Part shown: positions 1-64,000 of the stretch, piece after piece | Numbering within the stretch: position 1 is the stretch's first letter | Layout: each line of letters opens with the position of its first letter | NCBI GenBank assembly: GCA_045660265.1 | Contig: JAZRDM010000017.1 | Location: 7,221 to 71,220 of the forward strand | DNA length: 64,000 nt | Origin: Candidatus Scatosoma sp. | GTDB lineage: Bacteria > Bacillota > Clostridia > Christensenellales > Borkfalkiaceae | Reading direction: 5' to 3' | Position numbers and translations under genes: made by a program | The notes under the pieces: generated by a model | Seen by the model: the letters and a program-made list of their open reading frames with translations, nothing else | The model's database searches: none | Told to the model about the DNA's origin: nothing

Positions 1-398
1 ACTATGAAATGGCAGACCGTATGAAAGGTGTTACTGGTGAAAACATGCTTTCCTTGTTGGAAAGAAGACTTGACAACGTAGTTTACAGAATGGGCCTTGC
101 TCCTTCCAGAACGCTTGCTCGTCAACTTGTTAACCACGCACATTTGTCCGTTAACGGCAGAACGGTTACCGTTCCTTCCTATATTGTAAAGGCTGGCGAC
201 GTAATCGTAGTTAAAGAAAACAGAAAGGGCAATAAATATTTCACGGCTCTCAAAGAAACGAGCGCAAACAACACCCTTGTAAAATGGGTTGAGTTTGATA
301 GAGAAAAACTTGAAGGAAAGGTATTAGCTCTTCCCACCAGAGAAGATATCGACAGCCAGATTGCTGCGCACATGATTGTCGAATTGTACTCCAAATAA
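1..398 (+). CDS. rpsD: 30S ribosomal protein S4, C-terminal part (5' end outside the window)
   Basis: Frame is open to the window start. S4-domain sequence LERRLDNVVYRMGLA...VNGRTVTVPSY. Followed by rpoA and rplQ as in the conserved alpha operon. Confidence 0.9.
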   Translation, partial: YEMADRMKGVTGENMLSLLERRLDNVVYRMGLAPSRTLARQLVNHAHLSVNGRTVTVPSYIVKAGDVIVVKENRKGNKYFTALKETSANNTLVKWVEFDREKLEGKVLALPTREDIDSQIAAHMIVELYSK

Positions 399-423
399 TT
401 GAAAAATATCAGGAGGTAACATA

Positions 424-1374
424 ATGATCGAAATGGATATGCCCAAACTCGAGGTGCTTGAAAATAACGATTTTTATGCGAAGGTCGTATGTGAGCCCTT
501 AGAGAAAGGTTTCGGTCTTACCATTGGTAACTGTTTAAGAAGAATTTTGCTTTCTGCTTTGCCCGGCGCGGCTGTAGAAGGAATCAGATTCTTAGACGGC
601 AGCGTTAAGCATGAGTTTTCCGCTGTTGCAGGCATTAAAGAAGACGTTACGGAAATTATCCTTAACCTCAAAACGCTTGCAATTAAGACGAAAATTATCG
701 ATAAAGACTATGAAAAGGTTTTACACATCTGCAAAGAAGGTCCTGCCGTTTTAACGGGTAAAGACCTTAACATTGATGCTGAAATCGAGGTTATCAACGC
801 AGATCAATATATCTGCACCATCGATGAAGGCGCGAAGTTCGAAGTAGAACTTACGATTGGCAGAGGCAGAGGTTATAAGCCTGCAAAAGAAAACAAGCAA
901 CCCGTTGTAGATTATATCGCAATTGACTCTATTTATACGCCTGTACAAAAGGTTAACTATACGGTTGAACCCACGCGCGTAGGTCAAGCGGTTGACTATG
1001 ACAAACTTACGTTAGAAGTTTGGACGGATGGTACGTTCTCCGGTAAAGAAATTATTTCTTTGGCGGCGAAGATTATGCAAGATCATATCAGTCTTTTCGT
1101 TAATTTAAGCGAAACGATTAAGGATATGGACATCCTTGTCAAGACGGAAGATGATAAGCAACAACAGGTTCTCAAAATGGCAATTGAAGAAATGGATTTG
1201 TCCGTACGTTCTTACAACTGCTTAAAGAGAGCGAATATTCATACAGTCGAAGACCTCACCAAGAAGACGGAAGACGATATGTTGAAGGTAAGAAACCTCG
1301 GCAGAAAGTCGCTCGACGAAGTTATTCAAAAATTGGAATCTTACGGTCTCGCATTAAACAAACAGGAGGATTAA
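424..1374 (+). CDS. rpoA: DNA-directed RNA polymerase subunit alpha
   Basis: 316 aa. N-terminal [10 protein letters not shown] motif and C-terminal domain [13 protein letters not shown]...[16 protein letters not shown] precedes the ATG. Confidence 0.95.
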
Positions 1375-1378
1375 AATT

Positions 1379-1885
1379 ATGCCCGGTAAATTGGGAAGAA
1401 CTTCCAAAGAAAGAAACGCTCTTTTGAGAAACTTGGCGTCTCAACTTCTTTGGTATGGAAAAATCGAAACAACCGCAGCAAAGGCAAAAGAGCTTAGACC
1501 TTACGTTGAAAAGCTCATCACCAAAGCGGTAAATACCTATGATGATAACATTGAATTCGAAGTAACCAAGACGGATAAGAAAGGCAAGGAAATTAAAGTA
1601 ACCAACATTAAAGACGGTGCTAAGAAGCTTGCTGCTCGCCGTGCAATCATGGCTAAAACCTACGACTTGCAAGAAGTTAAGGCTTTTGCTGAAAAGAAGA
1701 GCGAATTCAAAGCAAGAACGGCTGACGTTCAACATCCCTTGATGGACAAACTCTTCAACGAAATCGCACCTAAGTATGCGGCTCGTAAGGAAGAACTCGG
1801 TCAAGGTGGCGGTTATACCAGAATTTACCTTCTTGGTGAACGTCGTGGTGACGCTGCTGAAACCGCTATCATTGAATTGGTTTAA
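1379..1885 (+). CDS. rplQ: 50S ribosomal protein L17 (long form with internal insertions)
   Basis: Conserved ends: LGR.S..R.ALLRNL...TT..KAKELRP..EKLIT and GGYTRI...RRGD.A....IELV. Lies directly after rpoA. Confidence 0.9.
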
Positions 1886-1906
1886 TGATCAATTAAATAA
1901 CAAATT

Positions 1907-1936
1907 AACCGCTTGTCAAAAGACAAGCGGTTTTTG
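1907..1936 (+). terminator. Rho-independent terminator of the alpha operon
   Basis: Stem AACCGCTTGTC / GACAAGCGGTT with an AAAA loop, followed by TTTTT. Confidence 0.7.
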
Positions 1937-1966
1937 TATGCAAGAAAAAAGAGACGTTTTTTTCGC

Positions 1967-2176
1967 TTAATATTCTTCTTTTTCAGCTAAATAATCTATA
2001 CTTATATCAAAATAGTCGGATAATTTCCAAAGCAGCGTTAAATCAGGTTCGGTTTTTTCAGAGTCCAAATAGGAAATCCGTCTTTGCGTCGTTTGTAATA
2101 TTTCCACAAGCTGCGCTTGTTTTAAGCCGTCTTCTTTTCTTAATTGTTGTAATCTTTCAGCAAAAAGTATCTTCAT
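1967..2176 (-). CDS. XRE-family helix-turn-helix transcriptional regulator
   Basis: 69 aa. LRKEDGLKQAQLVEILQTTQRRISYLDSEKTEPDLTLLWKLSDYFDISIDYL is a typical XRE HTH. Confidence 0.7.
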   Translation of the reverse strand: MKILFAERLQQLRKEDGLKQAQLVEILQTTQRRISYLDSEKTEPDLTLLWKLSDYFDISIDYLAEKEEY

Positions 2177-2272
2177 ATATAAATTATGGACGAAAATAGT
2201 CTCAAATAGTTAACATAAACAATTTTTGTCTGTATAATGCAAGTACTAAGATTTTACAAAAGGAGGAGCTTT

Positions 2273-2374
2273 ATGAAGTATTGTTGTCATTGCGGTAAAG
2301 AAATAGGAGAGGATGTCATTATTTACGTGTATTGTGGGCGTTCGCTTGGGTTCGTAATGTATCTTATATGGTAA
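2273..2374 (+). CDS. Small zinc-ribbon-like ORF (33 aa), possibly the N-terminal half of a gene split by an in-frame stop
   Basis: AGGAGG at 2261-2266, ATG at 2273. Peptide MKYCCHCGKEIGEDVIIYVYCGRS. TAA at 2372 is in frame with a downstream hydrophobic segment (ATG 2402 to 2517). Confidence 0.3.
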   Translation: MKYCCHCGKEIGEDVIIYVYCGRSLGFVMYLIW

Positions 2375-2653
2375 CCAGAATATCCATTAAAAGCAAAGTC
2401 AATGGGGCAAGGCGCGTTAGTTGGTGTTATTGTAAGCGTTGTATCTTCAATTCTTGTGTGGATAATATTGTCATGTCTAGTTGCAGGCTGTTCTTCGATA
2501 TATTATTGAGAATGATATAATTAAAAATAAAAACATTGGAAAAATTCGGATTTGCATAATAATCCGAATTTTCTTTTTTTAATCTATGAAAAATGGCTGC
2601 AAGCATTTACAAACGCCGAAATTTATGTTATAATAAAAGCGGAGGGAATAAAA

Positions 2654-3853
2654 ATGCAGTCATTAACAGAGTTATACAGAATCGGGAAAGGGCCGTCTTC
2701 GTCGCATACGATTGGGCCGGAACGCGCATGCGCATTGTTCTTGCAAGAAAATCCAGAGGCGGATTCGTTTAAGGTTATTTTGTACGGTTCGCTTGCAAAA
2801 ACGGGTGTAGGGCACGGAACGGATGAGATTATTAAAACGGTATTGTCCAACGTCTGCGTAGAATTTAATGAAATTCAAGAAGATTTAATGCATCCCAATA
2901 CAATGGACTTGTTTGCTTATAAAAACGGTGAAAAAATAGCGTTTATGCGCATTTACAGTGTAGGCGGTGGTGCTATAGAAGTGGCAGGCAGGGGTGTATA
3001 TAACGCTGAAAGTAAGTATAACTTAGAAAGCTTTTCGTCTATTCGAGATTATTGTACGCAAAAAGATATGAGGTTATACGATTATGTTTTTGCCAGCGAA
3101 GGCGAGGGAATAAAAGACTACTTAATGCAAGTATGGCAAGCAATGAAAGCGGCTGTGTTGCGTGGCGTTGAAAAGACGGGTATATTGCCTGGCGGATTAG
3201 ACGTCGAGCGAAAGGCAAAGATTTTATACGACGGTGCGCAAGATGATAATGATGCGGAAACAAAAGAAAACCATCTCGTTTGCGCGTATGCGTTTGCTGT
3301 CGGAGAAGAAAATGCGTCAGGCGGCAGAATTGTTACTGCGCCCACCTGCGGAGCGTGTGGTGTATTGCCTGCGGTATTAAAATATATTCAAGATAAGCGT
3401 GGGTATAGCGACGAAGAGATCGTTTGTGCGCTTGCGACGGCGGGGATAATCGGGAATTTAATAAAAACAAACGCTTCTATTTCAGGCGCTGAATGCGGTT
3501 GCCAAGCAGAAATAGGCAGTGCTTGCTGTATGGCTGCGGCAGCGCTTGGCGAATTATACAGAATGTCGTTGGACCAAATTGAGTATGCTGCGGAAGTGGC
3601 GATGGAACACCATTTAGGCTTAACGTGCGATCCTATCGCTGGATTGGTGCAAATTCCTTGTATCGAGAGAAATGCGGTGGCGGCGATGCGTGCAATCAAT
3701 GCAGTATCGCTTGCGAAGTTTTTGTCGCATAGCCGTAAAATTTCCTTTGACTTGGTTGTACAAACTATGTACGAAACAGGAAAGGATATGAAAAATTCGT
3801 ATAGAGAAACGTCGGAAGGCGGTCTTGCAAAATTGTATAAAATTGCAAAATAG
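2654..3853 (+). CDS. sdaA: L-serine ammonia-lyase (iron-sulfur-dependent L-serine dehydratase, single-chain form)
   Basis: GGAGGG at 2641, ATG at 2654. N-terminal GKGPSSSHTIGP motif; later TAPTCGACG and CGCQAEIG cysteine motifs typical of the family. Confidence 0.85.
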   Translation: MQSLTELYRIGKGPSSSHTIGPERACALFLQENPEADSFKVILYGSLAKTGVGHGTDEIIKTVLSNVCVEFNEIQEDLMHPNTMDLFAYKNGEKIAFMRIYSVGGGAIEVAGRGVYNAESKYNLESFSSIRDYCTQKDMRLYDYVFASEGEGIKDYLMQVWQAMKAAVLRGVEKTGILPGGLDVERKAKILYDGAQDDNDAETKENHLVCAYAFAVGEENASGGRIVTAPTCGACGVLPAVLKYIQDKRGYSDEEIVCALATAGIIGNLIKTNASISGAECGCQAEIGSACCMAAAALGELYRMSLDQIEYAAEVAMEHHLGLTCDPIAGLVQIPCIERNAVAAMRAINAVSLAKFLSHSRKISFDLVVQTMYETGKDMKNSYRETSEGGLAKLYKIAK

Positions 3854-3902
3854 AAGGGGCAGGTACGCGTTGAATACGCTTTTTGCCAATAAAAACACAA
3901 AA

Positions 3903-3936
3903 AAACAGCGTCGATAAGACGCTGTTTTGATTTTTA
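3903..3936. terminator. Bidirectional hairpin between convergent genes
   Basis: ACAGCGTC-GATAA-GACGCTGT flanked by an A-run and a T-run. Confidence 0.5.
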
Positions 3937-4215
3937 TCGAATTGTTTTTGAATCCATTAGCCTTGCGCAACATTCGCATCTGCCTAAATCATCAAGAGGT
4001 AAGGGTTGGTAGATGGTGGTAAGCTCGGCGTGAATGACGCTGTGGATGTGGTTTGTAACTGTTGGAGAAGGGTGGATAAAGCCTTCCTCGTCAATAGACG
4101 GGCTATAACCTTGTTTTCCGCAGACTCGGCAGGTGTTGATAAAATTTTTGGCGGAAGGGTTCCAGCTTTCTACATACAACGAATTACCGCGTTTGGTCTT
4201 TTTACTGTGCGACAT
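3934..4215 (-). CDS. Hypothetical small Cys-containing protein (93 aa)
   Basis: GGAG 7 nt upstream of the ATG (complement of 4213-4215). MSHSKKTKRGNS...CRVCGKQG...GRCECCARL. No family recognised. Confidence 0.5.
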   Translation of the reverse strand: MSHSKKTKRGNSLYVESWNPSAKNFINTCRVCGKQGYSPSIDEEGFIHPSPTVTNHIHSVIHAELTTIYQPLPLDDLGRCECCARLMDSKTIR

Positions 4216-4243
4216 AAATACTCCTATAAAGTTTGTTTTGTTT

Positions 4244-4272
4244 ATTATATCATACAATTTTGAATTTGTAAA
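4244..4272 (-). promoter_or_regulatory. Sigma-A type promoter with extended -10 (TTTACA-17-TGATATAAT)
   Basis: Reverse complement reads TTTACA, a 17-nt spacer containing TGA, then TATAAT, upstream of the 3934-4215 gene. Confidence 0.55.
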
Positions 4273-4476
4273 GAGTGAATCTTTTGATTGTTGGAGTGAT
4301 TCACGATAATACGGGGTTCTTTAAGGTGGGTATAAAAAAGGGCAGAGGTGGAGATTGGCTAACGCCAAAGTGTCGTCGGCGACAAGCTATGAGAATAAAT
4401 TAAACTTAGTAATTCTCGCCTCCTCGCGCGAACCACCGATAAAACGGCGTTTCTTCAAGACACCTCAAACACACGC

Positions 4477-4520
4477 AAAAAAAGGATAACCTAAAACGAG
4501 TGGTTCGTTTTAGGTTATCC
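4477..4520 (-). terminator. Rho-independent terminator of the tRNA operon
   Basis: 16-17 bp stem GGATAACCTAAAACGA / TCGTTTTAGGTTATCC followed (on the minus strand) by a T-run. Confidence 0.75.
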
Positions 4521-4521
4521 T

Positions 4522-4606
4522 TGGTGGGCAGAGGTGGATTCGAACCACCGAAGTCGAAGACGTCAGATTTACAGTCTGATCCATTTGGCCGCTCTGGAAT
4601 CTGCCC
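4522..4606 (-). tRNA. tRNA-Tyr (anticodon GTA), class II with long variable arm, CCA encoded
   Basis: Manual cloverleaf: acceptor GGGCAGA/TCTGCCC, anticodon loop CTGTAAA, T-arm GGTGG-TTCGAAT-CCACC. Confidence 0.92.
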
Positions 4607-4637
4607 ATATATATTAAGGTGTAGCTGAATTTTGCTG

Positions 4638-4712
4638 TGGAGCCGGTGATTGGACTCGAACCCACAACCTGCTGATTACAAATCAGCTGCTCTGCCATTG
4701 AGCTACACCGGC
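4638..4712 (-). tRNA. tRNA-Thr (anticodon TGT), CCA encoded
   Basis: Acceptor GCCGGTG/CACCGGC, anticodon stem GCTGA/TCAGC with loop TTTGTAA, T-loop TTCGAGT. One G-A mismatch in the T-stem. Confidence 0.85.
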
Positions 4713-4715
4713 GTG

Positions 4716-4791
4716 TGGTGCCTTGGGGCGGAATTGAACCACCGACAGGCAGATTTTCAGTCTGCTGCTCTACCAACTGAGCTACCAAGGC
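4716..4791 (-). tRNA. tRNA-Phe (anticodon GAA), CCA encoded
   Basis: Acceptor GCCTTGG/CCAAGGC, anticodon loop CTGAAAA, T-arm GGTGG-TTCAATT-CCGCC. Confidence 0.92.
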
Positions 4792-4794
4792 ATT

Positions 4795-4871
4795 TGGCGA
4801 CCCAAAACGGGCTCGAACCGTCGACCTCCAGCGTGACAGGCTGGCGCTCTAACCAACTGAGCTATTGGGCC
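4795..4871 (-). tRNA. tRNA-Asp (anticodon GTC), CCA encoded
   Basis: Acceptor GGCCCAA/TTGGGTC, anticodon loop CTGTCAC, T-loop TTCGAGC. Confidence 0.92.
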
Positions 4872-4903
4872 TTGCTAAACCGCACTCAAAACAGTGCTTG
4901 TAT

Positions 4904-4932
4904 ATAATAATATATTTGTTTTTTTTTGTCAA
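4904..4932 (-). promoter_or_regulatory. Promoter of the tRNA operon (TTGACA-17-TATTAT)
   Basis: Reverse complement of 4927-4932 is TTGACA and of 4904-4909 is TATTAT. About 30 nt upstream of the tRNA-Asp 5' end, next to long A/T tracts. Confidence 0.6.
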
Positions 4933-5324
4933 GCATTTTTTCGCGTTTTTTTTAAGTTTTTTTATTTTTTTATATTTTATTTTTTAGACCATAAAATTAT
5001 GTTTGTATTGCAGGCTAAAAACAGCTTGTTTTATTAGTATAGGGGAGGGTGCGAGTGCTAAAAAACGTCGCCGCTTTTTGTATAAAAATATTTATTTTTT
5101 GCGGATTGATTTTTAGGAAAAAGAAGGGGAAAAGAAAAGGAGTAAAATGTGTTTTCTATAAAAAATAAGTTTATTTATTAAACAAAATTCGGCTAAAAAC
5201 GCGGTTGGTTTAATAGAAAGTCGAATTTTTGCGCTTTGCAATAAAAGCATAGAAAACGAGCCGTATTTCAAACAATAAACACAAAAAATGATATTTTACA
5301 GCACTTTTTTGCAATTCTGCGGTG

Positions 5325-5353
5325 TTGCATATTAAAAAAATGTATGATATAAT
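5325..5353 (+). promoter_or_regulatory. Promoter for the small-ORF/giant-gene unit (TTGCAT-17-TATAAT with extended -10 TG)
   Basis: TTGCAT at 5325-5330, TGA at 5345-5347, TATAAT at 5348-5353. Confidence 0.6.
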
Positions 5354-5536
5354 AGTAAAGTGATAAACTATAAACTGGCTTATTGTTTTTTAATATAAAA
5401 AAACAATAGCAAAAAAACAGCGGTCGGGTGTAGTTTTGAATAAACAAGGGGGATACCCCTTTGGGCTTAGCGATAAGCCAAAAAATAATTATTAACAAGT
5501 GTAGGCAAAAAACTCATCGTGCATCAATGGAGGTAT

Positions 5537-5647
5537 ATGATGAAAAATTATGAAACCCTTAAGATGACTGTGATTATGTTCGAAGAAACGGACATGATCC
5601 GCACGTCAACCGAAGACAATATCGGGGAAGAAGGAGATTGGGAGTAA
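5537..5647 (+). CDS. Small acidic peptide ORF (36 aa; start ATG 5537 or 5540) immediately upstream of the giant gene
   Basis: GGAGG at 5529-5533. MMKNYETLKMTVIMFEETDMIRTSTEDNIGEEGDWE. TAA at 5645-5647 is 5 nt before the ATG at 5653. A paralogous ORF lies at 62577-62693. Confidence 0.5.
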   Translation: MMKNYETLKMTVIMFEETDMIRTSTEDNIGEEGDWE

Positions 5648-5652
5648 AGGCT

Positions 5653-8600
5653 ATGAAAAAGAATTTTAAAAACTTATTTGTTTCTTTAGCACTTTGCGCA
5701 TCTCTTTGCTGTGGTATTGTTGGTGTTGCAGTAAGCGGCATTTTTAATGCAAAGCAGTCGGTTGCAGAAGCTTACGAAACGTTGGACGGCTTCACTATCG
5801 AAGAAACGGCTTCGATTAGAAGAAATATGCCCAGCGGTATTCGTTTCACGACGAATATTGAAAGCGTCTCCGCAACGGTTGCAGCGTTGAATGACGTTGA
5901 ATTCGGTACGTTGGTACTTCCCGCCGATCTTCTTGGCTCGGAAGAATTGACGCACGCTACGGAAAAAGTTGTTGATATTCCGACGACCAAGTGGCAAAAT
6001 GAAGAAAAAACCGAATACACCAGCGTACTCGGTGGCGCAGGCGGGGCGAACTTATCTTCGTCCTATTATAACCGTCCTATAGCAGCCCGTAGTTACATCA
6101 CGGGTACGGATAGTAACGGCACCAAAATTACTTATTATACCGAAAATATGGCGGTAAGAAGTTTGGGTTACGTTGCTTATATGGCAAATTTGGATGGGGA
6201 TACTAGCGAATTGATTACCAAAATCGTTGACGAAACGAAGGTGGAAATTACGTTTAACCCCGAAGGACAAATTTCCTATTATAACAACGATAACACGGGT
6301 ACTGCAGTTGTAACAAACGCATTGCCTAAAGAAACGAGCTCGATGGCGTCGATTAAAATCGGCGGCGTTACCGTTCCCGTATCGGAATTAGAAAAGCGCA
6401 ATGCGACTCTTTCGTATGAATCGGAAAATTCTGCAATTATTTCCGTTGACGGCGAAACGCTTACGGCAAAAAGTGCAGGCGAAACGAAAATTACCGTTCG
6501 CGGTACTTTTAATGGTAAGGAATTGAAAGCTGTAACGCAAAACGTTTCTACGGACGGTTACGCGCCCGTATCTTCGCAATACAAAATTTTGATTAGTGCG
6601 AAGACTGCTGCGCATAACATGGGCTATAGAGATGGTGAGACGTCTTACCTTCCTCCTCAAACGGAAGCTGCGTCCGAAGCGTATTTTACTTATGCTTCTG
6701 AACATACGGCTGCTTACTTGCTTCAAAGCATTATCGAAGAAGCAACGGGCGTTCGTTTGGAAGTAGTAGCGGAAGGCTCGGCAAAATATAACGCAGCGGA
6801 TAAGTTTATTTCCGTTGGTAAAACGCAGCTTGCAAAGGCAAAGGCAAATGAGCTTGGTTTAACCATGGGCTCGTTTAAAGACGCAAATCTTGCAAGCGAA
6901 TATACCGTTTCTGCGCTTACCTACGTTGAAGACGGCGAAACCAAGACGTTTGAAAAAGACACCGCTTCGAAGGTGCAAACGGTTGGCGATAACGTATTCC
7001 TTCTCGGTGTAACTGGGCAAGGTACGCTTTATGGCGCGCAACGCTTCCTTCGCGAAATGGCAGGCTATGGATATTATATGGAAGACTCTTACGTTGTAGA
7101 CGAAAAGGTGGATTTCGTATTACCCAGCAAAACGCTTGTATACATTCCCGACATTGAATATAACGTAACGCAAGGCGAAGCAAATAGCATGCACGTAAAC
7201 TATGGTTTACAAAGCTATACCCAAAACATTATCCCTGTTGGTACGACGGACGAACAAGATGCAAGCGGTAATTATTATAAGGGTATTAACCATAACTCTA
7301 CGTTGGTAGTTGACGATAAGACACATATTGCTCTTAGTCAAATAGACCAAGGTTTGAATGGTGGGTATAATTATTATACGGAGAATATCAAAGCTAAAGC
7401 AAATCACTGGATGGCTTGGTATGCAACAAAAAGTGGCAGTCTATCAGTAGGTACTTATACCGAGTGGGTTTTATGGGCGATTCCGGCAAAACCGTATACG
7501 GGAGACGCAACCAACTTTATTTTGGCTGAACTTTGCTATACTGCGCACGGTGATATATTTTCCGACTACACTCGCGCAGGGTTGGTAGAAAGAGTTGCGG
7601 ACGAGATGTATGCAAAGATGCAAAAATTCCCTACGCTTGACAGACTCGGTTTCTCGCAAATGGACCACAATTATTGGTGTCAGTGTTCGGCATGTAAGAA
7701 TGAAGGGAACCCTTCGGATAACTTATTGCATTTCTTGCTTGACGTAGCGGCAAACTTGAAGGGGAAACTTGAAGATGCAGGGGACGCGCGTAAGGACACG
7801 TTTAAAATTTCAACGCTTTTCTATCACGCAACCAGTCCTGCTCCTAAAAGTACGGCAAATTATGCAACTGAATTGACGAACTATATGAAGCACATTGAGC
7901 CTTGGTTTGCAGAAACGAAGGTTGACCACGTTGACCCGTTTAACTATGATAAACCTGGCACAACGAGCGGCTGGAACGAAAAGGTTTATGAAGAGTTTAA
8001 GAAGTGGGCTAATATCGCTAACCAATATGGCGCAGATATGCTCCTTTGGGAATACTACGTAAATACGACGAATTTCTTCCAACCTTATGATACTGTAGAC
8101 GCAATCCGTGTAAACTATGGTTTGTTTGCGGACGCGGGTATCGATTATATCTTCAATCAAATGATGGAAGGTAAAAATACGTGGAAGCGCTTAAAGCAGT
8201 TCTTAATTTCGCAATTGGCGTGGAACGCGCGTCCCACCAACGACGTATGGAATGGTTGGATTGACGAATACTTTGTAGGTGCTTATGGCGACGCTGCGGA
8301 AGAAATGAGAGATTATTACGACTCTATGAAGGTGTGGAGTGACGCGCATAAAGATCTCTTCCGTGCGGATAATAACTACAGTACAAATACTACCGGTGGG
8401 ACGGCGGCAACAAATGCTTCGTTGACGTACGACGCAGTATCTTCGGAAAATTTCCCGAAAGCTACGCTTGAAACTTGGATCAATTTGTGTAATGACGCGC
8501 TTGAAGCGTTAGATCCTGCTGATCCTAACTATAATACGTATTATAGCAATATTATGCTTGAAAAGCTGTCGCCCATGTACTTGATTATGTACATTTACGA

Positions 8601-11600
8601 CGCAGCTCCGGTTGTTACGGAAACTAAAACTGTAACGTATAAGGATAAGAACCAAGCAACTCAATCCTTTACTTATGACGTCTATGGATTTGAGTCTGGC
8701 GCGGATACTTCCGAAGTACAAACGTACGGTGCGGAATTTGCGCAATGGGCTAGATATTGGAATATTAGAAATTCCGGTGAAGGCGATAGCAAACGCATCC
8801 ATTTGTTTTATTCGTATGTTGACTATACGGAAAATAAGGAAAATGGTAAATGGATTAACGACGAACAATCTGGCTTTATCCCTGCAATTGAAGCGCTTGT
8901 AGGAAAGAATGATACGATTCAAGTAAAACACGTAAACGAGATTGTTAGTGTTGAAAAGGCAAGCGGTGTTGTTTCCGTTGCTGCTTTGGCAAACGGTACG
9001 TATAACGTATCTGGTGCAATCGAGGCTAATAACGTAACGGTTAATAACGGTAGCGTTACGCTGAACATGAGCAATCTTACGGCAGGTAACACGTACGCGC
9101 TTACGTTTACTAACACGACTACGGGTGCAGTTATTTCTTATCCTAACGTAGTTGTAGTAACGGGTGCGCTTTCTGCAACGGCGGGTGTGCCTGCTGGGGA
9201 TGGTTACTATTTCGTAACTAGAGATTATGTAGTTGAAGAAGGCACGACGGAAACGTGGCTTTCGCATAACGTATTTGCAAAGGGCAGTTATACGGTAAGT
9301 ATTAACGGCGGTTTGCCTATTGCAACGACCATTCACGCGGCTGGTAAATTGAATGTTCAATTTAATGCGCCTGCGGTAATGGGTGAAAAATATCTTGTAG
9401 AAGTAAGCAACGGCACACAAACGTACGCGTTTGCTGTATACGGTGCGAAGTATATTAGAACGGCTGAAGAATTGAAGGCACTCGGCGTTGGCGGTAACAG
9501 AAACAATACGGAAAATATTTACGGTTACTACGCGCTCGGAAACGATATTACGTTCGAACATGATGCTGAATATTCCGACTTAGTAGCGGCAGGTTATCCG
9601 GCTAACAGTACTTACGCGTTCTACGGTACGTTCGACGGTAATGGCTACTCTATTAACAATATGCGTGTTTCGGACGGCGGTATCTTCGGTATCATGAGTG
9701 GTACTGTGAAGAACGTTACCTTGAAAGACGTACATATTTGTGGCATTATTCCTCATAAAACAGAAAACAAAGTTGTTATTAAGCAATATACCAATCAACA
9801 AGGCGCTTATACGGCGATTTTTGCGCACAAGGCTCCTGGTGGTACGTTTGAAAATATCAATATTAGCATTGCTTCGTCTCCTAATACATATACTTGGCAA
9901 AGAGACGGTTTGTTTGTCGTTTCCGGTTCTGATAACTCCGCAGCGACGTTCCGTAATATTACGGTTAGCGCAGAAGGCGTAAAATTAAAGACGCTTTTGG
10001 GTATTTCGCATAACGAAAATAACGTATATCAAAACGTTTTAATTAAATCGGCTGGTTATGTGGGTATTGGTTATACGGGCGACTCTTACACTTCAACCGG
10101 TGAAAACGTTGCTGTACGTATGAACGAATTCCCCGCAGGCGTAAGGTATATTGAAGTTACGGAAAGATTCGGCATTACGAACACGGAAGAAACGGTTGGT
10201 ATTGGCGAAGAGCTTACCATCACGACGGATAAAGCAAACCTTAGCTATACTTATAGCTTAGCAAAAGCTGTAAACGGCGTATCCGTTGACGAAAACGGTG
10301 TTGTAACCGTAGCTGACAACGCGAAAGTCGGCGCAACGTTCACGGTTGTAGTATCGGGTAGCAACTATCAAACGGAAGAAATTACGTTTACCGTTCGAAA
10401 AGCTAAAAAGACGTTAAGCGCAGTGGTAGAAATCGAACAAATCAATGGTTCGTTCACCATTCCTTCGGTAGAAGGCGAAATCCTTAAGGTAACGGTTGGC
10501 GATAAAGAATTTAGCGACATCAGCGGTAACACGATTGAGTTTGGCGAAAAAGATTTCGTTAAACAAGAAACGTTAGGTAAAGGCAAGACGTATACCATTG
10601 AAACGTTAACGACGATTTACACGGGTACGGCGAACATTTACACCATGATTATCGATAACAAGGCTGAACTCGATCAATGGCAAGCAGTGGCATCTGATAA
10701 CGCGGTAGCTGCGGGCGACGTTCTTGAAATTCAAAAGAAAGCGCTTTATAACGGTTACTTTATCCTTGGCGCAGACATTGAATATAATGCAACGTGGGGC
10801 GGTTATGGTATCGCTTGGGGCGCATTTAACAATAAAGCACTTTGGAAAGAAGAACATCAATCTAAATACAGCACCACTCATGCGACGGTACTTGCAGCAT
10901 TCAATGCAGGTTGGTTTATCGAAGGCGCAATCTACGAAGATTGGGGCACGGGTGTATTAGGCGGCTTCAAGGGCGTATTCGACGGTGATGGCCACTACAT
11001 TGACGGCATGGGAATGAGCGGTAATTTCGCTGGCTTCGTTGTAACGCTTGGCGGCGGTACGATTAAGAACGTTGCGTTTACGAATGCAAAAGTTCTTAGC
11101 TCGAATTCCGGCTTTGTTACCAATAGAGGTCCTGGTATCATTGAAAACGTTTACGTACAAGTTGTTGAAATGGTAAACGGTAGTGATGCAAACAATCCTA
11201 CCTCTATCATCAGCAGAGGTCCTGGTAAAACGATTAGCAATATCATTGTAGACGTATCTGCAATCGACTTTGCAAATCTTGAATATGCATACGTTGTAAG
11301 CTTAGCTACGGGTACTTCGGATGGAGTATACGTACTTGGTGCAGGCGATGCTGTTTACAATAGAACGCCTAACGGTAATACTCCTAATAACTTCAACGCA
11401 ACGGATAAGAAAGCATCTGTATTCTATGAATTGAATGGTAACTCTGGCAGTGCTACCGACTACGACTTAGTAGGCAGCTTCGCAACGAGTGCCGACTTGC
11501 TTGCAGATGCAACGCACGGCGCGAAGGTAAGAGCATGGAACGACAATGGATTCTGGGTAGTTGATACAACGTATGGTATTGTAATTCCTGAAGTTCTTTA

Positions 11601-14600
11601 CGAAGATGCTTTGGAAGATTACAAGACGATTGTATTGAATGAAACGATTACCATTGAAAAGGTAAGCGGTACGTTCAATCTTCCTAACGAAGTTGAAGGC
11701 ACGGTTACGAAGGTTGTTGTTGGCAATGAAGAATTTACGGATATCAACGGCAAGACGGTTACCATTGGCGAAAATGCTTTGGTTGCACAAGAAAGCCTTG
11801 GTAAAAACGTATTAGTAACAATTGAGGCAGATGGTAAGAATTATGCATGCTATGCAAACGTTTATACCATGATTATCGATAACAAGGCTGAGCTTAAGAG
11901 CTGGCAAGCAGTAGCTGCAGACAACTCTGTAAAAGCAGGTCTTTGTGTAGAAGAACAAAAGCAAGCGGTACTTTCCGGTTACTTTGTACTCGGCGCAAAT
12001 ATCGAATATAACGATACTTGGACGCCTATTCTTCCTTTTGCAGGTGTAACGCCTAGTATTTATACTGTACTTTCCGAGGCTACGGCAAATAATTTGAAGA
12101 CGCAATATGCAAACGACGAAGTTGCATTGTCGAAGATTATTCAAGAAGGTTGGGGTACTGGCGAGAAAGCGGGCTTCAAGGGCGTATTTGATGGTGATGG
12201 ACACTACATCAACGGCCTTTGGGTTGGCGAAGGCTACTCTGGTTTCGTAATCACGCTTGGTGGCGGTACGATTAAGAACGTAGCATTTACAAACGCAACG
12301 GTTGGTTCTACGTCCTCGGTTGTAGCAAACCGTGGCCCTGGTTTAATCGAAAACGTTTACGTTTCCGTTGTAGAAATGGCTAACGGTAGCGATAAGGATA
12401 ATCCTACTTCTGTTGTAACGAGAGGTCAATATAAGACGCTTAGAAACATTGTTGTAGACGTATCTGCAATTGACTTTGCAAATCTCGAATATGCAATCGC
12501 TGTAAACTTGGTACAAGGTATTTCTGAAAACGTATACGTGCTTGGCGCAGGGGATGCTATTTACAATAGAACGCCTAACGGCAGTACGCCTAACAATTTC
12601 AGCGCAACGGACAAGAAAGCATCTGTATTCTACGAATTGAATGCTAACTCTGGCAGTGCTACCGACTACGACTTAGTAGGCAGCTTTGCAACGGCAGCAG
12701 ATCTCCTTGCAGACGCAACGCACGGCGCTATCGTTAAGGCATGGGCTGGCGATTTCTGGACGATTGACCAAGTAAATGGCAAGGTTATTCCTACCGAAGT
12801 GCTTGAAAATAATCCTGTTGCTCTGAAGAAACCTGCAATTCTTCCTATGCCTACCGGTCAAGCAAACGTATCCGTATACGAAGGAAATGTAGCATCGCTT
12901 GGTTTCCCTGCTGGTACGTACGTATCTGAAGTTGCAATTTCGGATCTTTGGAACAGCAGAGCTAAGGTTACGACGGATGATGTAAATGCTGATTATATCA
13001 GTATTGACTTTATGCTTGCACAAGGCTCTACGATAAAATCGTTCACAATCTGGCCTGGTACGACTGGTAGTATTGCTATTAATGCTAACGGTGTTTCTTT
13101 CAATGAAAACGCGTTAGAAAGAACGATTGTTATTTTGGACTCCGAAGGCAACAACGCAACCAAGGGTCCTTGGAATGCAGGCGAAATTTATACGTTGAAA
13201 TATTACTTCATTGGCGAAGAAGCTTCGAAGAAATATTTTGCAATCTCTTCGGATAACGTAAATAACGTAATTTACTTTGCAAATGGTAAGAGCGGTAGCG
13301 TTACCGAATTGGATGAAACGATTGAAATTATTGCTACTGATGCAAGCTTCGAATTACCTGCAGGTATTGTAGGCGAAGTTACGGGCGTTACGCTTGATGG
13401 TGTAAACATCTTCAAGGGTATGAACGGTTCTAGCGTTCTTTTGGATGCGGAAGCGCTTGCGGCTAACGTGGCATCCCATGGCGTAGGTAAGGCGTTAAGT
13501 ATCGTTACGACGTCTGGCGAATATAACGCACAAGCAGACGTTATCACGAAAGTGATTAAGACGGCTGACGACTTGAAGGCACTCGGCGTAGGCGGTAACA
13601 GAAGCGGCGTAGAACAGGTTTATGGCTACTACGTACTTGGAAATAATATTACGTTTAACCACGCTGATGACTATTCCGACTTAGTAACTGCAGGTTATCC
13701 GAAGAATAATGATCACGCGTTCCGCGGTACGTTCGACGGTAGAGGCTATACGCTTGATAACATGAGAGTTTCGGACGGCGGTATCTTCGGTATTATGCGC
13801 GGTACGGTTAAGAACGTTAACTTGACCAACGTGCATATGATTGATAATCCTCCCGCAGGTGTATCCATCCAAAATGGCGGCTATATTGCTATCTTGGCAT
13901 ATGCAGCACCTAACGGTACGTTTGAAAATATCAATATTAGCATCGCATCCTCGCCTAGCACATATAGCTGGAAGAGATATGGCTTGCTTGTTAACTCTGG
14001 TTCGAGCGGCGCAGCTACCTTCCGTAATATCACGGTTAGCGCAGAAGGGATGAAGTTAAAGTCGCTTTTGGGTATTTCCCATAATGCAAACAACGTATAC
14101 GAAAACGTGGTAATTAAAGCCGCTGATTACGTGGCGATTGGTTACACGGGCGACCCCTACACTACAAGCGGTGAAAACGTTGCTTTACGTATGAACGAAT
14201 TCCCCGCAGGCGTAACGTTTGTTAAGGTTGCTTACGTAAAGGATGCAAGCGGCGCGATTATTCCTTTCTATGAAGGCGACGTAACGGATCTTGGCTTTGA
14301 AGCAGGTACGAAGGTTCAATACGTAGTACAAGACAACCGTACGAATATGTGGAATCCTGGTACCGAACTTGGCTTGAGTATGGAAAAGCAAGGTGTTATG
14401 ATTACTAAGGGTGCAGATGAAGATTACGCAAGCGTTCTGTTTGCTGTTTCTAGAGAATTCACCGGCACGTACGCATTCTTCACTTGGTGGTTTGATGGCT
14501 TAACCGCAGCTGACAACCAAGACGGCGGCGGTTATATTAGAACAGACGGTGAGTATTATGCTTCTGGTACAACGCTTCCTGGCGCTAAAGCAGTAGCATA

Positions 14601-16233
14601 TGACATGAACGGTAATAAGGTAACGAGCTTTGCTGCAAATACCGTTTACGAATTGAGATGGTATGGCGAAGGCGCAATGATGTTTAAAGTAGCTTGCTGT
14701 GAACAAAACGGCCAATCTATTACGACGTATTTTGCAAAGCCTTCTAGCGGAAGCATTGAAACGATTGAGCTTGACGATCCTGTAACGATTGAAGTTGAAA
14801 ATGGCAGCTTCGCAATTCCTTCGGGAGTTGCGGGCGCCGTTAACAGCGTTACGATTGACGGGGTAGAAATTTTTGCAAGCGTATCGAACGGTGAAATTAT
14901 CTTCGATAAAGGCGCAATGTCTACCGGCGCAGGTAAAGAACTTATTATCAAGACGCACATTGCGGAATACGTAGTAAGCGCAGACGTTGTTACGAAGATT
15001 ATTAAGACGGCTGCAGAATTGCAAGCACTCGGCGTAGGTGGTAGAACTGCCGACGGAAATGGTAATACGGATGAAGCAGGTCATGACGTATACGGTTATT
15101 ACGTGCTTGATGGTAATATTGATGGTAGTGGTTTGTACTTCGCGGCTGGTATCTCCGGTCAACAATCTTGGTTCCAAGGTACGTTTGACGGCAGAGGTTA
15201 TACGGTTGCTAACGTAATCGTATCCGAAGGCGGTATCTTCGGCGGTATGAAGAATGCAACGGTTAAAAACGTAAACTTCACAAACGTTAAATATCACGAT
15301 AACACCAATGGTGCAGGTCAAGGCTATAACGACAACAAGCAATGGGGTCAATACTTCGGCTTGCTTGGCCAATGGGCAAATAATATCAACGTTGAAAATA
15401 TTACCGTACAAATTTCCGAACTTAATAACTACATGGCAGTTGGTTTGCTTGTCTACAGTGGTTTTACGGGCACTACAAACAACTTCAAAAATATCCACGT
15501 AGATGCTTCTGGCTTAACCTTCTTTAACGTGTTAGAATTGAATTATGGAACAGCTACCATGAACTATGAAAACGTTACCATTAAAGCAGCTGGATATAGT
15601 ACGATTGCGTTGAAGGGTGGTTCTAAAGGTTCTGAAGCAATTACCGAATGGCCTGCAGGCGTAACGTATATCCAATCTACCCACTCTGAATATGCGTATT
15701 ACTTTAAGTCTGGCGCAAATGCAAATGGTGAAGTAGTACCTTTCTATATGGGAGACGTAACGACGCTTGGCTTTGAAGCAGGTACGAAGGTTCAATACGT
15801 AGTACAAGACAACCGTACGGGTCTGTGGTCGGCTGGTACTGAACTTGGCTTGACGATGGAAAAGCAAGGTATCAGAATTACGAAAGAGGCTAACGAAGAC
15901 TACGCAAGTATTTATTTCTCCCTTTCGAGAGAATTTACTGGCGCGAATGCGTTTGCGACTTGGTGGTTTGATGAAGAGGGTACTAATAGATCTCTTGCTG
16001 GTTATTTGAAGACAGATGGCACATATACGACCGCCAGCACTGGCCCCACAAACTTCAAGGTTGTTGCATACGACATGGAAGGTAACCAAGTAACGAGCTT
16101 TGCTAAAAATACCGTTTATGAAATGAGATGGTATGGCGAAGGCGCAATAACGTTTAAAGTAGGTTGCTGTGAAATAAACGGCCAATCTATTACGACATAC
16201 TTTGCAAACGCAATGCACGGTAACGACGCGTAA
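5653..16233 (+). CDS. Giant secreted/surface repeat protein (~3,526 aa)
   Basis: One uninterrupted ORF; the track starts it at TTG 5638, but ATG 5653 has GGGAG 7 nt upstream. Read by eye: N-terminal hydrophobic signal-anchor MKKNFKNLFVSLALCASLCCGIVGVAVSG; Big_2-like segment SAIISVDGETLTAKSAGETKITVRGT; DUF4838/glycoside-hydrolase-like region with the motif FSQMDHNYWCQCSACK; repeated F.G.FDG.GY.I beta-helix-like modules; Ig-like spacers; putative binding modules. No LPXTG, S-layer or choline-binding anchor seen at the C-terminus. Confidence 0.85.
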   Translation: MKKNFKNLFVSLALCASLCCGIVGVAVSGIFNAKQSVAEAYETLDGFTIEETASIRRNMPSGIRFTTNIESVSATVAALNDVEFGTLVLPADLLGSEELTHATEKVVDIPTTKWQNEEKTEYTSVLGGAGGANLSSSYYNRPIAARSYITGTDSNGTKITYYTENMAVRSLGYVAYMANLDGDTSELITKIVDETKVEITFNPEGQISYYNNDNTGTAVVTNALPKETSSMASIKIGGVTVPVSELEKRNATLSYESENSAIISVDGETLTAKSAGETKITVRGTFNGKELKAVTQNVSTDGYAPVSSQYKILISAKTAAHNMGYRDGETSYLPPQTEAASEAYFTYASEHTAAYLLQSIIEEATGVRLEVVAEGSAKYNAADKFISVGKTQLAKAKANELGLTMGSFKDANLASEYTVSALTYVEDGETKTFEKDTASKVQTVGDNVFLLGVTGQGTLYGAQRFLREMAGYGYYMEDSYVVDEKVDFVLPSKTLVYIPDIEYNVTQGEANSMHVNYGLQSYTQNIIPVGTTDEQDASGNYYKGINHNSTLVVDDKTHIALSQIDQGLNGGYNYYTENIKAKANHWMAWYATKSGSLSVGTYTEWVLWAIPAKPYTGDATNFILAELCYTAHGDIFSDYTRAGLVERVADEMYAKMQKFPTLDRLGFSQMDHNYWCQCSACKNEGNPSDNLLHFLLDVAANLKGKLEDAGDARKDTFKISTLFYHATSPAPKSTANYATELTNYMKHIEPWFAETKVDHVDPFNYDKPGTTSGWNEKVYEEFKKWANIANQYGADMLLWEYYVNTTNFFQPYDTVDAIRVNYGLFADAGIDYIFNQMMEGKNTWKRLKQFLISQLAWNARPTNDVWNGWIDEYFVGAYGDAAEEMRDYYDSMKVWSDAHKDLFRADNNYSTNTTGGTAATNASLTYDAVSSENFPKATLETWINLCNDALEALDPADPNYNTYYSNIMLEKLSPMYLIMYIYDAAPVVTETKTVTYKDKNQATQSFTYDVYGFESGADTSEVQTYGAEFAQWARYWNIRNSGEGDSKRIHLFYSYVDYTENKENGKWINDEQSGFIPAIEALVGKNDTIQVKHVNEIVSVEKASGVVSVAALANGTYNVSGAIEANNVTVNNGSVTLNMSNLTAGNTYALTFTNTTTGAVISYPNVVVVTGALSATAGVPAGDGYYFVTRDYVVEEGTTETWLSHNVFAKGSYTVSINGGLPIATTIHAAGKLNVQFNAPAVMGEKYLVEVSNGTQTYAFAVYGAKYIRTAEELKALGVGGNRNNTENIYGYYALGNDITFEHDAEYSDLVAAGYPANSTYAFYGTFDGNGYSINNMRVSDGGIFGIMSGTVKNVTLKDVHICGIIPHKTENKVVIKQYTNQQGAYTAIFAHKAPGGTFENINISIASSPNTYTWQRDGLFVVSGSDNSAATFRNITVSAEGVKLKTLLGISHNENNVYQNVLIKSAGYVGIGYTGDSYTSTGENVAVRMNEFPAGVRYIEVTERFGITNTEETVGIGEELTITTDKANLSYTYSLAKAVNGVSVDENGVVTVADNAKVGATFTVVVSGSNYQTEEITFTVRKAKKTLSAVVEIEQINGSFTIPSVEGEILKVTVGDKEFSDISGNTIEFGEKDFVKQETLGKGKTYTIETLTTIYTGTANIYTMIIDNKAELDQWQAVASDNAVAAGDVLEIQKKALYNGYFILGADIEYNATWGGYGIAWGAFNNKALWKEEHQSKYSTTHATVLAAFNAGWFIEGAIYEDWGTGVLGGFKGVFDGDGHYIDGMGMSGNFAGFVVTLGGGTIKNVAFTNAKVLSSNSGFVTNRGPGIIENVYVQVVEMVNGSDANNPTSIISRGPGKTISNIIVDVSAIDFANLEYAYVVSLATGTSDGVYVLGAGDAVYNRTPNGNTPNNFNATDKKASVFYELNGNSGSATDYDLVGSFATSADLLADATHGAKVRAWNDNGFWVVDTTYGIVIPEVLYEDALEDYKTIVLNETITIEKVSGTFNLPNEVEGTVTKVVVGNEEFTDINGKTVTIGENALVAQESLGKNVLVTIEADGKNYACYANVYTMIIDNKAELKSWQAVAADNSVKAGLCVEEQKQAVLSGYFVLGANIEYNDTWTPILPFAGVTPSIYTVLSEATANNLKTQYANDEVALSKIIQEGWGTGEKAGFKGVFDGDGHYINGLWVGEGYSGFVITLGGGTIKNVAFTNATVGSTSSVVANRGPGLIENVYVSVVEMANGSDKDNPTSVVTRGQYKTLRNIVVDVSAIDFANLEYAIAVNLVQGISENVYVLGAGDAIYNRTPNGSTPNNFSATDKKASVFYELNANSGSATDYDLVGSFATAADLLADATHGAIVKAWAGDFWTIDQVNGKVIPTEVLENNPVALKKPAILPMPTGQANVSVYEGNVASLGFPAGTYVSEVAISDLWNSRAKVTTDDVNADYISIDFMLAQGSTIKSFTIWPGTTGSIAINANGVSFNENALERTIVILDSEGNNATKGPWNAGEIYTLKYYFIGEEASKKYFAISSDNVNNVIYFANGKSGSVTELDETIEIIATDASFELPAGIVGEVTGVTLDGVNIFKGMNGSSVLLDAEALAANVASHGVGKALSIVTTSGEYNAQADVITKVIKTADDLKALGVGGNRSGVEQVYGYYVLGNNITFNHADDYSDLVTAGYPKNNDHAFRGTFDGRGYTLDNMRVSDGGIFGIMRGTVKNVNLTNVHMIDNPPAGVSIQNGGYIAILAYAAPNGTFENINISIASSPSTYSWKRYGLLVNSGSSGAATFRNITVSAEGMKLKSLLGISHNANNVYENVVIKAADYVAIGYTGDPYTTSGENVALRMNEFPAGVTFVKVAYVKDASGAIIPFYEGDVTDLGFEAGTKVQYVVQDNRTNMWNPGTELGLSMEKQGVMITKGADEDYASVLFAVSREFTGTYAFFTWWFDGLTAADNQDGGGYIRTDGEYYASGTTLPGAKAVAYDMNGNKVTSFAANTVYELRWYGEGAMMFKVACCEQNGQSITTYFAKPSSGSIETIELDDPVTIEVENGSFAIPSGVAGAVNSVTIDGVEIFASVSNGEIIFDKGAMSTGAGKELIIKTHIAEYVVSADVVTKIIKTAAELQALGVGGRTADGNGNTDEAGHDVYGYYVLDGNIDGSGLYFAAGISGQQSWFQGTFDGRGYTVANVIVSEGGIFGGMKNATVKNVNFTNVKYHDNTNGAGQGYNDNKQWGQYFGLLGQWANNINVENITVQISELNNYMAVGLLVYSGFTGTTNNFKNIHVDASGLTFFNVLELNYGTATMNYENVTIKAAGYSTIALKGGSKGSEAITEWPAGVTYIQSTHSEYAYYFKSGANANGEVVPFYMGDVTTLGFEAGTKVQYVVQDNRTGLWSAGTELGLTMEKQGIRITKEANEDYASIYFSLSREFTGANAFATWWFDEEGTNRSLAGYLKTDGTYTTASTGPTNFKVVAYDMEGNQVTSFAKNTVYEMRWYGEGAITFKVGCCEINGQSITTYFANAMHGNDA
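9454..10160 (+). repeat. Beta-helix-like module A, copy 1 (other copies at ~13552-14230 and ~15001-15680)
   Basis: I(R/K)TA.(E/D)L.ALGVGG...YGYY.LG..I...FxGTFDG.GY...N..VS.GGIFG recurs three times at protein level. Confidence 0.8.
10420..12830 (+). repeat. In-frame tandem duplication, 2 x ~1.2 kb (Ig-like plus module B)
   Basis: Units ~10420-11640 and ~11641-12830 align throughout, for example IYTMIIDNKAEL...GFKGVFDGDGHYI...GGGTIKNVAFTNA...YDLVGSFAT. The ~90-nt stretches at 11399-11490 and 12604-12694 differ at only a few positions. Confidence 0.85.
13291..16230 (+). repeat. In-frame tandem duplication, 2 x ~1.47 kb (Ig-like, module A and C-terminal module C)
   Basis: Units ~13291-14755 and ~14756-16230. 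Identical 54-nt run at 14290-14343 and 15766-15819. Protein-level match from GDVT.LGFEAGTKVQYVVQDNRT to W.FD, and from RWYGEGA..FKV.CCE.NGQSITTYFA onward. Confidence 0.9.
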
Positions 16234-16272
16234 AAGCAAACTTACAATCGAATAAAATCGATTAGACTTAAG

Positions 16273-16303
16273 AAAGGTCGGGCAGAAACGCCCGACCTTT
16301 TTA
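16273..16303 (+). terminator. Rho-independent terminator after the giant gene
   Basis: AAAGGTCGGGC-AGAAAC-GCCCGACCTTT followed by TT. Confidence 0.75.
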
Positions 16304-16358
16304 CTGTAATTACAAAGAAGAATTTTACAAAAATTTACAAAATATCGTCATAAAACAG

Positions 16359-16387
16359 TTGACAAAGACATACGAATACTATATAAT
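16359..16387 (+). promoter_or_regulatory. Consensus promoter of the feo operon (TTGACA-17-TATAAT)
   Basis: TTGACA at 16359-16364 and TATAAT at 16382-16387. Confidence 0.7.
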
Positions 16388-16396
16388 AATTTTGTA

Positions 16397-16412
16397 GTTA
16401 GCAGTGGCTAAC
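16397..16412. promoter_or_regulatory. Inverted repeat GTTAG-N6-CTAAC between the promoter and the feoA RBS (candidate operator or 5'-UTR hairpin)
   Basis: GTTAGCAGTGGCTAAC. A second copy lies at 16683-16698 before feoB. Confidence 0.45.
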
Positions 16413-16433
16413 AAGAAGCATGCGGAGGAAAGT

Positions 16434-16652
16434 ATGGATTTAAGCGTTGTCGAACTCGGCAAAGAATACATAATTAAAGCCGTCCAGACGGATGATGACG
16501 AATTAAACGCTTTTTTGTTTTCGCTCGGTTGTTACAGCGGTGAAAAAATTACCGTGGTTTCCCGTTTGTCAAAAAGCTGCGTCGTTGCCATCAAGGACGC
16601 TAGATATAATATCGATAAGGACTTGGCAAAATCGATTATCGTTTTTGCGTAA
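16434..16652 (+). CDS. feoA: Ferrous iron transport protein A (FeoA family)
   Basis: GGAGG then ATG at 16434 (the track starts at GTG 16404). Small SH3-like FeoA sequence ...GCYSGEKITVVSRLSKSCVVAIKDARYNIDKDLAKSI. Directly upstream of feoB. Confidence 0.8.
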   Translation: MDLSVVELGKEYIIKAVQTDDDELNAFLFSLGCYSGEKITVVSRLSKSCVVAIKDARYNIDKDLAKSIIVFA

Positions 16653-16682
16653 AAAATAGCGGATTATTTTTTTGAGATTTTG

Positions 16683-16698
16683 TTAGCATTGACTAACA
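16683..16698. promoter_or_regulatory. Second GTTAG-N6-CTAAC inverted repeat, just upstream of the feoB RBS
   Basis: GTTAGCATTGACTAAC. Same arms and spacing as 16397-16412. Confidence 0.45.
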
Positions 16699-16717
16699 GA
16701 AAGGAGAGTACATATTT

Positions 16718-18703
16718 ATGAGAATTGCTTTAGCAGGCAATCCAAACAGCGGGAAAACGACCATGTTTAACGCGCTCACAGGGAAAAACGAAAAGGTGGG
16801 CAATTGGGCGGGCGTTACCGTTGAAAAGAAAGAGCATAAAATTAAAAAAAGCTTTTATAGTGGCGAAGACGAGTTGGTAGTCGTTGACTTGCCTGGCGCG
16901 TATTCTATGTCGCCGTTTACGAGTGAGGAGAGCGTTACAAGCTCGTATATTCACGAAGAAAAGCTGGACGCGATTATCAACATTGTAGACGCGACGAATT
17001 TAAGCCGCAGCCTGTTTTTTACCACGCAGCTGTTAGAGCTTGGCGTGCCCGTTGTGATTGCGCTTAATAAAGCGGATATTAACAAGAAAAAGGAAACGGA
17101 GATTGACGAAAATTTGCTTTCGAAAAAGCTGGGCTGTCCCGTACTCGAAACGGTTTCAACGTCGGCAAACGGCTTAAAAGCGGTGATTGCGGAAGCGGTA
17201 AAAGCGGTGGGCAGAATACAAACCGCGCCTTTTTCGCAAGGGGCAGTGGATTTGACAGACAAAGATGCTGTGCGCGAAGCGGATAGAAAACGTTTTGAAT
17301 TTGTCAATGCTGCCGTGGCGGAAGTGGAAACGCGGAAAGTATTTACCAGCGAAAGAAACGTACAGGATAAAATAGACGCTGTTTTAACGAATAAGTGGTT
17401 TGGTTTGCCTATTTTTGCGGTGGTGATGTTCCTTGTGTTCGGTATTTCGCAAGCGTGGGTAGGGCCTTGGCTTTCGGATATCTTTTGCGGTTGGTTGGAA
17501 GCGGGGCAAGACCTGCTTGCAACGGCGCTTACGGCGGAAAACGGTGAAATGGGAATTTTGGCGTCCATACTAGTGGACGGCGTTGTTGGCGGTGTGATAG
17601 CCGTTGTGGGATTTTTACCGCTTGTGATGGTGATGTATTTCACCATCGCGCTTTTGGAAGATTGCGGGTACATGGCGCGCGCGTCTGTTGTACTCGACCC
17701 CATTTTCAAAAAAGTGGGGCTGTCGGGGAAATCGATTATTCCCTTCGTTATCGGTACGGGCTGTGCAATTCCCGGAGTAATGGCGTGCAGAACCATTCGT
17801 AACGAAAGGGAACGCAAAGCCACGGCAATGTTAGCGCCTTTCATGCCTTGCGGGGCAAAATTACCCGTTATTTCCCTGTTTGCCGGAGCATTTTTTGGTA
17901 ACTCGGCTTGGGTTGGTGTAACAATGTATTTCGCGGGGATTGCCATTATTCTTGGCTGTGCGTTGCTTATTAACGTTTTGACGGGAAATAAAAAACGCAA
18001 ATCCTTCTTTATTATCGAATTGCCCGAATATAAATGGCCTAGCGTTTGGGGGGCTTGTAAATCTATGTTCTCGCGCGCGTGGTCGTATATCGTTAAGGCG
18101 GGGACAATTATTCTTGTTTGTAATTTTGCGGTGCACGTGATGCAGACGTTTAACTGGTCTTTTCAGGCGGTTGACGCGGAACAATCCATTCTGCACGATA
18201 TAGCTACGCCGTTTGCGTACTTTATCGCGCCCATTATCGGTATTTGCGCTTGGCAGTTGGCGGCGGCGACGATTACCGGCTTTATCGCCAAAGAAAATGT
18301 CGTAGGGACGCTTGCTGTTTGTTATGGTATTACCAACTTCTTTAATATGGAAGATTTGGAAATGATAGAAGGGGCGGCTCCTACCGTTGCGGCGGCGTTT
18401 GCAATTACGAAGGTAGCGGCGTTGGCGTTTTTGATGTTGAACTTATTCTCACCGCCTTGTTTTGCGGCAATCGGCGCAATGAATGCGGAAATGAAGGACA
18501 AAAAATGGTTTTGGGCGGGCATTGGTTTACAGCTTGCCGTCGGATACGTAGTATCCTTTTTGGTCTTCTTCTTTGGTACGCTGTTCTCGGGTGCAGGCTT
18601 TTTAGATGCTTGGATGCCTATCGTGGGTTGGTGCATAACGCTGGCAATTTCGACGGTGTTTGCGCTGTTGATTATCAAAAAACGTAAACAAGCCAACACA
18701 TAA
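16718..18703 (+). CDS. feoB: Ferrous iron transporter B (GTPase plus permease)
   Basis: 661 aa. N-terminal G-domain IALAGNPNSGKTTMFNALTG...DLPG...NKAD followed by a polytopic membrane domain. Confidence 0.95.
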   Translation: MRIALAGNPNSGKTTMFNALTGKNEKVGNWAGVTVEKKEHKIKKSFYSGEDELVVVDLPGAYSMSPFTSEESVTSSYIHEEKLDAIINIVDATNLSRSLFFTTQLLELGVPVVIALNKADINKKKETEIDENLLSKKLGCPVLETVSTSANGLKAVIAEAVKAVGRIQTAPFSQGAVDLTDKDAVREADRKRFEFVNAAVAEVETRKVFTSERNVQDKIDAVLTNKWFGLPIFAVVMFLVFGISQAWVGPWLSDIFCGWLEAGQDLLATALTAENGEMGILASILVDGVVGGVIAVVGFLPLVMVMYFTIALLEDCGYMARASVVLDPIFKKVGLSGKSIIPFVIGTGCAIPGVMACRTIRNERERKATAMLAPFMPCGAKLPVISLFAGAFFGNSAWVGVTMYFAGIAIILGCALLINVLTGNKKRKSFFIIELPEYKWPSVWGACKSMFSRAWSYIVKAGTIILVCNFAVHVMQTFNWSFQAVDAEQSILHDIATPFAYFIAPIIGICAWQLAAATITGFIAKENVVGTLAVCYGITNFFNMEDLEMIEGAAPTVAAAFAITKVAALAFLMLNLFSPPCFAAIGAMNAEMKDKKWFWAGIGLQLAVGYVVSFLVFFFGTLFSGAGFLDAWMPIVGWCITLAISTVFALLIIKKRKQANT

Positions 18704-18714
18704 AGGAGAAACGT

Positions 18715-18972
18715 ATGGAACCTGGAGAAATTATTGCGTTAATTGCGATTACGCTTATTCTTGGCGGCGCGCTGTGGTATATTATTAAATCGAAAAAAAG
18801 CGGCAGAAAGTGTATCGGCTGTCCGGGCGGTTGTAACTGCGGGGCGAAAGAGAATAAAAACACTCATGGCTGTTGCGGTTGTTCGCATTGCGGCGAGCAA
18901 GGAGACATAGAAGCTGGTGAAGAAATCGGCGAAACTGCGCCGGAAACGGAGCTTTCAGAAGACCTGGAATAA
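18715..18972 (+). CDS. FeoB-associated Cys-rich membrane protein with acidic C-terminal extension
   Basis: N-terminal TM helix IIALIAITLILGGALWYII, then CIGCPGGCNCG...CCGCSHCG. Immediately after feoB. Confidence 0.65.
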   Translation: MEPGEIIALIAITLILGGALWYIIKSKKSGRKCIGCPGGCNCGAKENKNTHGCCGCSHCGEQGDIEAGEEIGETAPETELSEDLE

Positions 18973-18974
18973 CA

Positions 18975-19007
18975 AAAAAAGCAAACGCGAAAGATGTTTG
19001 CTTTTTT
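18975..19007 (+). terminator. Rho-independent terminator of the feo operon
   Basis: A-run, GCAAAC ... GTTTGC, then TTTTTT. Confidence 0.65.
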
Positions 19008-19091
19008 AATATAAAAATTTTTTAACAAAGCCTTTACAAACGCAAGAAAATGCGTTATAATGTGCAAAAGTACAAACAAAAGGGGAAAGGT

Positions 19092-19460
19092 ATGAAATAT
19101 CGTGAGTCGGAAGAAATGTATTTAGAAACGATTTTGCTTTTAAAAAAGCAAAAAAGCAGTGTACATTCCATTGATATTGCAAACGAATTAGAATATTCCC
19201 GTCCCAGCGTATCGCGTGCTGTAGGGTTACTCCAAAAAAACGGGTATATCACGATGGCAGCTTCGGGGGAAATCGAATTGACGCAAGCCGGTTACGATAA
19301 AGCGCGTTCCATTTACGAAAGACATAACGTTATTACCAAGGTGTTGACCAAGCTGGGCGCAAACCAAACGGTAGCGGAAGAAAATGCTTGCCGTATCGAG
19401 CACGTTATTTCTGACGAATTAGTGCAAACGCTTAAAGAATTTTTAGAAAAAGATAAATAA
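19092..19460 (+). CDS. DtxR/MntR-family metal-dependent transcriptional regulator
   Basis: ATG at 19092 after AAGGGGAAAGG. EMYLETILLL....S.V.SIDIANEL..S.PSVSRAV..L...GYI is the typical DtxR-family winged HTH plus dimerisation helix. No SH3-like domain. Confidence 0.8.
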   Translation: MKYRESEEMYLETILLLKKQKSSVHSIDIANELEYSRPSVSRAVGLLQKNGYITMAASGEIELTQAGYDKARSIYERHNVITKVLTKLGANQTVAEENACRIEHVISDELVQTLKEFLEKDK

Positions 19461-19583
19461 ACCGATTAAAGACGGTTAAACGGGCGTTTAAAAACGGTTG
19501 ATTTACGGTTTGAGGAAATATTCGTTTAAAAATGATAAGCAAATTAGGGTAAAATAAAGGCGCATAAAGCGTTTGGGGAGAAT

Positions 19584-20312
19584 ATGATTTTATACTATGT
19601 AAGACACGGCGATCCTATTTACGAGCCGGACAGTTTGACGGAATTAGGGCATAAGCAAGCGGCGGCATTGGCAAAACGATTTTCGTTGTATGGATTAGAC
19701 GAAGTATATTCTTCTCCGTCCAACCGCGCGAAACTGACGGCACAGCCTACCTGCGAAGCGCTCGGCTTGACAATGAAAATTTGCGATTGGGCAGATGAAG
19801 CAAAAGCGGGCGAAGATACTATGATTACCAACGCGGATGGAAAGCTGGAATGGGCGTTTACGGATAAGGATTTGATTTTGAAGTTCAATGATCCTAGCGT
19901 GCGCGCCTTGGATATGGAGTGGTATAAGCACGAGCATTTTAAAAATTATCCCTTTGAAAAAGGAATGAAGAGAATTGAGGCGGCGGTGGATGAGTTTTTG
20001 CTGTCTTTAGGATATAAACACGATAGAAAAAACCATTGCTACGAAAAGGTTGGAAAATCCCCTGAAAGAGTGGCGCTTTTTGCCCACGGCGGCGCGGCAA
20101 TGATGATTTTAAGCTCGATTTTAGATATTCCGTATCCGCAATTTGCAACGCGTTGCTCGATTTCACACTCTTCCGTAACGGCAATCACGTTTGGGCTTTC
20201 TTCTCTTGGCGACGAAGGGCGTATGTATCCGCAAGTGTTCCAGTATGCAAACGATTCGCATTTGTATAAAGAAGAAATTCTTACGGGGTACAATAATTCG
20301 GTAAATATTTAA
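19584..20312 (+). CDS. Histidine phosphatase family protein (phosphoglycerate-mutase-like)
   Basis: N-terminal LYYVRHGD (RHG catalytic motif) and later FAHGG. Confidence 0.8.
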   Translation: MILYYVRHGDPIYEPDSLTELGHKQAAALAKRFSLYGLDEVYSSPSNRAKLTAQPTCEALGLTMKICDWADEAKAGEDTMITNADGKLEWAFTDKDLILKFNDPSVRALDMEWYKHEHFKNYPFEKGMKRIEAAVDEFLLSLGYKHDRKNHCYEKVGKSPERVALFAHGGAAMMILSSILDIPYPQFATRCSISHSSVTAITFGLSSLGDEGRMYPQVFQYANDSHLYKEEILTGYNNSVNI

Positions 20313-20388
20313 TGCGGGCAAACGGTTTTTGACAAGCGGGGCATAGGAAATTAAACATGCCAAAATATCAATGTTAAAATTAAAAATG

Positions 20389-20424
20389 AAAAAAAGGCTA
20401 ACGAAGTTTCGTTAGCCTTTTTTA
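20389..20424. terminator. Bidirectional terminator between convergent genes
   Basis: A-run, GGCTAACGA-AGTT-TCGTTAGCC, T-run. Confidence 0.7.
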
Positions 20425-20480
20425 TCAAATTATAAAGTAAAAAAGTTTTTGTTTTTACACATTCTCTAGTAAATTTGCCA

Positions 20481-20714
20481 TTAAAATTTTCTTTGATACA
20501 GCTCTTGTGCGATTTGGAAAAATGCATCCCTTTTGTCGCGGAAATCTTTATATAATTCTTGCTGTTTTTCGTCTAAAGAATCGACGAGGTCGTTTTCCGC
20601 TATCCACATTTGACTTTGGGCTATTCTAAACTCATAGTCCATATCACTGCGTATTTTTTCAGCCACTTTACCGATCATTTCCCCAATTTCTTCTTCTGTA
20701 AATTTCTTTTTCAT
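20481..20714 (-). CDS. Hypothetical small helical acidic protein (77 aa)
   Basis: Complete ORF with GGAG upstream of the ATG. No family recognised. Confidence 0.5.
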   Translation of the reverse strand: MKKKFTEEEIGEMIGKVAEKIRSDMDYEFRIAQSQMWIAENDLVDSLDEKQQELYKDFRDKRDAFFQIAQELYQRKF

Positions 20715-21011
20715 AAAGACTCCTTATAATAAAAAAGTGCGTTGACCGAAGCCAACGCACAAAAACGCAGGCTCCAATCGTCGCCAAACAATCTATCGTA
20801 GTATAAGTGAAACCTTACTATCAAGAAGGAGCTGCATTTTTAACAAATTACTTTCTTGATAGTATGATAATAAAAAGGTATAATATTCCTATAAAAGAAA
20901 AAACACTTATTGCTACAAGTATTCAAATTGTTTGGCAAATTTAGTATAGCACAAACGAAAAGTTTTTTCAAGCGGTTTCTATAAAAATAACCAAGAAATT
21001 TTGTTTTGCTA

Positions 21012-21040
21012 TTGACAAGCATACAAACGTGTAGTATAAT
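21012..21040 (+). promoter_or_regulatory. Consensus promoter (TTGACA-17-TATAAT) of the TetR-headed operon
   Basis: TTGACA at 21012-21017 and TATAAT at 21035-21040. Confidence 0.7.
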
Positions 21041-21047
21041 GCACTTA

Positions 21048-21063
21048 AATGAACGTGTTCATT
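21048..21063. promoter_or_regulatory. Palindrome AATGAAC-GT-GTTCATT at the predicted transcription start (candidate TetR operator)
   Basis: 7-bp perfect arms, 8 nt downstream of the -10 element and 13 nt upstream of the TetR start codon. Confidence 0.55.
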
Positions 21064-21075
21064 AAAGGAGTGCGT

Positions 21076-21585
21076 ATGCCAAAGAAAATAGAAAATATAC
21101 GTCAATTATTGCTAGATAAGGCGAAATGGCTGTTAGAAAAAGAAGGATATGCAAAACTGACTATGCGCTCGGTGGCAAGTGCGTGCGGGTTAGGGGTTGG
21201 TACAGCGTATAATTATTTTTCGTCTAAAGATATGCTTATCGCGTCTTTTATGCTAGAGGATTGGAGAAATACCTTGCAAAAAATGCAAGCGTGTCAGGCG
21301 AAAGGCGTGGAAAAAGTGGGGAGCGTTTATCAAAATTTGCTCGAATTTATCGCGCAACATCAAACGTTATTTTCGGACGAGGGCGCGCAAAAGAGCTATT
21401 TAGCAAGCTCGGCGGCGTGGCATAAGCAGTTGAGAGAGCAACTTTCCCAAGAGGTGTTACCAGCTTGTCAAGGCAAAGAGCAAGAGGAGTTTTTATCCCT
21501 CTTTATTGCGGATTCCCTGCTGTCGTGGAGCGTGGAAGGAAGAGCGTTTTCCGACTTAAAACCTATTATTGAAAAGCTATTATAA
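21076..21585 (+). CDS. TetR/AcrR-family transcriptional regulator
   Basis: ATG at 21076 after AAAGGAG. HTH KLTMRSVASACGLGVGTAYNYFSSKDML. Confidence 0.85.
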   Translation: MPKKIENIRQLLLDKAKWLLEKEGYAKLTMRSVASACGLGVGTAYNYFSSKDMLIASFMLEDWRNTLQKMQACQAKGVEKVGSVYQNLLEFIAQHQTLFSDEGAQKSYLASSAAWHKQLREQLSQEVLPACQGKEQEEFLSLFIADSLLSWSVEGRAFSDLKPIIEKLL

Positions 21586-21599
21586 AGGAGATATATCAA

Positions 21600-22529
21600 A
21601 TGAGCAGTTTTGAAAATTTACGTATCGTAGACAACTTTTATCAAACGTCCCTGTTTTTTCCGATGCCGACGGTAGTAATCGGTACGCTGTGCGAAGACGG
21701 GACGACGTCGCTGGGGCCGTATTCGTTAATACAGCCGTATTATGTAGCGGGGAAAGATTATTACGCTATGTTGCTTTCTTGCCGTAACTCTTCTAATACG
21801 GCGCAAAACATTTTGCGTAATGGGAAATGTTCGATTAACTTTATTACGGACGAACCCAAGTATTTCAAAGAAGCGGTAAAGCTTTCATGGCCAGGGGATA
21901 AACCTTCTGAAAAGATGCCCAAATGCAATTTTAAATTAGAAAAGAGCATGATTGAAGAAGAAACGGGCGAGGCGCGTCCTATGGTGTTGACGGACGCAAT
22001 GCAGGTTATCGAATGTACGTGGGTGAGAGAGCTTGACGGCGCGGATAAAGACCAAGCAGGCGAATTGCACGGTTATGAAGGCCCGTATCACGATTTCAAT
22101 GGGATTACAAGTAAATTCGGCGCGCATTTCATTTTAAAAATCGATAAAATTTTAATGAAGAAGAAATACAGCGACGCCATTATTAACGGCGTAAAGGCGG
22201 GGGATTTCCCTAATTTGCCCGTTGATTACGGCTATCGCGACAGTAAAAATTTCTGGTATCATAGGGCTAAGAGAATGAAAGCAGAGCTCTTGCAAATGCG
22301 TCAAGCTTCGTTGGAATCGGTGCGTTATGCGGCGGATAGAGTGGATGATAAAGTTAAATTCACGGACGAAGCGTTAAAGACGGTTTTGGGTGTGCCCAGA
22401 GTATTCTTGCCCCTCGTTTTAAAGGGCTGTGTTTCGTGGGCAAAGGAAAACGGCGTAGAGTTGGTAACGGAAGAGCATATGAAGATTATCAACGATAAAC
22501 GTTCGCAAGAAAAAAATAAAAAGAAATAA
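21600..22529 (+). CDS. Flavin-reductase-like domain protein (tentative)
   Basis: FFPMPTVVIGTLCEDGTTSLGPYS...NTAQNILRNGKCSINF resembles the FMN-binding split-barrel flavin reductase pattern. The C-terminal ~130 aa are unassigned. Confidence 0.45.
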   Translation: MSSFENLRIVDNFYQTSLFFPMPTVVIGTLCEDGTTSLGPYSLIQPYYVAGKDYYAMLLSCRNSSNTAQNILRNGKCSINFITDEPKYFKEAVKLSWPGDKPSEKMPKCNFKLEKSMIEEETGEARPMVLTDAMQVIECTWVRELDGADKDQAGELHGYEGPYHDFNGITSKFGAHFILKIDKILMKKKYSDAIINGVKAGDFPNLPVDYGYRDSKNFWYHRAKRMKAELLQMRQASLESVRYAADRVDDKVKFTDEALKTVLGVPRVFLPLVLKGCVSWAKENGVELVTEEHMKIINDKRSQEKNKKK

Positions 22530-22547
22530 TAAAGGAGAAAAAATATT

Positions 22548-23399
22548 ATGAAAATTGTACTTGCAGGCGCTTATGGCAATTTAGGTTCGGACATTTTTAA
22601 GTCGTTGTTAAAGGAAGGACACGAAGTTGTTGCCGCGGATATGATTGAAAAGGATCTTGGTGTAGAGGGTAATTTTACGTTTAAGAAAATTGACATCACC
22701 GATCCTGAAACGCTTAAGGGGATTTGCGACGGCGCAGACGCGGTGATTACAACGGTAGGTCTTACCAAAACGTCAGCCACCGTTACAAACTACCAAATCG
22801 ATTATCAAGGAAACTTAAACCTTCTTAACGAAGCAAAGGCGGCGGGTGTAAAGAACTTTACGTATATTTCCGTTATCAAGGCGGATAAAGCGCCTAAGGT
22901 GCCTATGTTGCATGCAAAATATCTTTTTGAAGAAGAACTTAAAAAGAGCGGTTTGAACTGGGTTATCCACCGTCCTACCGGTTATTTCTACGATATTGTA
23001 AAAGTATTTAAGCCTATGGTTGAAAAGGGCGAAGTTACGTTGCTTGGGAAAGAAGCTGTACACGCAAACGTTATTTCGACGGAAGATTTTGCCGAATTTA
23101 TCGTAAAACACGTTATGGACGAAAACGTAACGTACGACGTAGGCGGAAAGGAAACGTATTCGTACGAAGAAATTGCAAATATGTGTTTTGCGGCGGCAGG
23201 CAAAGAACCTGTCATCAAACGCGCGCCCGCATTCTTGTTTGACGTGCTTGCGTTTGTGAATAAACTCAAGAAAAACGGTAAAGAAGCGATTTTGCGTTTC
23301 TCCAAGTGGACGCTTACGGAAGAAATGGTGGGCGATACCGTTTACGGTGATATGAGTTTTGCCGAATACATTAAAGAAAGTTTTACTAAGGAGGCATAA
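22548..23399 (+). CDS. NAD(P)-binding SDR/NmrA-like protein
   Basis: N-terminal Rossmann motif KIVLAGAYGNLGS. Confidence 0.7.
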   Translation: MKIVLAGAYGNLGSDIFKSLLKEGHEVVAADMIEKDLGVEGNFTFKKIDITDPETLKGICDGADAVITTVGLTKTSATVTNYQIDYQGNLNLLNEAKAAGVKNFTYISVIKADKAPKVPMLHAKYLFEEELKKSGLNWVIHRPTGYFYDIVKVFKPMVEKGEVTLLGKEAVHANVISTEDFAEFIVKHVMDENVTYDVGGKETYSYEEIANMCFAAAGKEPVIKRAPAFLFDVLAFVNKLKKNGKEAILRFSKWTLTEEMVGDTVYGDMSFAEYIKESFTKEA

Positions 23400-23401
23400 G
23401 T

Positions 23402-24217
23402 ATGGGTTGGGAGTTTTTGTGGATATTTGCCGTTATCGCATTAGTATTAAGCGCGGTAGGCTTTTATAAATTTGTTTATTTCCTTTCTATCGGCTACGGC
23501 TTCTCCGTAGCGGGTATCGGCGTAGCGCTTGCGATTATGAGTTTGGTTGGCGCATTTCCGCAAACAGCAGGCGTAGAACATTATATTTTATTTGCTTTGC
23601 TTGTCATTTACGGTATTCGCTTGTCCGGGTTCTTGCTTATCCGAGAATTGAAAAATATTTCTTTTAAAAAGACGGACGTATTTAAAGATACGTTAAAGAA
23701 ATCGGAAGAAAAGGCAATGCCTGTGTTTGTGAAAGCGACCATTTGGATTTGCGTTGCTATTTTGTACGTAGCGCAAACGTCTCCCGTATTTTTTAGAATG
23801 TACAACGGTACGCAAACGTCTGCGCTTGTTTGGGTGGGGATTGCTATCGCGGTAATCGCTATCGCAATCGAATGGATTGCAGACCAACAAAAATCGGCGC
23901 AAAAAGCGAAAAATCCGAACAAAGTAGCAACCGAAGGTCTTTATAAAATCGTTCGTTGTCCCAACTATTTCGGGGAAATTTTGTTCTGGACGGGATTGTT
24001 TGTATCCTCGCTTGATTCGCTTTGCACGGTAGGGCAATGGATTACGGCTGTGTTGGCGTACGTGGCAATCGTATATATTATGTTCAACGGGGCGCAACGC
24101 TTAGAAAAACGTCAAATGGAACGTTATAAAGATGATCCCGAATATAACGCATATGTTGAAAAGACGCCTATTATCATTCCTTTATTGCCTATCTATCATT
24201 TAAACAAGAAGAACTGA
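23402..24217 (+). CDS. DUF1295 / steroid-5-alpha-reductase-like polytopic membrane protein
   Basis: Multiple TM helices and the C-terminal motif GLYKIVRCPNYFGEILFW. Confidence 0.6.
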   Translation: MGWEFLWIFAVIALVLSAVGFYKFVYFLSIGYGFSVAGIGVALAIMSLVGAFPQTAGVEHYILFALLVIYGIRLSGFLLIRELKNISFKKTDVFKDTLKKSEEKAMPVFVKATIWICVAILYVAQTSPVFFRMYNGTQTSALVWVGIAIAVIAIAIEWIADQQKSAQKAKNPNKVATEGLYKIVRCPNYFGEILFWTGLFVSSLDSLCTVGQWITAVLAYVAIVYIMFNGAQRLEKRQMERYKDDPEYNAYVEKTPIIIPLLPIYHLNKKN

Positions 24218-24226
24218 TAAACAGTT

Positions 24227-24946
24227 ATGCAAAAATCATTAAAGAATAAAATTATAAAAATCGCGAGTATTACCCTAGCTGTAATACTCGTGTGTATAGG
24301 CGGATTTTTCATTTACGTTTCCGATTATTACCGCGCAGACGAAAGCGCGCAAGAAGTTGCTCGTGCGGAATATGTTACCGGTACGTCGGAAGGCGATTAC
24401 GTAATTTCAAAGTCGGAAAATGCAAAAATCGGATGTATTTTTTATCCTGGTGCAAAGGTGGAAACAAAGGCATATTTGCCTTTAATGGATGAGTTGGCTA
24501 AGGTAAATATCGATTGCTTTTTAATAGATATGCTGTTTCATTTGGCGTTTTTTGATGTCAATGCGGCGGATAGAATTATTCAAGCAAATCCGCAAATAGA
24601 AAAGTGGTACATTGCTGGACATTCGCTTGGCGGCGCTATGGCTTCGCAATACGCCTATGAACACCAAGATACCATTTCGGGACTTATTTTGTTGGGCGCG
24701 TATCCTTACAAAGAATATCCGTTAGACAAAACTTTGACGATTTACGGCGAATTGGATACTAGCGTAGAAGATAAAATCAATTATACGCAAAACGTGTATG
24801 TTATAAAGGGCGGGAATCATGCGCAGTTTGGCAATTATGGCAAGCAGAGCGGTGATGCCGACGCGAAAATTAACGCGAAGGCTCAACAAATACAAGCGGT
24901 AGCGTATATGCATACCTTTATCCTTTTTGGCGACTGGTCTATATAA
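24227..24946 (+). CDS. Alpha/beta hydrolase with N-terminal membrane anchor
   Basis: TM helix ITLAVILVCIGGFFIYV and the nucleophile elbow IAGHSLGG. Confidence 0.7.
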   Translation: MQKSLKNKIIKIASITLAVILVCIGGFFIYVSDYYRADESAQEVARAEYVTGTSEGDYVISKSENAKIGCIFYPGAKVETKAYLPLMDELAKVNIDCFLIDMLFHLAFFDVNAADRIIQANPQIEKWYIAGHSLGGAMASQYAYEHQDTISGLILLGAYPYKEYPLDKTLTIYGELDTSVEDKINYTQNVYVIKGGNHAQFGNYGKQSGDADAKINAKAQQIQAVAYMHTFILFGDWSI

Positions 24947-24964
24947 GACGAAGGAGAAAAATAT

Positions 24965-25591
24965 ATGGAATTTACCGTTCCTATGGCTTTGGTAGATTAT
25001 ATCCCCGTTATTTGTTTTGCAGTGGCGGCGGTGATGTTAATTAAAATGCTTTATAACAAAATGAGTGCGGCTGCGTTTGCGCTGTTTGCGGCGGGGACGA
25101 TTGACGTCGTTTGCGCGGGTGCGCTGAAAGCGACGTATAAGCTGTTGTATGCGGCAAACGTGTGCGATTTTCAATCGTTAAACGCTATGTTTTTCCCTGT
25201 GCAGTCCATTGGGTTCTTGTTGGCGGGGATTGGTATTTTGATGATGCTCTGTCAAAAGAAAGGAAAGGGCGCATTGTTGTCGGCGGCGGCTCCCGCGGTG
25301 TATAAAGGCACGTTTGTTTTTGTTGGCTTGATGGTTGCGGGGCTGGGCGTTATGGACGCTGTGCTTTGCGTTCTTAGCGCAAAATTAAAGAAAAAATGGT
25401 TAATTGCCGTATTTGTATTCTCGTTTGTGTGCTCGCTTGCAATGGGGTATTTATCCTCGCAAGACTTCGCGCAAGCGTCTATGAATTGGATTGCGGAAAT
25501 TGTCAACGTTTGCGGGCAAGGCTCGTTACTTTTTGGCGTATGGAAGCTGAAAGAATCGGGCTTGGAAGCGTTAGAGCTTGGGGGCAAATAA
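24965..25591 (+). CDS. Hypothetical polytopic membrane protein
   Basis: 208 aa with about six hydrophobic helices. No family recognised. Confidence 0.55.
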   Translation: MEFTVPMALVDYIPVICFAVAAVMLIKMLYNKMSAAAFALFAAGTIDVVCAGALKATYKLLYAANVCDFQSLNAMFFPVQSIGFLLAGIGILMMLCQKKGKGALLSAAAPAVYKGTFVFVGLMVAGLGVMDAVLCVLSAKLKKKWLIAVFVFSFVCSLAMGYLSSQDFAQASMNWIAEIVNVCGQGSLLFGVWKLKESGLEALELGGK

Positions 25592-26239
25592 ATGATTGAG
25601 AAAATTTTATCTATGCTTTCCCAAACTTATCCGTTAGAAAAAAAGGACGTCGGTGAGTTTGAAAGCTTTAAAGCAAAAGGTATGAAATTTGCTTGTCAAG
25701 CATACGAAGCAAAGGGCTTTGGCCACGTTTCCGTGATGACAGCGTCAGGCTTTTTTGGGTTAATGAAAATGGATACGTTTATCCTTTGTCCTAAAAATAA
25801 AGACTTGCCGTTGCTCTCTTACGATCGTATTTTTGCGGCTGGAAACGATACGTTTATCGTCGAGTTATATGATACGACGATAGAGAAAAAAGAGTATACT
25901 TTGATAGACAAGGTCGTTGAAAAGTACTCGTCTTTACCTGATAGGGTATTGCCTGACGAGGAGAATTGGTATGATGACATTCGTCTTACACAGTCCGTTT
26001 CGAAAAAGGGTAAAAAGAAGCAGACGGCGGCGTTTAACGAGTTGCTTATCGATTACGTGTCGGCGTATTTGGCGACGGATGCGAATGTGTGCGAAAAGGA
26101 CGAAAAAATTGTACAAACGTCTAAATATGCAGAAGGCTTACTTTCTAACGGCGGTATTGCTACAGACGTGTTTAAAAAAGAACTTGGCGAAGAAAAGACG
26201 GCGAAACTGCTTCGTACAGTATTGTTTGGTACAAAATAA
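25592..26239 (+). CDS. Hypothetical protein (last gene of the operon)
   Basis: ATG follows directly after the upstream TAA (taaATG). 215 aa. A weak by-eye resemblance to bilin-reductase-like folds is not enough for a call. Confidence 0.5.
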   Translation: MIEKILSMLSQTYPLEKKDVGEFESFKAKGMKFACQAYEAKGFGHVSVMTASGFFGLMKMDTFILCPKNKDLPLLSYDRIFAAGNDTFIVELYDTTIEKKEYTLIDKVVEKYSSLPDRVLPDEENWYDDIRLTQSVSKKGKKKQTAAFNELLIDYVSAYLATDANVCEKDEKIVQTSKYAEGLLSNGGIATDVFKKELGEEKTAKLLRTVLFGTK

Positions 26240-26247
26240 AGCGTAAT

Positions 26248-26280
26248 AAAAACCCTGCGAAAATTTCGCAGGGTTTTATT
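26248..26280. terminator. Bidirectional terminator
   Basis: AAAACCCTGCGA-AAATT-TCGCAGGGTTTT. Confidence 0.75.
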
Positions 26281-26292
26281 TAATCGAGGCGA

Positions 26293-26502
26293 TTATAAGC
26301 CTAAAATTTGCTTTTTCTTGGTTTCAAATTCTTCTTGGGTAATAATTCCGTTGTCAAGCAAATCTTTCAGTTTTTTCAAATCATCTAATTTGTCGCCGCT
26401 TTGCGTAGGCGTTGCCACGATAACGGGTGCTTGCGTTGCTTCTTGGCGTTCGTTGATAAGGGTGGATAATACTTCACCGATTTCTTTGTAGTTGCCGATC
26501 AT
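26293..26502 (-). CDS. SHOCT-domain small protein
   Basis: C-terminal LKKLKDLLDNGIITQEEFETKKKQIL is the SHOCT motif. Confidence 0.6.
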   Translation of the reverse strand: MIGNYKEIGEVLSTLINERQEATQAPVIVATPTQSGDKLDDLKKLKDLLDNGIITQEEFETKKKQILGL

Positions 26503-26561
26503 TTCAAATTTCGTCCAGCCCGAAGCGTTTACAGGTAAGTTATGCCGTCGTGTGTTATTGG

Positions 26562-26660
26562 GAAACAGACCGTAGCGAGCCGACTGCGCCGAATTTGGTA
26601 AAAATAGCGGATTATTTTGACGTTTCCGTGGATTATTTGTTGGGTCGAACAGAGTATTAA
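26562..26660 (+). pseudogene. Remnant of an XRE-family HTH gene (C-terminal half only)
   Basis: The frame ending at TAA 26658-26660 reads ...EPTAPNLVKIADYFDVSVDYLLGRTEY. There is no start codon or N-terminal helices, and the upstream part runs into the opposite-strand SHOCT gene. A hairpin GCGCGCA-TTTT-TGCGCGC follows. Confidence 0.4.
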
Positions 26661-26766
26661 AGCGCGCATTTTTGCGCGCTTTTTATAATTTCATCTCGTA
26701 CATGCCTAGGGGATTTTGAAATATAAGCAGGATGAACAATATTTAAAAAATTATTTATAAAAAGCA

Positions 26767-26795
26767 TTGACAAGAAAAAAGGAAAGTTGTATAAT
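26767..26795 (+). promoter_or_regulatory. Consensus promoter (TTGACA-17-TATAAT) of tRNA-Ala
   Basis: TTGACA at 26767-26772 and TATAAT at 26790-26795, 12 nt before the tRNA 5' end. Confidence 0.75.
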
Positions 26796-26807
26796 AAGTT
26801 TGTTTAT

Positions 26808-26883
26808 GGGGTTATGGCTCAGTTGGTAGAGCGCCTCGTTCGCAACGAGGAGGCCAGCGGTTCGAATCCGCTTAGCTCCACCA
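26808..26883 (+). tRNA. tRNA-Ala (anticodon CGC), CCA encoded; prophage attachment site
   Basis: Acceptor GGGGTTA/TAGCTCC with the G3:U70 alanine identity pair, anticodon loop TTCGCAA, T-arm AGCGG-TTCGAAT-CCGCT. Confidence 0.92.
26859..26883 (+). repeat. attL core GGTTCGAATCCGCTTAGCTCCACCA
   Basis: Identical 25-mer at 62228-62252. Confidence 0.9.
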
Positions 26884-26887
26884 AAGC

Positions 26888-26928
26888 ACGGCATTTATGC
26901 AAATAATCTTGCATAAATGCCGTTTTTC
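26888..26928 (+). terminator. Phage-supplied terminator hairpin after the reconstituted tRNA-Ala
   Basis: ACGGCATTTATGCAA-ATAATC-TTGCATAAATGCCGT followed by TTTTT. Confidence 0.65.
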
Positions 26929-26977
26929 TTTTGCAATTTTGTATAAATATTTGTCAAAAATTGCGGTTTTGGTAGGG

Positions 26978-27001
26978 TTTGGGGAACAATTTGGGGAACA
27001 A
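26978..27001 (+). repeat. Tandem TTTGGGGAACAA x2 (candidate integrase arm-type sites, attL side)
   Basis: Two perfect 12-mers abutting the integrase stop codon. Related pair at 62160-62182. Confidence 0.6.
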
Positions 27002-27003
27002 AA

Positions 27004-28257
27004 TTATTGTTTTTCAAGTTTCGCAACAGGGAAAATAACCTTGTTCATTTCTTCGCGCATAAACTTATCGGGAAAGTGCGTATAATGCTTTGCGATCAAG
27101 CGAACGGGTGAATCTCCGATCCATATTTCTACGATTTCTTGACGAACGTACTGTTGACAAATCGTAGAAAAAGTATGTCGCAAATTATAAGCAGATTTCT
27201 CTTCACCTAAAAGTTCTTTAAAAAGCTTATTTGCTGTTACGGCTCGTACTTTTCGGTGTAATGGCGAAGTCCAGTCGATCAATCCTCGTGCCTGTATAGG
27301 TATGGGGATTTTTTTATACTCGATTTTCCCGTTTTTTCGTTTACGGTTTCGTGCAATCAAGAACTCGCCTTCGACGCGTGTCTCTTCGTCGAGTTCGGAT
27401 GCGCGCAGTCCAAAGAAATAATAAAAGTATGCCATTTGCCGAATTTTATCAAATCGTGGCTCGTTAATGCGGCATAAGAAGCTGTCGATTTCTTCTTCGG
27501 ATAAAGCTTCACGAACTTGCCTTTCGGCGCGGTGAAAGGGCACGAGCGCAACTGGATTGACCGTTATCAATCCAAGAGCCATGGCAAATTTAAAAACGCT
27601 GTTAAAAACAGTTCGCATATCTTCATAGCCTCGCGCGGAGAGCGTATTCATATATTCAGATAATTCAATTGTTGTAATCGTCGAGATGCGTTTTTCTTTT
27701 ATTGAAGTTGGTATTCTATTGAAACGGACTCGATAATCTCCAAGCGTTTTCGGTGTTATTTTGCTTTTTGATTTGTGTGCAAAAAACTTTTCGAAAATGT
27801 CGGCAAATAGATCTGATAAACCATCATTGCGACGAATGCGATATTTTTCAATCTTTTCCGATGTTGTTTTTGCTAAAAACTTTTTTTTCGCCTCCGCCAA
27901 GTCGGTGGAGGATGCAGTTATATTATAACCATTTGAGCGGTAGCGAATTTCGTAGCAATACGAGTTCCTACCGCTTTCTCTTTTTATAACGTGAGCGCAA
28001 AGGCCGTTCGCTATAAATTCTTTTTTAAATGTAATCGCCATCTTTGAAATCTCCTTAAGTGTAAATTTCATGATAGTCGTTACAGATTTTGTATGTTGTT
28101 GTAGTTTAACTGCGCTGCCTTGGGATTCCAAGGTAACGAGCCGTTCGATCAAGGCGGTGTAGTCGCCGGCGATATTCATAATCTCGTGCCGCTCACGCGC
28201 CATCATCAGTTTTTGAGTGATAGTTATAAAATCATCAGATAAATTGCTCTTATGCAT
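27004..28257 (-). CDS. int: Tyrosine-type site-specific integrase
   Basis: C-terminal catalytic region ...LRASEL...YNLRHTFSTICQQ...IGDSPVRLIAKHYTHF (R, HxxR and Y signatures). Adjacent to attL. The true start may be an internal Met. Confidence 0.85.
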   Translation of the reverse strand: MHKSNLSDDFITITQKLMMARERHEIMNIAGDYTALIERLVTLESQGSAVKLQQHTKSVTTIMKFTLKEISKMAITFKKEFIANGLCAHVIKRESGRNSYCYEIRYRSNGYNITASSTDLAEAKKKFLAKTTSEKIEKYRIRRNDGLSDLFADIFEKFFAHKSKSKITPKTLGDYRVRFNRIPTSIKEKRISTITTIELSEYMNTLSARGYEDMRTVFNSVFKFAMALGLITVNPVALVPFHRAERQVREALSEEEIDSFLCRINEPRFDKIRQMAYFYYFFGLRASELDEETRVEGEFLIARNRKRKNGKIEYKKIPIPIQARGLIDWTSPLHRKVRAVTANKLFKELLGEEKSAYNLRHTFSTICQQYVRQEIVEIWIGDSPVRLIAKHYTHFPDKFMREEMNKVIFPVAKLEKQ

Positions 28258-28330
28258 TTTTTCTTCTCCTTTGTAATTTGTAAAGATTTTTGAACGTCCT
28301 TACATTTTCAAAGGGAAGATAGATAAATAA

Positions 28331-28346
28331 TTGCAATTAACTGCAA
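28331..28346. repeat. TTGCA-N6-TGCAA motif, copy 1 (TTGCAATTAACTGCAA)
   Basis: Intergenic, between the repressor stop and the integrase start. Confidence 0.7.
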
Positions 28347-28383
28347 TTTTGTACTGATATCTACTTATAAAATCGCCTTCTTT

Positions 28384-28737
28384 TTACTTATTCGTTTTTG
28401 CATCGGTGGCGATTTCTAATAGTTTTATTTGAGCGTCAACAAATTCTTCCCCGAGAATTTCGTCGGCTCGGGACAAGACGTGGAAACGATAACGGTCTTT
28501 GTCCGATAAAACGATTGCGTGGCTGTCGCTCAACCCAAGCGCGCGTTCTTCGTCCGTAAAGGTGGGGGCGAGCCCAAGGGCACGTTCGATTGCTTGCATA
28601 GTATCTATGCGAGGGTGTTTTACTACGCCGAAAAGAATTTTTTCAACCGTGCTTTTAGGTAAATTCGCCCGTTCGGAAAGTTCTTCTATTGAAAGTCCTG
28701 CGTTTTTTCGAATTTCATTCAGTTGATTTGGGTTCAT
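28384..28737 (-). CDS. CI-like XRE-family repressor (no S24 peptidase domain)
   Basis: Start MNPNQ (complement of 28735-28737) after GGAG. HTH LNEIRKNAGLSIEELSERANLPKSTVEKILFG. Divergent from a Cro-like gene. Confidence 0.7.
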   Translation of the reverse strand: MNPNQLNEIRKNAGLSIEELSERANLPKSTVEKILFGVVKHPRIDTMQAIERALGLAPTFTDEERALGLSDSHAIVLSDKDRYRFHVLSRADEILGEEFVDAQIKLLEIATDAKTNK

Positions 28738-28813
28738 AGTCAAAACTCCTAAAAATATTTTTTTCATTGTACAAAAAAACTCCAAAAAATGCAATAAATT
28801 TTATATAAAACGC

Positions 28814-28842
28814 TTGACAAACGCAAAATTTGGAGTTATAAT
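28814..28842 (+). promoter_or_regulatory. Consensus early rightward promoter (TTGACA-17-TATAAT)
   Basis: TTGACA at 28814-28819 and TATAAT at 28837-28842, in the divergent switch region. Confidence 0.7.
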
Positions 28843-28884
28843 AAAATCGAAAAACGCCAAAAAAGGAGTTTTAAACAAAAAGGA

Positions 28885-29043
28885 ATGAGTGCGTATGCAC
28901 TTGCTAAAGCGGTAGGGTATAAGCCACAAACGGCTTACAACTGGGTGTATGGACATGGGACACCAACTCCTGCGGTAATGTTAAAAATGACGAACATTTT
29001 AGAGATTTCAGCGCAAGAAATTTTGGAAATGTTCGCGGAGTAA
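28885..29043 (+). CDS. Cro-like small HTH protein (52 aa; too short for the ORF track)
   Basis: AAAAGGAG upstream. MSAYALAKAVGYKPQTAYNWVYGHGTPTPAVMLKMTNILEISAQEILEMFAE. Confidence 0.6.
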   Translation: MSAYALAKAVGYKPQTAYNWVYGHGTPTPAVMLKMTNILEISAQEILEMFAE

Positions 29044-29056
29044 ACGGAGAAAGTAT

Positions 29057-29455
29057 ATGCAAGAAGTTATTCAATTTGATAGAAACGGAGAAACGGGCAA
29101 CATTTTTTATATATTACGTGAAGCAAGTAGTATATTGAAAGCGCAAGGCAGGGTACTCGAAAGCGTGAAAATGTTTGAGCGTGTTAAGAAAGAGGACTAC
29201 GATCAAGCGTTGGCTGTTATAGGAGAGTATGTGAAATTGCAAGACATCACTTATAAGCCGAGATATCAACCTCGGACATACGAACAGCTGATACAGTTCT
29301 CCAAAGACGCACAGATAAGCCAAGAATGGATTGTAAGATTACTCCGTTATTACACGGATACGCTTGGCTGGGGTATGCAAGAAAGTCTTGATTACGTCGT
29401 CGGCTTATTTGAGAACGGTACGATACAAGAAATTAAAAAGCTGGGAGGATTATGA
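29057..29455 (+). CDS. Hypothetical phage early protein
   Basis: Complete ORF, GGAGA upstream. No family recognised. Confidence 0.55.
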   Translation: MQEVIQFDRNGETGNIFYILREASSILKAQGRVLESVKMFERVKKEDYDQALAVIGEYVKLQDITYKPRYQPRTYEQLIQFSKDAQISQEWIVRLLRYYTDTLGWGMQESLDYVVGLFENGTIQEIKKLGGL

Positions 29456-29456
29456 G

Positions 29457-29660
29457 ATGGAAAATAAGGCTGAATTTGTAGAAAAGTATTTAAAACCCTT
29501 ATTGATTGCCGCGAATGTCGAAGCGATTGACGCGGTGTACGAAAAGCAGGGCGGCGAGGAGATCGTAAGGATTACGTTTTGGGGAGGCGGAACGCACGAA
29601 AAAAACGTTTCCTGCGACAGCTTAATTGCTTTATCGAGAGATGTATTAAAAGGTCTATAA
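29457..29660 (+). CDS. Hypothetical phage early protein (67 aa)
   Basis: ATG at 29457 after GGGAGG. The track ORF starts earlier at 29364. Confidence 0.5.
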   Translation: MENKAEFVEKYLKPLLIAANVEAIDAVYEKQGGEEIVRITFWGGGTHEKNVSCDSLIALSRDVLKGL

Positions 29661-29682
29661 ACGAGAAAGGAGGTAGTAAAAC

Positions 29683-29901
29683 GTGAAAGCAGAGAGAGCG
29701 AGAAAATATCCGCGAATGGAAAAGCTTATCCATCGTCGTCAAGTTATGAATTTAACGCGCGAGGAACTCGCCGAGCAGAGCGGTGTAAGCAAGTACGTGA
29801 TAACGGAGTACGAGCACGGTGGGAGAGTTCCCAAGACGGACGTTATGGCAAAGATTGCCGCTGTTCTCAAATGCACGGTGGACGAGCTTATCGATAAATA
29901 A
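29683..29901 (+). CDS. XRE-family HTH protein
   Basis: LTREELAEQSGVSKYVITEYEHGGRVPKTDVMAKIAAVLKCTVDELI. Confidence 0.7.
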   Translation: MKAERARKYPRMEKLIHRRQVMNLTREELAEQSGVSKYVITEYEHGGRVPKTDVMAKIAAVLKCTVDELIDK

Positions 29902-29925
29902 ATACAAAAGAAAGAGGTAATAGAA

Positions 29926-30138
29926 ATGATTGGAGGAATTGAGCCGTCGTGGCTCGGAAAATGCCGAGACGAATCTTATATAACCAAGAGAGAGTTTGTC
30001 GAATACTGTTCGGCGTGCGGTACGCCGATGTATGACGACGAGGAAATTTACGACTGTGCCGACGGGTTTGTGTGCGCAAAGTGCTACGAAAACCGTCAGC
30101 GTAACGAGGAAGAAGGAGGCGAGGACGATGAGTATTGA
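29926..30138 (+). CDS. Small zinc-ribbon-like protein with acidic tail
   Basis: CSACG...(16 aa)...CAKC pattern. Confidence 0.5.
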   Translation: MIGGIEPSWLGKCRDESYITKREFVEYCSACGTPMYDDEEIYDCADGFVCAKCYENRQRNEEEGGEDDEY

Positions 30139-30274
30139 AACGGTATTGATTTTGAACAGCGTGGCATTAGGGCTTGGAATAATCTTTATGACGGTACTTT
30201 TAGTGCTACTGTTTAAAGCAGAACGTAAACTTGCAAAGTACGGCGAATCGAAGTTCTTCATTCGCAAGAAATAA
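30128..30274 (+). CDS. Small single-pass membrane protein (48 aa)
   Basis: MSIETVLILNSVALGLGIIFMTVLLVLLF; overlaps the previous stop codon. Confidence 0.4.
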   Translation: MSIETVLILNSVALGLGIIFMTVLLVLLFKAERKLAKYGESKFFIRKK

Positions 30275-30442
30275 GAAGATAGACAGCGTGGAAAAACGTC
30301 TCTATCGCGCAAGCGTGTCGAACAGGTGAACTACATCAAACGGCATGGCTACGCAGGCGGTTAAAAAGCCGCCTATATGGGGAAGAGGCAAAAGTGGGTT
30401 CAATTCCCGCAACCCCAACAAATACACTTTAAGGAGGCTATT

Positions 30443-31588
30443 ATGGCTATTTACAAACCTTCACAGGAAACGTTCAGCAATCAACGTTTCTCGGCAATTA
30501 TTTATGGCGCACCGGGCACGGGCAAGACAACGCTTGCTTGCTCTGCGCCGAATCCTATCCTTGTCGATCTCGATAAAGGCTTGCAACGTATCCGTGCGCA
30601 GCATAGAACGGACTTTATTAGAGTCGATACCTACGAGCAGTTGCTTGCGGATCTTGAAAGCGAAGAATTGAAAGAGTACGAAACGATCGTCATTGATACG
30701 GGCGGATCGCTCATTACGTACATGCAGAACTATGTAATGAAACAAGATCCTTCGCAGAACAAGACGAAATCGGGCACGATCTCAATCAAAGGACACGGCG
30801 CGGTAAAAGCAGAATTCCAGCGACTTACAAACTGGCTAAAAACGACGTTGAATAAAAACATTATCTACGTATTTCATTCTATTGAAGAGAAGAACAAGGA
30901 TAATACGGTCCAGCGTTTGTTGTGCGAAGGCAGTTCGAAGAATATCGTATGGCAACCCTGCGATTTCGGCGGCTACGTTTACATGAACGGCGACCAACGA
31001 GTGATCGGTTTTACCCCTACGGACGAGTATTTCGCGAAAGGTTGCTACGGCATTAATGGCGTACGTAAAATTCCGACCTTGGGCGATGCGGACAAGAACG
31101 ATTACATTACACGATTGTTTGCGGAAGCGAACGCAAATATCGCAAAGGATAACGATTTCTTTAAAGCAGAGCGTGAAGAATACGAGAAAGTCATGGAAGA
31201 AGGGCGAAAGATGATCGAGAGCTGGGACAAGCCTGAACAGTTTACCAACGGTTCGGCGGAATTGAACAAACTCTCTCACAAATTGACGTCGCTCGTAGAG
31301 CTCAAAGCTATTTGCAAAGAGCGTATTACCGCGCTCGGCTTTGTTTGGGATCGTGAAAAGAAGGCGTATGTCTCACTCGCAAAGGAAGATTCTAAAACGG
31401 ACCAGACCGAAACAAAGAAGAAAGGTCGCGATATTGCAGACGATATTCTTAACGGGCTTACCGCGAAGGGTGAAAAAAATGACGATAGAGCCTTAAAAGA
31501 CGATACGGCGAACGAGAAGACGAAAGAAAGCGAAAAGGCCGAAAAAACGGCAAAAGAACAGGCTACGGACGAGGTTGATGGTAAATGA
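30443..31588 (+). CDS. AAA_24/Sak4-like RecA-fold ATPase with long charged C-terminal extension
   Basis: AAGGAGG then ATG at 30443. Walker A GAPGTGKTT near the N-terminus and Walker B-like IVIDTGG. Confidence 0.6.
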   Translation: MAIYKPSQETFSNQRFSAIIYGAPGTGKTTLACSAPNPILVDLDKGLQRIRAQHRTDFIRVDTYEQLLADLESEELKEYETIVIDTGGSLITYMQNYVMKQDPSQNKTKSGTISIKGHGAVKAEFQRLTNWLKTTLNKNIIYVFHSIEEKNKDNTVQRLLCEGSSKNIVWQPCDFGGYVYMNGDQRVIGFTPTDEYFAKGCYGINGVRKIPTLGDADKNDYITRLFAEANANIAKDNDFFKAEREEYEKVMEEGRKMIESWDKPEQFTNGSAELNKLSHKLTSLVELKAICKERITALGFVWDREKKAYVSLAKEDSKTDQTETKKKGRDIADDILNGLTAKGEKNDDRALKDDTANEKTKESEKAEKTAKEQATDEVDGK

Positions 31589-32235
31589 AGAATGAGCGTT
31601 ATTTAATAACGCAGTCTCTCCTTTCTGCGTGGTTGTATCAATTCAACTGCGCAGAGGGGCATGAAGAAACTGCAAGGGAAGAATTTTTAAAAACTCTGAG
31701 GCGAGAGCCGTTTGAGCAAAACGAGATAATGCTACGTGGGCTCTCGTTTGAAAATGCGGTACAAGAGATGCTCCGCGGTGACGATCAGCCTGCGTATGAG
31801 CATTGCGAAATTTATGCTAAGCGAAGCAAGGAAAAAGAATTTAAGTGTATCGTGGAAATGGCAAAAATCATGAAAGGCGGTACTTATCAGCTGACTGCAT
31901 ACAAGGACAAAGTGATCGCTGGCGAGAATTTTTTATTGATGGCAAAATGCGACTGGGTAAAAGCCGGGGTAGTGTATGATTGCAAGCGTGTGCAAGAATA
32001 TGCGGCTGTTGGCAAATATTTGGAGTCTGTTCAGCATCCGATGTATCTTGAAGTATTATCGACAGCGACGGAATTCAAATATGAAATTTGCGACGGCGAA
32101 GATATTTACGAGGAACGTTATACGCGTCTCGATATTCCGCAGAGCATTGATGCGACGATCGCAAACTTTACTAAAAGTCTTAAAGATGAAGGGCTGTGGG
32201 AGACGTACACAACCCTGTGGAAATCGAAATATTAA
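31585..32235 (+). CDS. Putative PD-(D/E)XK-type nuclease
   Basis: KCDWVKAGVVYDCK fits D-x(n)-D-x-K. Start overlaps the upstream stop, giving the usual phage pairing with the Sak4-like ATPase. Confidence 0.45.
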   Translation: MKNERYLITQSLLSAWLYQFNCAEGHEETAREEFLKTLRREPFEQNEIMLRGLSFENAVQEMLRGDDQPAYEHCEIYAKRSKEKEFKCIVEMAKIMKGGTYQLTAYKDKVIAGENFLLMAKCDWVKAGVVYDCKRVQEYAAVGKYLESVQHPMYLEVLSTATEFKYEICDGEDIYEERYTRLDIPQSIDATIANFTKSLKDEGLWETYTTLWKSKY

Positions 32236-32244
32236 AGGTGGAAC

Positions 32245-32967
32245 ATGGCAGGAGTAAAAGGATTTACATTTTGGGAGAACTACTATACAACGATCAGCGA
32301 TCCCGACAACGAGCTTTCGGACGAAGAAAAGGGCCAGCTCTATAAAGCTATAATCGAGTACATTTTTGACGGCAGAAAGCCCGAGTTTAAAGGCGTTACT
32401 CGCGCCATATTTTCCGCACTTCTGCCAAGTCTCGACCTTTCAAAAACAAGGTCGCAAAGCAGACAAAGCGGGAAGAAAACGGAAACAAACGAAAATCAAA
32501 ATCAAAACAAACGAAAATCAAAACGCAATCAAACTGAAAAGAAAACGGAAACAAACGAAAATCAAAGTGATGATTGTGACCTTTATATAAATAATAAAAG
32601 TATTATCCTGACGGATAATACGAAAGGAGAAGATATAAAGGGGGATTATAAGGGGGAAGAAAACGCAAGAGAAAGCTTCTTTAAGTCTCATCCAAATATC
32701 GTTATCGATAACTATGATCCGTCGGTTTTATTAGAATTGACAGACGAAGATTGGGAAACAATAGCGTTGCAATTCGAGAAAAGCGAGTGGTTGCGGAAGA
32801 ACGTAAAAACGATGTCGATGTTATGTAGGCTTTCGAGCAAGATTCTCGCCGGGGTGTATGCGCCGTTTGAAAAAGTGCAAAACGAGAAAGACGATGACTT
32901 AACCGAAGAAGAACGGCGCGACAACGAAGAGTGGTTTGAAAAGAATTTTGGACATACCAGCGGATAA
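32245..32967 (+). CDS. Phage replisome-organizer-like protein (DUF6291-like N-terminus)
   Basis: FWENYYTTISD...EEKGQLYKAIIEYIFDGRKPEF....AIFSALLPSLD pattern. Central K/N/E-rich linker with a 28-bp direct repeat. Confidence 0.45.
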   Translation: MAGVKGFTFWENYYTTISDPDNELSDEEKGQLYKAIIEYIFDGRKPEFKGVTRAIFSALLPSLDLSKTRSQSRQSGKKTETNENQNQNKRKSKRNQTEKKTETNENQSDDCDLYINNKSIILTDNTKGEDIKGDYKGEENARESFFKSHPNIVIDNYDPSVLLELTDEDWETIALQFEKSEWLRKNVKTMSMLCRLSSKILAGVYAPFEKVQNEKDDDLTEEERRDNEEWFEKNFGHTSG

Positions 32968-32979
32968 TAGGAGGCTCAA

Positions 32980-33855
32980 ATGGGAGAGTTGAAACATATC
33001 GGCGAATCGTTATACTTTACGCCTGAACGCTACAAGGAAATGAAAGCGAAACAGTTTGCGACGATCGACACGAGAACAGAGTATATCGCAGGCGAGAGAA
33101 TTTACTGCCGAGCTTGCGGTGGGGAAAAATCGGTGGATCTTCCAGACTATAACTTTTATACAAAATGCGAGTGCCCTTGTCAACGAAAAAAGGACCAAGC
33201 GGAGCAACGACGAAGAGAGCGGATCGAGCGTGCCAAAACCTATCAGGCAATCAATGAAAGAATACTCCCTGCGGAAGTACGGAACGCGTCCTTTTATGGA
33301 ATTATAGACGCTAAAAGTAGCGAACATTATATGAACGCATGTCAGCGTTGCGAGAAATTTTGCAATAATTTTCAAGCCGTTAAGGAGAGTGGAAGAGGAA
33401 TATGGCTTTACGGGGGCTTTGATACAGGAAAAACGTATCTCGCCGCAGCTATATTGAAAAGATTGCAATCGGACGGTGTGCCAAGTCTATTTACCTCGTT
33501 AGAGCGCATCTTCGAAGAGCTAAAGGCTACTTATAGTAATTCGTCTAACGTAACAGAGCAAGGCGTTATGGAAAGCTATGTTAATGTAGAATGTCTTATA
33601 CTGGACGGATTTACGGGAATAAAAATCTCTAAAAGAGGCGTAGAAAATTGGGCTGCGGATAAGTTTTGCGAAATCATAAAGCGTCGATTTGAGCAAAATC
33701 GTCCAACGGTAATCACAAGTCGAGACTCCATCAAGGAGTTAACGACAAATGGCTTATTACCGCGATCTATTGTGGATAAACTCATGAACAAGATGGTGTC
33801 GATACATTTAACGGACAATCAGCGCCGAGCGACACAAAGTAAAATTGAATTTTAA
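32980..33855 (+). CDS. DnaC/IstB-like AAA+ helicase-loader with N-terminal Cys cluster
   Basis: Walker A GGFDTGKT, Walker B CLILDGF. N-terminal CRACGG...CECPC. Confidence 0.6.
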   Translation: MGELKHIGESLYFTPERYKEMKAKQFATIDTRTEYIAGERIYCRACGGEKSVDLPDYNFYTKCECPCQRKKDQAEQRRRERIERAKTYQAINERILPAEVRNASFYGIIDAKSSEHYMNACQRCEKFCNNFQAVKESGRGIWLYGGFDTGKTYLAAAILKRLQSDGVPSLFTSLERIFEELKATYSNSSNVTEQGVMESYVNVECLILDGFTGIKISKRGVENWAADKFCEIIKRRFEQNRPTVITSRDSIKELTTNGLLPRSIVDKLMNKMVSIHLTDNQRRATQSKIEF

Positions 33856-33859
33856 AAAA

Positions 33860-33875
33860 GTGCAGTTAACTGCAA
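33860..33875. repeat. TTGCA-N6-TGCAA motif, copy 2 (GTGCAGTTAACTGCAA; the core TGCAGTTAACTGCA is a perfect palindrome)
   Basis: 5 nt after the stop of the DnaC-like gene. Confidence 0.7.
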
Positions 33876-33915
33876 AAAAAAATAAATACCCGAAAGGGGA
33901 AGGAGACACTTACTT

Positions 33916-34917
33916 ATGGGAAACAATGAACACTTTGACCAGCTTATGTTGGCGGACAACAGCGGGCTGACCATTGAACAACAGCAATTTAAGGATTTAC
34001 ACGAACGTATTTGCTACAACGCTCGAAAAAGCGCCGAGTATTGGGTTGATATGGCGAGCGGTATCCGCGAAATGCGCGACAGTAAGCGCTATAAAGCGGC
34101 GGGGTTCGAAGATTTTGCGGACTACACGGTCAACGCACTCGGAATTAAAGAACGTCAAGCGTATAATTACATCGCGGTTATCGAGAAGTTGCCAGAAAAT
34201 TTTATCAAAGCGCATGCGACGATCGGCGTAACAAAACTGGCCTTGTTGACGACCGTCAATGAAGAAGAACGCGAGGAAATTCTTGAAAAAATTGACATTG
34301 ATACTGCAAAAACGGTTGATATCAATGCTGCGGTAAAAGAGGCTCTTGATGCTCGCGACAAAGCAGAACAACAGCTTTCACTTGTTCTTGACGAGAAGAA
34401 AGAAATCGAAGAAGAAAATGAAAAGCTTTCTACGGAATATTCCGAGCTCGCAACGGAGCAGAAGGAAATGAAAGCGGAAAATAAACGTTTGGAACAGGAA
34501 AATGAAGATTTGCGCCAACAGCTTGAAGAGGCAAAGAAAGAGCAAGAGCCGACAGTCGTTTTCCAACCTGATCTTGAGCAAACCGCAAAGCTGAAACAGG
34601 TGCAGGAAGAAAAAGACGCTTTACAAGAAGAAAGTGCCCGTAAGGATAAGGAGTTGGAAGAAGAACGTGAAGCAAAAGCAAATCTGGAAAAAGAAATGGC
34701 GAACATTCGCAAACAGTTAAAACAGGCGCAAAACGCAAAACTCGAGCCTGCCAAGGTGGAAATCAAGGGCGATGCGATTGTCGTATTTAAGGTCAAATTT
34801 GGTATATTCCAAGACCTTTTGGACGAGATGAGTGCACTTATCGGTGAGATGGACGACGAATCGGCGAAGAAATGCAAAGCGGCGGTACACGCCGTACTCG
34901 AAGATTACGCTATTTAA
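33916..34917 (+). CDS. DUF3102-like HTH plus long coiled-coil protein
   Basis: N-terminal YW.DMASGIREMRDSKRYKAAGFEDFADYTVNALGIKERQAYNYIAV, then E/K-rich heptad-like region. Confidence 0.4.
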   Translation: MGNNEHFDQLMLADNSGLTIEQQQFKDLHERICYNARKSAEYWVDMASGIREMRDSKRYKAAGFEDFADYTVNALGIKERQAYNYIAVIEKLPENFIKAHATIGVTKLALLTTVNEEEREEILEKIDIDTAKTVDINAAVKEALDARDKAEQQLSLVLDEKKEIEEENEKLSTEYSELATEQKEMKAENKRLEQENEDLRQQLEEAKKEQEPTVVFQPDLEQTAKLKQVQEEKDALQEESARKDKELEEEREAKANLEKEMANIRKQLKQAQNAKLEPAKVEIKGDAIVVFKVKFGIFQDLLDEMSALIGEMDDESAKKCKAAVHAVLEDYAI

Positions 34918-34929
34918 CGGAGGAGAAAA

Positions 34930-35262
34930 ATGAAAGCAACGGAATTTATCGAAATGCAAAAGCAAGATATCGAAACTCACAAGGATAAGATTATTCTTGG
35001 CGAAGTCGTTATGGCGATGGCAGAGGTGCTGAAAAGCACTCCTGACACGGAAATCGATCATACGAAGACCGCGGAGGATTGTTACAAGCAAATGTACGAA
35101 TATGCGAAAAAGAATGTGAAAAATAGTGCCTATGTGTTTACCCCAACGGGTACGTTTCAGTTCATTCGTAATTATCTTGGCTTACCTGAAACGAGCGTGA
35201 CAGCGGTGAGCACGTCTGTTCTGCCCGGGAAGAAACGCCACAACTTGGAGGATTTCTTCTAA
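34930..35262 (+). CDS. PcfK-like small protein (tentative)
   Basis: 110 aa with ...KTAEDCYKQMYEYAKKN... Sits directly upstream of a PcfJ-like gene, as the pcfK/pcfJ pair does on conjugative elements. Confidence 0.35.
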   Translation: MKATEFIEMQKQDIETHKDKIILGEVVMAMAEVLKSTPDTEIDHTKTAEDCYKQMYEYAKKNVKNSAYVFTPTGTFQFIRNYLGLPETSVTAVSTSVLPGKKRHNLEDFF

Positions 35263-36803
35263 TGCCGAGGATGTATACGTTAGATTGGTATTTGTCTATT
35301 CGTCACGAAGCGCCGAAGACTGAGATTGCGGCGTGGGCGTCGAAAATGGCAATGAGAAACTTTTTTCTTTACAAGAACGAAGGGAAAAGAAAAGTTGGCA
35401 AGTGCACGGCGTGTAAGACGGAAATGGAGCTGCGCGTCGGGAAGAATAGATACACGGATTGTCCAACTTGTGGGCAGAAAATCAAAGCCGTGGAAAATAA
35501 AGACTTTACACACGGGTATGATTGCTTTGTGAGCTGGTTGGACCGCTACGACGGATTCTTCTTAAACAGGACATTTCGAGTTTTTCGGCGCTTGTATCCG
35601 AGTCGCGAGGAATTGCACATAGAAGAGGCGCAAATGCAAGTCTTCGGGTTCCCAATCAAGACATATACGAGTGGGTATTCGCGAGGCTTTTCCCGCGAAA
35701 CGTCGTATAAGAATTCGAATTGGTTTACGATGAACGGTGGCGATTATCAAAGGGAGCATCGTGAGTATTGGGAGAGAGGCGTACTCGGTGGTTTCGGGTA
35801 TAACATTTATCAGGCGCCTTCGTACGTATACCCAGTCGGTTTGAGGGAAACGTTAAAGGGCACGCCGTTTGAGTACAGTGCGCTTTGGGAGCTTGCAGAG
35901 CACGGAGATAGTTTTTCCATGTACAAGGCATTGTTGGCTTATGCTGGCACGCCGCAGTTGGAATATTTAATCAAGCTGAAAATGTACAAGCTCGCCAAGT
36001 ACGTGATAAGACGGCCGATATTTTTTCGAAAAACGGAAAACGACGTCGTAAAGTTCTTAGGATTGAAAACTTGCAGTCAAATGCAGTTCGTGATAGACAA
36101 TAATTTGAGCGGCGATGATTTTTACACGTACTGCTCGCTTGTGCGGAAGAACTTGCCGATAACGGAACACAACATGCGCCTGATGAAGTTGAATCGCTGT
36201 TTCGGCGGGGCAGTGGAAAGGATATTCGAAGTTATGAGTGCGGAGAGCTTTTTTCGGTATTTTGAAGAGCAGAAAAAGAAAGGCAGCTCGCTTCGGAGTT
36301 TTTGTCAAGACTATCTTGACCATATGCGGATTGTGAAAGCCTTAGGCTTGGATATCAACAACACTATGTATTCGAAACCGAAGGATTTTAGCGCACTACA
36401 TAACGCGTTGTCTACCGAGCTGTCAGCAATTCGGAATAAAGAAAAGTATGAGAAAGTTAAAAAAACGTTGCGAAGCGAAAAGTCGTTTGCGTTCAGCCAC
36501 GGTGCCTTTTGTCTGATTGTACCGAAGACGGCAAACGAGATTGTTATGGAGGGGAAAAATCAAGAACATTGCGTAGGCACGTATTTAGACCGAGTGGCGG
36601 ATAAAAAGTCGGTTATCGTCTTTATCCGTCGAGCGGAAGAGTTGGATAAGGCGTTTTACACAATGGAGATAAACCCCGAAACAATGAAAGTCGTACAGTG
36701 CAGAGGACGTAAAAACAGTGATATGACCCCTGAAGTTCGGTCTTTTGTCGAACTTTATACCAAGTTTGTTTTAGACAAAAAGAGAAAGAAAAAGGCGGCA
36801 TAA
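35262..36803 (+). CDS. PcfJ-like protein
   Basis: C-terminal EGKNQEHCVGTYLDRVADKKSVIVFIRR.....AFYTMEI........QCRGRKN matches the PcfJ signature as remembered. N-terminal CxxC...CPxC zinc ribbon. Confidence 0.55.
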   Translation: MPRMYTLDWYLSIRHEAPKTEIAAWASKMAMRNFFLYKNEGKRKVGKCTACKTEMELRVGKNRYTDCPTCGQKIKAVENKDFTHGYDCFVSWLDRYDGFFLNRTFRVFRRLYPSREELHIEEAQMQVFGFPIKTYTSGYSRGFSRETSYKNSNWFTMNGGDYQREHREYWERGVLGGFGYNIYQAPSYVYPVGLRETLKGTPFEYSALWELAEHGDSFSMYKALLAYAGTPQLEYLIKLKMYKLAKYVIRRPIFFRKTENDVVKFLGLKTCSQMQFVIDNNLSGDDFYTYCSLVRKNLPITEHNMRLMKLNRCFGGAVERIFEVMSAESFFRYFEEQKKKGSSLRSFCQDYLDHMRIVKALGLDINNTMYSKPKDFSALHNALSTELSAIRNKEKYEKVKKTLRSEKSFAFSHGAFCLIVPKTANEIVMEGKNQEHCVGTYLDRVADKKSVIVFIRRAEELDKAFYTMEINPETMKVVQCRGRKNSDMTPEVRSFVELYTKFVLDKKRKKKAA

Positions 36804-36858
36804 TCAGATCGGAACGGTGCGCGCGTTGCGAAATAAATCAAAAAAAAACGGTTTGAAT

Positions 36859-36874
36859 TTGCAGTTAAATGCAA
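36859..36874. repeat. TTGCA-N6-TGCAA motif, copy 3 (TTGCAGTTAAATGCAA)
   Basis: 55 nt after the stop of the PcfJ-like gene. Confidence 0.7.
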
Positions 36875-36942
36875 AGTTCGGCAAAAACAAGGTGAAAGGA
36901 ACGCCGTTGAGTGCACATAGACGGCTGACCGTAAGGAGTGTT

Positions 36943-37125
36943 ATGTCCGCAAAATATTGCAGGGAGTATAAATGTGGCGCCAATGATGGGAGACCATGTA
37001 CGGCGGCAGATGACTGTTTCTTGTTTAAGTGGGATATTGAACGACAGAAAGGGATATGTAGAAAAACAGAAAAGAGAACTGTGAATAAAATCAAGGAGGA
37101 GGAAGGTGGCAAAAGAAAAGAATAG
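36943..37125 (+). CDS. Small Cys-rich protein (60 aa)
   Basis: TAAGGAG then ATG at 36943 (the track starts at GTG 36817, which would read across motif copy 3). MSAKYCREYKCGANDGRPCTAADDCF. Confidence 0.45.
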   Translation: MSAKYCREYKCGANDGRPCTAADDCFLFKWDIERQKGICRKTEKRTVNKIKEEEGGKRKE

Positions 37126-37327
37126 ACCTGTAACATCGCAGGAAATAGTGGGAACGGTTAATCAGGCGTTAGACTATGTACGTTCAAATCCGTGCTGTAT
37201 TTGCTCGTATGAAGGGTGTTGCGGATTTAAATACAAGGGTGTTTGTAAGGTCGCGAGGCAGTTGAGAATCAGGCTTTTAAAAGCCGGAAAAATGGAAGCC
37301 GAAAAAGAAACTATTAGGAAAGACTGA
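37106..37327 (+). CDS. Small Cys-rich protein (73 aa, GTG start)
   Basis: AGGAGGAGG before GTG at 37106. NPCCICSYEGCCGFKYKGVC. Confidence 0.45.
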   Translation: MAKEKNRPVTSQEIVGTVNQALDYVRSNPCCICSYEGCCGFKYKGVCKVARQLRIRLLKAGKMEAEKETIRKD

Positions 37328-37328
37328 C

Positions 37329-37679
37329 GTGTGGCTGATATTCTTTTTCGGGACAGACAAATGGGAAAGTATATTCCCCGAAATAATAAAAGTGAAAGAA
37401 GATTTGAGAAAGCGCGGACATTGTTGCGAATGGCTGTCCAAGGTGTGCGATATAACGCAATTTGGTGCAGTTTACATAAAGAACGGAAAAACGTTTAAGG
37501 TATACGCAAGCGACTGTCCATATTATCAAGGACATTGGCTACTCGGCGGATTTGGCGCTACGGATTGCACAGCGTTCGACGAGCCTATCCCCGGTATTAT
37601 AACCGATTTACATTGCAGTAAAGATTACACGCTTTGCCCAGCGTATAGGGCGAAAAATACACAAATACAGGAGAACTGA
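37329..37679 (+). CDS. Hypothetical Cys-rich protein (start uncertain)
   Basis: GTG-initiated ORF with eight Cys residues (HCCEW..C, DCPYY, DCTAF, HCSKDYTLC). Confidence 0.4.
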   Translation: MWLIFFFGTDKWESIFPEIIKVKEDLRKRGHCCEWLSKVCDITQFGAVYIKNGKTFKVYASDCPYYQGHWLLGGFGATDCTAFDEPIPGIITDLHCSKDYTLCPAYRAKNTQIQEN

Positions 37680-37681
37680 AA

Positions 37682-37879
37682 ATGAATCAGGTAAATACTC
37701 AAAAAATGAAACAAGTCGGGATTATTAGGTCTATTGACGAGCTTGGACGATTGGTTATTCCTATGGAATTTCGTAAGACAATGGAGATAGGCACTCATGA
37801 TCGTTTAAGTCAGAATTTATGCGTGGATGAAAACGGCGAATATGTTATTATCGTCCGCAAGTGTAATGCGGTGGAATGA
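37682..37879 (+). CDS. AbrB/MazE/SpoVT-family DNA-binding protein
   Basis: IRSIDELGRLVIPMEFRKTMEI is the swapped-hairpin SpoVT-AbrB motif. Confidence 0.7.
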   Translation: MNQVNTQKMKQVGIIRSIDELGRLVIPMEFRKTMEIGTHDRLSQNLCVDENGEYVIIVRKCNAVE

Positions 37880-38259
37880 TGAAATACGAGAGATTTACGC
37901 AAAGAGTTGATAGCGGTTTTGTAAGTGAGTTAGATTGTAGAATTGCATACAACAAACTTTGTTCTATTGAAGACAAGATCGAGCAGGGATATATCAAAAT
38001 CCTGCCCGTAAAGGCAGGGGATAAAATCTATGTCGTACCGAGCAAAGTAAATTTCGACTTGAATAGAATAAACCGTTATCACGAACATAATAGGGTTTAT
38101 GAACAAACGGTAGACGAAATCCGTTTCTTCCATAAGGACATTTATATGGTGTTTTCTTGCGATTATCTTGAAAACCATCGTGGTGCAGCGTTGGGGGAAA
38201 CTTGGTTTCTTACCCGTGAAGAAGCTGAAAAACGCTTAAAGGAGTTACAAAATGGATAA
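37876..38259 (+). CDS. Hypothetical phage protein
   Basis: Start overlaps the upstream stop (ATGA). No family recognised. Confidence 0.5.
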   Translation: MMKYERFTQRVDSGFVSELDCRIAYNKLCSIEDKIEQGYIKILPVKAGDKIYVVPSKVNFDLNRINRYHEHNRVYEQTVDEIRFFHKDIYMVFSCDYLENHRGAALGETWFLTREEAEKRLKELQNG

Positions 38260-38279
38260 ATTTAAAGAGGAGGACCTTT

Positions 38280-38939
38280 ATGAAAGGACAAGAAAATAAC
38301 AAAATGTATTTTAGCGGCGAGATTGTAAGCGATCCTACGATTACGCATACAGTTTGCGATGAAGGGTTTTACGAATTCGACGTGCGTATTCCAAGACTGT
38401 CTGGGGCGGACGATATTATTCCCGTGACCATATCCGAGCGGTTACTCTGTGGTCAGGAAATCGGCAAGGGAACGAAGATAAACGTCGTCGGTCAGCTCCG
38501 CAGTCGCAATACAATGGAGGGTGAACATTCTCGATTGGTCTTGAGAGTGTTCGCGCAGGAGCTTTTGACGGGAGAAACCGAAGACGCTCGGAACAGCATT
38601 GTTCTAAACGGCTACGTATGCAAACCACCGATTTATAGGGCAACACCGTTCAATCGTGAGATCACTGATTTATTGATTGCGGTTAATAGATCTCACAACA
38701 AGTCGGATTATATTCCTTGCATTGCTTGGGGTAGAAATGCGCGGTTTGCGAGTACGCTTTCGGTGGGAGACAGGATCGCGTTATCGGGGCGACTGCAAAG
38801 CCGTCAATACGAGAAGAAATATTCAGAGACGGATATTCGCAGAATGACTGCTTATGAGGTTTCGATCAATAAGCTTGCAACTCACAATACGGATGAGACT
38901 TTTGATATCAATAAAGATTTTAAGAAATACGTGGAATAG
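38280..38939 (+). CDS. Putative single-stranded-DNA-binding protein with two OB-fold-like halves
   Basis: Two internally similar halves (...INVVGQLRSRN...RLVLRVFAQEL and ...IALSGRLQSRQYEKK...TAYEVSINKL) resembling SSB OB folds. Confidence 0.45.
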   Translation: MKGQENNKMYFSGEIVSDPTITHTVCDEGFYEFDVRIPRLSGADDIIPVTISERLLCGQEIGKGTKINVVGQLRSRNTMEGEHSRLVLRVFAQELLTGETEDARNSIVLNGYVCKPPIYRATPFNREITDLLIAVNRSHNKSDYIPCIAWGRNARFASTLSVGDRIALSGRLQSRQYEKKYSETDIRRMTAYEVSINKLATHNTDETFDINKDFKKYVE

Positions 38940-38967
38940 GGGCAAGCGATAGCGTATTGAACAGCTG

Positions 38968-39390
38968 ATGGGAACGACTATGACGGAAGCGCGATTAAAA
39001 GAGATAAAGAGAATATTCAACAGCTACGGGCAAAATCTTGCGCAGCTTGGGCAGTTGGAACTACCCGGCGTTAAAGGCGTATCTTATGACAAAATAGCCG
39101 TAATGACGGATAATAGCAAAAACGCCGTTGAACAGCTTATGATTACATATCTTATCGACAAAGAGAAACTTGAAAAAGAGATAGCACTTGTAGATAAGGT
39201 GTATTTGTACTTTGCAGACGAACGCGACGTCGAGCTTGCGGAGCTAATCGATATGCGGTTTAGGAAAGGGAAATATCATTGGCAAGCGACAAACGGAGTT
39301 TATATTAGTGACAGACAAGGCTTGCGCTGGTTGGAAAAGGCGTATAAAAAGGCAGAAGAGTTTGCAATTCAAATGCATATTTTAGAATAA
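38968..39390 (+). CDS. ArpU/RinA-like late-gene transcriptional activator (tentative)
   Basis: 140 aa. Last gene before the packaging module. Pattern of an N-terminal YD. segment and a sigma-region-4-like C-terminal segment. Confidence 0.4.
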   Translation: MGTTMTEARLKEIKRIFNSYGQNLAQLGQLELPGVKGVSYDKIAVMTDNSKNAVEQLMITYLIDKEKLEKEIALVDKVYLYFADERDVELAELIDMRFRKGKYHWQATNGVYISDRQGLRWLEKAYKKAEEFAIQMHILE

Positions 39391-39432
39391 TTGAGGTGAC
39401 ATGACAAAAAATGTCGCCTCAATTTGTTTTTT
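39391..39432 (+). terminator. Rho-independent terminator closing the early/middle region
   Basis: TTGAGGTGACAT-GACAAAAA-ATGTCGCCTCAA followed by TTTGTTTTTT. Confidence 0.75.
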
Positions 39433-39589
39433 AGGGGTGTAAAATAGTATTATCGGAAAGGGCAGACAATCAGTCGCGCGGTTATTTGCAGTTTCCGATA
39501 GTTTCCCCTTAAGTGTATTTTTACGGTGTGCCGCCGCTATCTTTAGATAGCGGCGGTTGCGCTGTAAAAACTGGATATTTTATAGGGAC

Positions 39590-39618
39590 TTGACAAAAAG
39601 AATAAAGTATGCTATAAT
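39590..39618 (+). promoter_or_regulatory. Consensus promoter (TTGACA-17-TATAAT) in a 480-nt non-coding region
   Basis: TTGACA at 39590-39595 and TATAAT at 39613-39618. Two further TTGACA boxes at 39721 and 39806 have A/T-rich -10-like elements. Confidence 0.6.
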
Positions 39619-39876
39619 TTAAACCTATCAAAAAAGAATGCACATTTGAACTAAGTATCATAAAACAGCGTAAAAAACAAAAGAAACAAAAATTCGGCAA
39701 AAAAAGTTGGCAGTCCCCCCTTGACAAATTTACATTTTATTATAAAATATTCGCAAAACAAAAAGGGAGGGTGCGCAAATTTTAGAAAATATTACCAAAA
39801 AACGTTTGACAAAAATGAATGCTTGATATAAAATAAAATATGCGCGAAAATTAAAAAGGTGAATGGAAGGTATTTT

Positions 39877-40455
39877 ATGGCAAATTACAAAAGAAAAGAG
39901 AGTGAGCCAATAGAACAAGAATTGCAGAACTTTTATCAAAAAATTGGGAAGAAATTTACAGAAAAAGACGATATTTTTGAATATGGTCAAAAATTAGGGT
40001 TTTCGATTTGGAAGCTTCCATTAGATGATGAAAATCTTGACGGTATTATTATCGTACACGGACGCACTAAAAAAATTGGATTAAATGAGACATTAAACTT
40101 ACAGGATGCGCGGTTTGTTTTAGCTCATGAGTTAGGACATTATATTAGAAAAGATTTATCAAATGATAACAACGAGATTTTAATTGCTGAGAAAGATCGT
40201 ATTTTTCATGGAGATGAGAAGGAGCCGCGCGAAAATGACATGGATTATATGGCTGCTGCAATATTGGTTCCTCAGAAAGCATTTCTCAAGGATTTAGAAG
40301 AGTACGATTTTGATTATGAACAATTTGTTGACAAAGAAAAGGCGGAGATAAAAACCCCCCTTCCTAATGATTTGCTTGAGGCTCTTTCTAAAAAGTATTG
40401 TGTTGACCAAGCAGTAATATCAAGAAGAGTGGTAGAGGTTTCTTATTATGTCTGA
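39877..40455 (+). CDS. ImmA/IrrE-family (DUF955) zinc metallopeptidase
   Basis: GGAAGG then ATG at 39877. ...LDGIIIVHGRTKKIGLNETLNLQDARFVLAHELGHYI (HEXXH) and the downstream DYMAAAILVP motif. Confidence 0.8.
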   Translation: MANYKRKESEPIEQELQNFYQKIGKKFTEKDDIFEYGQKLGFSIWKLPLDDENLDGIIIVHGRTKKIGLNETLNLQDARFVLAHELGHYIRKDLSNDNNEILIAEKDRIFHGDEKEPRENDMDYMAAAILVPQKAFLKDLEEYDFDYEQFVDKEKAEIKTPLPNDLLEALSKKYCVDQAVISRRVVEVSYYV

Positions 40456-40939
40456 TCATTCACTTTTTGATGAATATTTGGAATTAAATAGAATATTTCA
40501 ATATAAAAAGAAACAGTCAACTCGTATTGACGAACAAAAAAAATGGGGTGAACCTGAACACCTTAATTATAGAAGCTCATCGATTGATAAAATTTTATAT
40601 AATTATACGCAGCAACAAGAAGAAAGATATAAGTTTAAAAAAGGATGGAAAAAATTTTTTGTAATATTCTTTGTAGTCCTTGCAATAATAATAATTGGTG
40701 GCTCTTGTTGGGTTTGTTGGAATGCAATCATGTATTTTAGCGAGAAAAGAGTAGAATTTCTTACTTGTATTATTACAGCGGCTGTTTCTTGTTTTGCATC
40801 AATTGTTTCAATCTTGTTGATTATCGTAAGATATATTTTCCCTTCGGACGAGGAAACAAATTTTAACAACTTGGTTTCTATTATTGTTCAAAATGATACC
40901 GAGAGATTAAAAGATATATCCAATAACGATAAAAAATAA
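40448..40939 (+). CDS. Two-TM membrane protein, translationally coupled to the ImmA-like gene
   Basis: ATG at 40448 overlaps the upstream stop by 8 nt. Charged N-terminal ~75 aa, then helices FFVIFFVVLAIIIIGGSCWVCW and FLTCIITAAVSCFASIVSILLIIV. Confidence 0.6.
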   Translation: MSDHSLFDEYLELNRIFQYKKKQSTRIDEQKKWGEPEHLNYRSSSIDKILYNYTQQQEERYKFKKGWKKFFVIFFVVLAIIIIGGSCWVCWNAIMYFSEKRVEFLTCIITAAVSCFASIVSILLIIVRYIFPSDEETNFNNLVSIIVQNDTERLKDISNNDKK

Positions 40940-40944
40940 TAATT

Positions 40945-40975
40945 AAGACCTGACGTAATAACGTTAGGTCTTTTC
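40945..40975 (+). terminator. Terminator of the ImmA/2-TM cassette
   Basis: 11-bp stem AAGACCTGACG / CGTTAGGTCTT with loop TAATAA, followed by TTTT. Confidence 0.65.
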
Positions 40976-41001
40976 TATATCTTTAATAAAACTAAAAGGG
41001 G

Positions 41002-42759
41002 TTGGAGGGTTTGGATAATAAACCGACAAAAAAATATAAAGAGCTCGTATTGCCGAGATTGGATGAAATTCAAGCGTGGGCAAGAGATGGCTTGAAGGAA
41101 GAAAAGATCGCGGAGAGGTTGGGCGTTGCTTATTCTACCTTTCGGGATTATAAAGAAAAAAATCCGGCACTTTCGGCAGCCTTAAAAAACGCGCGCGTGT
41201 ATGATGATGAAGTCGTGAATTCGCTACACCGAAATACGTTAGGCGGCGCCGTTACATTAAAGACTCCGATAAAGGTAAAGAAAAAGATATACGAGAATGG
41301 CAAAATAGTTCGCGAGGAAGAAGAAGTCGTCATCACGGAACGGGAAGAATATGTCAAGCCTGATACGATGGCTCAAATGTATTGGTTAAACAATCGGCAG
41401 GCGAAGACGTGGAAGGCAAAGCCTACCGACGAACAAGTGCTGGAAGACGAGGATAAATATCCTCCGATTAAGATCCCCGCCGAGTTGATGGTGGGTGCGT
41501 ATGCAAATCTTAATAGGCATATTTCGAACGGTGTTACGCGTGAAGCTATTATAAAAGGTGGTCGTGGTGGTTGGAAGTCATCTTTCCCTGGATTAAAAAT
41601 ACCAGAGTTGATGATGGCAAATCCAGCGGTCCATGCGTTATGTATGCGTGAAGTGAAAGAGACGTTAAAGGATAGCGTCTACGAGCAGATCAAGTGGGGG
41701 ATAGAAAAGTTAGGGGCGGCGGATCGTTTTAAATGTACGACGTCGCCTTTAAAAATTGTATATAAACCAACGGGACAAACTATCTATTTTCGCGGTGCGG
41801 ATGATCCGCTTAAAATCAAATCTATAAAACCCGCGTTCGGATATATCGGTATTGTATGGTTTGAAGAGTTTGATCAATACGCTGGCGAAGCTGCTATTCG
41901 TAGTATTCGACAGTCGGCGATTCGAGGTACGGATGAGAAAGGGCAAAGCCGAGCGGTTATCTTTGAAACTTACAATCCGCCGCCGACGGCGCAAGCATGG
42001 GCGAATCAATATGTCGCGGACATCGAAGCTCGTTCGGGAGATCCTCAACGAGCGAAAAAAGGAACGGAAGTATTGCACACCACATATAAAGATGTTCCGC
42101 CCGAATGGCTCGGCGATGAGTTTATTCAAGAAGCCGAGGATTTAAAAGCAAAAAGCCCGCGCGCGTACGATAACGAATATTTGGGACTTGTAACGGGTAC
42201 GGGGGGTAATGTCTTCGAGAATGTAGAAATAAGAGATATAACGGACGAAGAGATTGAGAACTTCGATAAAGTAAAACAAGGACTCGACTGGGGATACTTC
42301 CCCGATCCGACGGCGTTTGTTCGGTTGCAATATGAACCGTCAAAAATGACGATTTATATCTTTGACGAACTGAAACGTCTAAAGACAGGCAACGAAGAGT
42401 TGGTCGAACTTATGAAAAGGCACAAGGCTACATTAACAATAGCAGATAACGCGGAGGAGAAATCCATCGCGTTTTTTCGTACGCATGGGTATAATATTCG
42501 TGCCTGTGTGAAAGGACCGGGCTCCGTTGATTTTGGACTTAAGTGGTTGGCAAGCCGAGCAAAGATCGTTATCGATCGTAAGCGTTGTCCCGAAACGGCG
42601 AAAGAGTTTCAACGGTATGAGTATTTAAAAGATAAGGATGGAAACTTTGTTAGTGGATATCCCGATAAAGATAATCATTTTATTGATGCGGTAAGGTACG
42701 CATTGAATGATGATATTATGAGATCTAAGTATATTATCGCAGGAGGCATCCGCAAATGA
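41002..42759 (+). CDS. terL: Terminase: small-subunit-like N-terminal region fused to a PBSX-type large subunit (non-ATG start, uncertain)
   Basis: Residues ~1-140: HTH IAERLGVAYSTFRDY and ...PDTMAQMYWLNNRQAKTWKAKP, typical of TerS. Then Walker A KGGRGGWKSS and Walker B IVWFEEFD of TerL. Confidence 0.75.
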   Translation: MEGLDNKPTKKYKELVLPRLDEIQAWARDGLKEEKIAERLGVAYSTFRDYKEKNPALSAALKNARVYDDEVVNSLHRNTLGGAVTLKTPIKVKKKIYENGKIVREEEEVVITEREEYVKPDTMAQMYWLNNRQAKTWKAKPTDEQVLEDEDKYPPIKIPAELMVGAYANLNRHISNGVTREAIIKGGRGGWKSSFPGLKIPELMMANPAVHALCMREVKETLKDSVYEQIKWGIEKLGAADRFKCTTSPLKIVYKPTGQTIYFRGADDPLKIKSIKPAFGYIGIVWFEEFDQYAGEAAIRSIRQSAIRGTDEKGQSRAVIFETYNPPPTAQAWANQYVADIEARSGDPQRAKKGTEVLHTTYKDVPPEWLGDEFIQEAEDLKAKSPRAYDNEYLGLVTGTGGNVFENVEIRDITDEEIENFDKVKQGLDWGYFPDPTAFVRLQYEPSKMTIYIFDELKRLKTGNEELVELMKRHKATLTIADNAEEKSIAFFRTHGYNIRACVKGPGSVDFGLKWLASRAKIVIDRKRCPETAKEFQRYEYLKDKDGNFVSGYPDKDNHFIDAVRYALNDDIMRSKYIIAGGIRK

Positions 42760-44426
42760 CGGATTTGAATTTTTTAAGCGTAGGGAGAGCGTTTCCCCCG
42801 ATTGAAGAGGCAAAGCGAATTGCCGAGTGTACAGAAAATGAACTTTTATTTGAAGGGAATAGTCACGCTGCCGAAACAAAACACTTTCGGGAAACATTAA
42901 GCAATCTCAACAAGCTCGCTTTAAAGATGGGCTGGACCGAAAGCTATTTGGCCGTGGAGTTAAACTTTTTTAAGTTCATGTCAAAAAAGACGATGGACTT
43001 TGTTTGCGGTGAATATCCCGATATAACGGTAAGTGGTGATGATCTCAAGAGCAAAGGAAAGAATCCCAAGCAAGCGATCATCGATGAAATTCGAAAGAAT
43101 ACGCACTTTGACGAAAAGCACGGCGATACATGGACAAGGATTCCCATGTACGGCTCTTGCCCGTGGCGTATTTATCGTGACGGTGCTCGTGACACGTTCA
43201 CGCTTGTTCGACCACAAAACTTTTTTAAAATCGTTTCGCCCGAAGATCCTTACAAGGTTACGCAGTACGTCATTACCAATCTTACGTACGACGAAAAGAT
43301 AAAGAAGGTAATACTCACGGCGCAAATTCACGAGAAAGGGAAGTACACCACGCGTCAGTTTTATTGCAAGGCATTTAGCGGTTTCCCCGCGGGGAAGATA
43401 AATGGGTTGCGATACGTGCAACAAGCTATGTATAATAGTGAGAAATCAAATATTTACACGCTCATTCTTGATAAACTCACGGACGAGATATTTCGCTGGG
43501 CTCCCGTGGTGATTGAAAAGGAGATCACGCAAGATTCTCGACCTATCAACACAGGGTTGGACGATTTTGCAATCATCGAGATCAGCAACATCAAGAAGTC
43601 GGATGGAATTTATTCTGCTTGCGATTACGCCGATGTGGAAAGCATCGTGGCAGCACAACAAAGAGTGTTGACCGAAGTGCAGTTGATATTCGATAAATAC
43701 ACGGTGCCGACGGGTTACGGTGATTTAGGAATGGTGTCAGAAGGTGAGGAAGCTGGGGAGAATTTCTTTGAAATCGGTAAATTCTACGGTATCCCGCAAG
43801 GCGGCATGGTGCCCGGCTTTGTTCAGCCTGATATATCGAGACTCGAAGTGTATTTCCGCAAACTGGAGTATCTCGATAAGCAATTACAAATCCTTTCGGA
43901 GTTTGGCGGTGTTATGTCGGCCGGTGTTGTGCCGAGCGGTGTTGCGGTTGATACGATGAAATCGATGTACACGTCGGAGTTGAAGAAAGCGGAACGCTTG
44001 ACGACGAGGAATACGGAGAATGTGAAAAAGCTGTTCAGCCTTTTGTCGAAGTCTTACGGACAGTTTATTTCCTCGGACGAGATCAGCGTAACGTGGTATG
44101 ACGGGCTTCCCAACAGCGAGCAGGCGGATATCACGATTTCGGAAATGAAACTTCGAAACAACTTGACAAGCTGCCGCGAAGAGCTGAGAACTCGATATAA
44201 CAAGACGGAAGACGAGATCGACGGAATTATGGAAGAGATCCGTCAAGAGAAATCGGATTTTTCGACATATAACGCAATGAGTGGCTTCGGCGGCTTTGCT
44301 GGGTTTGGAGGCTTTGGAAACGGCGGTGAGCATATTCCGTTGAAGCGTTCGGAGAGTGAAGAAGACGATCAAGAGTCCGAAGCGGTAGAAGGCGGTGAGG
44401 TAGATGCCGAAGAAGGACAAGTATGA
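42756..44426 (+). CDS. Portal protein
   Basis: 556 aa. ATGA overlap with the terminase gene, acidic C-terminus, followed by a MuF-type gene. Assigned by position and size only. Confidence 0.6.
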   Translation: MTDLNFLSVGRAFPPIEEAKRIAECTENELLFEGNSHAAETKHFRETLSNLNKLALKMGWTESYLAVELNFFKFMSKKTMDFVCGEYPDITVSGDDLKSKGKNPKQAIIDEIRKNTHFDEKHGDTWTRIPMYGSCPWRIYRDGARDTFTLVRPQNFFKIVSPEDPYKVTQYVITNLTYDEKIKKVILTAQIHEKGKYTTRQFYCKAFSGFPAGKINGLRYVQQAMYNSEKSNIYTLILDKLTDEIFRWAPVVIEKEITQDSRPINTGLDDFAIIEISNIKKSDGIYSACDYADVESIVAAQQRVLTEVQLIFDKYTVPTGYGDLGMVSEGEEAGENFFEIGKFYGIPQGGMVPGFVQPDISRLEVYFRKLEYLDKQLQILSEFGGVMSAGVVPSGVAVDTMKSMYTSELKKAERLTTRNTENVKKLFSLLSKSYGQFISSDEISVTWYDGLPNSEQADITISEMKLRNNLTSCREELRTRYNKTEDEIDGIMEEIRQEKSDFSTYNAMSGFGGFAGFGGFGNGGEHIPLKRSESEEDDQESEAVEGGEVDAEEGQV

Positions 44427-45993
44427 CGAAGAAGTCGAGCGAATGCTCCACAAAGTTTTAGGGCGATATCATGATATCTTATTCCAAGCGGCGAACACTA
44501 AAAAGGACGAAGACGTCAACGGATTTAGAGAACGTTTCATAAAAGAGATGCAAGATGGCGTAATGGGGTTTAAAATTGCCGCAAAAGACGTCGTCGATAA
44601 ATATATCCCGAATCTTTCTTCTGTCGGTTTTTCGACTGTTTCTTCAAGTCCTTTGGAACGTTCATCAAAGAACCCTACGGTCGATCCTTCGCGTATAACA
44701 AAAATGCTGCAATCCTTTGGCGCAAATTATAGCGGCGAGGAAATAAAACTCACTACATACGTACGAATGGTCGGCTCTTTGACGACAAGTGTGGATAAAT
44801 ACCGTGAACGCATTGACAACGAAATCAAACGGCGTGAAAGTCAAGGTAAAGTTACGACGATCATGGACTTGCAGGATATGATAATGCGAGACCTTAAAGG
44901 CGATGATATCACGTCGGTAAAGTATGAGAACGGTACGCAGATGCCCGTGGATAAATACGCGGCGATGCTCGCTCGTACTACCCGGGCGGAGACGGAAAAC
45001 CTTTCGATGATCCAACAAGCTTTGCGTGAAGGTATTGATCTTGTAGAATGCGACGAGATCTCGCCTACCTGCGATACCTGTGCCGTTTATCAAGGACGGA
45101 TATACAGCATATCGGGGAAAGATAGCCGTTATCCTGCGTTGTACCAAACGGCATTTAAATCGGGATATTCGATTATTCATCCGAACTGTCGGCATTCGTG
45201 GTTTCCCTATCACGCCGAACTTTATAGCGATGCGGAAAAACGGGAGGCGTTGGATAGGTCAAACCGTTCTTGGCGCACCGACACGGGCGGAAGGCATTTT
45301 CAGCAAACGGAAATTCAAAGAGCGGAATTTGCACGCGGTCAACAACTAATGCGGCAATGGAACTCCGAGCTTGTCGAGTACGAGCGGATGCGTCAACATT
45401 ATGAAGAGCGAAAGGAAGAGCCTCCGTATAAATCACTCGGCGCGTTTAGGCGTGAAGCGCGTAAGCCTATTGAAAAACAGTCGGCTATAATGCGGCAATG
45501 GAAAAATCATAATGGAGATGAAAAGGAATACGAAATTATTAAGAGCTTATTGGGCAAAGAAGCACCGGAAACGCTTGATAAATTCTTAAAAATAAAGTAT
45601 AATAAAGAAGAACAAAAAACGTATAATGTAATGCGTACGGCTGTTTCTGATGATCGAATAAGAAGAAGGCTTGGGAGTGAGAGCTATCCTTTGAGTGTGC
45701 AAACCGATAAACAAGGTAAACACATTCGAGGACATAGGACTTTCATGGCGAATAAAAGCTATTTGGCTGTTGAATCGGTGGAAGAGGGGCAAGCCTTTGC
45801 GGATTATCTTATAAGAAAATATAGTGGTACGGGTAGGCTTGTAAGAGATAAAAACGGTAAATGGACACATAAAGAAATTATTCTTGCGGACGAAATCGTT
45901 GGATTCGTTAAAAACCCTGATGGAGAATGGCAACCGACAAATAAAGCGTGTATTTGTTATGCAAAGGATGGAACCCACATTATACCACATTAA
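44404..45993 (+). CDS. MuF/SPP1-gp7-like head morphogenesis protein fused to a C-terminal polymorphic-toxin domain (type-50-like)
   Basis: MuF core ...RTTRAETEN...CDTCAVYQGRIYS...IIHPNCRHSW. Linker ...PETLDKFLKIKYN... C-terminal DKQGKHIRGHRTF...KSYL...GTGRLV...KEII..EIVGF......T....ICYAKDGTHIIPH. Confidence 0.7.
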   Translation: MPKKDKYDEEVERMLHKVLGRYHDILFQAANTKKDEDVNGFRERFIKEMQDGVMGFKIAAKDVVDKYIPNLSSVGFSTVSSSPLERSSKNPTVDPSRITKMLQSFGANYSGEEIKLTTYVRMVGSLTTSVDKYRERIDNEIKRRESQGKVTTIMDLQDMIMRDLKGDDITSVKYENGTQMPVDKYAAMLARTTRAETENLSMIQQALREGIDLVECDEISPTCDTCAVYQGRIYSISGKDSRYPALYQTAFKSGYSIIHPNCRHSWFPYHAELYSDAEKREALDRSNRSWRTDTGGRHFQQTEIQRAEFARGQQLMRQWNSELVEYERMRQHYEERKEEPPYKSLGAFRREARKPIEKQSAIMRQWKNHNGDEKEYEIIKSLLGKEAPETLDKFLKIKYNKEEQKTYNVMRTAVSDDRIRRRLGSESYPLSVQTDKQGKHIRGHRTFMANKSYLAVESVEEGQAFADYLIRKYSGTGRLVRDKNGKWTHKEIILADEIVGFVKNPDGEWQPTNKACICYAKDGTHIIPH

Positions 45994-46004
45994 AGAGGAG
46001 AAAT

Positions 46005-46214
46005 ATGACAGAACAAGAACTTGAACGATATTTATATAAAAATGTTCGTATTCGGTGTACAGATGGGACTGTGCTGGAGGGATATGTTTTTTATTTCGCC
46101 GATTCAGAAGATAACGAGCCAGAAGAAGCAGGGATTATTCTTTCAGAGAACAAATATTTTAAGCGTGATGTTGAAGTTGCGTTGAGTTCCATTAAAACAA
46201 TTGAAATTATTTAA
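46005..46214 (+). CDS. Candidate immunity protein for the MuF toxin (69 aa)
   Basis: GAGGAG then ATG at 46005, 11 nt after the toxin stop. Small acidic protein. Assigned by position only. Confidence 0.45.
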   Translation: MTEQELERYLYKNVRIRCTDGTVLEGYVFYFADSEDNEPEEAGIILSENKYFKRDVEVALSSIKTIEII

Positions 46215-46222
46215 AAAGCATT

Positions 46223-46238
46223 TTGCAATTGACTGCAA
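46223..46238. repeat. TTGCA-N6-TGCAA motif, copy 4 (TTGCAATTGACTGCAA), at the top of a terminator-like hairpin
   Basis: AAAAAGCATTTTGCA-ATTGAC-TGCAAAGTGCTTTTTT at 46215-46250. Confidence 0.7.
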
Positions 46239-46328
46239 AGTGCTTTTTTCATATCTAAAAAGAAAGAACTAAAAAAAGAAATGAAATTAAATAACAAGGA
46301 GGAGTAAAGGGTGGATTACGGATAATGT

Positions 46329-46344
46329 TTGCATTCAAATGCAA
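46329..46344. repeat. TTGCA-N6-TGCAA motif, copy 5 (TTGCATTCAAATGCAA)
   Basis: Intergenic, followed by a second hairpin AAGGACAACG-TTTCGG-CGTTGTTCTT plus a T-run at about 46362-46392. Confidence 0.6.
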
Positions 46345-46484
46345 AATATAAGGTAGGCAATTAAGGACAACGTTTCGGCGTTGTTCTTTTATTTATGCAA
46401 AATGCGGCTACGGCGATATGTGGCAAACATAAAAAATCTCGGAGCGGAGCGAACCGTGACGAAAAAGTGTAAGGAGAAATTTTT

Positions 46485-47042
46485 ATGAAAAGAGAAGACT
46501 TAAAAGCAAAAGGTTATACGGATGAACAAATCGACCACATTCTTGACGAATTCCACAAAGAGCAGGAAGGCTTGAAAGGGCAAATCCAAACGCTCACGAC
46601 GGAAAGGGATGCGGCAAGAGGCGAGGTCGCGAAATATAAGCAGGGCGGAGAGCTTTATCAGGATCCTACGGAGCTTGAAACCTTGCGTAAGTTCAAAACG
46701 GATACTGAAGCTGAAAAGGAAAAGGCAACCAAGGACAAGGCGTTTGACGCCATGCTTGAAAATCTTAAAGTAAAAAGCGATATGAGACCGCTGATCAAGA
46801 GAAATCTTGATTATAGCAAACTTGTCTTAACGGATAAGGGAGAAGTATCACCCGATTACGAGAAGGGATTTTCGGACGAACTCAAAGCTGTTTGCCCGAC
46901 AGCTTTCGACGTACCGCCCAACGGCACTGGTATCGGTTATGGTAATAGTACGCCCGGTACGAATGCAAACGGTAGCGGAAAAGTCGCGCCGCCCACTATT
47001 TCAGAGTGGAACGCGGCTATCGCGGCAAAAACAAAAAGTTAA
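46485..47042 (+). CDS. Scaffolding protein (GP20-like)
   Basis: MKREDLKAKGYTDEQIDHILDEFHKE and a coiled-coil middle. Directly upstream of the capsid gene. Confidence 0.65.
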   Translation: MKREDLKAKGYTDEQIDHILDEFHKEQEGLKGQIQTLTTERDAARGEVAKYKQGGELYQDPTELETLRKFKTDTEAEKEKATKDKAFDAMLENLKVKSDMRPLIKRNLDYSKLVLTDKGEVSPDYEKGFSDELKAVCPTAFDVPPNGTGIGYGNSTPGTNANGSGKVAPPTISEWNAAIAAKTKS

Positions 47043-47061
47043 AGAATAGGAGAAAAGAATT

Positions 47062-48042
47062 ATGTTGACTTTGGCAGAATACAAAGTAGGGTTAAGAGAT
47101 CATATCGATCAGCTTGTCGTAGACGAATTCCGTAGGAACTCGGAACTTCTCGATATGTTGCTGTTCGATGATGCGGTAGCGGCGAACGGTAGCGGTTCGA
47201 CGCTCGTGTATGGGTATAATCGTTTGCTTACGCCTTCGGGCGCGGCATCAAGAGCTATTAACGGCGATTATGCAGCAAGCGATGCAAAGCGCAAGGAAGA
47301 TTTTACGCATCTCGTTATCATGGGCGGTTTGTTTGACATCGACCGTGTTATCGCGAAGACGTCTGGTCAAAACGATGAAGTACAGTTTCAGTTAAAAGAT
47401 AAGATTCGCGCGACGGCAAACTATTTCCATTATCTCGCGTTAAACGGCGTAGAGAAGAAAGATGAAGCGACGGGCTCTTATACGGAGTTTAACGGGCTTT
47501 CGAAGTTGCTGACGGGCGCATCGACGGAATTGCCGTCGGAGGTTGATCTGGCTACTTGGGGTGATGACGACAAGAAGACGGCGTTTGCTTTGATCGATGA
47601 GATTGAAGATATGCTGTCTGCGATGCTCGCCAAGCCGAATGCATTGTTGATGAACAGACAAATGCTTGTCAAATTGAAATCGGCAGCTCGCCGCGCAGGT
47701 TATCTCGAACGTACGGAAAGCGCATTTGGTACGCCTATCGATACGTACAACGGCATCAAGATGTTGGACGTAGGCGAATACTACGATCCGACGACGCAAA
47801 CGTCCAAGCTGGCTATTCCTACGGTAGCAGGCAAGACGGACATCTTTGCGGTAAATACTGATCGAGACGGTTTTATCGGCGTATCGTGTCAAGGCGGCGC
47901 ATCGCTTATTGAAAGCAGACTTCCCGATTTCAGCCGTCCCGAAGCGGTACAAAAGGGCTCGGTCGAAATGCTTGCGTCGGTGGCGCTCAAAAACACTAAG
48001 AAGGCGGCCGTTCTTCGTGGTATCACGATCTCGGCTACTTAA
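47062..48042 (+). CDS. Major capsid protein
   Basis: 326 aa, follows the scaffold gene, and is followed by an attenuator-like hairpin. Assigned by position and size. Confidence 0.65.
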   Translation: MLTLAEYKVGLRDHIDQLVVDEFRRNSELLDMLLFDDAVAANGSGSTLVYGYNRLLTPSGAASRAINGDYAASDAKRKEDFTHLVIMGGLFDIDRVIAKTSGQNDEVQFQLKDKIRATANYFHYLALNGVEKKDEATGSYTEFNGLSKLLTGASTELPSEVDLATWGDDDKKTAFALIDEIEDMLSAMLAKPNALLMNRQMLVKLKSAARRAGYLERTESAFGTPIDTYNGIKMLDVGEYYDPTTQTSKLAIPTVAGKTDIFAVNTDRDGFIGVSCQGGASLIESRLPDFSRPEAVQKGSVEMLASVALKNTKKAAVLRGITISAT

Positions 48043-48055
48043 AGAACAACGGAAT

Positions 48056-48084
48056 AAAGGCGGCGGATATCCGTCGCCTTTATA
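48056..48084 (+). terminator. Hairpin after the capsid gene (weak U-tract, probably a partial terminator)
   Basis: AAAGGCGGCGG-ATAT-CCGTCGCCTTT. Confidence 0.45.
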
Positions 48085-48100
48085 ATCAAAGGAGAGTAAT

Positions 48101-48568
48101 ATGCTTGTAGTAGGAGAAAACACCTATATCACAATATTCGAAGCGGACGCGTTGATTGCTCAACGGCTTGACCGGTACAATGAATTGAGATTGTTTTGGG
48201 AAACGTTTTCCGATACGGAAAAAGAACAGTATCTTATCCGTGCAGTCGAACAAATGGAAAACGTTATGTATCCCGGGCGAAAGACTTTTCCTAACCAGCC
48301 CCTTACCTTTCCGAGATATCCGTCTTACGAAGTCCCCAAGGATATCAAACTCGCGCAAGCGTATAATGCGCTTGGATTTCTCAATAAAGACATTAAGGCG
48401 GCGTCGGAAGGAAGTAAATCGGTATACGCTCAAATGGGTGTTGTTTTTGGCGCGTCAAACGGGCTTAATTCGGGCGAAACGAGCTTGTCCAAGGAAGAGC
48501 TCTACGCGAGCGAGAAAACGGCTGAAATTATGAAAAGACACCGCCGTGGTGGTTTTCGAATGAGATAG
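48101..48568 (+). CDS. Head-tail connector/adaptor protein
   Basis: YITIFEADALIAQRL......W......EKEQYLIRAVEQME...YPGRK...QPLTFPR pattern typical of gp6/DnaT-like adaptors. Confidence 0.5.
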   Translation: MLVVGENTYITIFEADALIAQRLDRYNELRLFWETFSDTEKEQYLIRAVEQMENVMYPGRKTFPNQPLTFPRYPSYEVPKDIKLAQAYNALGFLNKDIKAASEGSKSVYAQMGVVFGASNGLNSGETSLSKEELYASEKTAEIMKRHRRGGFRMR

Positions 48569-48578
48569 GAGGGGAGAG

Positions 48579-48977
48579 ATGAAGAAATATCCGATCATGA
48601 TAACCGAGACGGATCTCCAAAATAGGGGTATCCATGCGACAAGCCAAGAAAAAATGCAGCAGCTGTTGTACTATACGCATTTATGCTTTTACGATTTTAT
48701 CGTTTATACGTCGATGAAAACCAACCGAAAGCGGTTGATCGAGATGTATAAGGACGAACTGGAAGAAGATATCAAAGAAATTCTTTGCACGATTGCTTGG
48801 GGCGTCGATCGTAACGGCGATTTTGTCGGGCTCGACAACGGTCAACTGCGCCGAGCGGACGAGGGGATCGAGATCAAACCGTTGTCGGAACGCTTGATCT
48901 CGGTGGTGCCGACGGTCGTTTGGAGTCAAATCGCAGGGCTTGAGCCGAATATAATCTTTTCGGGCGGTGAGATCTAA
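48579..48977 (+). CDS. Hypothetical head/tail-joining protein
   Basis: Position in the connector block only. Confidence 0.4.
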   Translation: MKKYPIMITETDLQNRGIHATSQEKMQQLLYYTHLCFYDFIVYTSMKTNRKRLIEMYKDELEEDIKEILCTIAWGVDRNGDFVGLDNGQLRRADEGIEIKPLSERLISVVPTVVWSQIAGLEPNIIFSGGEI

Positions 48978-49276
48978 TGAAATACAAACAATGTCAAATA
49001 TTCCGCGGCGTAGATCGTAAGATCGTATTCGCTACGGTGGATATAGAAACGAGTTCGCCGTTGACCGTTTATTCTGGTTTTGAAAACGACGGATTTCGAG
49101 AAATGAAGCAAATGACGGCGAACGTCTCAGAGACGGATGTTTTTCTCGACGGTACGGGAAATAACATGATTGTCCCGAACGTTGGGGAATTTAAGATAAC
49201 GGCGATTTTGCGAAAGCAAGTAAATGCGGGGGATTTTAAAGCGAAGTACAGATATACTTTAACATTGGAGGGGTAA
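48977..49276 (+). CDS. Hypothetical head/tail-joining protein
   Basis: Start overlaps the upstream stop. Assigned by position only. Confidence 0.4.
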   Translation: MKYKQCQIFRGVDRKIVFATVDIETSSPLTVYSGFENDGFREMKQMTANVSETDVFLDGTGNNMIVPNVGEFKITAILRKQVNAGDFKAKYRYTLTLEG

Positions 49277-49277
49277 G

Positions 49278-49607
49278 ATGGATGATGAAGATATGAGCGT
49301 GGAACTTCACGCTTACGTGACCGACCTTGTGCGGATAATTAAAAAGAATTCCCCGAAGCGTGACGACGATTCGTATCCGCACGTTATCAAGAAGAACGGC
49401 ATCATCATATCGCCTTTCCCCGGCAATCTTAAAAAGAACGGTAATCAAATTGTGGATAACGGTGAAGGCTATCAGTTAAAGCACGGCTACGAGCCCGCGC
49501 GATATGCGTTAGACGCAAACAGACATAGCCGAAAGCCGCAGTATATAGAAAAGTCTATCGGCGAATTTGCGGCGCTGATGGAACGACTTGGATGGGAGCA
49601 AGTGTAA
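49278..49607 (+). CDS. Hypothetical head/tail-joining protein
   Basis: Position only. Confidence 0.4.
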   Translation: MDDEDMSVELHAYVTDLVRIIKKNSPKRDDDSYPHVIKKNGIIISPFPGNLKKNGNQIVDNGEGYQLKHGYEPARYALDANRHSRKPQYIEKSIGEFAALMERLGWEQV

Positions 49608-49608
49608 T

Positions 49609-50526
49609 ATGGCAATCGAGAAGCAAGTTTTTAATATGCGTTTTAAAAACGAGGAGAAATATATCAACGGGAAAAGCATCGCAAAGCTGTTGCAGGCAAT
49701 ACTCAACGCGGCGCACGGCAGCCCTGAGTTTTACGTGGCGTATCAGAAAGATACCGCGACCGATAAACCTGCCAAGTACGGCGGTGTACTCTCTTGCGAG
49801 ATCGAGCCTTTTTCCTTGCGCGGTACGCTTGCACAAACCATCAACATCGATTATAAGTGTAAAGTATCAACGCAGAACGAGGCGGAACACGCCACCGTCA
49901 ATAAAACGTTAGAGAATATTCTCGGTCCGATCGACGGTACGTTTGACGTATCGGAAGATGGTACTACGGTGCGGTATTCTTTTTGGAGTAATTTCCGATA
50001 CGCAAAACCTTTTACGCCGGGGGAACTCGACGGGGCTGCCTATTATACGACGTACAATATCAAAGGATATATGCACGTTATCCGCGAAGGCGGAGCACGG
50101 CTGTCTAACGAGGTTAAATCGTATATCAAGCTCGACGGCGTTAAATACGAGGTTGCGCTGCGGCGCGGTAGCACAGGCGTAGCGTTCAACGTGTCGAATC
50201 CGTTAAAGGCAAACTGTTTCTTGGCGGCAACGGAGTATATCTCCGCAGGATACGCGAAGTCAATGGCTATACTTTATAAGGATGATATCGTTTGCGGTCT
50301 GTTGCGTGATTTTTGCGAGCACGTTGACGGGCAGAATGGCGGTCCGTTCTTTAATCAAGAAACGGGGAAACCCGAGATCGTCATCGTGGAAGAATACCCC
50401 GACCGCGATATCGAAACTACGTACTATATCGTACAGCTGACGTGCGAGAGAGAAAGCGGCGCGTACATGGCGTTTAATCTTTCTTTGATGCATCGCGAGG
50501 AAACGGTTATCACCTACGACGAGTAA
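49609..50526 (+). CDS. Putative major tail/tube protein
   Basis: ATG at 49609 (the track starts at 49588). 305 aa, first large gene after the connector block. Assigned by position only. Confidence 0.35.
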   Translation: MAIEKQVFNMRFKNEEKYINGKSIAKLLQAILNAAHGSPEFYVAYQKDTATDKPAKYGGVLSCEIEPFSLRGTLAQTINIDYKCKVSTQNEAEHATVNKTLENILGPIDGTFDVSEDGTTVRYSFWSNFRYAKPFTPGELDGAAYYTTYNIKGYMHVIREGGARLSNEVKSYIKLDGVKYEVALRRGSTGVAFNVSNPLKANCFLAATEYISAGYAKSMAILYKDDIVCGLLRDFCEHVDGQNGGPFFNQETGKPEIVIVEEYPDRDIETTYYIVQLTCERESGAYMAFNLSLMHREETVITYDE

Positions 50527-50537
50527 AGGAGAATACT

Positions 50538-51011
50538 ATGGAAATAACAGGCGCAACGTTTAATTTTACAAAGACCGTAAACGGTGGCTCGGGCGGTGGT
50601 GGTAGCGGAAACAGAGCTACGCCCGAACATCCTGTTGACGAAGGTTCGGGAAAACCTGCGTTTCCCGGCGATAATATGCCAGAAGAGCCTGACTTAAAAG
50701 GCGCGTTTGTATTCGATACGATTAAAAAAGGCGTGCAGAATACGATGTCGGCTTTGTTATCCAACGTGTCGGGCTCGCCTACGTTGCAAGTACAATTACA
50801 AGCGGCGCAAAAAATTGGTGGTAAAATTATTGCGTACGGGGCGGCGGCGTTAACGCAAAACTGGGTAGCTTTGACGACGATGGTCATTGCCGATTTGACG
50901 ACCGCCTTTTTCGACAACGCAAATTTGACGCGTGATAAGGCTTGGGCGACGTACAGTCAAGAGCAGTACGCGGAACGGCGTGGATATTCGACGGCAAGAA
51001 ATCGAAAATGA
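50538..51011 (+). CDS. Hypothetical structural protein with Gly-rich N-terminus and hydrophobic segment
   Basis: GGSGGGGSG and IIAYGAAALTQNWVALTTMVIADL. Function unknown. Confidence 0.4.
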   Translation: MEITGATFNFTKTVNGGSGGGGSGNRATPEHPVDEGSGKPAFPGDNMPEEPDLKGAFVFDTIKKGVQNTMSALLSNVSGSPTLQVQLQAAQKIGGKIIAYGAAALTQNWVALTTMVIADLTTAFFDNANLTRDKAWATYSQEQYAERRGYSTARNRK

Positions 51012-51067
51012 GTCGCTTATTTGTACAAAAAGAATATAAAAAGCATATTATTTTTGTTGAAAACTAC

Positions 51068-51096
51068 TTGACAGGTGTTAATATGTTTGATAAAAT
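51068..51096 (+). promoter_or_regulatory. Promoter of the inserted cassette (TTGACA-17-TAAAAT with extended -10 TG)
   Basis: TTGACA at 51068-51073, TGA at 51088-51090, TAAAAT at 51091-51096. Confidence 0.6.
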
Positions 51097-51103
51097 AATA
51101 TTA

Positions 51104-51164
51104 TAATCTTGGTTATAGCCTAGCTATAGATAATACAAAAGAAGAATATTAATCTTGGATATAG
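51104..51164 (+). repeat. Two 15-bp direct repeats TAATCTTGG(T/A)TATAG (51104-51118 and 51150-51164) downstream of the cassette promoter
   Basis: 14 of 15 positions identical, 46-bp spacing, in the 5' leader of the cassette. Candidate operator. Confidence 0.5.
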
Positions 51165-51225
51165 TAGTAATATTGATGAGATTTTATATAATAATTTAAA
51201 GGAAGTTTTATAGTTCTATAAAACA

Positions 51226-51516
51226 ATGGAAAAATATATGGCCATTGGAACAGAAGCGAGAAAGGTTTTAGAAAGGAATTTAAAATTGAATATAAGACAA
51301 ATGGGTATGCCCGCTTTTGCTGAGAATGCACATATTCAATCTATTACAGGAAAAACTGTTTCATATTCGAAAGATTTTGACGCCAGAGTAATGGCGAGAG
51401 GTAATGCATTATTGTCGTTATCTCGTGGTGATACGGAAGAGGAAATTAACGCAAAAATCGATGTTGCGATTAGAAAGAGAAATGACGATCGAAGAAAGAG
51501 TAAAAAGAATATCTGA
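51226..51516 (+). CDS. Small protein with basic C-terminal tail (96 aa; alternative start at Met5)
   Basis: MEKYMAIGTEARKVLERNLKLNIRQMGMPAFAENAHIQSITGKTVSY...RKRNDDRRKSKKNI. Weak RBS. No family recognised. Confidence 0.45.
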   Translation: MEKYMAIGTEARKVLERNLKLNIRQMGMPAFAENAHIQSITGKTVSYSKDFDARVMARGNALLSLSRGDTEEEINAKIDVAIRKRNDDRRKSKKNI

Positions 51517-52114
51517 TGATTATTTAAAAATTGTATGCCCGATGGTTATGCAATATGAAATTTTAACGAACCAATTCCCTCTTGCAATATTAAATGAAAT
51601 TCGTGATATATTTACGCATTTAGCAAAGTATTATACTGAGGATGATGAAAAAACGAAATCGATTGAAATTTCCAGAGCGGAAGGTCATGCAATAAGAGCA
51701 AAACGCGATGCTTATAAATTTGTTTGTATTGCGTTTGAAGATAAATATAGTAGCTTTATGAAGAGTTGCGAGAATGTGGATTTATCTTTAATTAGTGATG
51801 GTAAATTTTTGCCAAAGTTATTATCTTTGCATGATGAAGCTATTGACTTTTTGGAAAAAGCAAGACATCTTGAGTTAAAGACAACACCAGAAGATTTTTC
51901 GTTAGATTGTGCGATTTATGAGACGTATGATGCTGCGTACGTAAAATATAACGAATTAAATGATTTCATAAAAAGCATGAATTCTGTTATTGAAACAATG
52001 AAAGGAAGAATTGCAAAAAAAATCAAGAAAGAAAAACTGTATGAGATTTTAACTTGGGTTTTTGGTGTAGCCACCATAGTAAGTACTGTATTGGCTGTGA
52101 TTGCGATACTTTAA
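51482..52114 (+). CDS. Tail-anchored all-helical protein with an RDIFTH (Rx4H) motif (210 aa)
   Basis: ATG at 51482 overlaps the upstream gene by 35 nt (the track starts at 51404). The C-terminal 25 aa LYEILTWVFGVATIVSTVLAVIAIL are hydrophobic. No family recognised. Confidence 0.55.
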   Translation: MTIEERVKRISDDYLKIVCPMVMQYEILTNQFPLAILNEIRDIFTHLAKYYTEDDEKTKSIEISRAEGHAIRAKRDAYKFVCIAFEDKYSSFMKSCENVDLSLISDGKFLPKLLSLHDEAIDFLEKARHLELKTTPEDFSLDCAIYETYDAAYVKYNELNDFIKSMNSVIETMKGRIAKKIKKEKLYEILTWVFGVATIVSTVLAVIAIL

Positions 52115-52115
52115 G

Positions 52116-52146
52116 AAAAAAAACGACGAGTTTCGTCGTTTTTTTA
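52116..52146 (+). terminator. Rho-independent terminator of the cassette
   Basis: A-run, ACGACG-AGTTT-CGTCGT, then TTTTTTT. Confidence 0.75.
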
Positions 52147-52154
52147 ATAAGTTT

Positions 52155-52170
52155 TTGTAATTGACTGCAA
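52155..52170. repeat. TTGCA-N6-TGCAA motif, copy 6 (TTGTAATTGACTGCAA)
   Basis: Differs from copy 4 at one position. Lies between the cassette terminator and the next RBS. Confidence 0.6.
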
Positions 52171-52184
52171 AAAGGGGGCGTTGT

Positions 52185-52628
52185 ATGCGGAAGTTTTTAT
52201 CTGGCGGATTGATTTTATTCAGTGCGCTTGCGGCGATATTAGGCGTGGCGATTTTTGCGTATTATTTATTAGTGGGGGAAGGAACTTTGGACTTCCCTGC
52301 AACATCGGACTTGTTTTCCCCGGTCTTTTATCGTTTGCTTGGGGTGTTGTTGACGGGGCTTTTGCTAATCATTTTTTCTGCGATAACGGTTAAGACGAAA
52401 AGAGGCGCAGGATTATCCATTATATTCTCTTTATTGGCAATTGCAGCCGGCGCAGTTAACGTATTAACAACGCGATTTAATTACGGAAGCGGTTGGTGGG
52501 AAGAGTTTATGTTGGGATTAATGCCTAATGGCCCTTGGGGGACTTTGATTTTTGCGGGGCTTTCCTTAATTGCATTGATATTCTTGATTTGCCTTGCGGC
52601 ATACAATGCCAACTGTGACGAAGAATAA
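52185..52628 (+). CDS. Four-TM membrane protein (147 aa)
   Basis: AAGGGGG then ATG at 52185. Four long hydrophobic helices. Its own terminator follows. Confidence 0.55.
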   Translation: MRKFLSGGLILFSALAAILGVAIFAYYLLVGEGTLDFPATSDLFSPVFYRLLGVLLTGLLLIIFSAITVKTKRGAGLSIIFSLLAIAAGAVNVLTTRFNYGSGWWEEFMLGLMPNGPWGTLIFAGLSLIALIFLICLAAYNANCDEE

Positions 52629-52645
52629 AAAAGAACTAAAAGAGT

Positions 52646-52670
52646 AAGGACGACGGGAGTCGTCCTTTTT
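52646..52670 (+). terminator. Rho-independent terminator
   Basis: AAGGACGAC-GGGA-GTCGTCCTT followed by TTT. Confidence 0.7.
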
Positions 52671-52684
52671 CATTGGAGAAAAAA

Positions 52685-55600
52685 ATGAAAAATAAAATAA
52701 AATCGGTCGTTATCGAATTTTCCAATGGGACCGAAGTCCCCGTAACAAAGCATTTGAATATGCCGTTTACGTGGGAATCGGCTTTGGATGAAACGCACGG
52801 CACGGCAAAAATGGTCCTTACGGAAATGAGGCAGCAAACGTTTGATAAGTATAACGTAAGGATAGACGAAGCCCTGAAAGTGAATACGCCCATAGAAATC
52901 ACTTTTGACGGGCAAGAAACGGTGATCCGCATGATCATAGCAAAAGATACGGCGGAGATGGTCAGAAAGGATAATTTCGCCACGTGGAGTCATACTCTCG
53001 AATTGGTTGACGAAACGAAGCGTTTGGAATTAGAGCCTGTTGATAATTTGACCTTTACGAATCCTATTCCGCGCGGTTTGTTCAGTGATAACGTTATCGT
53101 ATGGAATACGGAAATCAGCGCAAGTAACGGTTTGCCTGATAGTCCTGAAAACAGTTGGGTGCCGGGTACGTTCAAACAAATACAAGTCGTTGGCTCTACG
53201 ATTTCTTTTAACGATAATTTAAATTTATTTTCGTATAATGAAAATACGGCGATAGTTTCTTTTAATTTAAAAATTGTCGCGCCTAACGGGGCGGTGCAGG
53301 AAGAAATCTCGCCGCTTTCTATATCAAATAACGCTTACACAAATACCGAATACGCAATTCGTCTTAATCAAATAGGTACTCATTCTATCGTGATCTCTTT
53401 GAGTTATTTATGGAAAAAAACTCAGAGTGGAACAATATCATCCATCACCATTACCAAGACAGCCACATTCACGGTCGCGGAAGCGGACGACGCGCCTACG
53501 CCGTACACGATCAAGGACGTGATCGACAGAATATTGTCTGTAACGCCGACGAGAACGAAGAACGGCGAGAATAAATATACGTTCTACAACGACGCAGCGG
53601 AATACGCGACGGAAGAATCGCCCGAGTTTTCGTTTACGGGTAAGCATCTGTTTGAAGTAATGCTCGATATCGCAAGCTATAAAAAGATGTTTCCTGCGTT
53701 GCATAAAAACGAGGTATATTTCCGTCCGTTTAATACGGGTGTGTATTGGTCGGAAGACGAGCTCCCCGTTTGTACAAAGGCGATACAATGTAGCACGATC
53801 GACCAGCACTGCAACAATCTGGATAGTTATGTGGAGAACTTGGTTTGTCTTAACGATACGAGGGTGGGGACGGTCGTTGAGCCGTACGCCAGTGGTTACA
53901 TAACGCCGAGAGCGAAGGAAGGATTTGAGATTTCCGAAACGACGGCCATGGTCCCCACACAGTCGGGGATATATCAATCGGTCAAGTTGGAGATGGGCGA
54001 AGTCGTAGGAAAGCTCGTTGGGGATATCGAGAAGTATATTTATGAGAGCGAAGACTACGACTCGCTTGGAAACAGAGACGCATCCTATCCGTACAACAAG
54101 GCATACGCGCTTAAATATATCCGCCAAGCAAAAAATTATACCGAGCTTGGACACCGTATCATTTTGGATAATGATATCGAGGCGCTTTTAGCTCGTCCTT
54201 CGATTGCGAATATCGTTGAGGATATGGCAGGAGAGAGCGTTGGTGAAACGTTATGGACGTGGATCGGCGCAGATAAATCGGCACCGTTTGCCGATTTGTT
54301 GTTCCGCCCGACTTATATCCCGTCCGTGAATGCGAGAGTGCGGCAGTATAAGCCGATGTTCTCGTTCGAAGAAGAAAACGCGACGCTGTTTTATAATCAG
54401 CAGTCGGATCTTGTAGATAGCGAAGCGTTCGGTGAGCATTTAAAAGGATTCATTCAAAAGCTTGGTAACCACACGGAGATCCGCGTATATACCTTCGGGC
54501 GAATTGACGACGTGCCGAAGGTGGGGGATTTGGTCGGCGAAAAAAGCGTTTATAACGTGGCTATGACGATTTACGAAGACCACGTTGACGTAACGCTTTG
54601 TTTGGTCGATTATGCCGAATTATCTAAGTATATCGGCGTGAAAAATCAAATTAAAACGAGTGATATATCCATCTCCAAATGGAGTCAGCGATATATTAAC
54701 TGGGAAGAATTTTTTGTATTCACTCATAACGAAGATTATATCGGCACGGCGCTTTCGGTAACGCCCGAAGCGATGAAAGGGCTTATTGATTTTACAAACC
54801 AAAAGGCGAGCCCTTTGACCTGCGCGATGATCACCAACTACACAGAAAAGGGGAACGTGATCAACGAGATATTTGCGCCTATCAAGCATCTGGCAATCGG
54901 GAATAGTATTTATTTTCAATTCGAGATGTTGGATAATTTTGCGGCTGGGTATCAATCGGAAGAAGCTCCACTCGGAGCAACGAGTGCGTTAACGGGAACG
55001 AAATATAATCGTGCGCAATGCGCTGTTCGGTATTGTGATTCGTACGGTCGAACGGAAACGGTGGATTTTAAACTGTTGAAAGATGGGCCAAATTATGAAA
55101 ATTCAACGTATGCACTACCGAGTACGGTCAATTCTTATATAAAAGATAATGATGGAATTTACATTGTTTTTTATGAAGCTGTCGAAGTTTATCAGTATAT
55201 CCAAGTAATATTGGCAACAGAAACAACGGATGCAGGTACGGTTGAGTGGGTAGAAAATACTATTGCTGAACCGGGTGTAAACCAAGTTAAAATCCCTATA
55301 GTCTTGAACTTTGGTGGCACAATTTCGTCTAAGAACACTAAAATCGTTGCGATAGTAAGCCAGGTATGTCTTGACGAGGAAAAACATAAAGGGCAATATA
55401 TGAGATCGCTGGCGTATGCTTATCCAGAAAAACCGAGCTGGCTGAAACTCAAAGAGGGGATGAATTCGCCTGTGTTCAAAATATACGACCTGCTCGTTAA
55501 AAAGAACTCGTCGGAAGCGTTGAAGTATGCAGCGCAATATCATTTCCGCCAAGAGCATAAAAACTTTGTGCTCGGCAGCGGTATGTCGAATTTCTGTTCG

Positions 55601-56233
55601 CTTGTCGGCGGTTCGTGTCAAGCGTTACACTTGTTTATCGCCAACGTACCGATCAATCGTTTTGAACGGCATATAAAGCTGGACGATACAAGTAAGTACA
55701 TCGTCTTAGATGCTTTGCCTACCTTTGCCGTCAATGAGAATAAAGAGCGCATAGAGATTACATTGCCTGCAAGCGTGAACGGTTATTATGAAACGTTAGG
55801 CAAAACAAGCGAGGAATACAAAAAGACGTGCCGTAGCTGGGGGCTTGTCGGCATGGACCGATACGGAAATTATCAACTGATTTTCGGTGAAAACCGTGAC
55901 GGCGTGAACGAGTTTGACGAAATGCTGTATCTTGTGCCGATAGCTAAGATTAACGAGCTTAAACAAAAAGCTACTTATACTTTGACATGTGAAAGCTCGA
56001 ATGCATCGCATAGTTTGTACGTTGATGGGTTGCTTGTTGTTTTTGAGAACAATGCAACTGAAATTCCTCGCAATGCGGTTGTGACCGTTGAAAATACACA
56101 TATCCGTTCTTTTAAATTTACGTTGGATGGCGTTACGCAATCAATAGGGGCGGGAAGATCGATTACATTTACGATGAGTAAAGATATGACGTATAAGGTC
56201 TACGATGGTTATAATGGGCCAGTTATTATGTAA
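52685..56233 (+). CDS. Large tail/baseplate protein (1,182 aa)
   Basis: GGAG then ATG at 52685. Size and position upstream of the fibre gene. No enzymatic motif recognised by eye. Confidence 0.5.
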   Translation: MKNKIKSVVIEFSNGTEVPVTKHLNMPFTWESALDETHGTAKMVLTEMRQQTFDKYNVRIDEALKVNTPIEITFDGQETVIRMIIAKDTAEMVRKDNFATWSHTLELVDETKRLELEPVDNLTFTNPIPRGLFSDNVIVWNTEISASNGLPDSPENSWVPGTFKQIQVVGSTISFNDNLNLFSYNENTAIVSFNLKIVAPNGAVQEEISPLSISNNAYTNTEYAIRLNQIGTHSIVISLSYLWKKTQSGTISSITITKTATFTVAEADDAPTPYTIKDVIDRILSVTPTRTKNGENKYTFYNDAAEYATEESPEFSFTGKHLFEVMLDIASYKKMFPALHKNEVYFRPFNTGVYWSEDELPVCTKAIQCSTIDQHCNNLDSYVENLVCLNDTRVGTVVEPYASGYITPRAKEGFEISETTAMVPTQSGIYQSVKLEMGEVVGKLVGDIEKYIYESEDYDSLGNRDASYPYNKAYALKYIRQAKNYTELGHRIILDNDIEALLARPSIANIVEDMAGESVGETLWTWIGADKSAPFADLLFRPTYIPSVNARVRQYKPMFSFEEENATLFYNQQSDLVDSEAFGEHLKGFIQKLGNHTEIRVYTFGRIDDVPKVGDLVGEKSVYNVAMTIYEDHVDVTLCLVDYAELSKYIGVKNQIKTSDISISKWSQRYINWEEFFVFTHNEDYIGTALSVTPEAMKGLIDFTNQKASPLTCAMITNYTEKGNVINEIFAPIKHLAIGNSIYFQFEMLDNFAAGYQSEEAPLGATSALTGTKYNRAQCAVRYCDSYGRTETVDFKLLKDGPNYENSTYALPSTVNSYIKDNDGIYIVFYEAVEVYQYIQVILATETTDAGTVEWVENTIAEPGVNQVKIPIVLNFGGTISSKNTKIVAIVSQVCLDEEKHKGQYMRSLAYAYPEKPSWLKLKEGMNSPVFKIYDLLVKKNSSEALKYAAQYHFRQEHKNFVLGSGMSNFCSLVGGSCQALHLFIANVPINRFERHIKLDDTSKYIVLDALPTFAVNENKERIEITLPASVNGYYETLGKTSEEYKKTCRSWGLVGMDRYGNYQLIFGENRDGVNEFDEMLYLVPIAKINELKQKATYTLTCESSNASHSLYVDGLLVVFENNATEIPRNAVVTVENTHIRSFKFTLDGVTQSIGAGRSITFTMSKDMTYKVYDGYNGPVIM

Positions 56234-56245
56234 GGAGAAAATCTT

Positions 56246-59200
56246 ATGAAGGAAAATATCATTAGGGCAATTTTATATCAAGATCAGTCGGTTAAGTGGA
56301 AGGTAGCCGGCGACGAGCTGAAGGACAGCGTCAACATCCATTTAAACGTGCATCAAAAAGCAAGACAATTCGTCGAGGTTGAACTCGGCGATTTTATTTT
56401 ATCCGACGGTGAGGCAGTGCTTGTTGCGTTTGAAAAGACAATCGACGGGGAGGTTAACCACATCAATCCGACGTGGATGCGGCCGATTGACGATGATGCA
56501 AATGCGTTTCGTTTGCAAATTCCTACGCTCGTGCACAACACGCCGGGGGAATGGGGTATCCAGTTTTTTATTGCAGTTGACTACAATACGATAACGGGCG
56601 AATATACCGACATTTATCCTTTCGATAAAGCAAAGTTTAGCGAGTATTCTTCGTTTATCGACGACGGCTTGACTGTTCCGTCGAGCGAGAATTTGTCTGC
56701 ACTCTACGAACAGGTTGTTGCCGAGAGAGAAGAAGCTAAAGAGCAAGCGCTCAATGCCGGCAATGCAGCGGATAATGCGCAAGCGAGCGCCACGCAGTCG
56801 GCGGAAATTCTGCAAGAAGTTAAAGCTCATACGTCAGCCTTGTATAGATACAAAGGCTCGTTGAAAAATTACGAGGATTTGCCTACATTGGAGACGGCTG
56901 ATATTCAAGTCGGAGATACTTATAATGTGGAAAACGCCTATAAAGATTATCCCGAAGGTACAAATTTTGCGTGGAACGGGGAAACTTGGGATGCGCTTGC
57001 AGGGACGATCAATGTCGAAAATATGGCAAGTGAGAGTATTTTTACAATCAATGCAGAGACAAGTGTAGAATACAATTTTTTTGGTAAAATTGCAAACTTG
57101 AAAAAAGATTGGGGTGACGGTACGGTTGACTATTTGCCTAATCATACTTATAGTTTAAGTGGTAAATATTTGATTAAAGTGTATGGATTATCGTGTATTG
57201 ACCTCGATGAATTTGACAGCGATGGAATTGTATCAGATATAGGTAAATCATTATTAGAGATTTATCTGTCCAATAATATAAGATTTATCGATAATTCTGC
57301 TTTTGCGATTTGTCCTGTTTTGAAAAGTATATATACGGGTGGGGCTAGATATATCGGGAGAGATGCTTTTTGTTATTGTGATAGATTAAATAAGGTAGTA
57401 TTTGGTGAATCGTTGCAACGTATTGACTCTCAGGCATTTATGGATTGCGCGAGATTGCGTACGTTAGAGTTTAAAGGGGCAACGCCTCCGACTATAGATG
57501 CGAGTGCATTTGATTACGTTACGACAATAGAAAAAGTCATTGTACCGCGTGAAAGCGTGGAGGCGTATTCGGAATTATTCAGCTTATTAGGTTTTGAGGT
57601 GAAAAATATTATCGATGCAAATGCCACGCTTGCCGACTTGACTAAATCAATCAACAGCATGGTCGAATCGCTACCGCAGGCAGATTATGAGCAAAACGAC
57701 GAAACAGCAATGGACTATATCAAAAACCGTCCTTTTTATGAAGATAGTGGGAAAGAGTTGTCTTGGGACGGTAGCACAGAAGGCAGGGATAGTTTTGATA
57801 TTGGCGAAGGTAATGTATATTACAAAATTAGCGATAATTTATTGGTAGCCGATGATTTCTCCTCGGATACTAAAATTTATTTGGCAATTGAAGGGACCGA
57901 CGCGGAAATTGGCAAATATACAATTGAAGAGACAGAATTTTCTCTTTTGGCATATACCGATCGGCCATTGGTTTTTGTGGTGAAAGATAAGGATGCGGCA
58001 AATAGAGAAATAGGTGTAGATCTGATTCAATCTAATGGGACATATTTCCTTTTGACTGACAGCGATGATGAATATATTTATACAAGTAAAATTTTAAAAT
58101 CCAGTACAGTCAAAAAAATAGACGAGAAGTTTTTGCCTGATTTCATCTCCAAAATTGTTGAAGGAAGTTTACCGCTATATTCAATTCCTTTTTGGGACGG
58201 GGAGAAATTTGTGCCGTTAGAGGCAAAAACTTATGCCGATGGTCGACAGGTATACTTTGCTGAAGATAACTTGCAGTTAGCATTACAGTCTAATATGGTA
58301 CGTCTTCGCAGATTTGCTAACGCCGATCGCAGAGAGGATTTTCGCGAAGTTAACTTATCCGCAGCCGGAGGTTTTCAATTTAATAACTCCGCGCGAAGCG
58401 TTATCTACGGTAGTGATTATGTCTCAGTAACCCCTGTACTTTCTGCAAACGCCAACGGCACATATACTTACGACTACAGCAAAACGATAAAGCTTTATTT
58501 ACCTAATCGAACAGGTACGATTGCAACTGAAGAGTATGTAAGTTCAAACTACTTGAAAAAAGGCGAAGATTTTGTCGTTGATGAAAGAAACCCCGACGTG
58601 GTTATGCCGGATGGAGAGCCAGCAGGTAAAACAGCAACTTACGGTACTGAAACTGTAATTGTTAATTGTGATGTATCCGCTAATATAAAAGAAGAAAGCA
58701 CGCTTAAAAGTGATAGATTGTCATTATATAGCGATAAGTTTAGCGGTGTGTTTAAGGTAAAAACTGAATATAGAAACGGCACGATATACCACAAGAGCGA
58801 GGATTATGGGAATAATATTGATAACTACGAATGTACGTTGCAACTGCCCAAAGAAGATGGAACGCTTGCAACTGAAGAATCAGTCAAAAAGATTTTAGAA
58901 GGTTTACCTCAAAAAGCTGGTTGGAAAATTGTCAAGTATCAATTGAATCATTCTTTCAGTTTTACAAGTTCGGGAATCAACCATTCAGGGTTTGGTAGCT
59001 TTATAGAGTACGAAAAGATCGGTGATAGTGCGAAACATATCATTACGGCAGATATCCAAGTCACTTCAAGTGAGACAACGGATTTGCCTGAATCGTACGG
59101 ATTTTTAGGGATGACAGCAACGGCGTGGAAAAGTAAGGGTATGGCAGTTAACGCTCTTTTCCCTGCAGGATTTAAAGACGCAACCAAATATACGCACATG

Positions 59201-59437
59201 ACAGTTGACAAGTATCAGTTAATTACTGACCAAACTGAAGGTGCTGTGGGTGCGTTAAGCGGTATAGGTGTGATATCGCCTCAAGTATATGCAGTAAGAA
59301 CTAATGGTGAGTACGCAGCATCTGTTTGGGGTATGGCTGTGCAATTCTCAGATACTAACAGCGGTCAAGCTATGAAGATTGACGGTAAGCATATTGTTTT
59401 GACTTTTTACGACTTCCATACTGTGACGGATGCATAA
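56246..59437 (+). CDS. Tail fibre / receptor-binding protein with BspA-type leucine-rich repeats
   Basis: N-terminal BppU-like region, coiled coil, then the motif YRYKGSLKNYEDLPT...VGDTYNV...NFAWNGETWDALAG common in Firmicutes phage fibres. LRR_5-like block IRFIDNSAFAICPVLKSIY...IGRDAFCYCDRLNKVVF...IDSQAFMDCARLRTLEF. Confidence 0.65.
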   Translation: MKENIIRAILYQDQSVKWKVAGDELKDSVNIHLNVHQKARQFVEVELGDFILSDGEAVLVAFEKTIDGEVNHINPTWMRPIDDDANAFRLQIPTLVHNTPGEWGIQFFIAVDYNTITGEYTDIYPFDKAKFSEYSSFIDDGLTVPSSENLSALYEQVVAEREEAKEQALNAGNAADNAQASATQSAEILQEVKAHTSALYRYKGSLKNYEDLPTLETADIQVGDTYNVENAYKDYPEGTNFAWNGETWDALAGTINVENMASESIFTINAETSVEYNFFGKIANLKKDWGDGTVDYLPNHTYSLSGKYLIKVYGLSCIDLDEFDSDGIVSDIGKSLLEIYLSNNIRFIDNSAFAICPVLKSIYTGGARYIGRDAFCYCDRLNKVVFGESLQRIDSQAFMDCARLRTLEFKGATPPTIDASAFDYVTTIEKVIVPRESVEAYSELFSLLGFEVKNIIDANATLADLTKSINSMVESLPQADYEQNDETAMDYIKNRPFYEDSGKELSWDGSTEGRDSFDIGEGNVYYKISDNLLVADDFSSDTKIYLAIEGTDAEIGKYTIEETEFSLLAYTDRPLVFVVKDKDAANREIGVDLIQSNGTYFLLTDSDDEYIYTSKILKSSTVKKIDEKFLPDFISKIVEGSLPLYSIPFWDGEKFVPLEAKTYADGRQVYFAEDNLQLALQSNMVRLRRFANADRREDFREVNLSAAGGFQFNNSARSVIYGSDYVSVTPVLSANANGTYTYDYSKTIKLYLPNRTGTIATEEYVSSNYLKKGEDFVVDERNPDVVMPDGEPAGKTATYGTETVIVNCDVSANIKEESTLKSDRLSLYSDKFSGVFKVKTEYRNGTIYHKSEDYGNNIDNYECTLQLPKEDGTLATEESVKKILEGLPQKAGWKIVKYQLNHSFSFTSSGINHSGFGSFIEYEKIGDSAKHIITADIQVTSSETTDLPESYGFLGMTATAWKSKGMAVNALFPAGFKDATKYTHMTVDKYQLITDQTEGAVGALSGIGVISPQVYAVRTNGEYAASVWGMAVQFSDTNSGQAMKIDGKHIVLTFYDFHTVTDA

Positions 59438-59446
59438 GAGGTGATT

Positions 59447-59932
59447 ATGGAAAGAAAAATAATTATAAAAAACGGAGAGGGGCGTTACGATACGCCTCTC
59501 TTTACTTTAAGCGATAACGAGAGTCTAAAAATAACGATTGATATGCATTTGTCGAAAGATGGAATGTATCGTTATATGGCGCAGCACGGGCAAGAAAAGA
59601 TGTGCATTGTTTTGGCGGATAAGTCGATGGTCGAATTATCTGCTGAGTGGCTTAAAAAAGGTGGCGTAGAGCCGATTATTTCCACGCTTGAATATTGTGA
59701 CAAGACGGGCACGGTTATCTATAAAAAGTACAATATAGAGCCTTTGAACGTCCTTGAACGCGGCGTAAATAAAGAGTATTCCGCGGCGATTCAAGCATTG
59801 GAAAAAGCGTTTGAGGAGTTTAAAGAGGAAAGAGTGGGAGATTTGAAAACCTTCAAAGACTCGATCGAACAAATTAACAATAAACTGCAACAGTTTGAAG
59901 ACGACGGTGTGCCCGTTCTTACAGAAAAATAA
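59447..59932 (+). CDS. Hypothetical protein with C-terminal coiled coil (tail-fibre accessory?)
   Basis: AAGAGG then ATG at 59447 (the track starts at GTG 59441). Assigned by position only. Confidence 0.4.
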   Translation: MERKIIIKNGEGRYDTPLFTLSDNESLKITIDMHLSKDGMYRYMAQHGQEKMCIVLADKSMVELSAEWLKKGGVEPIISTLEYCDKTGTVIYKKYNIEPLNVLERGVNKEYSAAIQALEKAFEEFKEERVGDLKTFKDSIEQINNKLQQFEDDGVPVLTEK

Positions 59933-59945
59933 CAAGGAGATTATT

Positions 59946-60662
59946 ATGAGAAAGAAAATGTTAATTCTTGCCGTCATTTGCGGCGTGTTTGTTTTTGGGT
60001 TTACGGCAAAAGGAACCGTTTGCGCGAAGGCAGAAGAGCCTGTAATAAGTGAAAGTGTTGTGATCGATAACACCGCCGATAGCTCTGTTGAGTTGGAGAG
60101 CGGTAAAGATACCGACGAGGAAATCGAGACTACGCTGGGTGGATCTCTTGACGAACTTCTTGGAAAAGAAATGACCAACGAAGAAAAGTTGGAGATTATT
60201 CTCGATATAGCCGAAGTCTTTGCAATAAAGGCGGATGTAAACGACGAGTGGACGGAGGCAGTGGAAAATCTTAAAAATGCAGCAAGTGAAAAGAAAGTCG
60301 ATTTAATGGTTTTTGTATCATGCGGCGAGATATTACTGCTCCTGGCGTACATTATTGTAAAAGCGGTGAATAAGGCGAGAAAAGCAAAGACTGATACGAC
60401 AGCAATCGATTTGGCGTCGATAAAAACGGCGAGCGGGCAGCAGACCAAAGCCGTCAACGCGTTAATCAAAGAAGAAGAAAACGTTGCCGCAGGCGTGCAG
60501 GATAATACGAACCGCGAGAAAAATTTGGCGTCGGCGATTGAATTGCAAAACGTTGCGTTGCGGAGCTTGATCCATGGAATCCAGTTGAAACAAGACTTCC
60601 GCGAAGAAGGATTAAAAGCATTGCGTGAATCGGACGAGCATTGCGATAATGCAAAGAAATAA
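59946..60662 (+). CDS. Bitopic membrane protein: signal peptide, acidic ectodomain, one TM helix and a cytoplasmic coiled coil
   Basis: ATG at 59946 after AAGGAG. MRKKMLILAVICGVFVFGFTA... and the later helix LMVFVSCGEILLLLAYIIV. Confidence 0.5.
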   Translation: MRKKMLILAVICGVFVFGFTAKGTVCAKAEEPVISESVVIDNTADSSVELESGKDTDEEIETTLGGSLDELLGKEMTNEEKLEIILDIAEVFAIKADVNDEWTEAVENLKNAASEKKVDLMVFVSCGEILLLLAYIIVKAVNKARKAKTDTTAIDLASIKTASGQQTKAVNALIKEEENVAAGVQDNTNREKNLASAIELQNVALRSLIHGIQLKQDFREEGLKALRESDEHCDNAKK

Positions 60663-60673
60663 GAGGTGGGGCT

Positions 60674-61114
60674 ATGACATTTAAGCATTCAAAGCGATGG
60701 TATTTTTTTGCGAGTTTGTTTGCAAAGCTTGGCGCCTATGCTTTCTGTGTTTGCCCTCCGTTGATTGCGGCAATTGTCAATTTTCCGATTATGATTACGA
60801 AGAATAGTGATAGCACGGTATCGATTGCATTTATAATTGCGGTCGTAATATCGTTAGCTGTGGTCCTGCAAGCTGTGATTAAAGCGTTCAAAAATAACGG
60901 ATTACTCGCAGTTGCGGTTATTCTTGCCTTGGTTGCCGGGGTATTGGTATGCGTTTATAATATGGAGAAATCAACAATCGAAGGACTTGCGTGGGTGGCT
61001 GGCTGCGGTGCTGTTGGAATTCTAATAGCGATCGGGTTATTTAAGCTCCATGATGTTTGGAATAATTTATATCAGCATTGCGGGGAAGTTTACGGGGTGA
61101 TTGAGACGAAATGA
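60674..61114 (+). CDS. Four-TM small membrane protein (holin-like by position only)
   Basis: 146 aa, four hydrophobic helices. Confidence 0.45.
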   Translation: MTFKHSKRWYFFASLFAKLGAYAFCVCPPLIAAIVNFPIMITKNSDSTVSIAFIIAVVISLAVVLQAVIKAFKNNGLLAVAVILALVAGVLVCVYNMEKSTIEGLAWVAGCGAVGILIAIGLFKLHDVWNNLYQHCGEVYGVIETK

Positions 61115-62097
61115 GTGTAGAACAGATTCCTCAAGAAGAGGAGAAAACCATAGAAAAATATACGGTTTACACAAAGGCGCCGACTCCCAAGACGGTAAAC
61201 TCTATATTGTTTATTGCCGCGGTTATTATATTTATCGCCGTGGTTCTCTCTTATTTCGTCGAAGATCTCGGCATCTTTGCAAATTTGAGTCTTAAAGAGA
61301 TTACGTTCGGCGGCGCTTGGGTGGCGATTGGTTGTTTTTCGATTTCGGAGATCATAAAGAAAATAGCAATCAATCGCGCCAAACAGACAGATATCTATCG
61401 AGAGATTAAAGAAAAAACAGATAAAAGGTTGGAACGTTATTCGCGCGGAGGATATCTTACTTATGCGAGCGACTATTGCCAAGCGTATAGCGATTTAGCC
61501 TTAAAGGAAGATAGAAAAAATTTTCTCGCTGCGGTTGGAATCGATTATGCTGTATATGAGAGAGACTATCTCGCAAAATCAATGTGGTCTTTGCAACGCA
61601 CGTATAAGCAATTATCGTTTAAGCAACTGGTGGCAATTTCGCAGGCAAACGCCGTTAAGCGTGTTTACTATAATGCTGATTTTTTACGAACGACTGTCAA
61701 GGTCAAGAAGGGAACAGCGCCGTCCGATATGTATAACTCGGAAAAAATGAACACGTGGAAGACGATAAAGAGCTTTGTTATGTCGATAGTTGGCGGTATC
61801 TTTGCTTTTTCTATCGCGCATGATCTCGTCGTTTCGTTTGATATGGCGACGGTCATTGAAGTGGGAATAAAGGTCGCTGTTATTATTATGTCGGGGGCGT
61901 TTTCTGCCGCATTCGGTTGGAACTTGGTTATGGACACAGAAATCAGTAGAATGAATTTGCAACTGGCGGAAAGTAAGGCGTGTATTAAGTGGTCAATAAA
62001 AAAACATCCAGAATATTTTTCTGACAAAGCCGATCCGTTCACTGATGATGATAAAGAGAATTTGCAGGCAAATACAAAAACAGAAGATAAGCAATAA
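61111..62097 (+). CDS. Membrane protein with 2+2 TM helices and a central soluble domain
   Basis: ATGA overlap with the previous gene. Last gene before attR. Confidence 0.5.
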   Translation: MSVEQIPQEEEKTIEKYTVYTKAPTPKTVNSILFIAAVIIFIAVVLSYFVEDLGIFANLSLKEITFGGAWVAIGCFSISEIIKKIAINRAKQTDIYREIKEKTDKRLERYSRGGYLTYASDYCQAYSDLALKEDRKNFLAAVGIDYAVYERDYLAKSMWSLQRTYKQLSFKQLVAISQANAVKRVYYNADFLRTTVKVKKGTAPSDMYNSEKMNTWKTIKSFVMSIVGGIFAFSIAHDLVVSFDMATVIEVGIKVAVIIMSGAFSAAFGWNLVMDTEISRMNLQLAESKACIKWSIKKHPEYFSDKADPFTDDDKENLQANTKTEDKQ

Positions 62098-62159
62098 AAA
62101 GGAGAGAAAAATTCTCTCCTTCAACAACAAAATCTTAACGATATCATGATATCATATTT

Positions 62160-62182
62160 TTTGGGGAACGTTTGGGGAACAA
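62160..62182 (+). repeat. Tandem TTTGGGGAACG / TTTGGGGAACAA (candidate integrase arm-type sites, attR side)
   Basis: Same motif and orientation as 26978-27001, 46 nt inside attR. Confidence 0.6.
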
Positions 62183-62227
62183 TCGCGGAATCCCTTATAA
62201 ATAAAGGGGTTTTTAGGACTTCGGACA

Positions 62228-62252
62228 GGTTCGAATCCGCTTAGCTCCACCA
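62228..62252 (+). repeat. attR core GGTTCGAATCCGCTTAGCTCCACCA (displaced original 3' end of tRNA-Ala)
   Basis: Identical to 26859-26883 and followed by what looks like the native tRNA terminator. Confidence 0.9.
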
Positions 62253-62255
62253 CGG

Positions 62256-62287
62256 AAAAAAGGGACGGTTTTGCCGTCCCTTTTTTC
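62256..62287 (+). terminator. Native tRNA-Ala terminator left at attR
   Basis: AAAAAAGGGACGG-TTTTG-CCGTCCCTTTTTT. Pairing can extend outward to CTCCACCACGG / CCGTGGTGGAG. Confidence 0.65.
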
Positions 62288-62525
62288 CGTGGTGGAGTAT
62301 TCGTAAATCATTCTCAGCACATAATTCTAAATGTTTTTAGGTCTACTTTCAGGTAGAATCTTTAATTTTTTCAGAAAGGCCTTTCTTTAAAAAAGGAAGG
62401 CTTTTCTTTTAATTTTAAATAATCTATAAGACGAAATTATTGTTAATTGATGAAAATTATTTCTCAATTTCTTACTTTTTGAAACAAATATACCTATTTT
62501 ATTGGTGGTATTGTATTTTTTAAGA

Positions 62526-62534
62526 TGATATAAT
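62526..62534 (+). promoter_or_regulatory. Extended -10 element TGATATAAT upstream of the second small-ORF/large-gene unit
   Basis: The same ATGATATAAT string occurs at the 5345 and 4244 promoters. The -35 element is weak. Confidence 0.45.
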
Positions 62535-62576
62535 GAAACAAAAAGTATTTTTTATAAAACGCATAGGAGGGTATCT

Positions 62577-62693
62577 ATGAAAGAAAAATATGAGAAACCC
62601 ATTATACAATTTATAGCTTTTGAGCCTGCGGATGTGCTTACCGTAAGTATTGAAGCTGGCGATAACGTAGTTGAAGATAATATCTTTGATTAA
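62577..62693 (+). CDS. Small acidic peptide ORF (38 aa), paralogue of 5537-5647
   Basis: GGAGG at 62566-62570, ATG at 62577. MKEKYEKPIIQFIAFEPADVLTVSIEAGDNVVEDNIFD. 20 nt upstream of the next gene. Confidence 0.5.
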   Translation: MKEKYEKPIIQFIAFEPADVLTVSIEAGDNVVEDNIFD

Positions 62694-62713
62694 GAAAGGA
62701 GGGAATGTTTAGT

Positions 62714-64000
62714 ATGAAAATTTTATCTAAGATAAAAAGAATTATTCTTTCCGTATGCGCTGTTATTTGCGGCGTATCTTGCGTTGGCGCGGTGGCGGTA
62801 ACAAGTGCTTTTTCAGGTAACGGAAATCAAGTGGTTACCAGCGCAGAAACTGTTGCTAGTGCTTCGGTGTCGGGTTGGTCGATATATAGTAGCAGTACGA
62901 ACCTGCATCAAGTATCCCTTAACTTTGAAGGCTTTAAGGCGTACAATAGTGACGTTACGGCAGACCCTACCGATAGTACGTACGATTTTATCTATAACTA
63001 TATAAAAATCAACGGAAAAACGATTAAAGAAATCAACACGAATACGGACACAAGCCAATGGGAGTGGACTTGGAGTACGCAAAAAAATAATGATAATTAC
63101 AAAAAACCCATTGTTTTAAGAATTCAAAAGACGGAATTCCAGCTTCGTATCCATGATAGCTTCTATCAAGCGGCAATGGCAAGCGACGGGGAATTTGTGA
63201 TTACGTATGATAAAGATTTGACTGTTGCGGGTTACGTTGTTGATGGTGAAACCTCTTATGCGTTAAACAACGGGACTTGGACTAAGGTAGAATCGGCAGC
63301 AATCAAAGCACCTGTTACGGTAGAAGGCTGGTCGACGTATTCCACAAACCTTTTTCGTTTTTCTATTAAGTTCGCAGGTATTGATGCCTACAATGGAGAC
63401 TCTACGGCAGATCCTACCGATAGTGCCTACGATTTTATATACGACTACATAAAAATAAACGGTAAAACGCTTGCGGAAATTAACGAAACGACGGATGTAA
63501 GCAGTTGGACTTGGCTTTGGAGTTCGCAACAAAATAACGATAACTTGAAAAAGCCTGCGATCATGAGAATTCAAAAGACAGAATTCCAGCTTCGTCTGCA
63601 CGAGAACTTCTATAATGCTGTAATGGCAAAGGACGGTAAATTTGTCGTTACTTTTGACGAAGCGTTTACGGTTGCAGGGTACGTGGCAGATAGGGAAGTT
63701 TCCTATCAATTAGACGAAAGCAACGGCACTTGGAGTGAAGTAGTATTACCCAAGGAAGCGCCCGTTACGGTGAGCGGCTGGGCTGCATATACCGGCAATT
63801 TGACTCAGTTAACGATTAACTTCGCTGGTATCAACGCATATAATAGCAGTGCTGCAGCAAATCCTACCGACCCTCAGTATAGCTTTGTTTATAACTATAT
63901 TAAAATTAACGGTAAAACGCTTGCAGAAATTAACGAAGATACGGACACGAGCGGTTGGACTTGGGACTGGAATGTACAAACAACGGAGCCAGATTACCAA
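62714..64000 (+). CDS. Secreted tandem-repeat protein, 3' end outside the window (not in the supplied ORF track)
   Basis: AAGGAGGG then ATG at 62714. Hand translation is open to position 64000. Signal-anchor MKILSKIKRIILSVCAVICGVSCVGAVAVTSAF. At least 2.5 copies of a 150-aa repeat. Confidence 0.8.
   Translation, partial: MKILSKIKRIILSVCAVICGVSCVGAVAVTSAFSGNGNQVVTSAETVASASVSGWSIYSSSTNLHQVSLNFEGFKAYNSDVTADPTDSTYDFIYNYIKINGKTIKEINTNTDTSQWEWTWSTQKNNDNYKKPIVLRIQKTEFQLRIHDSFYQAAMASDGEFVITYDKDLTVAGYVVDGETSYALNNGTWTKVESAAIKAPVTVEGWSTYSTNLFRFSIKFAGIDAYNGDSTADPTDSAYDFIYDYIKINGKTLAEINETTDVSSWTWLWSSQQNNDNLKKPAIMRIQKTEFQLRLHENFYNAVMAKDGKFVVTFDEAFTVAGYVADREVSYQLDESNGTWSEVVLPKEAPVTVSGWAAYTGNLTQLTINFAGINAYNSSAAANPTDPQYSFVYNYIKINGKTLAEINEDTDTSGWTWDWNVQTTEPDYQ
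62861..64000 (+). repeat. In-frame 450-nt tandem repeats (starts ~62861, 63311, 63761)
   Basis: CC(T/C)GTTACGG recurs at 63311 and 63761. Protein repeat: V.GW..Y......F.I.F.G..AYN...ADPTDS.YDFIY.YIKINGKT..EIN..TD.S.W.W.WS.Q.NND..KKP...RIQKTEFQLR.H..FY.A.MA.DG.FV.T. Confidence 0.85.

Follow-up and report, generated by a model that had tools for sequence, protein, structure and literature searches.

Zinc-peptidase antitoxins combined with variable toxins define the RosmerTA systems, from which rmrA could not be deleted (Millman et al. 2022 preprint). Within the NetFlax network (Ernits et al. 2023, PMC10440598) the ImmA antitoxins act as a hub, designated node D25, and Gordonia phage Kita carries a validated phage-borne RosmerTA made up of RmrA (YP_009301393, 'Peptidase_M78') and RmrT D5 (YP_009301394, 'Transmembrane') (PMC10440598). 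The Kita RmrT is pore-forming, depolarising and permeabilising the membrane, RmrA counteracts it only in part and the pair confers protection against some coliphages (PMC10440598). It has also been reported that D5 toxins are exchanged between Panacea and ImmA antitoxins, and that the small TM toxin of PanAT is neutralised by a cytoplasmic antitoxin touching the segment before the TM region (PMC10440598). In the Kita genome (NC_031233) genes 32 (178 aa) and 33 (119 aa), which share 4 nt, lie after the tail genes; gp33 begins with about 50 cytoplasmic residues, followed by two TM helices with a short tail behind them. Here we analyse a prophage cassette with the same layout, which we read, with a probability of roughly 0.6, as a RosmerTA-like toxin-antitoxin/anti-phage moron.

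The cassette and its prophage

The window, i.e. the whole 64-kb stretch of DNA that was analysed, contains a complete, att-bounded prophage of 35 kb which carries the cassette in its interior. The landmarks of this prophage are the following:

26859-26883 and 62228-62252: exact 25-nt att repeat, corresponding to the 3' end of tRNA-Ala(CGC)
27004-28257, minus strand: integrase, adjoining attL
28384-28737: XRE-type repressor near attL, made of an HTH_3 domain and a short C-terminal part, without S24 domain
38968-39390: upstream phage ORF of 140 aa
41002-42759: large terminase (Terminase_3, E=8e-36)

The cassette lies between the 140-aa ORF and the large terminase, where the initial annotation had placed it, naming the upstream gene a late regulator. 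The position stood and the label is tentative: neither Pfam nor NCBIfam returned anything for this ORF, and its sole signal was phrog_248 at E=0.03. With the exception of this label and of the description of the gene 2 tail discussed below, the sequence-level statements of that annotation were all borne out. Among them, the A+T-richness noted by eye is reflected in a computed GC content of 0.28-0.35 over positions 39600-41000 versus 0.42-0.47 in the flanks. An Rfam search over 38900-41200 retrieved chance-level matches only. The parts of the cassette, all on the plus strand, can be listed as follows:

39389-39424, plus: terminator-like hairpin of the upstream gene (38968-39390), 14 pairs followed by a T-run, marking the 5' limit of the inserted unit
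39590-39618, plus: distal promoter-like site, TTGACA, 17-nt spacer, TATAAT with extended -10 TG (12/12)
39721-39748, plus: promoter P1, TTGACA, 16-nt spacer, TAAAAT (11/12), with an A-rich UP-like stretch upstream
39806-39834, plus: promoter P2, proximal, TTGACA, 17-nt spacer, TAAAAT (11/12)
39877-40455, plus: gene 1, standalone ImmA/IrrE-type (Peptidase_M78) zinc peptidase of 192 aa, predicted antitoxin/regulator
40448-40939, plus: gene 2, two-TM protein of 163 aa, overlapping gene 1 by 8 nt and translationally coupled to it, predicted membrane toxin/effector
40655-40828, plus: TM hairpin of gene 2 (TM1 at about 70-92, loop of about 11 residues, TM2 at about 104-127)
40829-40906, plus: juxtamembrane hallmark of gene 2, R-Y-I-F-P-S-D-E-E-T-N-F-N-N-L-V-S-I-I-V-Q-N-D-T, the most conserved segment of the family
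40945-40982, plus: intrinsic terminator of the cassette, a 12-pair stem (40945-40972) and a T-tract, 20 nt before the terminase start at 41002

The promoter boxes and the terminator attributed to the cassette from its first inspection were thus recovered, the former as three near-consensus sigma-70-type sites preceding gene 1 in a region that holds 18 promoter-like sites versus 8.0 +/- 3.0 in shuffles, the latter with a stem that we count as 12 pairs. A site equivalent to the distal promoter is found in phage-borne relatives, and P1 and P2 are conserved in 6/6 aligned cassettes, including the chromosomal (non-phage) locus L010. Since both promoters are kept with the cassette even at that chromosomal site, the mobile unit comprises the promoters, the two genes and the terminator. 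On the other hand, a single deletion in relatives of the phage in the window (L006-8) joins codon ~32 of the M78 gene to TM1 of gene 2, so that most of both genes are gone and the cassette must be regarded as dispensable cargo. Own promoter and terminator, deviant composition and the dispensability evidenced by this deletion derivative are the marks of a phage moron, and the cassette is an autonomous one, with its own promoters, two coupled genes and its own terminator.

Gene 1 is a minimal M78 peptidase

Gene 1 starts at an ATG preceded by GGAAGG (39865-39870) and combines the features that characterise ImmA/IrrE proteins (Pfam Peptidase_M78, COG2856), namely the HEXXH motif, the downstream Glu within an E..(A/D)..(F/Y)A..LL.P motif and the M78 fold. 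The full ImmA signature read in the initial annotation was confirmed by a Pfam Peptidase_M78 match (E=1e-15, 58 bits, cut-off 22), by the HELGH zinc site encoded at 40126-40140 and by Glu119 within ENDMDYMAAAILVP. H84, E85, H88 and E119 are invariant across the peptidases of the close family, and a flexible loop near the active site bears the invariant H111 and G112. The AF2 model (pLDDT 88) has CapP (7t5t), IrrE (3dti) and PprI (8sln) as nearest structures, CapP being the only PDB relative at the sequence level (E=1.4e-5). The protein is a minimal form of these peptidases, consisting of the catalytic domain and a short helical C-terminus, with neither HTH nor GAF domain, and its gene is the sole HEXXH ORF within the 64-kb window.

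A check of both proteins against PADLOC and Pfam had been proposed at the outset, and it returned matches for gene 1 only: besides Peptidase_M78 this gene matched the PADLOC models capP (1.5e-15) and RmrA (up to 3.9e-8), together with phrog_87 ('metallo-protease') of PHROGs, while gene 2 matched no Pfam or PADLOC model. NCBIfam gave no match for either gene. A CapP/CapH assignment, which calls for a CapP with a C-terminal GAF domain and a cysteine-switch loop and for an adjacent HTH protein CapH ahead of an immune operon, was rejected, gene 1 covering positions 5-131 of the 242-position capP model, without the GAF domain and without an HTH partner. Nor does the pair correspond to RosmerTA as defined in PADLOC/DefenseFinder, where RmrA joins an HTH to the M78 domain and the partner matches an RmrT model, the RmrA matches here being partial, over the peptidase part (best 3.9e-8), and gene 2 falling outside all PADLOC models; the validated Kita pair fails identically, so this negative call carries no weight against a RosmerTA-like assignment.

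Gene 2 belongs to a large family of two-TM proteins

The product of gene 2 is laid out as about 69 N-terminal residues, two hydrophobic helices and a C-terminal tail of 36 residues. The start 8 nt inside gene 1 and the two TM helices agree with the first description of this protein, whereas the tail, described then as short and charged, is the most conserved part of the sequence: its juxtamembrane motif has the family consensus K-Y-x-F-P-x-[DN]-E-E ... N-D, and the conserved tail residues are Y129, F131, P132, E135, F139, N140, L142 and I146. In the wider family two hallmarks persist, K-Y-x-F-P-x-x-[DE]-E directly after TM2 and R-[DN]-x-x-[IL]-T-x-L-L-x-x-Y before TM1. The structural model is all-helical (pLDDT 75), with a helix at 6-23, a long one at 35-96 that continues into TM1, TM2 at 101-130 and, at the C-terminus, a last helix at 133-162. 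Family-wide, K/R residues number 4.4 in the 15 residues before TM1 versus 1.3 in the loop of about 12 residues, and the sequence-based prediction is therefore an N-in/C-in topology in which the N-terminal ~69 and the C-terminal 36 residues would be cytoplasmic. Both conserved soluble segments would then face the compartment where the peptidase is.

No family for gene 2 was found in Pfam, in PADLOC (E up to 1, RmrT models included) or in NCBIfam, and Foldseek searches of its model against PDB and BFVD gave no significant match, the weak top matches in the viral library including holins (E above 2). Neither the cassette nor distant members of the family retrieved anything from phage and plasmid collections, whether searched as DNA or as protein, and a profile scan of viral contigs was equally without match. 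Membership in the SLATT-like effectors, raised in the initial annotation, was not supported by comparison with the Pfam SLATT_1-6 models: SLATT_5 was detected in 0/24 close members and in 2/133 wider members, only at 2e-4, all other matches being weak and TM-driven.

The two genes travel together

Close homologues of gene 2 are scarce, amounting to 8 clusters among 5.8 billion proteins (29 with a profile) and to 3 of 185,579 species genomes, all of them Clostridia. Wherever upstream DNA of these close homologues is available, an M78 gene abuts or overlaps the gene 2 homologue. Their phage contexts include a position before the terminase in two different backbones (L001-5, L009), a position between the tail genes of another phage (L020-23) and the end of a prophage (L012-14); others lie in plain chromosome, beside an IS (L010/11), after recR (L019) or between an ABC ATPase and a glycosidase gene (L024). 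An RT gene adjoins the cassette in L001; it belongs to a DGR, as indicated by an Avd match, and a link to retrons or defence RTs was discarded.

An exhaustive profile search extended the gene 2 family to 898 clusters at 50% identity with E<=1e-3, 266 of them at <=1e-10. Pairing in this wider family was sampled in 84 loci of a distant subgroup, which provided 76 gene 2 matches with at least 500 nt of upstream DNA. An M78 gene lies immediately upstream on the same strand in 64 of these 76 loci, with usual overlaps of -8, -4 and -1 nt, and the 12 unpaired loci are cases of decay by IS disruption, deletion or rearrangement, comprising an IS110-like insertion in the M78 gene, an M78 fragment, a split gene 2 and an integrase fusion. 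In the lineage with the IS-disrupted M78 gene, gene 2 is intact in at least 10 contigs.

The pair is accompanied by little else. Two flanking genes per side were surveyed in 50 dereplicated loci, giving 146 neighbour proteins, and no conserved third gene was found in these loci. HTH_3 domains occur in 2 of the 146 proteins. Defence genes are represented by three GmrSD-like genes (also matching the PD-T4-2_A and NsnA models), one PD-Lambda-1 and restriction/methylase genes, the enrichment around the pair being modest. Both genes are under purifying selection, with dN/dS values of 0.11-0.28, and the pairwise identities of the partners correlate (r=0.87), which denotes co-divergence. Strict pairing, selection and co-divergence bear out the initial view of the two genes as one functional unit, and the neighbourhood survey then proposed shows that the unit travels beyond this phage, into non-phage chromosome as well: the pair is a genuine mobile module.

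A peptidase lineage without HEXXH is still selected

Of the 77 full-length partners, 67 retain both HEXXH and the Glu ligand. The HEXXH motif was lost in L048 and in one lineage of 9 loci, which reads AYEFACY/AYEFARY instead; the peptidase gene of this lineage evolves nevertheless with dN/dS values of 0.12-0.17, at unsaturated dS, and its membrane partner with values of 0.08-0.20. That a peptidase gene devoid of its zinc motif remains under such constraint argues for a selected non-catalytic function, which would most simply be the binding of the membrane partner.

Relationship to the Kita RosmerTA

Gene 1 is homologous to Kita gp32 (BLASTP 5e-7, hhalign 89.6%). Homology of gene 2 to gp33 is tentative at most: alignment of the gene 2 family with gp33 reaches an hhalign probability of 17.9% (E=1.4e-3), a value to be read knowing that the phage homologues of gp33 are identical copies and yield no profile; at this probability the juxtamembrane segment, both TM helices and an 'IIT[KS][YD]LF' stretch are in register. 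The PADLOC signature is also the same for the Kita and the window pairs, the peptidase matching capP plus RmrA and the TM protein remaining without a match. The layout is RosmerTA-like as NetFlax uses the term (ImmA D25 antitoxin hub plus TM toxin), the M78 gene and the gene of the small TM protein overlapping in a conserved pair that moves between contexts. The initial annotation had declared the architecture unrecognised; this is superseded by the validated gp32/gp33 pair (PMC10440598), which has the same layout. The architecture is already known. The novelty lies in how large and how sharply delimited the membrane-toxin family is, and in a pseudo-peptidase lineage that is under selection.

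Discussion

The proposal that the cassette acts in defence or exclusion through a membrane effector remains its best reading, and it now has a RosmerTA-like precedent. From the analogy with the known systems we infer that gene 2 is toxic and is neutralised, which way control runs and what sets the system off, along the following lines. As in Kita RmrT, gene 2 would enter the membrane as an N-in/C-in helical hairpin and, if not neutralised, would permeabilise or depolarise it. Translational coupling would provide gene 1 in a fixed ratio to gene 2, and the peptidase would bind the conserved cytoplasmic juxtamembrane segments of its partner, holding it inactive by this contact and, in most lineages, probably by cleavage too. 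Infection by another phage may then upset the balance between both proteins, leading the lysogen to abort the infection, and the same property would make the pair addictive for its carrier element.

In weighing the RosmerTA-like reading we counted against it the HTH domain of canonical RmrA, which gene 1 lacks, the modest enrichment of defence genes among the neighbours and the 17.9% hhalign probability between gene 2 and RmrT. The fact that the phage in the window holds no other candidate anti-repressor protease, as judged from the HEXXH ORFs of the 64 kb, was entered on the same side.

The direction of control is the point on which the closest competing explanation departs. The peptidase could sense infection and cleave gene 2 in its cytoplasmic N-terminal domain or in its tail, thereby freeing an autoinhibited pore. 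Such a protease-gated effector would account for the retention of HEXXH and Glu ligand in the large majority of the partners and for the flexible loop with its invariant H111 and G112 beside the active site, and the conserved cytoplasmic segments of gene 2 could serve for docking or cleavage. The persistence of an intact gene 2 where an IS disrupts the M78 gene, as if the membrane protein were harmless alone, points in the same direction, and it is awkward for a constitutively toxic gene 2 unless the insertion also silences this gene. However, a non-cleaving activator should be useless, and yet the HEXXH-less lineage and its intact partner are both under purifying selection; neutralisation by contact fits this lineage, cleavage-only activation fits it poorly. 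In addition, gene 1 lacks a sensor domain of the GAF type found in CapP and IrrE, and the homologous architecture that has been validated uses its peptidase as antitoxin (PMC10440598). The assumption that the protease activates the effector, implicit in the initial annotation, is therefore at odds with the known systems, and we consider this explanation unlikely. It can be speculated further that the 'KYxFP' two-TM proteins form a new large class of protease-controlled membrane effectors, in which an ImmA-type peptidase, docked on the conserved cytoplasmic juxtamembrane helices, gates pore formation of a minimal two-helix protein by cleavage in a gasdermin-like manner and the dead lineages evolved to pure sequestration; improbable as we find this, it would, if true, offer the first mechanistic handle on infection sensing by RosmerTA-type systems.

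The cassette could alternatively belong to the induction switch of the prophage, gene 1 acting as the anti-repressor of the XRE repressor (28384-28737) in the manner of ImmA/ImmR and gene 2 either controlling gene 1 as membrane anchor or sensor or being unrelated cargo. The observations on which this idea had been built were upheld: the repressor has HTH_3 as its only domain, lacking S24, and no immA-like gene lies beside it. No second HEXXH ORF exists in the window; moreover, the fold of gene 1 is nearest to peptidases that cleave XRE-type repressors. At the family level, however, the pair is inseparable and is also found outside phages, in chromosomal loci, as well as within a tail module and at the end of a prophage, with XRE neighbours being rare. 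Within the window, the cassette is 11 kb away from the repressor, forms its own transcription unit and has no operator-like motif in common with the cI/cro region as far as its leader was compared, and relatives of this very phage have deleted most of both genes. An ImmA/ImmR-type anti-repressor module was for its part rejected as a classification, there being no adjoining HTH gene in the window. The non-phage loci without XRE neighbours, the distance, the lack of a common operator-like motif and the inseparable membrane gene imply that an anti-repressor role is not the conserved function of the pair; strict pairing excludes the variant with gene 2 as unrelated cargo, and the explanation as a whole appears quite unlikely, with a secondary action of gene 1 on the XRE repressor of this prophage being conceivable. 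Another membrane function with gene 1 as regulatory partner, for example superinfection exclusion at DNA entry or holin/antiholin-like lysis timing, is most unlikely, for although a small prophage-expressed membrane protein at a moron position and the weak holin matches in the viral structure library would suit it, the cassette lies at a great distance from the lysis genes, it occurs in non-phage loci too, gene 2 has no significant structural or sequence match to holin or Sie families, and the obligatory peptidase partner would be left unexplained.

Under the RosmerTA-like reading, the family represents a natural data set on how an ImmA peptidase neutralises a toxin and on what triggers RosmerTA-type systems, its 898 clusters belonging mostly to gut Clostridia and their phages. 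It offers features amenable to experiments: the peptidase and the two-TM toxin are both minimal forms, two cytoplasmic motifs are sharply conserved, and one peptidase lineage is catalytically dead and yet selected. It also fills an annotation gap, the membrane partner being outside Pfam, NCBIfam, PADLOC and the functional labels of PHROGs; since no library covers this partner, gut-prophage cassettes of this type are currently invisible to defence-system finders.

Comparison with known systems

Several prophage-expressed pairs abort superinfection by means of a cytoplasmic partner and a membrane effector, lambda RexAB and mycobacteriophage pairs such as Butters gp30/gp31 among them; of the two lambda proteins, RexB spans the membrane four times and RexA is no peptidase. 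These pairs follow the same logic as the window pair without any sequence or domain relationship to it. In ImmA/ImmR (ICEBs1, phages), IrrE/DdrO and CapP/CapH the M78 catalytic fold and motifs are those of gene 1, which is close in size to the COG2856 proteins (about 160 aa). These peptidases, however, cleave an adjacent XRE/HTH repressor, whereas the invariant partner of the window pair is a membrane protein, and CapP and IrrE carry a GAF domain forming an ssDNA groove that gene 1 does not have. PanAT (Panacea antitoxin; NetFlax) differs in its antitoxin domain, Panacea (DUF4065) versus M78 here. Canonical RosmerTA (Millman et al. 2022; PADLOC) likewise associates an M78 zinc-peptidase antitoxin with a variable partner, but its RmrA is a protein of 360-400 aa with an N-terminal HTH, and gene 1 aligns to the peptidase part only. 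The closest counterpart is Kita gp32/gp33, where, as in the window, a standalone Peptidase_M78 protein of about 180-190 aa comes first and an overlapping small two-TM protein second, within an accessory gene pair of a temperate siphovirus. The two pairs differ in host (an actinobacterium for Kita, gut Clostridia here), in position (after the tail genes in Kita, before the terminase in the window), in overlap (4 nt and 8 nt, respectively) and in the membrane protein itself, the Kita toxin being of 119 aa with almost no C-terminal tail and gene 2 of 163 aa with the highly conserved 36-aa tail (KYxFP...ND).

Loss of the zinc-site motif and decay of the cassette

The HEXXH motif that marks the zinc site of this peptidase family has been lost from the peptidases encoded beside the gene 2 homologue at nine loci (L046, L047, L054, L084, L086, L088, L089, L096 and L103) and also at L048, the sequences AYEFACYILNH, AYEFARYILNY and AHELAYY being found in its place; these proteins are pseudo-peptidases. 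Despite this loss, the AYEFACY/AYEFARY lineage is under purifying selection (dN/dS 0.12-0.17), and its gene 2 partner is intact in most cases.

Other copies of the cassette have been disrupted. In L006, L007 (880-1266) and L008, relatives of the window's phage, a single deletion has fused TM1 of gene 2 to the peptidase gene at codon ~32, and the start is followed by a stop (ATG GCA AAT TAG); the cassette is degraded in these otherwise similar phages, which come from several samples. An IS110-like insertion lies within the peptidase gene at L029, L045 and L072-L081, where it leaves a C-terminal remnant of 83 aa next to an intact gene 2, with a tyrosine integrase and a GmrSD-like (DUF262) protein of 596 aa encoded as neighbours.

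The pre-terminase site and its leader

In the closest phage relative (L001) a DGR, with Avd (phrog_3206, 4.9e-20) and an RVT_1 reverse transcriptase as its parts, occupies 995-2813 of the locus, directly upstream of the cassette, thus suggesting that the pre-terminase site is a hotspot for accessory genes. The large terminase gene of the window (41002-42759) has a TTG start codon and encodes an HTH_23-like segment at the N-terminus; no separate small-terminase gene was found between it and the cassette.

The leader at 39391-39720, 5' of the conserved promoters P1 (39721-39748) and P2 (39806-39834), carries two hairpins, at 39451-39500 and 39531-39556. It also has an additional perfect promoter, which lies at 39590 and scores 12/12 with TG. 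A promoter and terminator mini-unit is present at the equivalent place in the relatives L001, L005 and L009. Rfam returned no match here; a small RNA is one possibility, and an element with a role in packaging is another.

Prophage limits and early region

attL and attR of the 35.4-kb prophage are formed by a 25-nt exact direct repeat, GGTTCGAATCCGCTTAGCTCCACCA (window 26808-26883, with the attL-side copy at 26859-26883, and 62228-62252), corresponding to the 3' end of tRNA-Ala(CGC). The host part of the window contains an ORF of 3531 aa (5638-16233) with a cluster of four tRNA genes upstream (4522-4871) and, just beyond attR, repeats with a period of ~447-450 nt and 60-78% identity (62897-63971). 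Within the prophage, the following genes were mapped:

27004-28257, minus strand, integrase
28384-28737, minus strand, XRE repressor
28886-29044, plus strand, cro-like HTH ORF

A repeat with a period of 22 nt is also present in the early region of the prophage (32443-32566); its four copies overlap and may represent iterons of a replication origin.

Follow-up and report, generated by a model that had tools for sequence, protein, structure and literature searches.

A probable two-gene conflict module carried as low-GC cargo among the tail-region genes of a Clostridia prophage

The window (the whole stretch of DNA that was analysed, 64,000 nucleotides) includes a Clostridia prophage, and in the tail-gene region of this prophage lies a low-GC cassette with two genes, here called A and B. 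The features of the cassette and its surroundings are as follows, with positions counted from the first letter of the window.

51012..52146, + strand: A+T-rich cargo cassette (putative moron), low in GC and missing from related prophages
51068..51096, + strand: candidate sigma-70-like promoter, TTGACA-17-TAAAAT with an extended -10 TG, 11 of 12 consensus matches
51104..51164, + strand: two 15-bp direct repeats, TAATCTTGG(T/A)TATAG, in the 5' leader
51226..51516, + strand: gene A, small soluble partner protein; ORF of 96 aa, more likely 92 aa from the ATG at 51238
51482..52114, + strand: gene B, 210-aa C-tail-anchored helical protein; ORF whose start agrees with the N-termini of homologues
52117..52145, + strand: predicted intrinsic terminator, a perfect 13-bp stem with a 3-nt loop and an A-run and a T-run on either side
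52155..52170, no strand assigned: palindromic motif copy TTGTA-N6-TGCAA, one base off TTGCA
52185..52628, + strand: gene for a 147-aa membrane protein with four hydrophobic segments; ORF between the cassette and the tail gene
52646..52667: predicted terminator of the 147-aa membrane-protein gene

Measured in 300-nt steps, GC was 0.28–0.35 over 50950-52149, compared with 0.47–0.50 upstream and 0.40–0.46 downstream. The overall contrast, 0.28–0.35 against about 0.48 in the flanks, agrees with the original prediction, made from the sequence of this locus, of an A+T-rich segment of ~1.1 kb. The segment was also said to split contiguous structural genes at 50538-51011 and 52685-56233. It is indeed extra when compared with four related prophages, but it does not adjoin the tail gene, from which the gene of the four-TM protein separates it. 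Calling these flanking genes structural is justified by position and conservation, since they are placed after the terminase, portal, capsid, and adaptor genes and are conserved in related prophages, but not by family matches, of which database searches including PHROGs gave none. The 147-aa protein itself matched nothing in Pfam, PHROGs, NCBIfam, or PADLOC. A pair of inverted repeats flanking the cassette (51024-51042 and 52141-52159, 74% complementary) was considered and set aside as likely due to chance in A+T-rich DNA.

The original prediction had proposed a comparison of related prophages at this junction. In the four compared (L002-L005), which share the flanking genes at 50–72% identity, the cassette was missing at the same place, and other low-GC cargo was carried there. 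Three of the four (L002-L004) have a promoter and a gene for a 2-TM protein in the slot of the 52185-52628 gene; no sequence similarity was found between these 2-TM proteins and the 147-aa protein. The cassette's own predicted promoter and terminator, its deviant GC, and its absence from the four relatives support the earlier view of it as a self-contained prophage moron. The comparison also documents a tail-region moron slot in a group of gut Clostridia prophages, with different cargo in each relative.

Consensus scoring confirmed the promoter that had been read at 51068-51096, TTGACA-17-TAAAAT with its TG, and, as judged by consensus match only, this is the joint best site over 13 kb (45000-58000). 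Both leader repeats are present where they had been described, one copy being TAATCTTGGTTATAG (51104-51118) and the other TAATCTTGGATATAG (51150-51164). Of 60 shuffled versions of the 200-nt leader, 2 reached a 15-nt repeat, which places the pair modestly above chance. We rejected their reading as a family-wide operator because they were missing from most homologous loci. We likewise dropped the idea that the leader holds a riboswitch or a type III TA-like RNA, given that Rfam returned only sub-threshold chance matches on 50900-52800 and that the leader folded no better than its shuffles (z = +0.47). The strong terminator reported earlier was recovered as the perfect 13-bp stem with its flanking A-run and T-run. 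A motif copy does follow it, as stated, although it reads TTGTA-N6-TGCAA rather than TTGCA-N6-TGCAA. The degenerate form TTG(C/T)A-N6-TGCAA gave 14 strand-matches over the window, where 0.5 would be expected, and the copy at 52155-52170 is almost identical to one at 46223; the motif is part of the prophage, not of the cassette.

Gene A had been described as encoding 96 aa. An ORF of that length exists, but the true start is probably at 51238 (MAIGTEAR, 92 aa), since the NCBI call and the N-termini of homologues agree on it. The alignment of the A family shows an invariant G59 and an R58 conserved to at least 90%, within the consensus GRGNPLLAR(R/K)R. The basic C-terminal tail, noted in the original prediction, is not kept among homologues. 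Gene A matched nothing in Pfam, PHROGs, NCBIfam, or PADLOC, and its homologue family matched no Pfam family and no recognised DNA-binding family. Sequence and profile searches of the PDB with gene A returned noise only; the N-terminal half gave a weak helix-turn-helix-like match to a designed repeat protein.

The protein of gene B is predicted to begin with a cytoplasmic helical bundle (residues 1-165), from which a basic linker leads to a TM helix at roughly residues 190-210. Its AlphaFold2 model is all-helical, as had been expected, with six helices, a pLDDT of 97.1, and a pTM of 0.86. The motifs noted earlier, LNEIRDIFTHL, RAEGHAIRAKRDAYKF, and a hydrophobic C-terminus, are all there. Judged by sequence similarity, gene B is no orphan and belongs to an unannotated family, of which we collected 363 representatives (clusters at 50% identity, E<=1e-3). 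The members are about 200–240 aa long, C-tail-anchored, and helical, and there are hundreds of them in gut, termite-gut, and environmental anaerobes, all annotated as hypothetical.

Across 80 aligned members, E39, R41, H69, R72, D76, and K79 are invariant, and N38 and H46 are each kept in 79. N38, E39, R41, and H46 sit on helix 2, with H69, R72, D76, and K79 on helix 3, and the polar cluster that they form resembles an enzymatic or ligand-binding site. The membrane anchoring suggested by the original prediction is supported by a C-terminal hydrophobic 19-mer in 78 of the 80 members, with a net charge of +3 ahead of it and a median of 4 residues beyond it. A small-xxx-small pattern was observed in the TM helix of 76 members.

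Searches with gene B gave nothing in Pfam (E<=1, noise aside), PHROGs, or NCBIfam, and phmmer and profile searches of the PDB returned only noise. In PADLOC-DB v2.0.0, genes A and B and the neighbouring TM protein were without a match at E<=10, and the 80 family members were without a consistent match at E<=0.1; no Pfam family was matched consistently by these members at E<=0.01. Foldseek found no significant match for the full model in the PDB or BFVD, and none at E<=1e-3 for the soluble domain in the PDB. The earlier statement that no named system is matched therefore holds for Pfam, PHROGs, NCBIfam, PADLOC-DB v2, and the PDB. Based on the model, we propose that the soluble domain is a previously undescribed helical bundle.

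Homologous loci were searched with a 12-sequence alignment of the gene B family. In the first locus set, an A homologue was found directly upstream of the gene B homologue in 79 of 85 ORFs, and the same arrangement was seen in all five loci fetched later, in line with the two-component organisation proposed before. The B ORFs without an upstream A were mostly at contig ends or were broken B genes. The two genes share a strand and commonly overlap or lie no more than about 15 nt apart; with mechanical ORF calls, the spacing in most loci fell between -35 and about +60 nt. The 35-nt overlap that had been pointed out is thus real in the window but not conserved. In 19 of 19 other loci, the GC of the A-B cassette was below that of its flanks.

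The neighbours of the pair were diverse. Annotated contexts included a YobI-ATPase; AAA_15/AAA_21, KAP NTPase, and SocA_Panacea+ParE; PIN_8; SIR2_2 plus AAA_14; an ABC-3C system (DUF2326, MC6/MC8, CTD12); and a prophage early region with HigB and Gp49 TA pairs, where a 204-aa HTH_3 protein adjoins the pair. Resolvases and IS21/IS66 elements were found near A-B loci. In a Bacteroidales lineage whose B proteins are 65–84% identical, the pair is kept while the upstream defence genes vary. The association with defence is a qualitative one over about eight independent annotated contexts, two of which (L009 and L016) have housekeeping neighbours only. Among 150 neighbour ORFs of 36 further loci, Pfam matches were mostly to ordinary metabolic genes, and AbiL/Septu-like ATPases accounted for only two proteins. 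Several family members lie inside or beside polysaccharide-biosynthesis loci with Wzy_C, glycosyltransferases, epimerases, and UDPG dehydrogenase. An apparent insertion of the pair into a UDP-glucose dehydrogenase gene, in L089, was not confirmed by alignment.

We also searched deposited phages and plasmids by blastn and tblastn, with the window proteins and the family member scoring best against the profile as queries, and obtained no match. By tblastn, no member of the gene B family was found in 50,697 phage genomes or 72,556 plasmids, and in IMG/VR, the family occurred in only four contigs.

One protein of the family, P0142, has a different architecture. Here an intact-looking DUF4062 domain (E = 3.7e-29) is fused to a B-like domain with all the invariant residues; the fusion is without the TM helix and without gene A, and a SIR2_2 gene follows it. 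This type of fusion forms one cluster of five sequences. DUF4062/NIR has been shown experimentally to be the NADase effector of anti-phage systems, in which it is joined to variable sensing regions (bioRxiv 10.64898/2026.05.01.722283, 10.64898/2026.06.25.731849, 10.64898/2026.09.04.749371). The layout of the fusion suggests that the B domain serves as a module for immune sensing or regulation.

The A-B pair is probably a new two-gene conflict module. Because it turns up across a wide range of gut and environmental bacteria, frequently next to defence, TA, or mobile-element genes, we consider it a good candidate for a new defence or TA-like system, and such a role fits both its neighbours and the DUF4062/NIR fusion. 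For the segment as a whole, we give a probability of about one half to its being a horizontally acquired, transcriptionally autonomous cargo conflict module, of either a defence/abortive-infection or a TA-like kind. A more specific version, in which A-B is an undescribed and widespread two-gene anti-phage system whose helical sensor, without a relative among solved structures, is coupled either to an anchor and A or to a NIR/DUF4062 NADase next to SIR2, is put forward tentatively.

In the mechanism that we infer for the conflict module, the pair would be expressed in the lysogen, and B would sit on the inner face of the membrane, anchored through its C-terminal helix, with its cytoplasmic domain and polar cluster serving in sensing or regulation. 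A would be an obligate small partner, made from the same mRNA, that binds B and, if we have the direction of regulation right, most likely keeps it inactive or conveys the trigger. When triggered, for example by phage infection or by A being lost, B would act at the membrane, where self-association and membrane damage are suggested by the small-xxx-small pattern of its TM helix. The cell or the invader would thereby be stopped, giving an anti-phage or toxic phenotype. The lone tail-anchor helix of B is a weak candidate for a membrane-disrupting effector.

The rival that survives best, though we find it unlikely on balance, is a plain type II TA addiction module that keeps the prophage or island stable without playing a part against phages, with A as antitoxin and autorepressor on the leader repeats and B as membrane toxin. 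As in type II TA modules, a small gene precedes a larger one to which it is tightly coupled, in the same direction and often with an overlap, and the pair is mobile, low in GC, patchily distributed, and scattered among other TA pairs, which it often adjoins. The weak helix-turn-helix-like match in the N-terminal half of A and the two direct repeats just downstream of the promoter in the window could also be read in this way. However, A and B fall outside the known toxin and antitoxin families, A has no recognised DNA-binding family, and the leader repeats are not kept among homologous loci. The NIR NADase fusion, with a B domain and no A partner, fits a sensor domain better than an antitoxin-dependent toxin. 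Sequence alone cannot separate addiction from defence.

The original prediction had seen in the Rx4H motif a hint of a HEPN RNase, and a membrane-anchored HEPN-type RNase toxin with R41-x4-H46 as its catalytic motif and A as its antitoxin appears quite improbable from our results. The motif did not turn out to be unconserved, which was the counter-evidence named in advance: R41 is kept in 80 and H46 in 79 of the 80 members, so the hint does not fail on that ground. Membrane-associated HEPN proteins do exist (PMC3710099), and gene B shares with them a cytoplasmic all-helical domain, R-x4-H, a single TM helix, and mobile or conflict contexts. It differs from them in its C-terminal TM position and in the motif, which lies midway in helix 2 (residues 34-52 of the model), a placement that may reflect a circular permutation. 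Directly after R, where N, D, or H is usual, 59 of the 80 members have Ala, 13 have Ser, and 6 have Asp. It differs further in the invariant H69, R72, D76, and K79, which are outside the HEPN signature, and in lacking profile similarity and any HEPN fold match at E<=1e-3. No Pfam HEPN family was matched consistently by the 80 members at E<=0.01, and no PADLOC HEPN model either, CARF_HEPN (E = 9e-4) and Cas13b (E = 0.046) each being matched by a single member. A PDB profile search with the family gave no HEPN chain. A HEPN toxin, 6m6u_H, is among the weak Foldseek matches of the soluble domain, but it is the sole HEPN entry in the best 50, at rank 41 (E = 3, TM 0.32).

The polysaccharide contexts could point to a different, envelope-related role, with B modulating surface polysaccharide synthesis or acting in superinfection exclusion by blocking DNA entry of other phages. 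The membrane anchor, the small membrane-protein genes held by this slot in related prophages, and the family members in or beside such loci speak for it. We nevertheless judge it very improbable, as three of the four polysaccharide contexts come from one lineage, the conserved polar cluster resembles an enzymatic or ligand-binding site, and the domain also occurs without a TM helix, fused to a cytoplasmic NADase. In addition, B is predicted to be almost wholly cytoplasmic with nothing exposed outside the cell, given the few residues beyond its TM helix. It is scarcely credible that A and B are ordinary morphogenesis proteins of odd composition (tail assembly chaperones or tape-measure-like), despite their position between tail-region genes on the same strand and weak Foldseek matches that include tape-measure and minor tail proteins (E 0.3–1, TM at most 0.41), because they are missing from the four related prophages that share the flanks, their own predicted promoter and strong terminator would interrupt the late operon, neither has a PHROG match or occurs in the deposited phage genomes, and no phage structural family is among the 25 best-represented neighbour families of 36 homologous loci.

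If the conflict module serves in defence or abortive infection, it would bring a new sensing domain into bacterial immunity, together with a new logic of control through a small partner, and the shared domain would link tail-anchored membrane effectors with NIR NADase systems, all in a compact cassette of ~1 kb that is easy to test. If it serves in addiction only, A-B would still be a new TA family with a membrane-tethered partner.

Among known systems, lambda RexAB is a lysogen-expressed, membrane-acting abortive-infection pair in which RexB is a polytopic membrane protein. It resembles A-B in consisting of accessory prophage genes with their own promoter and terminator and in combining a membrane-bound component with a second one; we saw no sequence relation between them, and B differs in its single tail anchor and large cytoplasmic domain. 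In the Tha-Ith system of Staphylococcus aureus prophages (PMC11087260), a lysogen-expressed effector is controlled by a small cognate protein, and the protection that it gives from other phages is abortive-like; Tha itself is soluble, 301 aa long, and was assigned a HEPN domain at its C-terminus by HHpred in that study. A-B is similarly a larger prophage-carried protein paired with a small one, for which control by A is our proposal, but it is membrane-anchored, lies in the tail region, and has no detectable HEPN similarity. In the DUF4062/NIR systems Evangelion, Swarozyc, and Vulcan/Vesta, the variable auxiliary or sensing regions occupy the place that the B-like domain has in P0142, whereas gene B of the window, without DUF4062, has a C-terminal membrane anchor instead and gene A as its partner.

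GC content ran at 0.47-0.50 up to position 50950, fell to 0.28-0.35 over 50950-52149, and was 0.40-0.46 beyond. Every element that the original prediction had assigned to this low-GC block (promoter, repeats, genes A and B, and terminator) was found, laid out as follows.

51068-51096: promoter TTGACA-17-TAAAAT with an extended -10 TG; 11/12 consensus matches, joint best site in 13 kb
51104 and 51150: two 15-bp direct repeats
51226-51516: ORF of gene A
51482-52114: ORF of gene B, overlapping gene A by 35 nt
52117-52145: terminator, a perfect 13-bp hairpin
52185-52628: membrane-protein gene with four hydrophobic segments and its own terminator (52646-52667)

The start of gene A probably lies at 51238, since the NCBI product has 92 aa and homologues start at the equivalent M-x-I-G/S-x-E-A-K. 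The cassette had been placed directly before the large tail-region gene; the membrane-protein gene intervenes, separating it from that 1182-aa gene. Imperfect 19-nt inverted repeats (51024-51042 and 52141-52159, 74% complementary) bracket the cassette and are probably due to chance in A+T-rich DNA.

The window is a segment of bacterial chromosome with a serine dehydratase, FeoB, and a 3531-aa ORF (5638-16233, in the host part), followed by the prophage.

27004-28257, minus strand: integrase, start of the prophage
41002: fused terminase
42756: portal
44404: minor head protein
47062: major capsid
48101: head-tail adaptor
After the head-tail adaptor: series of late genes without annotation

The minor head protein (Phage_min_cap2, 44404-46400 region) has an Ntox50 toxin domain at its C-terminus (E = 5e-22), and an A+T-rich 69-aa ORF (46006-46214; promoter-like site 45575-45603, terminator 46363-46388) follows; the two may be a virion-borne toxin with its immunity gene. 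The palindrome TTG(C/T)A-N6-TGCAA gave 14 strand-matches at nine window sites (3833, 28331, 31980, 36859, 46223, 46329, 52155, 56571, and 62062), with 0.5 expected by chance, and could serve as a binding site for a phage regulator or contribute to small hairpins. Its copies at 46223 (TTGCAATTGACTGCAA) and 52155 (TTGTAATTGACTGCAA) are near-identical, each just 3' of an A+T-rich small-gene insert; after the cassette terminator the sequence reads TTGTA-N6-TGCAA, not the TTGCA form first reported.

Four related prophages (L002-L005), in MAGs of Candidatus Scatosoma and further Clostridia, were retrieved with the 312-aa protein encoded upstream of the cassette. Their genes from adaptor to tail are ordered as in the window, and the encoded proteins share 50-83% identity with the window's. 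None of the four encodes A or B, which marks the cassette as cargo added to the phage backbone. After the homologue of the 157-aa gene, each has a different low-GC cargo.

L003, L004: promoter TTGACT-17-TAGAAT driving a 106-107-aa protein with two TM helices
L002: TM proteins of the L003/L004 kind plus an IrrE/Peptidase_M78-like gene, within the large tail gene
L005: ~3.8 kb with other genes, among them one for a replisome-organiser domain

Because differing low-GC cargo occupies one junction, the site is a moron slot, of which the A-B cassette is one of several alternative occupants.

A small low-GC membrane-protein gene also lies just 5' of the large tail gene in every related prophage (window 52185-52667; L003 11479-11799; L004 6710-7033; L002 3476-3898 and 5595-6008). 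Those of L002-L004 have their own sigma-70-like promoter and a common C-terminal segment containing KILQLNAKIEKLK; the window's four-TM protein occupies the same slot, yet is not homologous. In L002 (3924-8774), a ~1.7 kb low-GC insert with the IrrE/Peptidase_M78-like and TM proteins splits the homologue of the 1182-aa protein, with residues 3-140 at 3939-4352 and residues 153-1058 at 6051-8774.

A word-indexed search recovered, apart from gene B, a single protein (45% identity). Exhaustive phmmer over 1.84 billion cluster representatives gave 363 matches at E<=1e-3 and 168 at E<=1e-10; nearly all of the 150 listed were 160-250 aa long. In an 80-sequence alignment E39, R41, H69, R72, D76, and K79 are invariant, and N38 and H46 are kept in 79 members. 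A C-terminal hydrophobic 19-mer is present in 78/80, followed by a median of 4 residues and preceded by 15 residues of net charge +3; 76/80 have a small-xxx-small motif within this helix. B is thus predicted, across the family, to be a C-tail-anchored protein whose bulk is cytoplasmic. The AlphaFold2 model built from this alignment was all-helical, as originally proposed, and of very high confidence (helices 3-29, 34-52, 56-95, 101-133, 139-165, and 167-209; pLDDT 97.1, pTM 0.86; soluble domain alone, pLDDT 96.9). No Pfam family, PADLOC model, or PDB sequence matched the members consistently. No Foldseek match in PDB or BFVD reached E<=1e-3 with the full model or soluble domain (best matches E 0.03-0.3, TM-scores up to 0.47), which, with the sequence searches, leaves the helical domain without a solved structural relative in the PDB. 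Source names are all 'hypothetical protein' except that of one member, P0211 (JGI: 'SMC interacting uncharacterized protein involved in chromosome segregation'). On these results, B is a member of a genuine but so far unannotated family.

A further 71 loci were fetched using 12 close B members, and others through exact-protein look-ups. A gene-A homologue lies directly upstream on the same strand of 79/85 B ORFs, the remaining six being mostly at contig ends or broken B genes, and the pair recurs in five later loci, which bears out the two-component proposal. With mechanical ORF calls, A-to-B spacing was mostly -35 to +15 nt, so the pair is tightly coupled; the 35-nt overlap exists in the window and is not a conserved feature. 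The A family (73-96 aa) has a helical-looking N-terminal half, x-E-A-K-K-x-L-E-x-x-I-G-L-S-x-x-Q-I, and a conserved core, K-T-G-K-x-L-x-F-S ... G-R-G-N-P-L-L-A-R-R/K-R, in which G59 is invariant and R58 conserved at >=90%. The basic tail first pointed out, RKRNDDRRKSKKNI, is present in the window and not conserved among homologues. No Pfam family was found for A, and its only match was a weak, helix-turn-helix-like one to a designed repeat protein.

We consider it an even bet (probability about 0.5) that A-B is a conflict module in which B is the membrane actor and A its partner. The cassette would be transcribed apart from the late operon, from its own promoter to its own terminator, a unit predicted solely from consensus matches. 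A and B would come from one mRNA; B would insert in the membrane by its tail, with the helical domain cytoplasmic, and may self-associate via the small-xxx-small TM helix. A would bind B, restraining it or delivering a trigger; on infection or loss of A, B would act at the membrane, leading to cell arrest, death, or exclusion of the invader. Any single step deserves much less confidence than the general claim. The tight pairing would also suit a pure addiction TA module, a possible but less probable reading.

That B is a HEPN RNase toxin, as the original prediction hinted from R-x4-H, is unlikely. The motif itself is conserved (R41 and H46), so the refuting condition named in the original prediction, loss of these residues among homologues, did not arise. 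No HEPN profile match came up for B itself, for family members, or in the PDB profile search, two HEPN-related PADLOC models were each matched by 1/80 members, and the sole HEPN structure among the top 50 Foldseek matches ranked 41st (E = 3). The HEPN motif lies at the end of helix 3 (PMC3710099), whereas that of B is mid-helix 2; Ala or Ser follows R41 in 72/80 members, and helix 3 has a further four invariant residues with no equivalent in HEPN. As judged by helical periodicity, N38/R41/H46 line a single face of one helix and H69/R72/D76/K79 a single face of its antiparallel neighbour; we read these residues as a single conserved polar site, either catalytic or one that binds a ligand or partner.

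Cassette GC was below that of the flanks in 19/19 loci with enough sequence (mean difference 8 points). Neighbours of A-B pairs included the following.

L006: 1280-aa YobI-ATPase
L011-L013: AAA_15/AAA_21 ATPases or KAP NTPase, plus SocA_Panacea and ParE
L014: Toprim/AAA_25 primase-helicase-type protein, SSB, and NYN in a mobile-element-like region
L089: PIN_8
L090: SIR2_2 and AAA_14/DUF4143
L091: prophage early region with a 204-aa HTH_3 protein, pRha, HigB-HTH, and Gp49-HTH
L092: ABC-3C system (DUF2326, MC6/MC8, CTD12)
L009, L016: only housekeeping neighbours

The pairs of L011, L089, L090, and L092 lie in the same orientation within or beside polysaccharide-biosynthesis loci (glycosyltransferases, Wzy_C, epimerases, UDPG dehydrogenase), three of the four belonging to one Bacteroidales lineage. 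In this lineage, to which L011, L089, and L092 belong (B proteins 65-84% identical), the upstream defence genes differ each time, which is defence-island behaviour. In a bulk scan of another 36 loci (150 neighbour ORFs), ordinary genes were numerous; recombinases, IS elements, and a small number of AbiL/Septu-like ATPases also turned up. The link to conflict genes is thus suggestive, and qualitative. An exclusion or envelope function, with which the predicted anchor is compatible, seems improbable. A structural role, despite the tail-region setting, is most improbable: phage structural families were absent from the 25 families matched by most neighbour ORFs of the bulk scan.

One B relative, P0142 (381 aa), joins a DUF4062 domain (residues 6-91, E = 3.7e-29), which has stretches resembling the aromatic, Q/W/E, and SYT-E-Y motifs known from active enzymes, to a B-like domain (residues 233-371) in which E, R, H, H, R, D, and K are kept. 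The protein is without a TM helix. In three contigs a 548-aa SIR2_2 gene follows, forming a two-gene operon (L094 209-3053; L095 1158-4002; L096 195-3039), and no A-like ORF was found in them. Three 2026 preprints establish DUF4062 (NIR) as an anti-phage effector, a TIR-like NADase coupled to variable sensing regions, in Swarozyc (10.64898/2026.05.01.722283), Evangelion (10.64898/2026.06.25.731849), and the Avs variants, Vulcan and Vesta (10.64898/2026.09.04.749371); these preprints were not found to describe pairing of a DUF4062-B-like fusion with SIR2_2. By this logic the B helical domain would be a sensing or regulatory module, and the tail anchor plus A would take the place of the NADase as output, a reading based on one fusion cluster of five sequences.

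The A-B pair is a well-defined candidate that is cheap to test. Mobile accessory modules of two genes that are linked to the membrane and ride in prophages as morons are a familiar kind in general; what is new, judging from the family searches, is the A and B proteins themselves, two unannotated families in an obligate pair.
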